Part shown: one piece after another, positions 1 to 26,007 of the stretch
How positions within the stretch are numbered: position 1 is the first letter of the stretch
Layout: every line of letters begins with the position of its first letter
Assembly (NCBI GenBank): GCA_040007555.1
Contig: JBDTUW010000001.1
Span: forward strand, 1-26,007
DNA from: Acidobacteriota bacterium
Lineage (GTDB): Bacteria > Acidobacteriota > Blastocatellia > RBC074
Direction of reading: 5' to 3'
Length of the DNA: 26,007 nucleotides
Notes under the pieces: generated by a model
What the model was told of the DNA's origin: nothing
Seen by the model: the letters and a program-made list of their open reading frames with translations, nothing else
The model's database searches: none
Program-made: the position numbers and the translations under genes

Positions 1-38
1 CGCTTTGCTGGATAAACGATCAGCTCGAGGAAGTTCTG

Positions 39-1583
39 ATGAGTTCTAAAGCCCCAGCGCTCGAGATGCGCGGAATCAGCAAATCCTTCGCCGGGAATGC
101 AGTGCTCGTGGATGTCGACCTGCAGGTCGCGGCGGGTGAAGTTCACGCCCTGGTGGGCGAAAATGGGGCCGGAAAATCGACGTTGATGAAGATCCTCGCA
201 GGCGTCTACCAGCCGGATGGCGGCGAGATATTTATGGATGGGAATCCGGTGCATTTCGCGCGTCCTGGCGATGCGCTTAAGTCCGGAATCGCCATGATCT
301 TCCAGGAGCTTTCTCTCGCTCCGCACCTGACCGTCGCCGAGAATATCTTTCTTGGACGTGAACCTCTTGCGCTCAAGCATCTCGGACTGATCGATCGCAA
401 GGCTCTCAATGAACGCGCCGCCGCACTGCTTACCGAGTACGGATTTCGCATCAACGCGCGCTCTCCCGTAAGCTGGCTGAGTGCGGCCGACAGACAGTTG
501 GTAGAGATCACGCGGGCAATCGTCGAGGCGCGTCGGGTAATCGTCATGGACGAGCCCACCTCATCGCTGACGACGAACGAAGTGGAGGAGCTTTTTCGCT
601 TGATTCGTGACCTGAGGGCACGAGGGCTTGCGATCGTCTATATCTCCCATCGCCTCGAAGAGCTTGACGTGATTGCCGACGGGCTGTCGATTCTTCGCGA
701 CGGCCGTGCTGTCTATTCGGGTGCCTGGGGTGCGATCTCGACTGATGAGATGATTCGTCATATGGCGGGGCGTGAGCTGAAGGAAATCTTTCCACCGCGC
801 TCTGCGGCGATCGGTGACGTCAAGCTGCGTGTTGAAGGGCTTTCGAGACGACCAAAGTTCGCAAAAGTGAGTTTCGAGGCGCGTTCCGGCGAGATAGTCG
901 GTATTGCGGGGCTGGCCGGCGCGGGCAGGACGGAGGTTGTCGAGGCGATCTTTGGCGCTCAGCCCGCTGACGAAGGGCGCATTCTCGTCGATGGCAAGCT
1001 GATTGAGAGGGTCCGACCACGGAAAGCAGTTGAGCATTCCGTCAGTCTCCTGACCGAGGATCGCAAGCGGACGGGTTTGTGCTTGAATCTGTCGATCGCC
1101 AACAACGTGACGCTGGCCAGCGTCTCAAAACTGGTCCGTGGTGGCCGCGTTCAGCGTCGCAAAGAGATCGAGGCTGCGAAGACCTATATCAGCAAGCTTC
1201 ACATTCAGCCCCCGCAGCCCAGTCAGCCGGTTGGCCGGTTGAGCGGCGGAAACCAGCAGAAGACCCTTCTTGGGCGCTGGCTCTTTGCCGACACAAAAGT
1301 GTTTCTGCTCGATGAACCGACGCGAGGCGTCGATGTCGCTGCCCGCGTCGAAATCTATCGCGCGATCAATGAACTGGCAGAAGCCGGTGCCGCGATTGTT
1401 ATGGTTTCGTCCGATCTTCCGGAACTCTTAGGAATGGCGGATCGCATCCTGGTGCTGCGGCGAGGCACCCTGGTAGCGGAACTTGACGCGGCTCACGCCA
1501 CGCAGGAGGAGATACTCAAGTTCGCTGCTGTTGATTTGCCGCCGCAGCCACTCGTTGATGAAGTAAGCAACATCGCGCACTAG
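39..1583 (+). CDS. Sugar ABC transporter ATP-binding protein (RbsA/MglA-type, two fused NBDs)
   Basis: Walker [11 protein letters not shown]-loop IFQELSL, Walker B IVMDEPT; second NBD with LSGGNQQK signature and [11 protein letters not shown]; 514 aa; GAGG upstream of ATG. Confidence 0.93.
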
Positions 1584-1673
1584 ATCGCCAAACTCGAGTT
1601 GGTCGCCCCGTAGAAGTACGTCAACAAGGCGCCAGGGCGCGAGGTTATTCGATTGCGGGAATTGGAGTGCGGC

Positions 1674-1703
1674 TTGACTCGCGGAAGCGGGCTGTCTTAA
1701 GGT
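1674..1703 (+). promoter_or_regulatory. Possible sigma70-type internal promoter upstream of the permease
   Basis: TTGACT (1674-1679), 18-nt spacer, TAAGGT (1698-1703) in the 161-nt gap; match by eye only. Confidence 0.25.
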
Positions 1704-1744
1704 GCCGACGTCCTACATTCTCCCGCTCACTAAAGTAAAAAAAG

Positions 1745-2689
1745 ATGCCTGAGTGGATAAAGCGACTTCTTCCGTTTCTCAGCCTGCTCGCGCTTTGCGC
1801 GCTGATTGCCGCGCTTGAGCCGAGGTTTCTCTCGGCGGGCAATCTCGCCAGTGTCGCGAGGCAAACTGCTGTCATCACCATCATGGCCATGGGGATGACG
1901 ATGGTCATGGTATCGGGAGGAATCGACCTTTCCGTCGGCTCCATCATGGCATTTTGCGGCGTCACCGGCGCCATGACCATGGCGAACGGCGGCTCGGTCC
2001 TCGCCGGCATCGCGGTCGCCATTGCCACTGGAATCATGCTTGGGCTGATCAACGGAATCGCCGTCGCATCGCTGCGCATCCCACCCTTTATTGTCACGCT
2101 TGGGGCAATGGGTATTTACCGCGGTGCCGTACTCCTGATTACCGACGGCAACGCGGTTGTCGGCCTTCCTTCGACTTTCGGGTACCTCGCTGAAGGCAAT
2201 CTGTTCGGAATTCTACCCATACCTCTCTTGATGGTGATCATCGTCGCTGGCGGTATTCACTTCATTCTCAGCCAGACGCGGCTGGGAAGGTATTGCTACG
2301 CGATAGGCAGCAATGTCGAGGCGGCGCGGTACGCGGGAATCAACGTCGCCCGCAATCAGATGATCTTCTATGCGATTCTCGGCGCGCTCACCGGCCTCGC
2401 CGGAGCGATCGAGGCGGCAAGGCTGGTCACCGGGCAACCAACCGCTGGCGAAGGATACGAGCTAAGGGTTATCGCAGCGGTCGTCATTGGCGGTGGGAGC
2501 CTGAGCGGCGGGCAGGGAACGGTTCTCGGGACCATTATCGGCTCACTTATCATGGGCGTGCTCGCGAATGGCGCGAATCTCCTGGGCATCTCATCGTTCG
2601 CGCAGCAGATTGTCATCGGAGCCGTCATCGTGCTGGCGGTCACCTTCGACGAGTTTCAAAGACGGCGTCTGGAAAGCACATCATCGTAA
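1745..2689 (+). CDS. Sugar ABC transporter permease (RbsC-type)
   Basis: Hydrophobic 314 aa with family motifs GGIDLSVGS, IPPFIVTLG, T.LGRY.YAIGSN.EAA, GYELRVIAAVVIGG.SL.GG.G. Confidence 0.93.
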   Translation: MPEWIKRLLPFLSLLALCALIAALEPRFLSAGNLASVARQTAVITIMAMGMTMVMVSGGIDLSVGSIMAFCGVTGAMTMANGGSVLAGIAVAIATGIMLGLINGIAVASLRIPPFIVTLGAMGIYRGAVLLITDGNAVVGLPSTFGYLAEGNLFGILPIPLLMVIIVAGGIHFILSQTRLGRYCYAIGSNVEAARYAGINVARNQMIFYAILGALTGLAGAIEAARLVTGQPTAGEGYELRVIAAVVIGGGSLSGGQGTVLGTIIGSLIMGVLANGANLLGISSFAQQIVIGAVIVLAVTFDEFQRRRLESTSS

Positions 2690-2702
2690 CTTTGGACATT
2701 TT

Positions 2703-3545
2703 ATGAAGATTACACAATTTAGGAAACCTGGTACGGGCGAACCTCGACTTGGCCTCCTTCGGGACGGCAAAGTAGCGGATGTGACCGAAGCAATTGCGGA
2801 CATGAAGTCGGTCATCAGTGGTGGCGCGGTGGCGCTCAAGCAGCTGGCTGGCGCAACTGCGTCGATGACCTACGATGAGAGAGACCTTGAGTTTCTGCCG
2901 GTTGTTTATCCGGGCAAGATAGTGGCGATCGGCCGGAACTACTTTGACCACGCAGTGGAGGGTGGCAGCGAGCCTCCACCCGCACCGCTGATCTTCACAA
3001 AACTACCCAACTCGCTAAACGCGCATGGGGCGCCGATCGTCCTGCCGAGTATCTCGACGCAGGTAGACTTCGAAGCGGAACTCGCGGTGGTCATCGGCCG
3101 GAAAGCGACGAGGGTCTCGGAAGCCGAGGCGCTCGATTATGTCTTCGGCTACACGCTCATTCACGATGTCAGCGCTCGCGATCTGCAGTTTGGGGACGGG
3201 CAGTGGGTTCGCGGGAAGAGCCTTGACACATTCGCGCCACTCGGACCCTTCATCACGACAAAGGATGAGATCTCTGACGTACAGGCGCTCAAGATCGAAG
3301 GCGTGCTCAATGGCGAGGTCATGCAGTCATCGAGTACCGGAAAGATGATCTTTCCGGTCGCGTATCTGATTCACTACATAGCGCAGGCGATCACACTTGA
3401 GCCGGGAGACGTGATTGCAACCGGGACACCTGAGGGTGTTGGTATTTTCCGCAAACCCCCGATTCTACTTAAGGCTGGTGACGTCTTTGAGGTTGTTATT
3501 GAGGGCCTCGGAACGCTCAGCAACCCGGTCGTGCAGGGCGAATGA
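2703..3545 (+). CDS. Fumarylacetoacetate hydrolase (FAH) family protein, 280 aa
   Basis: Motifs KIVAIGRNY..H, P.IFTK, DFEAELAVVIG, HDVSARD.Q, GKSLDTFAPLGP, LEPGDVIATGTPEGVG. Start moved from the track's 2568 (overlaps the permease) to ATG 2703 (MKITQF). Confidence 0.9.
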   Translation: MKITQFRKPGTGEPRLGLLRDGKVADVTEAIADMKSVISGGAVALKQLAGATASMTYDERDLEFLPVVYPGKIVAIGRNYFDHAVEGGSEPPPAPLIFTKLPNSLNAHGAPIVLPSISTQVDFEAELAVVIGRKATRVSEAEALDYVFGYTLIHDVSARDLQFGDGQWVRGKSLDTFAPLGPFITTKDEISDVQALKIEGVLNGEVMQSSSTGKMIFPVAYLIHYIAQAITLEPGDVIATGTPEGVGIFRKPPILLKAGDVFEVVIEGLGTLSNPVVQGE

Positions 3546-3569
3546 TGGCTCTTTGAATGGGCAAGGCTC

Positions 3570-5096
3570 ATGACCGAATATTTTATCGGGATTGACAGTG
3601 GTACGCAGAGCACCAAGACGCTGGTGCTTGATTCGTCAAACGGCGAGATAGTGGCTAGCGCCACTGCAACCTATGACCTGATCGAAGGACTCCCACCGGG
3701 ACACAAAGAGCAGAATCCATCCTCGTGGACCGATGCTGTGCGCGAGACAATCCCGCGAGTTCTCAATGAGTCGGGTATCGATCGAGGCAGCGTTTGCGGG
3801 ATCGGCGTTTCCGGCCAACAGCACGGGTTTGTTGCCCTGGACGCCGAGGACCTCGTCATTCGGCCCGCCAAGCTCTGGTGTGATACGAGCACCGAGGCGG
3901 AGTGCGCGGAGATTATTGCGAGTCTCGGAGGGCTTGAGTCAACTATCGAAACCGTCGGCAATGGAATGCCCGCGGGATTTACGGCACCGAAAATACTCTG
4001 GCTCAAGAAACACGAGCCGGAGAGTTACGCGCGTCTCCGATCTGTGCTCCTTCCGCACGATTACATCAACTTCTTCTTGACGGGGCGAAAGTGGATGGAG
4101 GACGGCGACGCCTCCGGAACTGGTTTGTTCGATGTCAGAAGGCGCACCTGGTCGCAACGCGCGATTGATGCGATTGACCCCAATCTTGCAGCCATGCTGC
4201 CGCATCGGATTGGTGATGATCAGATCAGCGGTCATCTCCGCGATGAGTTGAGGGCGGAGTGGGGACTTGGGGCGAAGGTGATTGTCAGCGCCGGTGGCGG
4301 CGATAACATGATGGGCGCCATTGGCACCGGCAATGTTAAGCAGGGAGTCGTCTCCGTAAGCCTTGGGACATCAGGGACAGTCTATGCCTGCTCGGAGTCA
4401 CCAGTGGTTGATCCGCAGGGTGAGATCGCGGCATTTTGTGACTCGACCGGAAGATGGCTCCCACTTGTCTGCACGATGAACGTTACCGCTGCCACCGAAA
4501 TGGTTCGCCAGCGGTTCGGTCTGTCTTACACGGCGCTCTCCGAAGCTGCACTTTCCTCACCACCGGGTAACGATGGGCTATTGCTCATCCCATTCTTCGA
4601 GGGCGAACGGACACCCGATCGGCCTGACGGAACCGGGGTGTACTTTGGTGTGCGTGAGAAGACGTTCGATATTCCGCACTTCGCGCGAGCTGCAATGGAA
4701 GGCACTGCGCTGGGGCTCAATTATGGGCTCAACCGAATGCGCGACCTTGGCATTGAGATTCATGAGATTCGAGCGACCGGTGGCGGCTCAAAAAGCGAGG
4801 CCTGGCGCCAGATCCTCGCTGATGTGTTCAATGCTGAGGTCGTCTGCCTGAAGAATGAGGAGGGCGCCGCGCTGGGCGCCGCTCTGCAGGCGATGTGGGC
4901 GTACAGAAATGCAATGGGCGACGCGATAGGGATAGAGGAACTGTGCGAACGCTTCGCCGGCCTCGAAGAATCTACTCGAGTGCTGCCGCGGCCAGCGGAA
5001 GCGGGCGTTTACCAGCGCCTGCAGACGCTACATAACCAGCTCGCGAACGATCTTCGTGGCGCGTTCGCGCTTCATCGCGGATTCATCACAACCTGA
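3570..5096 (+). CDS. xylB: Xylulokinase (FGGY carbohydrate kinase family)
   Basis: IGIDSGTQSTK, GVSGQQHG, LWCD, FTAPK, GGGDN, SLGTSG, GERTP, TGGGSKS..W.QILADV, EGAALGAA; substrate assigned from family motifs only. Confidence 0.8.
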   Translation: MTEYFIGIDSGTQSTKTLVLDSSNGEIVASATATYDLIEGLPPGHKEQNPSSWTDAVRETIPRVLNESGIDRGSVCGIGVSGQQHGFVALDAEDLVIRPAKLWCDTSTEAECAEIIASLGGLESTIETVGNGMPAGFTAPKILWLKKHEPESYARLRSVLLPHDYINFFLTGRKWMEDGDASGTGLFDVRRRTWSQRAIDAIDPNLAAMLPHRIGDDQISGHLRDELRAEWGLGAKVIVSAGGGDNMMGAIGTGNVKQGVVSVSLGTSGTVYACSESPVVDPQGEIAAFCDSTGRWLPLVCTMNVTAATEMVRQRFGLSYTALSEAALSSPPGNDGLLLIPFFEGERTPDRPDGTGVYFGVREKTFDIPHFARAAMEGTALGLNYGLNRMRDLGIEIHEIRATGGGSKSEAWRQILADVFNAEVVCLKNEEGAALGAALQAMWAYRNAMGDAIGIEELCERFAGLEESTRVLPRPAEAGVYQRLQTLHNQLANDLRGAFALHRGFITT

Positions 5097-5116
5097 GACT
5101 GGAACGGAGAGTCAAA

Positions 5117-6415
5117 TTGAAAAAAGTCGTGATTCTATCGCTGATATGCGCTGGCGCACTCGGTGCTTTCGTATCGGTGTCGGCGAGAGATCAGGCAAAG
5201 ACGTCGCCCAGGCGGATTGCATTGCGTGCCGCCAACCTGCTCAATGTTACGGATGGTCAGATGATTCGCAACCCTGTCATCCTTATCGAGGGCGAGCGAA
5301 TTGTTCAGGTCGGTTCCGAAATCCCGATTCCGCCGGAAAGTGAAGTCATCGATCTCGGAAGCGCGACTCTGCTTCCGGGTTTGATCGATTGTCACACTCA
5401 TATCACTTCCCAGCCGCAGAACTACTACGAAGACATTTTTCGCAAGAGCGCAATTGATGTTGCGGTCACAGCTCATGTTTATGCGCGCCGCACTCTTGAA
5501 GCGGGGTTCACCTCAGCCCGTGATGTCGGCGCCAGTGAGTTCGTGGACGTTGCCCTGCGGAACGCGATTAACTCAGGAATGGTAGTTGGACCACGCCTGC
5601 AGGTCGCAACGTTGACCGTGGGTGCGACGGGTGGTCACGGCGATACATCCGGCTTTAGCCCGTATCTGAAGTTTGGCGGGTTCTCCGGTGTAGCGGATGG
5701 CGCTGATGAAATAAGGAAACTGATCAGATTCGAAGTCAAATATGGAGCCGACCTCATCAAGTTGATAGCGACTGCCGGCGTTCTGTCGGAAGAAGAGTCT
5801 GTGGGTGCGCCGCAATATTCGCAGCAGGAAATGAACGTTGTTGTGGAAGAAGCAACAATGTGGGGTAAGAAGGTTGCCGCCCACGCACACGGTGCCGAGG
5901 GCATCAAACGCGCCGTCAAAGCCGGCGTGGCGTCAATCGAGCACGGGAGCCTGATCGATGATGAGGGGATCCGGCTCATGAAGGAGCGAGGGACCTACCT
6001 GGTGGCCGATATCTACAATGACGACTACATTCTCGCCGAGTTCTCTCGACTCGGCTATCCGGACAAGATCATCGAGAAGGAGCGGGTGGTTGGACGTGCG
6101 CAACGCGAGAATTTCAAGCGAGCCGCGGCTGCGGGCGTCAAGATTGCATTTGGCACGGATGCAGGCGTCTATCCACACGGCTGGAATGCAAAGCAGTTCG
6201 CTCACATGGTCAAATGGGGTTTGACACCGCTCCAGGCTATTCAGGCAGCGACCACGAGCGCGGCAGACCTGCTTGGTTGGTCGGACCGAATCGGGCTGAT
6301 CGCGGCTGGTCGCTTTGCAGATATCGTGGCCGTTTCCGGGAATCCTCTCGAGGACGTGACAGAACTTGAGCGGATCAAGTTCGTCATGAAGGGCGGTGTG
6401 ATTTACAAGAAGTAG
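5117..6415 (+). CDS. Secreted metal-dependent amidohydrolase (Xaa-Pro dipeptidase-like subgroup)
   Basis: TTG start with GGAG RBS; N-terminal signal peptide; HxH (DCHTHI), Lys in DLIKLIAT, AAHAHG, IEHG, GTDAG. Confidence 0.88.
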   Translation: MKKVVILSLICAGALGAFVSVSARDQAKTSPRRIALRAANLLNVTDGQMIRNPVILIEGERIVQVGSEIPIPPESEVIDLGSATLLPGLIDCHTHITSQPQNYYEDIFRKSAIDVAVTAHVYARRTLEAGFTSARDVGASEFVDVALRNAINSGMVVGPRLQVATLTVGATGGHGDTSGFSPYLKFGGFSGVADGADEIRKLIRFEVKYGADLIKLIATAGVLSEEESVGAPQYSQQEMNVVVEEATMWGKKVAAHAHGAEGIKRAVKAGVASIEHGSLIDDEGIRLMKERGTYLVADIYNDDYILAEFSRLGYPDKIIEKERVVGRAQRENFKRAAAAGVKIAFGTDAGVYPHGWNAKQFAHMVKWGLTPLQAIQAATTSAADLLGWSDRIGLIAAGRFADIVAVSGNPLEDVTELERIKFVMKGGVIYKK

Positions 6416-6454
6416 GAGCGTGGGTCCTGAGAGGTGAACAGGTCTGTCCTCGGT

Positions 6455-6535
6455 AGCGCAGTTTGCCTAATTCGCGCTGTCGACTGCAATTCGATAACTG
6501 CCGATAGAACGCAGCGCAATTTAAGCAAATTGCGC
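6455..6535. repeat. Inverted pair of REP-like palindromic elements between convergent genes
   Basis: GCGCAGTTTGCCTAATTCGCGCTG (6456-6479, preceded by GTA) matches the reverse complement of 6512-6535 at 20/24; the second copy holds a perfect 9-bp stem GCGCAATTT-AAGC-AAATTGCGC (6514-6535). Confidence 0.5.
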
Positions 6536-6577
6536 GATATGCTTATCGACGACTTGTCGGGCTGATACCTCCGCGCT

Positions 6578-8908
6578 TCACCGTCCCAATCGGATTCTCA
6601 GGCCACCCCGAAAGAGACGCGGCGCGCCGATCGTCTCGATTGGGGTTCTGCCTACGGCGTAGCGCTGATTGAGCACATTCTGCACAGCAAAGAAGGCATC
6701 GACAGTTTTCACCAGCCGTCTTTCGGCCATGAGGTCAATCAAGCTGAAGCTATCCAGCGGGAGACGATTCTGGTCGTCATCGAACTGCCTGCCGGAGGCA
6801 CGGAATTGCATGGCTGCGGTGATATACCTCGGATTGGAATACACCGTCTGCAATGTGAACTGATGCTGCGGCACCTGCGGAATCCAGAGCCCGACGAGAC
6901 GCGAGTCCTGCGGTGCCTCCAGAACGGTCGTATCCGAAAAGAGATATCCGGCGGTCAGATGCCAGTCTTCGGCCAGGCGAAGGTCTGATTCGATCTCGAT
7001 CCCTCGTGACCGCGTCCTGCCCAGATTCCGACGCTCGCGCGTGATCAGCGTCGGTGTAACCGTCAGTGTGAAGTTCGAAATTGGATTCACAGTCTCAGTC
7101 CAATACCCAGTCACGCGTGAACGCATCCGATCACCAACTTCCCAACTGGCACCCGCCTCACCGCCAGTCAAACGCTCGGCTTCGAGTCGTTCATTGGCCA
7201 CCGTCAGCGTGTCCCCAACTCGAAACGAACGGTATAACTCGTTCAGGGTAGGTGCGCGAAAGGCGCGATAGGCGGCGGCTCTGAGAGTTACGCCTTCACC
7301 GACGTGATAGAGGACGGCCACACGTGGACTGAACGCATCCTCGCTTCTCTCATCAAAGAAACGTGGTCTGACGACACCTGTCGCAAAAACCCGCTCAATC
7401 GAATAGGCCGATGAATCCCTCCAGTGATCGTAGCGAGCGCTGACCGAGACCAGCCAACGCGAAGTCAGAGAGATGATATCCTGCGCGAAAAAGCCACGCC
7501 GCCCTTGCCGGCCACCTGCGCTGACCAGTGAGGTTGGGATGCCATTCGTATAGACCTGCTCATCGCTGACGCCTCGAACACCGCGCAGATCCACACCGGC
7601 TAACAAAAGATGTTTCTCAGTGGTGAGACGTGACCAGGTAAACGAAAAGCCGGCGTCGCGCGAGGGAACTGCCTGCAAACGCGTCAGTGTCTCGCGGGCG
7701 CGGTCGGCCGTGACTGCGGTAAAGCTCTGGTGGAAACGCTGCTGGTTTCCAAAGAGGGAAAACTGCCAATTGCTCTTGTCCGGGCTTTGGAGCCGAAAGC
7801 CTGCAGCGGCAAACTCGCCGGTGGTGTCATTCCTTTGTACCGGCGTACCGTTCTTGCGGTCCTCGTCGAAAAGAGCCCCGCGCACAAAGACCGAGTTAGG
7901 CGCCTTGCCGGCTGTGCCTCCCCAACCTTTGGCGAGGCGCAGGTTAAGAGATCTGTGTTTCGATGCGGCATATTCATCGATCGGTCCTCGCCGTTCGGGA
8001 GCGACGATAAAGTAGCCGTCCGTCCGGGTCGCCTCACCGCTGAGATTGATCGACCAGTCATGCCAGGTGCCACCAGCAAACAAGCTGAGATCGGATGTGT
8101 CGTGGTTGCCGTAGCTGACTTCCGCATTGAGCACTGGTGCGGAGGGCGTTCGAGTAATGAGATTGATAACCCCGCTCAGCGCGTCAGACCCATAGAGGTC
8201 AGAGCTGCCGCCGCGGACGACCTCAACCTGTTCAACAGCGGCACGGGGAATACGATCCCAATAGACCCAGCCGCCGAAAGCATCGTTGAGCGGGAGACCA
8301 TCGGCGAGCACCAGGGTTCGGCTCGCACCACTTGCACCTGCTCCTCGTAGCGAGACACCCTGAGTCGTCGGGTTGGCGACGAGGCTGCTTGATCGGCGAA
8401 AGATGCTGAACCCGGGGACCTGCCGAAGCAGATCATCGAGCGTCTGCGCCGCCGCGTTCTCTACGTCTCGCGCACCAAGGACGGTGACACTTACGGGAAG
8501 CTCCTCAAGTCTGCGCTCGACTCGCGCTGGAGTGACCGTGACAACGTCGGGCAGCACGGGAATGGCCAGCGCCCAATCCACGACCAGGTCGCTGCGCGGT
8601 TCGACGGTGACTCGTTTGACCTGTTGGGCAAAGCCTCTTGCCTCTGCTCGGAGCAGATAATCGCCAGGTGCGAGAGCGAGGCGATAGCGTCCAGAGCTGT
8701 CCGTCTGGGCCGTGACCTCCGGGCGATCGCCGGCGGTTGCGAAAATGCTCGCTGAACCGATCGTGTCTCCCCGTTCATCCTTGACCTGACCCGAGACAGC
8801 GCCCTGATTCTGCTGACTTTGTTGAGCTCCAGCCTGCGAGCTACCGGAAGTGGAGGACACCAGCAGGAACGTGGTGAGAATGATGGATAACGGCGTATTG
8901 AGGAGCAT
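6578..8908 (-). CDS. TonB-dependent outer-membrane receptor with N-terminal carboxypeptidase-regulatory-like domain
   Basis: Signal peptide; G.V.D..G...T...G.Y.L beta-sandwich; TonB-box-like DVVTVT; plug motifs DLLRQVPG, VLADGLPLND, VEVVRGGSSDLYGSDALSGVINLIT; C-terminal barrel F.VQNVLN..Y...GAPRLFRGGLRIRL. Confidence 0.92.
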   Translation of the reverse strand: MLLNTPLSIILTTFLLVSSTSGSSQAGAQQSQQNQGAVSGQVKDERGDTIGSASIFATAGDRPEVTAQTDSSGRYRLALAPGDYLLRAEARGFAQQVKRVTVEPRSDLVVDWALAIPVLPDVVTVTPARVERRLEELPVSVTVLGARDVENAAAQTLDDLLRQVPGFSIFRRSSSLVANPTTQGVSLRGAGASGASRTLVLADGLPLNDAFGGWVYWDRIPRAAVEQVEVVRGGSSDLYGSDALSGVINLITRTPSAPVLNAEVSYGNHDTSDLSLFAGGTWHDWSINLSGEATRTDGYFIVAPERRGPIDEYAASKHRSLNLRLAKGWGGTAGKAPNSVFVRGALFDEDRKNGTPVQRNDTTGEFAAAGFRLQSPDKSNWQFSLFGNQQRFHQSFTAVTADRARETLTRLQAVPSRDAGFSFTWSRLTTEKHLLLAGVDLRGVRGVSDEQVYTNGIPTSLVSAGGRQGRRGFFAQDIISLTSRWLVSVSARYDHWRDSSAYSIERVFATGVVRPRFFDERSEDAFSPRVAVLYHVGEGVTLRAAAYRAFRAPTLNELYRSFRVGDTLTVANERLEAERLTGGEAGASWEVGDRMRSRVTGYWTETVNPISNFTLTVTPTLITRERRNLGRTRSRGIEIESDLRLAEDWHLTAGYLFSDTTVLEAPQDSRLVGLWIPQVPQHQFTLQTVYSNPRYITAAMQFRASGRQFDDDQNRLPLDSFSLIDLMAERRLVKTVDAFFAVQNVLNQRYAVGRTPIETIGAPRLFRGGLRIRLGR

Positions 8909-8953
8909 GAGCCCTTTCCAGAGGTGCGTGAGAGTGGATATTAAATCTGGATT

Positions 8954-8968
8954 TGAAGATAATCTTCA
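8954..8968. promoter_or_regulatory. Perfect 7-1-7 palindrome, candidate operator of the TonB receptor gene
   Basis: TGAAGAT-A-ATCTTCA, 46 nt upstream of the receptor ATG; adjacent AAATC-TG-GATTT palindrome at 8943-8954. Confidence 0.35.
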
Positions 8969-9015
8969 GCCGCGGCTCAAAAAGCAAGCGGCAACGCGTA
9001 TGACTGGAGGCCCAC

Positions 9016-9159
9016 TTGGAGACTATCAGGCGAAAGGTGTCGTCACCCTGGTCGGTAGCTGAGATCAGGGGGCAGATCGTTGGCGAAGTTCGATCGTGGT
9101 GTCGCGGAGCGGCTCTTCATGATGACCTGACCCTGGTGGTGGTTAAGATCCGGGACTAA
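9016..9159 (+). pseudogene. C-terminal remnant (or 47-aa microprotein) of a SpoIIE/PP2C-type phosphatase
   Basis: Frame +1 reads ...SVAEIRGQIVGEVRSWCRGAALHDDLTLVVVKIRD*, the typical DDxTxvvvk end of PP2C/SpoIIE domains; in-frame stop at 9001 upstream; GGAGG (9006-9010) sits 5 nt before TTG 9016. Not in the ORF track. Confidence 0.55.
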
Positions 9160-9182
9160 ACCTCCGCAGCAGCATACGGGGG

Positions 9183-9788
9183 TCAGACTTTAATTCTCCG
9201 ATTAATCTCTTCGAGGTATTCCTGCGCCAGATTCTGATCCTTGATCGAGCCGAGGAGTGCTCCGGAAATCGCCGACAACAGCCACTGAAGCTCCTGTTCC
9301 GCGCGATTGACTGGAGCAACTCGCAGATTCAATTGCACCTTTGCGCAATCGTAAGGAACTCCAAGAGCACGTCCATCCAGCGGCGAGAGTTGAAAATAGA
9401 GAACCCCGATATGCCCCGTGGCGTCCGTTGACTCAGTTACCGGAAGCACCGCGGACTCGGGGGTACCGGCAATCCGCGCCGCGTAGTATGGGGGCGCGTC
9501 GGGTGGTGTCCCAAATGCGCTCTGAATCGACGCCAGCGTTGCCTTTACGGAGTGCGTAGTCCTTGGACGTCGTCCGGCGCCGATGACACTGAAGTCGCCA
9601 ACGAAAGCCAGGTGGCCGTTGATGATCCCACCTGCCGTTGGTTGAAATCGGTAATCGTATCGGCCGCCTGGCACTTCGATCTCACCGACGAACTCATCGC
9701 CGCGGAGGAGCGCGTGAATCGAGTGTAATCGCTTCCTGGGGGCCCCAACGGCCTTTGCGCGAATTGTCTGGCTTTGCATCGAGCCCAT
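9183..9788 (-). CDS. Hypothetical protein, 201 aa, co-oriented 5 nt downstream of the GMC gene
   Basis: Long ORF tightly coupled to the GMC stop; normal globular composition; no catalytic motif recognised. Confidence 0.7.
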   Translation of the reverse strand: MGSMQSQTIRAKAVGAPRKRLHSIHALLRGDEFVGEIEVPGGRYDYRFQPTAGGIINGHLAFVGDFSVIGAGRRPRTTHSVKATLASIQSAFGTPPDAPPYYAARIAGTPESAVLPVTESTDATGHIGVLYFQLSPLDGRALGVPYDCAKVQLNLRVAPVNRAEQELQWLLSAISGALLGSIKDQNLAQEYLEEINRRIKV

Positions 9789-9793
9789 TCCTC

Positions 9794-11497
9794 TTACAGG
9801 TTGCCCCGTTTGGTTTCGTCGACAATATACTCGCAGGCTCGCATTGTGAGAGCCAGGATGGTCAAGGTAGGGTTCTGGTTCGCCGAATTGATGAACGCTG
9901 CCCCGTCGGTCACAAACACATTCCTTACGTCGTGCATCTGATTGAACTTATTGAGGACGGATCGCTTGGGGTCGTCGCCCATGCGGGCAGTCCCGAGTTC
10001 GTGGATGATCCGTCCTGGCGCGGTCATTCTCCCTCCGGTGTCCGTCACCTCTGCGCCTGCAGCGCGGAGGATTTCCTCACTGGTCTCGGCAGCGTCCTTC
10101 GCCATTTCGCGTTCGTTGTCAGAATGCTGGATGTGGATTTTTAGCGCCGGCACACCCCAGGCGTCGACTACCCCGCCCGGATCGATCTCCGCGAAGTTCT
10201 CAAACCGTGAAAGCATCGCGGCGCGCGTCGTCATACTTACCGGAGCAGTGTAGTAACGACGCACCTGGCGCTTGAAGTCACTGCCAAAGCCTGGCAGGTT
10301 TCGAGCGACGCCCGGGAAAATCCCGGTGCCTGCCCCGCATTCAAAGCCATATCCACGAAGAAACCTCGGGTGCTGTGTCTTCTTGTCCAGATTACGGAAG
10401 CGAGGCACAAAAAGCCCCGACGCTTTCCCGTCTTCATATTCGGGTGTTCGTCCTTCGAGGACCTTGAAGAACCCGCTCGCCCCGATACCGCCGAAATGAT
10501 CAACCAGGTAATGCCCAAGAACGCCCGAGGAGTTGCCCAAACCGTTTGGATATTGTCGAGATTTTGAGTTGAGCAGCAGGCGGGTCGACTCCAGCGTGGA
10601 AGCCGCGACAATGATCACCTTTCCAAACGCCTCCCGCTCCTGATACGTCACCCGATCGACGAACGCGACACCTTTCGCCTTGCCGGTCCTGGTATCAACG
10701 ATGAGCTCTCGAACGACTGAGTTGGGGCGCAGGGTTAGGCGCCCCGTAGCCTTTGCTACTGGCAGCGTCGAAGCCACGGAATTGAACATGGCGCCAACGT
10801 CACAGCCGTTGCCGCAGTGACCACAATAATGGCAAACAGCGCGACCGGACTTCTGATGTACGGGTTTCGAGGCCGTCAACATGGCGACTCTCGAGACGAT
10901 TGCAGGGCGGCCCGTTTTCTCGGACCCGCGCCTGAGCATGTGCTCGCCACAGGTCAGCTTCATCGGCGGGAGAAACTTGCCGTCCGGCTGAAACCACAGA
11001 TTGTCCTGGTTGCCACTGACTCCAATGAACTCTTCGGCGCGATCGTAGTAGGGGGCGATCTCAGCGTAGCTGATCGGCCAATCGACATCGAAGCCGTCTT
11101 GACTGGCAGCCTTGAAATCGAGATCCGAGAAACGCCACGAAAGGCGGCCCCAATGCAGCGTCTTACCACCAACTATCCTGGCTCGGACCCAGACAAATGG
11201 TTTGCCTGGATCAGTCGTATATGGATGCTCAGTGTCCTTAACATAGAAGTGGCGGCTATACGCCGAGGCGGTGTCCTGCATCCATTGTTCATTCTGCTTC
11301 CAGCCGGGCGGGCCCGCACCACGGTACATCATCTCGTAGGGCCACTTGTGCGAGGTAAAGTCCCTCGCCGGATCGACCGGTGGGCCAGCCTCGAGCACCA
11401 GCACTTCAAACCCGGCCTCCGTCAACTCCTTGGCGGCCATCCCGCCCGAGGCGCCCGAGCCGACAATGATTGCGTCGTAGGTCTTTTGCCTTTGCAA
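9794..11497 (-). CDS. GMC-family FAD oxidoreductase (glycoside-3-dehydrogenase / gluconate-dehydrogenase-like large subunit)
   Basis: YDAIIVGSGASGG Rossmann motif, RARIVGG.TLHWGR, WPISY.EIAPYY..AE, Cys cluster CHYCGHCGNGC, HELGTARMG, NPTLTILAL. Start set at TTG 11497 (GGAGG 5 nt upstream) instead of 11575. Confidence 0.9.
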   Translation of the reverse strand: MQRQKTYDAIIVGSGASGGMAAKELTEAGFEVLVLEAGPPVDPARDFTSHKWPYEMMYRGAGPPGWKQNEQWMQDTASAYSRHFYVKDTEHPYTTDPGKPFVWVRARIVGGKTLHWGRLSWRFSDLDFKAASQDGFDVDWPISYAEIAPYYDRAEEFIGVSGNQDNLWFQPDGKFLPPMKLTCGEHMLRRGSEKTGRPAIVSRVAMLTASKPVHQKSGRAVCHYCGHCGNGCDVGAMFNSVASTLPVAKATGRLTLRPNSVVRELIVDTRTGKAKGVAFVDRVTYQEREAFGKVIIVAASTLESTRLLLNSKSRQYPNGLGNSSGVLGHYLVDHFGGIGASGFFKVLEGRTPEYEDGKASGLFVPRFRNLDKKTQHPRFLRGYGFECGAGTGIFPGVARNLPGFGSDFKRQVRRYYTAPVSMTTRAAMLSRFENFAEIDPGGVVDAWGVPALKIHIQHSDNEREMAKDAAETSEEILRAAGAEVTDTGGRMTAPGRIIHELGTARMGDDPKRSVLNKFNQMHDVRNVFVTDGAAFINSANQNPTLTILALTMRACEYIVDETKRGNL

Positions 11498-11556
11498 AAT
11501 TGCCTCCGGATAGATTGGCGATGATTCAATAGTCTTGAGAAGAACCCGGCAAGCAG

Positions 11557-11585
11557 AAACTAGCACAGCCCACATGCCGGATCAA
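11557..11585 (-). promoter_or_regulatory. Candidate sigma70 promoter of the GMC operon
   Basis: Minus strand TTGATC-N17-TAGTTT with TG one base before the -10 (extended -10); supports the TTG start at 11497. Confidence 0.4.
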
Positions 11586-11754
11586 GGTGCACTCGCCCAT
11601 GCTTCCGTGCGCGATTCGCAGCGCGCCAGGTCTGTGTTTCACACCTACTTCCAGGAAGAAGGACTCTGCGGCTGCGCAGTGCAATGAAACATCGCAGCTA
11701 TCCAGAGGGCTACCGGACGGAGGGTCTGGGGCCGCCGCCGGCGGGCAAGGATTA

Positions 11755-11846
11755 GGGGGAAGGGGAGACGGGGAGGGGAGACTCGGTTGCGCCATCAGTT
11801 GAATGGATTGCCCATCTCCCTGTCTCCCCTGCCCCTTGCTTCTCCC
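11755..11846. repeat. G-rich/C-rich imperfect inverted repeat with quadruplex-type G-runs
   Basis: GGGGG-AA-GGGG-AGAC-GGGG-A-GGGG at 11755-11778; arm 11756-11775 matches the reverse complement of 11816-11835 at 18/20. Confidence 0.6.
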
Positions 11847-11859
11847 ATCGCGCGAGTTT

Positions 11860-12123
11860 ATGATTTTCACGGTGCCAAGAGAGATCAGAATCGAGATCAA
11901 CAGCCGGGATGCCTTCTGGCGGAACGCGTTCAAAGTTGAATGGGACTTCCAGTATCCGCAGCGTAAATTGAGCGAAGAGACGCCGGGATTCTTTTGCATT
12001 CCGGAGAGTTGGCTGCCCGATGTTGAACGTGTCGGTAAACAGTGTTTCTCGAATGTAAAACTGGCACCGAGTGATCCTGGACGACGGAACATTTTCCGGC
12101 TGATCCTTTCGCGGCAAAAGTGA
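11860..12123 (+). CDS. Small hypothetical protein, 87 aa (MIFTVPREIRIEINSRDAFWRNAFKVEWDFQYP...)
   Basis: Fills otherwise empty space, co-oriented 54 nt upstream of the Tat-subunit gene; protein-like composition from the second Met; the track's upstream 19 codons are the C-rich repeat; weak RBS. Confidence 0.5.
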   Translation: MIFTVPREIRIEINSRDAFWRNAFKVEWDFQYPQRKLSEETPGFFCIPESWLPDVERVGKQCFSNVKLAPSDPGRRNIFRLILSRQK

Positions 12124-12177
12124 TCTCACTCGCATTGGTTGCCAGGACTCAGGAAAAAAAGGAAAGGGAACGCAACG

Positions 12178-12777
12178 ATGTCAGACGATAACAGTGTCTC
12201 GCGACGTGATGCTCTCAAGGGACTGGCGATCGGCCTCAGTCTCCCAGTGCTGAATACCAATGCACTCGCGCAGCAGGGTCATTCCCACGAGGGTCACGGT
12301 GCCTCCACACAGACTGCGGAGGTAAAGGCCGGGCCACCAAAGTTCTTTAACGCACAGCAGATGACGCTGATTGCGACGATCTCAGAGTTGATCATTCCGA
12401 CCGACGACCACTCACCCGGTGCCATCGCCGCTGAAGTCCCTTCATTTACCGATTTGATGGTCAGCGAGTCTCCTGCCGAGACCAAGAAACTCTGGACCGA
12501 TGGCCTGGCCGCCGTCGATGCCCTCAGCCGAAATAAGAATCAGGCAGCATTCGACAAGGCGACTGCCGCTCAGCAGATCGCACTCCTGAGCGAAATCAGC
12601 AAGAATGAGAAAAGCCCGCAGACTCTTGAAGAGCGCTTCTTCCGCGCCATCAAGAATATGACCATCGATGGTTACTACACATCGAAGGTCGGCATCCACC
12701 AGGACCTGCAGTACAAGGGAAACACGTACCTCAAGGAATTCAAGGGGTGCACACACCCGGAACACATTAACGGTTAG
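12178..12777 (+). CDS. Gluconate 2-dehydrogenase subunit 3 family protein (Tat-exported partner of GMC enzymes)
   Basis: Twin-arginine signal SRRDALKG, His-rich linker, family motifs FF...Q..LI..I.ELIIP.D..SPGA..A.V..F, FF..IKNMTIDGYYTS.VG; start set at ATG 12178. Confidence 0.85.
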   Translation: MSDDNSVSRRDALKGLAIGLSLPVLNTNALAQQGHSHEGHGASTQTAEVKAGPPKFFNAQQMTLIATISELIIPTDDHSPGAIAAEVPSFTDLMVSESPAETKKLWTDGLAAVDALSRNKNQAAFDKATAAQQIALLSEISKNEKSPQTLEERFFRAIKNMTIDGYYTSKVGIHQDLQYKGNTYLKEFKGCTHPEHING

Positions 12778-12797
12778 CGCCCGCATCGATCAGTCCC

Positions 12798-12835
12798 AAA
12801 AAAGCCGCAGCGAACATCAGGTTCTCTGCGGCTTT
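12798..12835 (-). terminator. Rho-independent terminator, probably bidirectional
   Basis: AAAGCCGCAG (12801-12810) / CTGCGGCTTT (12826-12835) perfect 10-bp stem plus inner GAAC/GTTC; six-U tail on the minus strand; lies between convergent stops 12777 and 12859. Confidence 0.7.
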
Positions 12836-12858
12836 CGTGCTTTTGCAGAAACGAAATG

Positions 12859-15849
12859 CTAGATGCGATACTTTCTCATAAGCAGGAAGGTGTAGACTTC
12901 GGCGCCGAGCGCGAGTATCCCGCGTACGACCATGAGCGTGGATAATCCGAATTGCTGAAAGATCAGGCCGGCGACTTGTGGGAAGATGAGGTCTGACGAG
13001 TCTACACCCAGTTCGAGGATACCCATCGTCCTCCCGCGGCGTGCGAGATTAAAGCTCGAGACTTTGGCGGCAACCGCACCCCAGGTTGGCTTGAATGCGG
13101 CCTTTCCGATCTCGTCGAGGCCTCGCGCGAATCCGAGCATGACTCCAAAGAACACGCTCCCGGTAAAGAAGGACGTGACCCAGAATACCACTGAAGTGAC
13201 GATGCTCGAGATCGACCTGAGCGCGATCACCTTTCCGGCACCGATGCGATCCGCCACCCAGCCAAAAAATGGACCGAAGAAGAGCGGAATGAACATCTCG
13301 GCGATGAGTTTGATCCACCATAGTGCCTTGGCCGTCACTGAGAGCTTGACTGCAAGTATGATGAAGAACTCGCCGGTCACCATATACGCCGGTGCAGTCA
13401 GGACAGTGCCAAGAAAGGCGAATGCCCAGACACTCGGGGCCTTCTCGGTTGGCGCCTCGACAATGTCCTGGTGGATTTCCGGCTGTTTCTTTTTCGACTT
13501 TTCTTTCTTCTTCTCCTTGATAAAGATCATGACGAGGACGACCGACACTGCCGAGAAAGCGGTCGACAGCAGGAAGATCATCGTCAGCGTCTTCCGAAGG
13601 GCTAACCCATCGACCAAGTCTGGCAGGTTGTCGAGAGGTACTTCGCTGAGCTTGACCTGACGTTCCTCGACTCGAATGATACGTTGGCTGGCGACCTCCG
13701 CTGGAATCGATTGTTCGCCCGCTCGTCCGATGATGCGCTCGACTTGTCCTGTTGGCCGGGAGGTGTCTTCGATGATGGCTACTCTCGCGTTGATCGTTGG
13801 ACTCGCTATAAAGACAGCGAGCAGGACAGGCAACAACCAGATTGTAAGAGTCTCGCCAATACTACCCGATGTCGATTTTGTGGTTGTGTACCACGAATAC
13901 GCCTTTGCGATGTTCTTTTCGTCCGTATGATCGGCAATCATCGCCGAAGCCGAAGGTCCTTTTGCGGAATCGGCGATGCCGCGAATGGCGCTTGCGATAA
14001 AGAGAAGCGGAAGATTGGCAACCGCAAATAGCAGGCTGACAACGGTGCGAGTTACGAGCGACAAGACGAATATCTTCTTTTTCCCAAAACGATCCGCCAT
14101 TCCCCCAAAAAGCGGTCGAAGCGCCAGCGGTACGACGTTCTGGATCAGTACCAGCCCCATCACAGAACTGATCTTCAGATTGAAAACCAGCAGCGCGTAC
14201 AGGGGAACCCCGATCTTAACCAACCCGCCCGAGACTCGCGAGAGGAAGGCCTCTGCCATGAGTGCAATCACAACAGGGCTGAAGACGCCACCTCCCTTCT
14301 CCTCCGCCTCGGCGACCACCGTCGGGAAATATGCCTCGCCGGCGGCAACGGGAGCGGGCGCGCTTGGAACCACAACGGGTCTGACAGAGAGAAGGCCGGT
14401 CGCCTTCTGGATGACATTTCCGAAGACTCCGCCGTTGACACCGGCGGCGGCTTCAAGTTCCGCGGCAAAATGCAGCGCAGTCGGCTGCCGCTGGGCAGGC
14501 TCCTTTGACAGGGCGCGGTTGACTACGGCCGCGACGCTCTCGTCAAGATCCGGCCGACTCTCCGAGAGATCAGGTGGGGCGAAACTAATGTGTGCCTGCG
14601 CCATCTCGGCACGCGTGGCTGCGTTGAAGGGGAGCGCGCCGGTCAATACTTCAAAAAGCATGACGCCGAGAGAATAGACATCGGATCGCGAGTCCAGTGG
14701 GCGGTTGAGCCACATCTCCGGCGACATGTATGCCGCTGGTCCTTCCGCGCTCGCGACGCCTGCCATGGTTCCGCCTGCGCCCGCGCCCGCATCGAGTTTG
14801 GCCAGTCCGGTGCTGCCAACTTTGACCACCTCGCGGCCATCCACCAGTCGCTCAATGCGAATCGTGTCCGGAGTTACATCGCGAAGTACGATCCCACTCA
14901 AATGGGCCGCGTGTACCGCACCGCAGATCTGATTGAAAATACTCACCACTCGAGAGAGGGTCAGTCCTCGCTCAGCCTTTATCAGATCCCGCAGTGTTTG
15001 CCCGCTGAGTAACTCCTCGACAATATATACGGCGCCATCCGGCGAGGTAACAAAGTCAAATATCTGGACAGAATTTGGATGACGGATTCGCGTGGCCACC
15101 AGGGCTTGACGCCGGAACCGGTCGAGCGCCTGCCGGTTGTTTATCAGCGAAGGTCGCAGGATTCGGATCGCGACAGTATCGCCAAGAGCAATCCGCCGCG
15201 CGCGGTAAAGAGCGCCAAGTGAATCGTGACCGAGCAGTGCCTCGAGCCGGTAACGGCCATCAAGCGCGAGACCCTGGGATCCCACCACTTCGGCCGGCGC
15301 TGAAGGCAGCGCCAGCTCACCGGTTGCCTGGACCGAGTAGGCGGAGCGTGCCACAACTGGTGGCTGCGCTGGTGCCCTCGGTGGAGAGTGAGGAACGTCG
15401 AGTCTGACCTCGGCGGGGTCTCGCACCGGCTCCTTTTTTAGCGGCACAGCCTGATAGACAAGCTTCGTACGGCCGATCTCGATCTGGTCGCCCACGCGCA
15501 ACGCGTGTTCGCCAGGCCCAAGACGCTTGCCATTGATCAGGACGCCATTGGTGCTTTGAGTGTCGCTGAGGAAATAGTGGCCGTCCTGAAACTTGATTTG
15601 CGCGTGATGGCGGCTGGCGGCCTTATCTGAGAGGACAATAGTGTTGTCCTGCGCGGCGCCAATCGAGACGAGCGCCCCCGTCAGAAGCAGCTCGCGCTGC
15701 TTCCCGTCAGGCAGATGCAGGATGAGACGCGACGCCTGCGAAGACCGGGCCGGTCTTGAAGAAGCGGCCACAATGAGGCGAGTGCCGTCGGTCGTGCAGA
15801 ACTGTTCGTTATCAGCGTACTCGTGGTGGCAAACCGAACACAGTTTCAA
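12859..15849 (-). CDS. Fusion protein, 996 aa: zinc-ribbon-like leader, FHA domain, Ser/Thr pseudokinase, 12-TM MFS transporter
   Basis: TTG start with GGAG RBS; CxxC...FCxxDG (aa 4-22); FHA aa ~41-133 ([14 protein letters not shown]); Hanks fold aa ~200-468 (HPN, YMSPE, SDVYSLG..LFE.LTG..PF) with catalytic motifs altered; MFS aa ~524-996 with motif A in both halves ([22 protein letters not shown]). Confidence 0.9.
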
Positions 15850-15871
15850 CGAATTCTCCGGAATAACGCAT

Positions 15872-15902
15872 GAGTTTCATACCGCCGGATCCCGTGAAAC
15901 TC
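15872..15902. other. 8-bp inverted repeat just upstream of the fusion gene
   Basis: GAGTTTCA (15872-15879), 15 nt, TGAAACTC (15895-15902); operator or mRNA hairpin, function unknown. Confidence 0.3.
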
Positions 15903-15961
15903 GTCTGGTCGGATGAAATCGAAAAGTTGTGTTTTTGAGAACCTTGATCGATGGCGAAGAA

Positions 15962-17524
15962 CTACTTCTTGCCCTTCTTCTTCTTCCCGCCATTGCCCGC
16001 CGCTGCCTTCTCCCCGGTCGTGCTACTCGCGACTACGGGTGACGGCCCGGACGCATTCATCGCCCGGTTGATATCGGACCAGCGATAGACAGCGATACGG
16101 TAGTTGCACTGATCCGCGATCGCGACATAGGTCTCACCCGATGCTGCGTCAGTATGGCTCGCAATCGCGTCGGGCGAGCAGAAGTATCCGGGTGGATTTG
16201 CCTGTCCTGGGATAATGGAGCCGTCCTTGACCCTTTGCTGAAGGGCGACATTGGTCTTGTCTTCAAAATTCACCAGCGGTGGATGACCGAAGAATCCGCG
16301 ATAGGCGGTAGCCTTGCGCGGGCGCGCCGAGTAGGCCGCAATATCCGAATTGAAAATGTCCGGGCGGGCCAGCTCAAATATCTGAATCTGTCCGACGCTC
16401 TCGTCAACGGCCAGCAAGTGGCTGCCACCGACAATCGTCAGTCCCTCGATCGCGCCGGAAAATACTGACGAGCCTCCGGGCAGGCCATCCGCTCCAAGCG
16501 ATTTCCCGACCAATTGGTTTTTGTAGGCACCGGTTTCGAGATCGAATACCTGGACAACCGCATCCTTCTCACTGGCGATATAGAGGTTTCCGCGAGTTTC
16601 GTCGAATGCGATTCCCTCGCAGCCGTGGAGATACGTGCTGCCATCGGGACGGGCCTGTTCGAACTTAAAGCTCGGATCCAGCCTGAAGTCAGATGTGAAC
16701 CGCTTCACCTCATTCAGATGTGCATCTACCAGGTAGACGCGGCCCTGAGCATCCACTGCAATTCCACCGAGTTTGCCAAAGCCTTGTTCGCCGAAACGCG
16801 TACCTTTGAATTGAAAGTCATAAGGTCCGAGGGGCTTGCCCTTTTCGTTTACGGCACCAGGAGTTGGCGGCTCAAAGAGATACGCCAGATTGAGAACCTG
16901 GTCGGTGACGAAGACCTTGTCATCGGGTGTGACCGCGATGTCGACCACTTCTCCGCCAAAGACGCCGTGACCGAACTCACCGAGATAGGTCCGCGATTGA
17001 ACGTCCCATATCTGAATGCGCCTGTTCTTCGCGTCTGTTGCGAGCAGCCAGCCATTCTTGAGAAATGCGACACCGTCCGGTTTGTCGAAGTCTGCCGCAG
17101 TCTTGCCGGGGCGGCCACTACCGAGGACCGAGTGAGGCGTGACCTCAAGGCTCCAAACAGACTTTGCCTGAGGAGCAGCTGCAGCGACCGGCTGCGATGG
17201 AGCGGGGCGAGCAGCTACCGGCGGAGCCGCCTCAGGTGCGGCGGGTGCCGCGACCGCGGCGGGTGCCGCGACTACGGCGGGTGCCGCGACTACCGCTGGT
17301 GCCGCGACTACGGCGGGTGCCGCGACTGCGGCGGGTGCCGCGACTACGGCGGGTGCCGCGACTGCGGCGGGTGCCGCGACTGCCTCCGCCTGTTTCTTCT
17401 TTCCTTTCCCCTTCTGCTTCTTTTGAAGCGAAACGGGTGTGGCATTCGACGTGCCGGGCAGAGCAGTCGCCGCGAACGAGCCGAAGAGAACGGAGATGAT
17501 GAGGAACTTAAAGTATGGTTTCAT
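15962..17524 (-). CDS. Secreted NHL-type beta-propeller protein with Ala/Pro/Val repeat linker and Lys-rich ends
   Basis: GAGGAGG RBS; signal peptide; (VAAPA[AV])x8; about six blades ([57 protein letters not shown]...IADQCNYRI). Confidence 0.85.
17238..17381. repeat. Coding tandem repeat, 8 x 18 bp (consensus RCGGCGGGTGCCGCGACT)
   Basis: Eight consecutive units counted directly; encodes [12 protein letters not shown] on the minus strand. Confidence 0.95.
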
Positions 17525-17582
17525 GAAGGGGCCTCCTCGCGACCGGCACAGGCGTGCGGTTGTTGGGTTAAAAATCGGGAGA

Positions 17583-17611
17583 AGTCTAGCCGCTGGACCG
17601 GAGATTTACAA
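17583..17611 (-). promoter_or_regulatory. Candidate sigma70 promoter of the NHL / FHA-pseudokinase-MFS unit
   Basis: Minus strand TTGTAA-N17-TAGACT, immediately after the terminator that follows the phytase. Confidence 0.5.
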
Positions 17612-17614
17612 CTG

Positions 17615-17665
17615 AAAAGGAAAAGCGCGCCAGATGTGATCCTTAACGATCTCACCCCGGCGCGC
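17615..17665 (-). terminator. Rho-independent terminator after the phytase gene
   Basis: GCGCGCC/GGCGCGC stem (17625-17631 / 17659-17665) with partial inner pairing, followed on the minus strand by TTTTCCTTTT. Confidence 0.55.
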
Positions 17666-17689
17666 AGTTCGATTCCCGTTGGCCCTTGT

Positions 17690-18916
17690 CTATTGGCTTC
17701 CAGCGCGATGCTTCCGCAGTACGTCCGCGCCCAGTATCCTGTCGAGAGGAACCAGCTTGAAGTTTTGATTACCCTTGTCGTTGAAGCCGTCCTGCGCGAC
17801 AAAGACTCCATGCGGGAACGCTGGACCGAGGGGCGCCATGAGGACATCGATGCCATCAGTCTCCTCCGCGCCGTCAACCGATTCCGACGGGATGATACGG
17901 AACGTCTTAACGAAAGCGTGCCCTGCCTCCCGGCGATACACGACATAGGTGTGATTGCCCTGACTCGAGGCCATAAGGAATCCGGTGCCGTCCGGTCCAT
18001 AAGCAATCGCTAGTCCTTCGACATCGGCGACCAGGTGGCCGCCCGGGCCGGTCTTATCTACCTGCTTTCTCTCCTGACCAGTCTCCGGCTCCGCTCCGTA
18101 CTTCCAGATCCCGACAGCTTCTTCTGAAACGTAGAAGTGACCCAGCTCATCGTCGGCGACGCAGCCTTCGACAACGCTGCCTACATTGAAAGCTCTCACC
18201 TTCTTGCCGTCGACCTTGCCTTGTCCATTATCAAAAAGCTCCCACTGTTCAACATTACCGGTCTTGCCGGTGACGAAATAGTAGACCTTTTCCGTTTTCG
18301 GATTGCGGTACATGCAAGAGCCGTAGGTCGCCATCGTGGTGATAGTTCTGGCCGCGACATTCTCAAGCTGACGCGTCTGTGGGTTGACGCGAAAGATTGA
18401 GATCGAATTGTCGGTGCGATTCCCACCCGTGACGAGGGCAATTCTCTCTCCACCGAGCTTGAATCCAGCCCGAAGATCGACGTTGTCAATCATACCGGCC
18501 TTCAGATACTGCAGTTCCTTACCGGAAAGATCGTAAACCGCCAGGCCGCCGCGCTTGTCAGTGCCGATGATCGTGCTCTGGGAAATATCGTTCGGATTGA
18601 CCCAGATGGCCGGATCGTCGGCCGCATCACCAGGGCTTGGCACTGGGTGCGTTTCTACAGAAGCTGTCACGCTTTCAATTGTCCGACCGCTGGGATCTGT
18701 GGTGTTGCCAGCTGTCATACTGACCGAGGGCGCCGTATTCTGCCTTTGAGTCAAGCTACTGGACGAACTCGATTTGCTGCTCTTTTCGTGCTTTTTCTCT
18801 TTCGGCTTGTCCTTCGCCTTCTCGTCCTGACCAAATACCGCCATCGAAAGCAGCGTCATTAATACCAGGGCGAGCGAGGCGACCATCTTTCTCTCATTCC
18901 TTCTACTGACGGTCAT
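17690..18916 (-). CDS. phy: Secreted beta-propeller (Ca-dependent, Bacillus PhyC-type) phytase
   Basis: Signal peptide; hallmark motifs [71 protein letters not shown]. Confidence 0.93.
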
Positions 18917-19024
18917 AATCCGGGGTCCTTTCCATTTGCATTTACTTATCTGCCAGGGTCGCTCTCTTCGATGACATAAGTGGCGGCTGGTGTTGCCAGA
19001 TAATCGGCACCGGCTAAATTAGTT

Positions 19025-19867
19025 TCAGGAATGGTCGAGAATAAACCTGGAAATCCGGTCACCGCCACCTGGTACACCCTTAAACCCCGGAAAACAATTG
19101 ACTTCTATTACCGAGTAGCCCTTTTTGGTCTTCACCAGATCGACACCGTAGAGCTGCAGCCCAAAGAGTTCTCCGCACCGTCGAACCAGATCCTCCAGTT
19201 CGGGGTCGCTCTCGACCGGTATCCCGTCCTTCTCGGCGCGGGTCGTTGCCGGAAATATTCGCTTGATGGTATGAACGAAATCACCGACAGCATACGCTTT
19301 GTAGTCGTAGGGTTCGTGTTCTTCGTACTCCTGGGCAAAAACCAGGCGATCGCCGAGTGCGGTGCCGTCCTCGCCTCCGTCGTCATCCGCGGGAGGTGTT
19401 TCAGCGGTGCGTTTCTCGAGGAGCCGGTCGAAGTCGGCCTCGGTCAGGCAGATCTCGATGCCCTGACCTCGTCGCCCTCGATACGGTTTAACGATGACAG
19501 GCATCTGTTGAACGATCGGGCGCAATGTCTCGATATTGTCCGTCACAAACGTCCTGGGCGTGGGAATCCCCGCCTGCAAAAGCATGGTGCAGGTCAGGAC
19601 CTTGTCGCGGACCTTCATGGTCGCCGGATACTGGTTGAGCAGTGTGCAGCCGCGAAAGTGGGCGGCCGCAGCCAGCGACTCCGCAAGTGGAGAATGGGAT
19701 TTGAAGAGATAAAGATCATAGTCGAAGGCGAAGTTCCCGAGGTCGACAAGCCCGGTTCGCTCGGTGACGATCTCAACATCGGCGCCACTCGACTTCAGTC
19801 CTTCAATGATTTGATACGTCACTGAACTTGGACTTCTTGGCGGTTCCATCAGAAAGCAAATGCGCAT
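19025..19867 (-). CDS. ATP-grasp enzyme 4 (ITPK1-like motifs; would be auto-annotated RimK-like), 280 aa
   Basis: [65 protein letters not shown]; start set at ATG 19867 (GGAG RBS) instead of 19936. Confidence 0.88.
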
Positions 19868-19945
19868 TGTTGGTCTCCAGGTCGGTTTGTGGAAAACATC
19901 AGGTTGACTATCACGGGAGTGCCCCGTCCTATTCAATTCAATATG

Positions 19946-19991
19946 CGATGGTCATTATTCGATGGCAATTATTCGATGGCAATTATTCGAT
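19946..19991. repeat. Tandem repeat, 3 x 14 bp plus 4 (CGATGGCAATTATT)
   Basis: CGATGGTCATTATT, CGATGGCAATTATT, CGATGGCAATTATT, CGAT; overlaps the MFS stop codon. Confidence 0.9.
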
Positions 19992-21224
19992 CGGCCGGAT
20001 TACTGGTTGCGGAGTTCCCGCGGGAGCCGGCGTGTTGATTCTCAATGCATAGACCTCGCCGATCAATGCCAGAAGCAGTCGCACCGCAAACAATACAGGT
20101 ACTCCCCAGAAATGCCACAGCAGGCCGCCCAGGATTGGTCCGAGGGTCTCTCCCAGACCCTCCCCGAGACTGAGGAAGCCCATCGTTCTCGCTCGCCTTC
20201 GCCGGTCGTGATTTGACATCTGGGCCATGAGCGCGCCCCAGGCAGGGCGAAACGCTGCCTTCCCCAGACTGTCCGCAATACTCGCGACAGCCATCCCACC
20301 GAATGATGGCAGCAGCCAGTAGAGCAGGGACGAAACCGAATTCGCAACTCCCCGCACCATAAGGACCGCCTTGCGACTGACATTGTCAGAGAACCAGCCG
20401 AAGAGTGGACCGGAGACGAGCAGTATTGCGACCGAAAGGGCGTAGATCAAACTTGTCTGAGCGACACTCAATCCGGCGTACTCGGTCGCGAGCAGCGGGA
20501 AGAGCTGCTGTACCATATGGGCCGTGGTGGCCAGCAGGAATCCCAGGACAGCCACCGAGAAGAGCGTTCTTCGTCGCGGTTTCGCGTCTGTCATCAATTC
20601 CGCCGCCTGCGCGGCCATCTCATCCCCAGAGCGTTCTTCTTCATGCCTCCGGGGTGAGCGAACGTATCGGACCACGACATACAATGGCAGGACCGACAGC
20701 GTGAATGCGATGAGAAAGACCGTCGAGTAATTGGTTCCGGTCCAGACCAGCAGCAGCCCGCCAAGCGCCTTCCCGATCGAACCTGCGACCATCTTGGCTG
20801 TCGAATACCACGCGAATGAAGAGCCCATGGTTCGCGGTTCGCTGTTCTCCGCAATCAGCGCATTGACCGATGGGTCTCGTAAAGACTCTGAAACTCCGTG
20901 GAGCAGCCGAATGCTATAAACCTGCCACGGTAGCGTTGCGAACGCGAGCAGGAGTGCGACTGCGCTCCGTAACGCGATTGCAACGGTCAGACTGAGTCGC
21001 AGCCCAACCCTATCGGCAACCCATCCCATCAGTGGCTTGAACACCTGCTCAGCGATGAGATTGAGAGAAAAGAGAAAACCAACCTCGGTCAGGGTCAGTC
21101 CCAGCTTGCGGTAGGCATAGAGCGGCAGCGCGAAGCTGATAATCCCGAAACTCAACCGCGAAGAGAAGCCTTCCGAGAGAATGGCAACGAGCGATGGGTT
21201 GATTGGTTTCCGGCCCGAAAGCAT
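19983..21224 (-). CDS. MFS transporter, 413 aa, paralogue of the MFS domain in 12859-15849
   Basis: About 12 hydrophobic segments; motif [11 protein letters not shown] and [10 protein letters not shown]; colinear shared motifs with the fusion protein. Confidence 0.92.
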
Positions 21225-21284
21225 CGACCGTCTCTTCCGCCCTCGTTTGCCGCGTCCTCGCAGACAGCCGGAGCCCCTTTAGCG

Positions 21285-22133
21285 CTAGTCCGCTGCCACG
21301 CCCCGGGGAACGCTCGGTGCGCCGGGAGACCTCAGTTCAAACCTGCCCTGGGCGTAGCCATCGATGTAATCGGCAATCATGATCGCCGCATCTGGCACGC
21401 CCTTGTAGCCGGGGAAGTAGTTGACGTCGACAACAAACGGGCCGTCCGGACTTTCGATTATGTCCAGACCATAGAGACCGAGACCGCACACTTCACCGAC
21501 GCGAAGAGATATCTGCCGAATTTCCTCGCTGATGGGCACTGGCCGGCCCGCTACCGCAAAGCTCGTTTCGGAGAACGGCTTTTGAACGCCAAACACCTGG
21601 TCACCAACAACGTAAACCTTCAGGTCCTCACCCGAACCGGGTTTGAATTCCTGAACGATAACCGGGAAGTCCGGAGCCGTGTGCTTTGAGAGCTGCTCGG
21701 GGTTATCCACCTTGATAATTCCCGCGCCTCGATGTCCCATATAGGGCTTGATGATCAGCGAAGTTGTCGCGGCCAGATCTGCCAGAAGGGAGAAGTCCCC
21801 CGTCACCCAGGAACGCGGCGCCGGAACCCCAGCTTCACGCAAAAGCCTTGAGACGATGATCTTGTTTTGAGTCATTGCGCAGGAAGGGTACGGATTGAGA
21901 AGCCGCGCGCCCTGAGTGTAGAGCACCCCCGCCAGACCCAAAGACAGTTCAGTATGCGATTTCAGGATATAAAGGTCGTGCTCAACCTCGACCGCATCAC
22001 AGGGTGTGAGCACCTCCTCAGCGATACTCTCGACGATCTCGTAACCGCGCTTTCGCAGCAGATCATAGGCCTCAACCAAAATCGGACTTGGTACGGGTGG
22101 GACCCGACGGACGACTAGAAAAGACAGTTTCAT
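21285..22133 (-). CDS. ATP-grasp enzyme 3 (closest to ITPK1-type motifs), 282 aa
   Basis: [70 protein letters not shown]. Confidence 0.9.
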
Positions 22134-22153
22134 TCGTTCACCTCAATGTAGAC

Positions 22154-22972
22154 CTACGCCAGATATTCAACTGAAGGGCGACTTAAGTAATCAGTAATGT
22201 AGTCGGCCAGCCGCAGGCCGGCATCCGGAACGCCCTTGAATCCCGGGAAGGTATTAATGTCGACCACATATTCGCGACCGCCGCTGATGACGATATCCAG
22301 ACCGTAAAGATCGATCCCAAATGCTTCGCCGCAGCGATCGGAAATCTCGAGCATCGATGGGGTTAGTTCAAACGCCTCGCCAAGCTTGTCCTCGATTGTT
22401 CGCGCCGGCCAGACACGCCGGACGCCGAATGAGGAGTTCCCGATGCGATATATCTTGTAGTCGCGACCTTCCGGTTGATGATACCGCTGCGCAAAGAACA
22501 TCCCCTGGTCTTGAGACAGGGTCTCCAATTCCTCACGCGTCCGGACAATCTGGACGCCGCGCCCCTGCGATCCTCCCAGATAGGGCTTGACCACGAGCGG
22601 TCCCTCATCGAGCAGGTTGGCAAGCTGCGACGCCTCCGAGGCGATGAAGGCTTCCGGCGCCGGCACTTCAGCATCTGTAAGAATCCGGTTCGCGAGGACC
22701 TTATCCTTCATCTGGATGACGACTTCATAGGGATTGAGAATCCGCGCACCCGCGACGTCGAGAACCGAAGCGTAGGCGAGGGCGGCAGGTGTCCCCGCCT
22801 TGAGGACATACAAATCATAGTCGACATCAAGGCTCCCGACATCGATGGCGGAGTCGTCCGGATAGATGAATTCCAGGGAATGCCCACGTTCAGCGAGCTT
22901 TTCCCCGACATCCATCATAACCGAGCCCTCACGGCCCGGCTTTTTTCGCGTTGTCAACAGACCCACTCTCAT
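22154..22972 (-). CDS. ATP-grasp enzyme 2 (ITPK1-like motifs), 272 aa
   Basis: [73 protein letters not shown]; ATGA overlap with the upstream gene. Confidence 0.9.
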   Translation of the reverse strand: MRVGLLTTRKKPGREGSVMMDVGEKLAERGHSLEFIYPDDSAIDVGSLDVDYDLYVLKAGTPAALAYASVLDVAGARILNPYEVVIQMKDKVLANRILTDAEVPAPEAFIASEASQLANLLDEGPLVVKPYLGGSQGRGVQIVRTREELETLSQDQGMFFAQRYHQPEGRDYKIYRIGNSSFGVRRVWPARTIEDKLGEAFELTPSMLEISDRCGEAFGIDLYGLDIVISGGREYVVDINTFPGFKGVPDAGLRLADYITDYLSRPSVEYLA

Positions 22973-23799
22973 CTCGCGCGTTCCTCCCGCGCCCGGGTGG
23001 CGACATAATCCGCCAACCGATCATCCGCCTCAGGAACGGACGTGTAGTTGGGGAAATCGTTGATTTCGATGACAAGCGGACCCGCCGCGCTCAGAATGCA
23101 GTCGACGCCATAGAGCTCGAGACCAAATATCTCTCCACATCGCCGGCCAAGAGCCTCGAGTTCCGGTGTCAGTTCGAGCTCGCCTGCCCTCGATTCCTCA
23201 TCTGCTCGTCGCGGATTGAAAGGCGAAGGCTTGAGGATGGCCCAGACTTTGTCCCCGATTCCGTATAGCTTTAGGTCATAACCGTCGGTCTGATGATAGC
23301 TCTGCGCCAGCGCCACCGGTTCAGGCCAATCAACAGTTGCCATTTCGTCGGGTGTCCGGACCACCTGCAAACCACGGCAGTTGTCGCCAAATATTGGCTT
23401 GAGGATCAGCGGGTAGTGATCAATTGCGACCTCTCTCGCAAGCTCTGAGGTTGCCCCAAGGTAGGTTTGAGGCGTGGGGAGATCGCTGCCAGCAAGCGCC
23501 ACCGCCATATTTGCCTTGTTGTGAACGGCTGCAATCGCATCGCGTCGATTGATGGTCGTGACGCCACGGTCTTCCGCCCATCCGAGCAGGCAGAGCAGGC
23601 CCCAACTTCGGCCACGGCCGACGATCAGATCGAGCCCCTCGAGCCACGAATCATCTCCCATTGTGAAGAGAGATGCTTCCGGATCAATGAGCACGATGTC
23701 GTGGCCAGCCTTCCTCAGGGCGGTGAGCATGCCACTCGGCTGGCTTTGTGCAAGGTAGCGCTTCTCGGCGAGTACGCCGATTTTCAAATGGTCACCCAT
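22969..23799 (-). CDS. ATP-grasp enzyme 1 (most divergent paralogue), 276 aa
   Basis: DLIVGRGR, TINR, HNK, LILKPIFGDNCRG, AQSY, DLKLYGIGD, LYGVDCI, IEINDFPNY.SVP. Confidence 0.88.
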   Translation of the reverse strand: MGDHLKIGVLAEKRYLAQSQPSGMLTALRKAGHDIVLIDPEASLFTMGDDSWLEGLDLIVGRGRSWGLLCLLGWAEDRGVTTINRRDAIAAVHNKANMAVALAGSDLPTPQTYLGATSELAREVAIDHYPLILKPIFGDNCRGLQVVRTPDEMATVDWPEPVALAQSYHQTDGYDLKLYGIGDKVWAILKPSPFNPRRADEESRAGELELTPELEALGRRCGEIFGLELYGVDCILSAAGPLVIEINDFPNYTSVPEADDRLADYVATRAREERAR

Positions 23800-23927
23800 A
23801 TTATTGGTTTCGAGTCTGACGGTACCGAATTCCGGAAAACGGGCCCGGAAAGTCCAGCGTATGAAAGGATCTCGCTGTCCGGATCAACCGGGCTCCGGCG
23901 AAATAGCGATGCTCCATCGAGCGGGGG

Positions 23928-23955
23928 ATTATAGAACGTTCGCGCGACGGGACAA
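23928..23955 (-). promoter_or_regulatory. Candidate sigma70 promoter of the ATP-grasp/MFS/phytase operon
   Basis: Minus strand TTGTCC-N16-TATAAT (perfect -10), about 120 nt upstream of ATG 23799. Confidence 0.55.
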
Positions 23956-23964
23956 AGGAAAATA

Positions 23965-23993
23965 TTGATCGGCAAGGAGTACTGGTGTAATCT
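23965..23993 (+). promoter_or_regulatory. Candidate sigma70 promoter of the FHA-TPR gene
   Basis: TTGATC-N17-TAATCT; its -35 lies 9 bp from the -35 of the divergent promoter. Confidence 0.55.
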
Positions 23994-24062
23994 GCCCGCT
24001 GATCAAGATCATCGGGCGGCTTTCACAAACGGGCGGATCGAGGTGGTGAGGAAGCGATTTCT

Positions 24063-26007
24063 ATGGGATTGCGTGCGGAGCTTCATCTGACAGGAAATGG
24101 CGCATCCCAGGTCTATGTTCTCGACGTGCCTCGCCTCACGGTCGGTCGAACTCGCGAGAACCACGTGACCATTGCTGACCCGGCAATTTCTCGTCATCAC
24201 GCCGAGTTCATTCGCTTGGGCAACGACGTCCTTCTGCGCGATCTGGGCTCGACGAACGGAAGCTACGTCAATGGCCTCCGTATTTCCGAACAGCTGCTCA
24301 ACGATGCTGATATCGTCCGCTTTGGACCACAGGGTCTGGAATATCGATTCGCCGTGCTTGACGATAGCGGTGCGCTCCCGGCTAATGTCCAGCGGCGGGA
24401 GCCTACCGGCAGCCTCATCGAATCCCTTTCTGGCCGTCTGGTTTCCAGTCCCGGCGACGTCTGCGAAGACGCTAGTCTCCGCTGTGTACTCGCCGAGGCT
24501 TACCTCACGAAGGGTGACCATCGGGAGGCGCTCAGGCTTCTGACGCGATATGTCGACCCAGTCTCGCTGCTTGCACTTCCACTCGCCTATCGATCCAGTG
24601 TTCTGCTCTGGCTTGGACGAGCCTACGTCGAGGGTAAGCAACTCCCGCTCGCTCTCGAGACCCTCGAACGCAGTCTGAATCTCGCGACAAAAGAAGATGA
24701 CGAGAACGCCGTTGCCGAGGCCCACGCCTCAATTGGCAGGGCGTTTATGGGACTGAAGGACCTGCTCGCGGCGCGCGACAATCTCAACCGAGCGATGCTC
24801 ACCGCCAGACGCGGCGGCAACGCCCGACTTGGTGCTGAAGTTCATCTATGGCTTGGCAAGGTTGACTGGAAGGATGGCGATTTCGACGGCGCGCGTTACA
24901 ACTGGACGCGTGCGACGCGCTTGGCCGAGGGTCTGAATGCGCCGCTGCTCCAGGCCCGAGTTCAGCTTCAGCAGGCGTTCGTCCTTTACGCCGAAGGGAA
25001 GCTCAAGGAGTCGAGCCCGAGCTACGAGGCAGCGATTGAACGAATTCAGGCGATTGGTAACCTCCCCCTTCTGCTGAAGGCATACAGTAGCCATTCGAGG
25101 GTGCTGGTGAGACTGGGCCAGTGGTCAGCGGCCGAACGGCTCCTTGACGAACGCCTGACAATGGCGCGCAAACATAAGATTAATAAAGCGGAGGCAGTCG
25201 CCTTAACCGACAATGCGGAGCTCGAACTCCTGCAGGGCCGGTTGCAGGGAGCGGTGACTGCCATCGAAGCCGCGTGTGAAAGTCATGGTGAACATGTCTA
25301 CGCGCGGACACAAAGGATTCTGGGCCGCATCCTGATCGTTCGCGGGCAGGTTCAGGAAGGGATCCGCGCGCTCGACATGGGGCTTGTTGCCTCCCGCGAG
25401 AATGGAGCACTCGAGGAGCAGATTCTGATCGGTGTTGAACTGGCGCTTGCGCACCTCGATGCCGGTGATGTCGCCACGGCTCGCCTGCGTCTTGATGAAG
25501 CCGAGGCGACGACGCCTCTGGATCCCGCGCTGACTCTCATGGGGCGCGCGCTTTTTGCACGAGGCAGCGTTTTCGCGGCAGCCAACCAGCTGGCCGAGGC
25601 AAATCGCTCATTCGCACAGTGTCTCGCGATCTTCCAGACGACTGGTGATCCCTATCGAGTCGGCCTCTGCCAGGCCGCGATAGGTGAACTCCGCGCGATG
25701 GCGGGCCGTGACGATTCCGCTCGCGCCCATTTTGAGGAGGCTCAGCGGCAGTTCGTCAAGCTTGGGGCTGTCGCCGAATTGAAACGGGTGGAGGCGCGTC
25801 TTGCCTCGGGCGGCATCGCGCACGCCGCACCACAAATGACGCAAATGACGACTCGGCTGTCAAAGACGGCTCGGCTTTCGCTCGAGCACTTGACCGCCAC
25901 ACTCAACACCGGTGCCCTCACTTCGCCGACTGCCTCGAAGATTCTGGTCGTTGTCGCCAATGATGATCTGGCGCTCCTGCTGCTCAAGGGTCTTGAAGTG
26001 GAGAATT
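24063..26007 (+). CDS. FHA domain, TPR array and start of a receiver-like domain (partial, more than 648 aa, runs off the window)
   Basis: Hand translation of frame +3 from ATG 24063 (GAGG upstream, in-frame stop at 24000) gives no stop to the window end: VGRTREN...ISRHHA...DLGSTNGSYVNG...DADIVRFG (FHA); roughly ten TPR-like helical repeats by eye (e.g. LLWLGRAY, HASIGRAF, HLWLGKVD, RILGRIL); ends KILVVVANDDLALLLLKGLEVEN. Missing from the ORF track because it lacks a stop. Confidence 0.88.
   Translation, partial: MGLRAELHLTGNGASQVYVLDVPRLTVGRTRENHVTIADPAISRHHAEFIRLGNDVLLRDLGSTNGSYVNGLRISEQLLNDADIVRFGPQGLEYRFAVLDDSGALPANVQRREPTGSLIESLSGRLVSSPGDVCEDASLRCVLAEAYLTKGDHREALRLLTRYVDPVSLLALPLAYRSSVLLWLGRAYVEGKQLPLALETLERSLNLATKEDDENAVAEAHASIGRAFMGLKDLLAARDNLNRAMLTARRGGNARLGAEVHLWLGKVDWKDGDFDGARYNWTRATRLAEGLNAPLLQARVQLQQAFVLYAEGKLKESSPSYEAAIERIQAIGNLPLLLKAYSSHSRVLVRLGQWSAAERLLDERLTMARKHKINKAEAVALTDNAELELLQGRLQGAVTAIEAACESHGEHVYARTQRILGRILIVRGQVQEGIRALDMGLVASRENGALEEQILIGVELALAHLDAGDVATARLRLDEAEATTPLDPALTLMGRALFARGSVFAAANQLAEANRSFAQCLAIFQTTGDPYRVGLCQAAIGELRAMAGRDDSARAHFEEAQRQFVKLGAVAELKRVEARLASGGIAHAAPQMTQMTTRLSKTARLSLEHLTATLNTGALTSPTASKILVVVANDDLALLLLKGLEVEN

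Follow-up and report, generated by a model that had tools for sequence, protein, structure and literature searches.

The soluble, lipid-independent pathway of inositol-phosphate synthesis is based on ITPK1. Homologues have been reported from Asgard archaea, and in Lokiarchaeum pairs of them (LcIKA-D) flank inositol-phosphate synthase genes (PMC6900528). The locus analysed here, from a soil member of the Acidobacteriota, resembles that pathway in having paralogous ATP-grasp genes beside the gene of an enzyme predicted to turn a hexose phosphate into a polyol monophosphate. Further likenesses are the DxN-FPGY Mg/substrate motif in the C-terminal part, basic residues corresponding to K199 and R212, and the strength and extent of the PF05770 matches. 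It differs in its starter enzyme, which is of the mannitol-1-phosphate dehydrogenase (M1PDH) type and would yield an acyclic hexitol phosphate rather than an inositol phosphate, in the separate clade formed by its ATP-grasps, and in the inclusion of a predicted exporter and a secreted phytase.

Three other systems share parts of the locus. The RimK/LysX/ArgX/MptN/CofF alpha-L-glutamate-type ligases are the best sequence and fold matches of its ATP-grasps and have the same three-domain architecture of ~280 aa, but the locus shows no carrier-protein, ribosomal or cofactor context, and here three to five paralogues always accompany an M1PDH and an MFS transporter. Phytases of the Bacillus PhyC/TS-Phy type are ~50% identical to the phytase of the locus where the catalytic domains align, and both carry the signature motif and a signal for secretion; here, however, the enzyme appears linked with an exporter and a cytoplasmic pathway that consumes ATP, and not with phosphate scavenging only. 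Lastly, the bifunctional MtlD of Acinetobacter is an M1P dehydrogenase/phosphatase of mannitol synthesis (PMC9168451). It resembles the dehydrogenase of our cluster in its M1PDH domain, its catalytic and phosphate-binding motifs, its biosynthetic use, which we presume for our cluster as well, and its fusion to the next enzyme of the pathway, although the fusion partner is a HAD phosphatase in Acinetobacter and an ATP-grasp here.

A conserved gene unit

The window, a stretch of 26,007 nucleotides, was analysed by ORF listing and Pfam/NCBIfam scans. A single minus-strand block encodes four ATP-grasps, an MFS transporter, a phytase, an NHL-repeat propeller and an FHA-Pkinase-MFS fusion, and every gene listed in an earlier sequence-only reading was present. 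AG1 (276 aa; 22969..23799) is the first gene of the operon and overlaps with AG2 (272 aa; 22154..22972). They are followed by AG3 (282 aa; 21285..22133), the best conserved of the four with 63-91% identity across phyla, by the MFS gene (19983..21224) and by AG4 (303 aa; 19025..19936), an extra copy specific to Acidobacteriota.

On the plus strand, a divergent FHA-TPR(-receiver) gene (24063..26007) is interrupted by the contig end. It resumes on the small contig C1064 (locus L036), where positions 16-237 match residues 672-745 of the orthologue in L002 with 85% identity, and the next gene after its end is MtlD-like (L036:275-1435). Back-to-back promoters had been proposed between the divergent genes. 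One consensus-like site lies 5' of AG1 (TTGTCC-16-TATAAT, 10/12 matches, a consensus match only; 23928..23955, minus strand), but the second was not found, and a promoter scan showed no overall enrichment of promoter-like sites.

The core of the cluster, namely three to five ATP-grasp paralogues with genes for an MFS exporter and an MtlD-like enzyme, is shared by ~90 loci, which represent at least four phyla. The order AG1-AG2-(MtlD)-AG3-MFS is seen in Acidobacteriota, Myxococcota/Deltaproteobacteria, Propionibacteriaceae and many contigs from metagenomes; of 22 complete loci, 19 contain MtlD and 21 contain the MFS. As it is seen again in dozens of loci, the arrangement is far beyond chance, and the genes form a single conserved functional unit, as the sequence-only reading had assumed. 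Of the genes whose co-occurrence with the ATP-grasps it had proposed to check, those of the MFS and the phytase recur with them, and ino1 is absent from the neighbourhoods examined. A literature search found no publication on this gene set.

ATP-grasp enzymes between ligases and ITPK1-type kinases

All four ATP-grasps retain the ATP-binding Lys, the hinge Gln and the D...D/E-x-N Mg ligands. AG1, AG2 and AG3 represent three ancient orthogroups, and AG1-type proteins are fused to a receiver domain elsewhere. The proposed likeness to ITPK1 reflects a real signal. In this genome PF05770 matches only the four AG genes, and it matches nothing in 14 control genomes (RimK is present in 13 of these); a profile alignment (hhalign) with Asgard ITPK1 homologues gave an E value of 5e-30 over 251 columns. 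The match is of the same strength and partial extent as that of the Asgard LcIK-type proteins. In AG1, the RimK (33 bits) and PF05770 (25.5 bits) matches cover the C-terminal part only, and the Pfam scan gave no match of the AGs to the family of the ITPK1 N-terminal domain. The DxN-FPGY motif is common to the AGs and ITPK1-type enzymes. The AG residues equivalent to K199 and R212 are also basic, but these contact residues are not discriminating because RimK has basic counterparts as well. Basic loop residues are most numerous in AG4 (R134-R135, K195).

These features might instead belong to ligases of the RimK/LysX type, which would join amino acids or carboxylates by amide or ester bonds to a hexitol-phosphate scaffold or to each other. 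The product, either a metal chelator or a small anionic solute, would be dephosphorylated, exported by the MFS and possibly re-imported through outer-membrane receptors. We regard this as the main rival reading, only somewhat less probable than kinases. RimK, LysX and MptN are the top Pfam, NCBIfam and PDB sequence matches of the AGs (RimK 7QYS, 80 bits, vs ITPK1, 49 bits), and their glycine-rich KPxxGxxG loop is RimK-like. An AF2 model of AG3 (pLDDT 85) has LysX/ArgX as its best Foldseek matches, with TM scores of 0.71-0.77 for LysX/RimK and 0.63-0.71 for ITPK1, although the Foldseek scores of LysX, RimK and ITPK1 are about equal; the ester-forming PsnB and MdnC match too. Genes for TonB receptors, DUF5916 proteins and MacAB pumps are repeatedly found near the cluster, in keeping with such a solute. 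However, all four AGs score 72-85 bits with rimK_fam, far under its cut-off of 143 bits, and the [WF][RK][TS]NxxxGG loop motif of RimK and LysX is deleted from them, as it is absent from LcIK. Moreover, a hexitol phosphate has neither carboxylate nor amine, and the short intergenic gaps leave no room for a carrier protein or precursor peptide gene.

In both sequence profile and predicted fold, the AGs thus appear at least as near to RimK/LysX ligases as to ITPK1. The hhalign scores were 239 for AG-RimK, 206 for AG-LcIK and 89 for LcIK-RimK, and in the tree the AGs form a separate clade, monophyletic with LcIK on a long sister branch. They constitute a family of their own, between the RimK/LysX ligases and the Asgard ITPK1 homologues.

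The dehydrogenase partner and the proposed scaffold

The regular partner of the ATP-grasps is the MtlD-like gene of the M1PDH type, not ino1. In other phyla it lies inside the cluster, and in some it is fused to an ATP-grasp. The enzyme matches E. coli-type MtlD (3H2Z) over its full length with 200 bits and carries DxxxR, RVxR and the complete phosphate-binding motif RxxxRKxxxx(E/D)R, as found in 37 of 42 orthologues; the latter motif is unique to M1PDH (PMC9168451). An MtlD::AG3 fusion (P0125) occurs in two samples, and a fusion of AG2 to an IMPase-family phosphatase (P0163) on three contigs from three samples, with the cluster MFS next to it. With an ATP-grasp in place of the HAD phosphatase as fusion partner, the hexitol phosphate would therefore be elaborated and not simply dephosphorylated. 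The IMPase fusion would also suit the ligases considered above, as a final dephosphorylation like that of compatible-solute pathways, and is equally consistent with a 'condense, then dephosphorylate' route.

We infer that the MtlD-like dehydrogenase reduces fructose-6-phosphate, or a closely similar compound, giving a mannitol-1-phosphate-type hexitol phosphate. AG1, AG2 and AG3, with AG4 in Acidobacteriota, may then work in succession on this scaffold, most likely as ITPK1-like kinases for one phosphate position each. The product of the MtlD-like enzyme would bear one phosphate, and the AGs are the sole candidates to add more. We tentatively prefer a reading in which a hexitol phosphate is phosphorylated step by step, exported and then trimmed by the phytase. 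Most likely, the compound that is built, exported and recycled is not an inositol phosphate but a highly charged, phytate-like sugar alcohol that bears several phosphates.

In the sequence-only reading, the four enzymes would build higher inositol phosphates from myo-inositol or inositol 3-phosphate, one phosphate at a time; these would be exported, or imported and re-phosphorylated, with the phytase erasing them. The unit, the phytase adjacency and the ITPK1-type signal of this reading hold, but the scaffold is probably not inositol. The ITPK1-like signal and the close relationship of the phytase to true phytate-degrading enzymes would suit such a pathway, and ino1, common in the class and found in 35 of 41 relatives, would make inositol 3-phosphate available in most of these. 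However, neither this genome (93.6% complete) nor its same-genus relative yielded an ino1 gene. Among the relatives it occurs irrespective of the cluster, unlinked and without co-variation, it is absent from the cluster neighbourhoods examined, and the embedded or fused partner is the M1PDH-type gene instead. Synthesis from inositol is thus very unlikely.

Phytase, transporter and accessory proteins

The secreted phytase (17690..18916, minus strand) is intact, as had been noted: it matches PF02333 with an E value of 4e-104 and the Bacillus phytase 3AMR/1H6L with 285 bits, and has a signal peptide and an unbroken DAADDPAIW motif. Beta-propeller phytases act on Ca-bridged neighbouring phosphates, and the Ca-dependent enzyme may trim the exported product or recover its phosphate. 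Adjacency to the ATP-grasps, whose absence elsewhere would have refuted the sequence-only reading, is conserved in other genomes. Of the AG-positive genomes in this bacterial family, 15 of 16 encode the phytase, at least 12 on the same contig, vs one of nine AG-negative genomes; outside the family about half of the loci lack it. Its position varies: in Acidobacteriota it follows AG4, in L045 it is on the opposite strand, in L070 it comes after a MacAB pump, and in L053 and L057 it lies between AG genes (E 3e-81). If the AGs were ligases, the phytase might be nearby because both serve phosphorus or metal acquisition, but the embedding of so specialised an enzyme in the latter two loci would be unexplained.

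The MFS protein (12 TM; MFS_1, 178 bits) resembles drug exporters and weakly siderophore exporters, the latter in line with ligase-made chelators, and not organophosphate carriers. Its nearest solved structure is NorA, a DHA1 exporter, and no GlpT/UhpT match was found among solved structures. It would carry the product out of the cytoplasm, assisted in some lineages by outer-membrane proteins or by the MacAB/HlyD efflux pumps encoded alongside the cluster. We know of no precedent for polyphosphate export by a drug/siderophore-type MFS carrier, and secretion of phosphorus-rich compounds seems costly to soil bacteria.

The pathway might also run in the catabolic direction, with secreted phosphatases freeing polyols from environmental organic phosphates, the MFS importing them, the AGs acting as polyol kinases of differing specificity and the MtlD-like enzyme oxidising hexitol phosphate to fructose-6-phosphate. 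M1PDH is reversible, and catabolic in E. coli-type mtl operons (PMC9168451). The weak sugar-porter matches of the MFS would fit import, but its nearest relatives are exporters and efflux pumps accompany the cluster in some lineages. Furthermore, one kinase would suffice, yet three ancient paralogues are co-conserved. Beta-propeller phytases generally halt at InsP3 and are not known to release free polyol, and ATP-grasp enzymes are typically biosynthetic. We consider catabolism about as unlikely as synthesis from inositol.

The NHL-repeat propeller (15962..17524, minus strand) and the FHA-pseudokinase-MFS gene are confined to Acidobacteriota. The former is secreted, with a long Ala/Pro/Val-rich linker, and had been taken for a phytase-like propeller. 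That identity was rejected: BLASTP against the neighbouring phytase gave an E value of 1.5, the nearest solved structures are TRIM71 NHL domains, and PF13449 scores 26.9, against a cut-off of 27.6. Together with the FHA-TPR-receiver protein, the two presumably serve in control; a part of the propeller and the pseudokinase-MFS in sensing, as first proposed, is conceivable. The 996-aa fusion (12859..15849, minus strand) combines a zinc-ribbon-like N-terminus, FHA, pseudokinase and MFS. Its kinase domain is indeed degenerate (in an 18-residue segment and at STG), with the same catalytic-motif losses in 10 orthologues, all those checked.

Organization of the gene block and extent of the ATP-grasp family

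ORF listing and family scans recovered the arrangement described in the sequence-only reading, a single minus-strand block that contains four paralogous ATP-grasp genes (AG1, 22969-23799; AG2, 22154-22972; AG3, 21285-22133; AG4, 19025-19936), an MFS transporter gene (19983-21224), a beta-propeller phytase gene identified by PF02333 (17690-18916), an NHL-repeat propeller gene (15962-17524) and an FHA-kinase-MFS fusion (12859-15849), the last two assigned by family scans. The FHA-TPR gene identified by the same means is divergent from the block, starts at 24063 and is still open at the contig end. The genome (5.45 Mb, 93.6% complete) is highly fragmented, and the window is one whole contig; the named relatives of its proteins are from Acidobacteriota. 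The FHA-TPR gene carries on into L036, a 1.8-kb contig of the same genome, whose bases 16-237 correspond to the last 74 residues of an orthologous FHA-TPR protein (85% identity). It is followed on L036 by a gene for a 386-residue protein resembling MtlD, the mannitol-1-phosphate dehydrogenase (L036:275-1435). No convincing ORF for a carrier protein or a precursor peptide was found in the only sizeable intergenic gap of the cluster.

AG1 to AG4 and their orthologues keep the ATP-binding Lys, the hinge Gln/Glu and the D...D/E-x-N Mg ligands, and the AF2 model of AG3 (pLDDT 85) matched many ATP-grasp structures with a Foldseek probability of 1.0. The four proteins thus belong to the ATP-grasp superfamily, with its three-domain fold. 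The family comprises approximately 238 clusters at 50% identity (E <= 1e-30), with three to five copies per gene cluster, and the gene cluster occurs in at least four phyla. An embedding search suggests that Actinomycetota, Gemmatimonadota and Myxococcota also have family members. The annotation of Terrabacter aeriphilus includes fragments of an AG homologue. Three orthogroups, AG1, AG2 and AG3, are ancient, and AG4 is specific to Acidobacteriota. Genome-scan matches from Bathyarchaeia and Thorarchaeota, considered as ITPK1 homologues, were rejected as ordinary RimK/MptN proteins. An ESM Atlas search with AG3 also returned a 757-residue family of some 200 members, commonest in Gemmatimonadota, with a C-terminal glycosyltransferase-28 domain. 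Part of its members match PF05770 or RimK, and its model resembles the AG ATP-grasp fold, which hints that relatives of the AGs act on glycosides.

The MtlD-like dehydrogenase, the phytase and the scaffold

The MtlD-like gene is a constant companion of the ATP-grasp genes. It lies between AG2 and AG3 in the loci of Myxococcales, Deltaproteobacteria and Propionibacteriaceae and adjoins the FHA-TPR gene in Acidobacteriota. Of the 22 non-redundant loci that have both flanks, 19 contain it and 21 contain the MFS gene. The protein aligned over its full length with MtlD (3H2Z, 200 bits), and the copy on L036 has the catalytic KxxxxNxxH motif as well as DxxxR, RVxR and RxxxRKxxxx(E/D)R. According to a structural study of Acinetobacter MtlD, the last of these binds the substrate phosphate and is unique to mannitol-1-phosphate dehydrogenases (PMC9168451); it is kept in 37 of 42 orthologues. 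Because a companion so constant carries these motifs, fructose-6-phosphate is probably the source of the scaffold, which would then be an acyclic hexitol phosphate rather than inositol. The protein falls below the NCBIfam equivalog cut-off for mannitol-1-phosphate dehydrogenase (at best 235 versus 368 bits), indicating a divergent member whose exact substrate is not assured.

Half of the orthologues (21/42), mostly outside Acidobacteriota, have Ser, Gly or Cys in place of the Asn of KxxxxNxxH. The substituted proteins include those of loci L016, L047 and L053, and most of them retain the Arg-rich motif; the His has given way to Gln in three loci. Orthologues with a replaced Asn or His may have a slightly different substrate or chemistry. 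Two loci of one Blastocatellia lineage, L004 and L011, have no MtlD-like gene within 8 to 10 kb of the cluster; there, a gene of the isocitrate/isopropylmalate dehydrogenase family (7034-8095) and an M28 peptidase gene lie directly upstream of AG1. Complex prediction for the MtlD-like protein with AG3 gave a score of 0.00, which counts neither for nor against pairing.

Inositol, the scaffold originally proposed, is judged improbable on two grounds, the mannitol-1-phosphate dehydrogenase-type gene embedded in the cluster and the lack of linkage to the inositol-3-phosphate synthase gene, ino1. The cluster neighborhoods examined contained no ino1. Among 41 related genomes, 35 have the gene, cluster-bearing or not, and always elsewhere in the genome. 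No ino1 (PF01658) was found in the genome of the window or in its same-genus relative, so the gene was either lost in the genus or falls into assembly gaps. Its absence from the former is a weak argument against inositol, since nearly all relatives have the gene and the assembly is fragmented.

The phytase gene looks as intact as first described. Its product has the DAADDPAIW motif and a signal peptide, scored 285 bits with 3AMR and matched PF02333 over its full length (349 bits, cut-off 21); these comparisons show it to be closely related to the Bacillus enzymes. A Ser/Lys-rich linker is also present. Adjacency of the phytase in other genomes had been set beforehand as a refutation test, and it proved to be conserved in independent arrangements. 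The gene follows AG4 in most loci of Acidobacteriota; L045 carries it on the opposite strand, L053 and L057 have it inserted between AG genes, and in L070 it comes after a MacA/MacB pump. In the bacterial family of the window's genome, a high-scoring phytase occurs in 15 of 16 cluster-bearing genomes and shares a contig with the cluster in at least 12 of them, and only one of nine cluster-free genomes has a phytase, a divergent one; these counts are descriptive, as relatives are non-independent samples. Three genomes of other families have a phytase without the cluster.

Natural gene fusions were found in metagenome proteins (P0125, P0163, P0266 and P0132; loci L137-L142). MtlD is joined to AG3 in two samples, and AG2 is joined to an IMPase-family phosphatase in three samples, followed by the cluster MFS; a fusion of a receiver domain to AG1 also exists. 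A single-contig gene call joined an ABC ATPase domain to an AG-family protein.

Kinase or ligase chemistry of the ATP-grasp proteins

We compared the AG family with RimK/LysX-type ligases and with ITPK1 inositol-phosphate kinases. Against PDB sequences, its profile scored 80 bits with RimK, 61 with LysX and 49 with ITPK1, the last match being concentrated in the C-terminal Mg/substrate region. Profile-profile alignment gave a score of 206 with the Asgard ITPK1 homologues (E 5e-30, 251 columns) and of 239 with archaeal RimK, and the Asgard proteins scored only 89 with RimK. Sequence and model comparisons thus place the family between the RimK/LysX-type ligases and ITPK1. Foldseek searches with the AG3 model returned LysX/ArgX, RimK and the maize, potato and human ITPK1 proteins all at E values of 1e-17 to 1e-15, so near-equal that fold comparison cannot separate a kinase from a ligase. 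The AGs were monophyletic against RimK-type outgroups in a rooted tree, with the Asgard homologues as their sister on a long branch; the tree gave no functional resolution.

That the AGs are ligases rather than kinases is a serious rival explanation. Several observations lean to the kinase side. AG1 to AG4 matched PF05770 with 25 to 42 bits (cut-off 23), over only positions ~130-200 of the 201 in the profile, and the Asgard homologues did so with 20 to 54 bits, most matches being similarly partial. The signal is specific, as AG1 to AG4 were the only matches in their genome and PF05770 had none in 14 control genomes, 13 of which have RimK-domain proteins. VxG[VI]x[KR]P and DxNxFPG[YF]KG are common to the AGs, ITPK1 and the Asgard homologues. 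In alignments, the [WF][RK][TS]NxxxGG loop motif that follows the central beta-sheet in RimK, LysX and archaeal RimK is absent from the Asgard homologues and from AG1 to AG4, which have a shorter segment there; model confidence is low at the corresponding residues 189-191. Glutathione synthetase has the motif as well, and there the segment starts a flexible loop by which the acyl-phosphate intermediate is shielded. Ligase family models fit the AGs poorly, with 72 to 85 bits for TIGR00768, the RimK family of alpha-L-glutamate ligases (cut-off 143.4), and 63 to 74 bits for the LysX family (cut-off 275.6), and true archaeal RimK/MptN relatives score 181 to 211 bits. The study in which some of the Asgard ITPK1 homologues were found to restore yeast InsP6 synthesis (PMC6900528) also offers an architectural parallel, as inositol-phosphate synthase genes of Lokiarchaeum are flanked by paired genes for such homologues.

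Two other features lean away from a kinase. The glycine-rich loop of the AGs is RimK-like, and a Pfam scan at E 0.01 detected no match to Ins134_P3_kin_N, the domain that precedes the ATP-grasp in ITPK1; AG1 has a weak N-terminal match to LysX_preATP_grasp. Of five well-conserved columns that discriminate in a three-way alignment, two point toward the Asgard homologues and three toward RimK, an uninformative split. The conserved inositol-phosphate contacts of ITPK1 are H167, K199 and R212 (PMC6900528). The K199 equivalent is Lys in all four AGs (K172; 90-100% conserved within each orthogroup), and that of R212 is Lys or Arg (position 185), but these residues decide nothing because RimK is basic there too. 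The H167 equivalent (position 134) varies among D, S, H and R. At positions 134-135, AG1 has DN, AG2 SQ, AG3 HR and AG4 RR, and such systematic loop differences between the paralogues would fit different, increasingly anionic substrates.

The strongest argument for kinase chemistry is indirect and comes from the phytase. Beta-propeller phytases recognize neighboring phosphates bridged by Ca. The dehydrogenase product has one phosphate, and of the proteins in the unit only the ATP-grasps could attach further ones, which argues that they are kinases. The gene content reported at the outset holds, the scaffold is probably a hexitol phosphate, and kinase activity of the AGs is plausible.

Export, a possible product and accessory genes

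The best solved relative of the cluster MFS is NorA, and siderophore exporters matched weakly. Its similarity to PgtP was restricted to the N-terminal half (85 bits, cut-off 408), and neither GlpT nor UhpT was among its PDB matches. By these comparisons, the protein appears exporter-like and not of the organophosphate:phosphate antiporter (GlpT/UhpT/PgtP) type. HlyD/MacAB pumps, DUF5916 proteins and TonB-dependent receptors recur near the cluster in different lineages, suggesting passage across the outer membrane. The DUF5916 protein, of ~750 residues, is encoded inside or beside non-acidobacterial clusters (L095:12170-14566, L097:4736-6928, L140:4023-6257 and four more loci) and may be an outer-membrane component.

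We tentatively propose, while considering it rather improbable as a whole, that soil bacteria of several phyla make and secrete a mannitol polyphosphate, an acyclic counterpart of phytate. Owing to the two-fold symmetry of D-mannitol, mannitol-1-phosphate could in principle be converted to the hexakisphosphate by just three kinases, each specific for one pair of positions (1/6, 2/5 and 3/4). Their number matches that of the ancient paralogues AG1, AG2 and AG3, but the scheme is speculative. If this proposal is true, mannitol polyphosphate would be the native substrate of many "phytases" beside the cluster, and the AG family would be a bacterial sister of the ITPK1 kinases, known to our knowledge only from eukaryotes and Asgard archaea, placed where the peptide-type ATP-grasp ligases and the inositol-phosphate kinases diverge. 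The making of higher polyol phosphates is considered a trait of eukaryotes and, lately, of Asgard archaea, and bacteria are viewed as degraders; a pathway to an exported phytate-like compound that is widespread in bacteria would alter this picture. Soil organic phosphorus, a large part of it unidentified phosphomonoester, would gain an unrecognized source, namely this pathway. Should the AGs prove to be ligases, the exported metabolite encoded by the cluster would still be an unknown one. No paper describing the cluster was found in a full-text literature search.

The FHA-TPR-receiver, FHA-pseudokinase-MFS and NHL propeller genes were seen only in loci of the Acidobacteriota type, and any roles given to them are inferred only. 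The kinase domain of the FHA-kinase-MFS protein is indeed a pseudokinase, as its catalytic motifs are lost here and in 10 orthologues. It has no glycine loop (GxGxxG replaced by GHDSLG), VAIK lysine (VAIR), alphaC glutamate (Gln), catalytic-loop Asn (HRDxxxxN replaced by LRDVTPDT) or DFG aspartate (STG). The second propeller, first described as phytase-like, is an NHL propeller with no demonstrable resemblance to the phytase. Its score with PF13449 did not reach the cut-off, a BLASTP comparison with the phytase gave an E value of 1.5, and the nearest structures are the TRIM71 NHL domains. After its signal peptide, it has a long repetitive Ala/Pro/Val-rich linker (window 17200-17440, residues ~45-120), and its C-terminal tail is Lys rich.

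Two oxidoreductase genes flank the cluster, one for a GMC-family FAD oxidoreductase (9794-11575, minus strand) and one for a protein similar to gluconate 2-dehydrogenase subunit 3 (12139-12777, plus strand), and the same two genes border the cluster in L002 and L009. The encoded proteins could belong to a periplasmic sugar or polyol dehydrogenase whose substrate is the cluster product after dephosphorylation; alternatively, the arrangement is simply local synteny. A TonB-dependent receptor with an N-terminal CarboxypepD_reg domain is encoded at 6578-8908, about 4 kb from the cluster, and L002 and L099 have similar receptors close to the cluster; they may take up the product or its metal complex.

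Follow-up and report, generated by a model that had tools for sequence, protein, structure and literature searches.

Uncultured soil Acidobacteria encode a conserved membrane protein in which a zinc knuckle of the Cys3-Asp type is followed, in a single polypeptide, by an FHA domain, a fold like that of the kinase PknB and a complete MFS domain of 12 helices. Because of this domain combination, and of its constant setting in a single biosynthetic cluster, the fusion is most likely a transporter, or a transporter-like sensor, wired into protein-phosphorylation signalling. Its gene lies on the minus strand of the window analysed here, a stretch of 26,007 nucleotides belonging to one contig of a fragmented MAG (1152 contigs), where it occupies positions 12859..15849 (996 codons and a stop). 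The first-pass annotation of this DNA, which did not give the strand, had described a single uninterrupted frame of 996 residues comprising FHA, a kinase fold and a complete 12-TM MFS. The reading frame, Pfam matches and AlphaFold2 models all bear this out. Translation starts at a TTG codon (15849-15847) with GGAG upstream, and the homologues aligned with the ORF share this start, their first residue being M, V or L. The ORF has its 100% self-match, and its full-length homologues are 50-78% identical. The AlphaFold2 model of the whole protein has a pLDDT of 81. A Foldseek search with this full-length model returned kinases only, and nothing beyond what the sequence had already matched.

A protein of this kind calls for some suspicion. 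It could be an assembly chimera, or the erroneous readthrough of two genes, an idea to which the fragmentation of the MAG lends some weight, as does the fact that the pieces found in public runs are short, none of them crossing the whole junction between the soluble part and the transporter. Yet of 87 Blastocatellia genomes from a single family, 47 encode a collinear full-length protein, in one case on a closed chromosome of 9.5 Mb and in others on contigs of 1-5.7 Mb; these genomes come from many independent studies, and over 100 metagenomic protein clusters contain the protein as well. The junction itself (14280-14450) is collinear across all orthologues, and it is tiled without joints (14188-14352, 14355-66) by short, low-depth contigs that two rhizosphere metagenome runs supply between them and that match the window at 100% identity. 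The chimera is thereby effectively refuted. Nor did homologues turn out to be always split genes: the orthologues found are fused, and the genomes searched yielded none that was split. The gene is single-copy and all its hosts are uncultured MAGs. One copy, in genome G312, carries stop codons. The view that it is a pseudogene was rejected, since its neighbours (MFS, GMC, TonB, FHA-TPR) are frameshifted too, so that an assembly error is more likely. As a side remark, fragments from the run marked 'RNA?' are 90-95% like the window; they come from relatives and are not evidence of expression of this gene.

The cytoplasmic part of the protein begins with what had been noticed as a CxxC leader. This is a genuine feature, a conserved CPxC-x10-FCxx(D/H)G knuckle (residues 1-24, 15778..15849, minus strand; C4-x2-C7 and C18-x2-D21), the Cys columns of which are invariant in the 87 sequences aligned there, while the position of D21 is either D or H. 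It gives a weak Pfam match to Zn_Ribbon_1 (residues 4-19; E 9e-4 when the segment is isolated). The FHA domain follows (residues 38-135, 15445..15738, minus strand), matched by Pfam FHA (PF00498) at residues 61-126 over the full profile, 1-67 (E 1.3e-17), and modelled as the FHA beta-sandwich with strands at pLDDT about 90. Column counts in the family show that Ser79, Arg80, His82, Asn101 and Asn106 are kept. The arginine of the 'GR' motif, by contrast, is replaced by Ala65 in the window protein, as it is in 13 of the 14 closest homologues (Ser in the remaining one); across 120 homologues this position is Lys in 76 and Arg in 18. Because this arginine binds phosphate, phosphothreonine binding in cis by the fusion's own FHA may be weak in this subclade. 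The domain is separated from the next one by a disordered linker (residues 136-195, 15265..15444, minus strand; pLDDT below 50 at 138-166). The Pro/Ala-rich composition noted early on for the segments between domains holds for both of them (136-195 and 485-520), and both are modelled as disordered.

Next comes a PknB-like domain (residues 196-470, 14440..15264, minus strand), matched above cut-off by Pkinase (PF00069) at residues 200-455 (E 5.5e-29) and by PknB itself (E 5e-41, 34% identity). It adopts the bilobal protein-kinase fold, with Foldseek TM-scores on target of 0.8-0.89. The catalytic positions of the window protein are occupied by R229, Q248, L322-R-D324, T329 and S346, and the changes are family-wide: Arg stands for the beta3 Lys, Gln for the alphaC Glu, Leu for the His of HRD, Thr or Ser for the catalytic-loop Asn, and Gly or Ser for the Asp of DFG. 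Depending on the position, 104-111 of 120 homologues depart from the canonical residue, and the Gly-rich loop is likewise lost across the family. Because these residues are replaced while the seven nearest kinase paralogues of the same genome are canonical at all five positions, the domain is, on the strength of its residues, a family-wide catalytically dead pseudokinase, not an active Hanks member. The annotation as a pseudokinase was therefore right, as the alignment with PknB and the 120 homologues confirm. Could the domain be an atypical active kinase all the same, working through Arg229 and the HRD Asp324 and making the protein a true bifunctional kinase/transporter? Asp324 persists in 103 and the catalytic-loop Lys in 90 of the 120 homologues, and some eukaryotic kinases, WNK for example, do function without the beta3 lysine (cited in 10.1101/2025.01.12.632604). 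However, the Gly-rich loop, the beta3 Lys, the alphaC Glu, the Mg-binding Asn and the DFG Asp have been lost simultaneously across the family, and the catalytic-loop Lys is also Thr in the window protein, which makes this a highly improbable reading. The dead domain is nevertheless highly conserved (consensus identity 0.75-0.86), and therefore appears to be kept for a non-catalytic role. Pairing with an active kinase belongs to a rival reading taken up below: residues R10, L33 and D76 of the PknB back-to-back dimer correspond here to R199, L222 and D265, invariant or nearly so. However, the residues of this N-lobe interface are conserved in ordinary kinase paralogues too, so that they mark ancestry, not a partner. 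Prediction of a complex between two copies of residues 38-520 scored 0.00, neither support nor evidence against.

Between the pseudokinase and the membrane lies a juxtamembrane tail (residues 471-524, 14278..14439, minus strand), the 'junction' of the first-pass annotation, modelled at low pLDDT (58-66) and left without match in a Pfam search up to E 10. It carries a conserved motif, K-A-T484-G-x-L-P, where Thr484, present in 104 of 120 homologues, has a Leu at +3 and sits in a segment of low model confidence. In view of this conservation, Thr484 is the best candidate phospho-acceptor of the protein.

The remainder of the chain is a complete MFS domain, matched by MFS_1 (PF07690) from residue 535 (E 7.5e-24), with 12 transmembrane helices modelled across residues 525-994 (pLDDT 85.6 and pTM 0.84 for the MFS modelled alone). 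It has the two halves of the superfamily, and motif A both at TM2/3 and at TM8/9. TM1-TM5 (residues 525-681, 13807..14277, minus strand) carry a motif of 12 residues past TM2, with G582, D586, G589 and K590 invariant. A beta-rich insert, predicted to be periplasmic, separates TM5 from TM6 (residues 682-747, 13609..13806, minus strand; three strands, pLDDT 80-97). It had no match in a Pfam search up to E 10 and is specific to this family, being missing from the plain MFS paralogue encoded nearby and from an actinobacterial fusion discussed below (P0132, where it is unaligned). TM6 and a Lys-rich, disordered central cytoplasmic loop (residues 748-806, 13432..13608, minus strand) lead to TM7-TM12 (residues 807-996, 12862..13431, minus strand), where a second motif A of 11 residues, with invariant G863, D867 and G870, is accompanied by a signature of 14 residues typical of the subfamily. 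No other part of the protein is as conserved as the MFS (consensus identity 0.8-0.93), which keeps all the residues that are invariant or nearly so in the wider subfamily, charged intramembrane ones included. Retention of motif A and of the subfamily residues speaks for a binding and transport site that is still intact. Foldseek with the MFS part matched NorA, MdfA, FLVCR and other MFS structures (TM-score on target up to 0.82), and the MFS-only model gave generic MFS matches, with no clue to a substrate. The sequence match to NorA is limited to the first four helices of that protein (E 7e-5), none of the NCBIfam MFS models comes anywhere near its cut-off, and inspection of TM5 by eye (residues 644-681) shows it to be without the GP..GG of the DHA1 antiporter motif G-x8-G-x3-G-P-x2-G-G.

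The fusion is the final gene of a strictly conserved cluster made of four ATP-grasp genes, a plain MFS gene, a phytase gene and a divergent gene for an FHA-TPR protein. The ATP-grasp genes (19025-19936, 21285-22133, 22154-22972 and 22969-23799, minus strand) are RimK-like, with full-length matches to the RimK/LysX type (E 1e-10 to 1e-12). An ITPK1-type reading is disfavoured, matches of that kind being confined to about 60 residues at the end (E 5e-7 to 2e-3). Amid them lies the plain MFS gene (19983-21224, minus strand; 413 aa), the product of which is the sole other MFS of the genome that the fusion matches, at about 31% identity. The secreted beta-propeller phytase (17690..18916, minus strand; Pfam Phytase, E 4e-104, with a signal peptide) adjoins the fusion or is one gene away in all 14 loci inspected. 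Here the upstream neighbour of the fusion is an NHL/phytase-like secreted propeller (15962..17524, minus strand), found in only some of the orthologous loci. The FHA-TPR gene (24063..26007, plus strand), cut by the end of the window, codes for a canonical FHA (GR, SRHH, TNG). An orthologue of its product ends in a receiver domain, and a mannitol-dehydrogenase-family gene comes next. The synteny of the four ATP-grasp genes, the paralogous MFS and the phytase is strict in 14 genomes of 9 genera. At genus level the fusion and the ATP-grasp cluster are present or absent together, genera of the family without the fusion being also without the cluster. The genome codes for about 30 Hanks kinases; none that is active belongs to the cluster, and neither in the window nor at the syntenic loci was a kinase or a phosphatase gene found in it.

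Fusions of a kinase domain to a whole secondary transporter had been taken as an architecture without precedent. That goes too far. Among the Actinomycetota clusters of the ESM Atlas are some with Pkinase and MFS_1, one of them automatically named 'bifunctional serine/threonine protein kinase/MFS transporter', and pseudokinase-MFS proteins exist there too. Kinase-MFS proteins already carry database names, but we found no paper on them: literature searches for such phrases gave no match, and two surveys of bacterial kinomes and pseudokinases do not mention MFS. A close counterpart is the P0132 family of Actinomycetota (the other Atlas clusters may belong to other MFS subfamilies). Like the fusion, it has Pkinase N-terminal to an MFS_1 of the same subfamily (signature KAAFKPxWGA), has lost the Asp of DFG and shares its operon with RimK-like ATP-grasp genes; unlike it, it is without FHA, zinc knuckle or periplasmic insert. 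A common origin was rejected on the MFS tree. P0132 is nested within plain actinobacterial MFS proteins (100/98 clade), far from the Acidobacterial fusions, which make a separate clade (100/100), tight within and with a stem branch that is very long at 2.79 + 0.96 substitutions per site, so that the fusion arose independently in the two groups. This convergence suggests that the transporter itself is what is regulated, and the family marks an undescribed, cross-phylum ATP-grasp/MFS/mannitol-dehydrogenase cassette. Two actinobacterial relatives, P0276 and P0277, combine pseudokinase, MFS and a RimK-type ATP-grasp domain in a single polypeptide, which shows selection for joining MFS and ligase physically. 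The fusion might accordingly be thought of as a membrane scaffold, a metabolon in which pseudokinase and FHA would recruit the soluble ATP-grasp enzymes or the FHA-TPR protein and the product would be channelled out, with no phospho-switch. There is precedent in bacterial pseudokinases such as YukC/EssB, which act as scaffolds (PMC12599244). Against this, the conserved phosphate-binding residues of the FHA (Ser79, Arg80, His82, Asn101) and the Thr of the tail suggest dependence on phosphorylation, and we consider a pure scaffold unlikely.

The explanation that we prefer, giving it about an even chance of being right, is that of a working 12-helix MFS permease whose N-terminus serves as a docking module for regulation and ties transport to Ser/Thr phospho-signalling. 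Rv1747 and MviN, compared with the fusion below, are precedents for such coupling. The permease would be dedicated to whatever compound the neighbouring ATP-grasp cassette handles (probably a small, anionic molecule with multiple modifications), and the knuckle, the FHA and the dead kinase would form the docking module on the cytoplasmic side. An unlinked active Hanks kinase would phosphorylate a threonine in a flexible segment, most plausibly Thr484. An FHA would then bind this phosphothreonine, either the fusion's own domain or the canonical one of a putative partner, the divergent FHA-TPR-receiver protein. Binding would shift the position or the dimer state of the pseudokinase relative to the cytoplasmic face of the MFS, and this shift might switch transport, in whichever direction it proceeds, on or off. 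To be sure, the cluster without kinase or phosphatase and the FHA with Ala65 do not sit well with a gated permease, and the long stem of the MFS, together with a plain paralogue in the operon, fits a sensor as well as a transporter.

The latter observation leads to the main rival, somewhat unlikely in our view, in which the MFS part is a transceptor or a pure sensor: as a diverged paralogue of the real transporter of the operon, it would bind the same compound, perhaps aided by its periplasmic insert, and report occupancy or conformation to the cytoplasm, following the logic of UhpC/UhpT or of Snf3/Rgt2 versus Hxt. The pseudokinase would use its N-lobe interface, which is of the PknB type, to partner an active Hanks kinase and stimulate it allosterically, and the FHA domains and the FHA-TPR-receiver protein would relay the signal to control the cluster. 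Several features suit this reading: the plain paralogue stands in the same operon at every locus, a long stem followed by a tight clade is the pattern expected after a change of function, the beta insert is family-specific and predicted to face the periplasm, the PknB dimer residues have their match, and FHA-bearing regulators bracket the cluster, the FHA-TPR partner ending in a receiver domain. Other features resist it. The transport signatures are all kept, although known MFS sensors keep them likewise; the conserved interface is shared with ordinary paralogues; and in the actinobacterial cassette, on a contig of 10.5 kb, the only MFS seen is the one that carries the pseudokinase. The complete chain, where the MFS would mainly sense a metabolite of the cluster, the dead kinase would switch on a Hanks kinase, and FHA and FHA-TPR-receiver proteins would control the ATP-grasp pathway, is a shade more doubtful still. 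If true, it would directly link a secondary-transporter fold to both Ser/Thr and His-Asp signalling. Whether the pseudokinase gates the transporter, as in the permease that we favour, or the transporter fold drives the pseudokinase, this is a compact system for the question, in which the neighbouring plain paralogue offers a natural control and the actinobacterial fusion an independent replicate.

Two systems of Mycobacterium tuberculosis come close to the fusion. In MviN/MurJ (Rv3910), a tail adjacent to a pseudokinase is phosphorylated by PknB and bound by FhaA, regulating the pathway (PMC12599244). There too a polytopic transporter is joined to a cytoplasmic dead Hanks-type kinase domain, and the fusion has counterparts to the tail and to FhaA, in its conserved Thr484 segment and in an FHA present in cis as well as in a neighbouring gene. 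The differences are substantial: MviN is a flippase of the MOP superfamily with a C-terminal pseudokinase, whereas the fusion is an MFS protein with an N-terminal one, has FHA in the same polypeptide, which MviN has not, and belongs to a pathway other than peptidoglycan synthesis. Furthermore, the pseudokinase of MviN is of the ActPs3 family, with VALT, degraded HRD and DFG and a deleted activation loop (PMC12599244), while that of the fusion, with VAIR/LRD/STG, a full-length activation segment and an APE-like SPE, is not. Rv1747 is an FHA-bearing ABC exporter, the transport of which is modulated by Ser/Thr phosphorylation by PknF (PMC3138270, PMC8339232). It shares with the fusion N-terminal FHA and a disordered linker ahead of the transporter, a linker that is phosphorylatable in Rv1747; it differs in its ABC type, in having no pseudokinase and in having its cognate kinase in the operon. 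By analogy, the fusion may work like Rv1747, although it is not a member of that type. Control of bacterial transport by Ser/Thr phosphorylation is documented in very few cases (Rv1747, MviN), none of them a secondary transporter, and what the fusion brings is an FHA reader, a pseudokinase platform and an MFS transporter in one polypeptide. On the sensor side, UhpC of Escherichia coli, along with UhpT, and Snf3/Rgt2 of yeast, along with the Hxt proteins, are diverged MFS paralogues of real transporters that act as sensors. UhpC, which is free of fused domains, passes its signal to a histidine kinase; Snf3/Rgt2 use C-terminal tails and casein kinases. None is known to have a fused pseudokinase or FHA. 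Like them, the fusion is a paralogue of a co-encoded transporter, and it carries a putative cytoplasmic signalling module.

On the minus strand at 12859-15849, 996 codons run without interruption from a TTG start, with GGAG a few bases upstream, and the homologues in the alignment start at the same residue. Pfam recognises an FHA domain (residues 61-126, E 1e-17), a Pkinase domain (200-455, E 5.5e-29) and MFS_1 from residue 535 (E 7.5e-24), together with a weak zinc-ribbon match at residues 4-19; the 'CxxC leader' of the first-pass annotation is a conserved knuckle, CPxC-x10-FCxx(D/H)G. An AlphaFold2 model of the whole protein (84-sequence alignment, mean pLDDT 81) displays an FHA sandwich, a kinase of two lobes and, within 525-994, 12 membrane helices; the linkers 136-195 and 485-520, rich in proline and alanine, come out as disordered. 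Modelled alone, the MFS part (pLDDT 85.6, pTM 0.84) finds structural matches in NorA, MdfA, FLVCR and other MFS proteins. Pfam, alignment and model thus recover each element that had been read from the DNA, namely leader, FHA, kinase fold, twelve-helix transporter and Pro/Ala linkers.

A protein database search gave 833 matches, and the best 120 of these, used as the homologue set, are all full-length, 50-78% identical and endowed with the same Pfam set. Of the 87 genomes in the window's GTDB family, 47 match at E < 1e-220, and four more have a fragment at a contig end or a copy with stops; there is one full-length copy per genome, besides which the window's own genome encodes about 30 ordinary Hanks kinases. 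Species-representative genomes, when scanned, yielded 60 loci with all or part of the fusion, none of them from a cultured isolate, and, in other phyla, three extra weak matches confined to the kinase part. Among 300 genomes sampled across the phylum, with two candidates scored per genome, the fusion was not found outside the family. One carrier is a closed 9.5-Mb chromosome, and others are contigs of 1.1-5.7 Mb. The fusion loci are labelled Blastocatellia or Acidobacteriota, bar some evidently mislabelled MAGs: the records L052, L056, L060, L063, L069, L071, L074, L075, L090 and L092 are titled 'Heliomicrobium', 'Heliobacteriaceae' or 'Clostridia', probably taxonomic mislabels from bulk MAG submissions. 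The copy at locus L043 (G312:C11:71700-91600) contains about a dozen in-frame stops. Because the neighbouring MFS, GMC oxidoreductase, TonB receptor and FHA-TPR genes are likewise split between frames, this suggests indel errors of a long-read assembly, not a pseudogene.

The first-pass annotation had wondered whether the juxtamembrane junction (14280-14450) was an assembly chimera. Short contigs from two rhizosphere metagenome runs, 100% identical to the window, tile it without a joint, no single contig spanning it; with full-length copies across the family and on a closed chromosome, an assembly chimera is in practice excluded.

The kinase domain aligns with M. tuberculosis PknB at 34% identity (E 5e-41). 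In this alignment the beta3 lysine (Lys40 of PknB) becomes Arg229, an arginine in 111 of the 120 homologues; the alphaC glutamate (Glu59) becomes Gln248 (Gln in 108/120); the HRD histidine (His136), Leu322 (Leu in 108/120); the magnesium-binding asparagine (Asn143), Thr329 (Thr or Ser in 110/120); and the DFG aspartate (Asp156), Ser346, a position held by glycine in 111/120. The HRD aspartate, Asp324, is the sole one of these catalytic residues to be retained, and one glycine is left in the Gly-rich loop. The seven kinase paralogues nearest to it in the same genome served as a control and are canonical at all these positions. We read the domain from its sequence as a pseudokinase, and its strong conservation (identity to consensus 0.75-0.86) argues that it is kept for a non-catalytic role; an atypical but active kinase is very improbable. 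Residues R10, L33 and D76 of the PknB back-to-back dimer interface correspond to R199, L222 and D265, invariant or nearly so in the fusion family, and PDB matches of the domain include the PknB interface mutants L33D and D76A. Equivalents are also present in the ordinary kinase paralogues, so that retention shows possible use, not use itself: the interface could still serve. A two-copy complex prediction for residues 38-520 scored 0.00, which the tool reads neither for nor against. That the cytoplasmic module acts as a scaffold seems unlikely to us, if less so than an active kinase.

The MFS domain is the best-conserved region (0.8-0.93). Motif A follows TM2 and again TM8, and the domain retains every invariant or near-invariant residue of the wider subfamily, several of them charged, including the DExGKAAFKPxWGA signature. 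Sequence likeness to characterised transporters is limited to NorA's first four helices (E 7e-5), and all NCBIfam MFS models fall far below their cut-offs. Between TM5 and TM6 the fusion clade has a specific beta-rich insert of about 65 residues, without a match in a Pfam search, and missing from the 413-residue plain paralogue and from the actinobacterial fusion described below; provided that the N-terminal domains face the cytoplasm, as does the Lys-rich loop behind TM6, it must be periplasmic. A maximum-likelihood tree of MFS domains recovers the fusion clade with 100/100 support, tight inside and parted from all relatives by a stem of great length (2.79 + 0.96 substitutions per site). This stem, the predicted periplasmic insert, the retained dimer interface and the adjoining plain paralogue all fit the transceptor of the first-pass annotation, an MFS-shaped sensor signalling through the pseudokinase. 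It is the main rival to the reading that we prefer, a permease coupled to phospho-signalling, and we regard it as a tentative but serious candidate.

Relatives with other architectures bear on this choice. In an exhaustive search of 1.8 billion cluster representatives with the MFS part, few full-length fusions appeared, and the next tier, at 31-37% identity, consisted of plain MFS proteins. One protein, P0124, joins two FHA domains and a pseudokinase to the same MFS subfamily. Another, the metagenomic P0122 (988 aa), has the same MFS at 52% identity, insert included, behind some 490 unrelated residues that match nothing in Pfam and contain a single predicted membrane helix; it reflects either a domain swap or chimerism in the metagenomic data. 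Within the 31-37% tier, P0132 is an Actinomycetota pseudokinase-MFS without FHA (SFG for DFG, HGD for HRD). Some members of its small family (P0276, P0277) carry a C-terminal RimK-type ATP-grasp domain, and in many relatives, such as P0296, an N-terminal HTH (PF13413/PF13560) takes the place of the kinase. P0132 nests among plain actinobacterial MFS proteins, and from this topology we infer that a dead kinase joined the subfamily at least twice. The actinobacterial pseudokinase sits on the only visible MFS of its cassette, which speaks for a real transporter under regulation. The fusion of a kinase to a whole transporter had been called unfamiliar. To be sure, the bare architecture is already in databases, since the ESM Atlas holds Actinomycetota Pkinase+MFS_1 clusters of 56-126 members, one auto-named 'bifunctional serine/threonine protein kinase/MFS transporter'; our literature search on it found no paper, and two recent surveys that cover kinases and pseudokinases in bacteria do not describe an FHA-pseudokinase-MFS protein.

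The same gene order recurs in 14 genomes of nine genera (FHA-TPR scored where the fetched stretch reaches it): a divergent FHA-TPR gene (24063-26007), three ATP-grasp genes (22969-23799, 22154-22972, 21285-22133), the plain MFS (19983-21224), a fourth ATP-grasp gene (19025-19936), a beta-propeller phytase (17690-18916; Pfam E 4e-104), in some of the loci also a secreted NHL/phytase-like propeller (15962-17524), then the fusion. The plain MFS is the sole other MFS of the window's genome that the fusion matches (about 31% identity). Each of the four ATP-grasp proteins aligns along its full length with RimK/LysX-type ligases (PDB, E 1e-10 to 1e-12) and with ITPK1 only across about the last 60 residues (E 5e-7 to 2e-3), and all stay below NCBIfam cut-offs; by sequence they may be either ligases or polyol/inositol-phosphate kinases. 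An orthologue of the best-conserved one occurs in the same genera as the fusion, both missing in the same five (0/9, 0/1, 0/6, 0/14 and 0/1 genomes), a pattern of co-inheritance and not a statistical test, as the genomes are related. Both propellers have N-terminal signal peptides, and their genes separate the fusion from the cytoplasmic ATP-grasp genes; secreted phosphatases beside a biosynthetic-looking operon make an odd pairing. On the 3' side of the fusion (6578-12777), genes for a Gluconate_2-dh3 subunit, a GMC oxidoreductase, a 201-aa protein and a TonB-dependent receptor form a block kept in two other genera (L033:3-8324; L043:13130-19107), which may be an independent unit of sugar-acid oxidation and uptake or be linked to the cluster.

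At one orthologous locus a response-regulator receiver domain closes the FHA-TPR protein, and a mannitol-dehydrogenase-family gene comes next, stop and start overlapping; in the window this part falls beyond the contig end. Another Acidobacteriota family has a cassette of four ATP-grasp genes, a plain MFS of the same subfamily and a mannitol dehydrogenase, and an actinobacterial metagenome contig has two ATP-grasp genes, a mannitol-dehydrogenase C-domain gene and a pseudokinase-MFS. A core of RimK-like ATP-grasp, one-subfamily MFS and mannitol-dehydrogenase-family genes thus recurs in Blastocatellia, the second family and the actinobacterial contig (window 19025-23799 and 24063-26007; L119:23-3612; L118:299-6161; L047:700-5633). 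In the second family, DUF5916/CBM9 and SpoIIE/PP2C-type phosphatase genes flank the plain cassette (L118:6149-8485 and L118:8743-9990, respectively), and the phosphatase hints that Ser/Thr phospho-control of the cassette extends beyond Blastocatellia.

The reading that we prefer, to which we give an even chance, would work as follows. The MFS would carry the compound of the cassette, with the dead kinase as a platform beside the membrane, and an active kinase of the genome would phosphorylate a conserved threonine within the flexible stretch that links the kinase fold to TM1. The candidate is Thr484 of the KATGxLP tail, a threonine in 104/120 with leucine at +3. An FHA domain would then bind the phosphorylated residue, gating transport. 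The fusion's own FHA conserves Ser79, Arg80, His82, Asn101 and Asn106. The 'GR' arginine of FHA domains normally contacts phosphate; at its position 76 of the 120 sequences have Lys, 18 have Arg and 14 have Ala, and this fusion has Ala65, as do 13 of its 14 closest relatives, the remaining one having serine. For this reason the binder could plausibly be the FHA of the FHA-TPR-receiver neighbour, which is fully canonical.

Two mycobacterial arrangements served as models for this reading, MviN-FhaA (PMC12599244) and Rv1747-PknF (PMC3138270). The fusion resembles MviN-FhaA and Rv1747 in its proposed working, yet it is a member of neither, because the transporter class, the domain order and the pseudokinase family differ and because its own cluster encodes no kinase.
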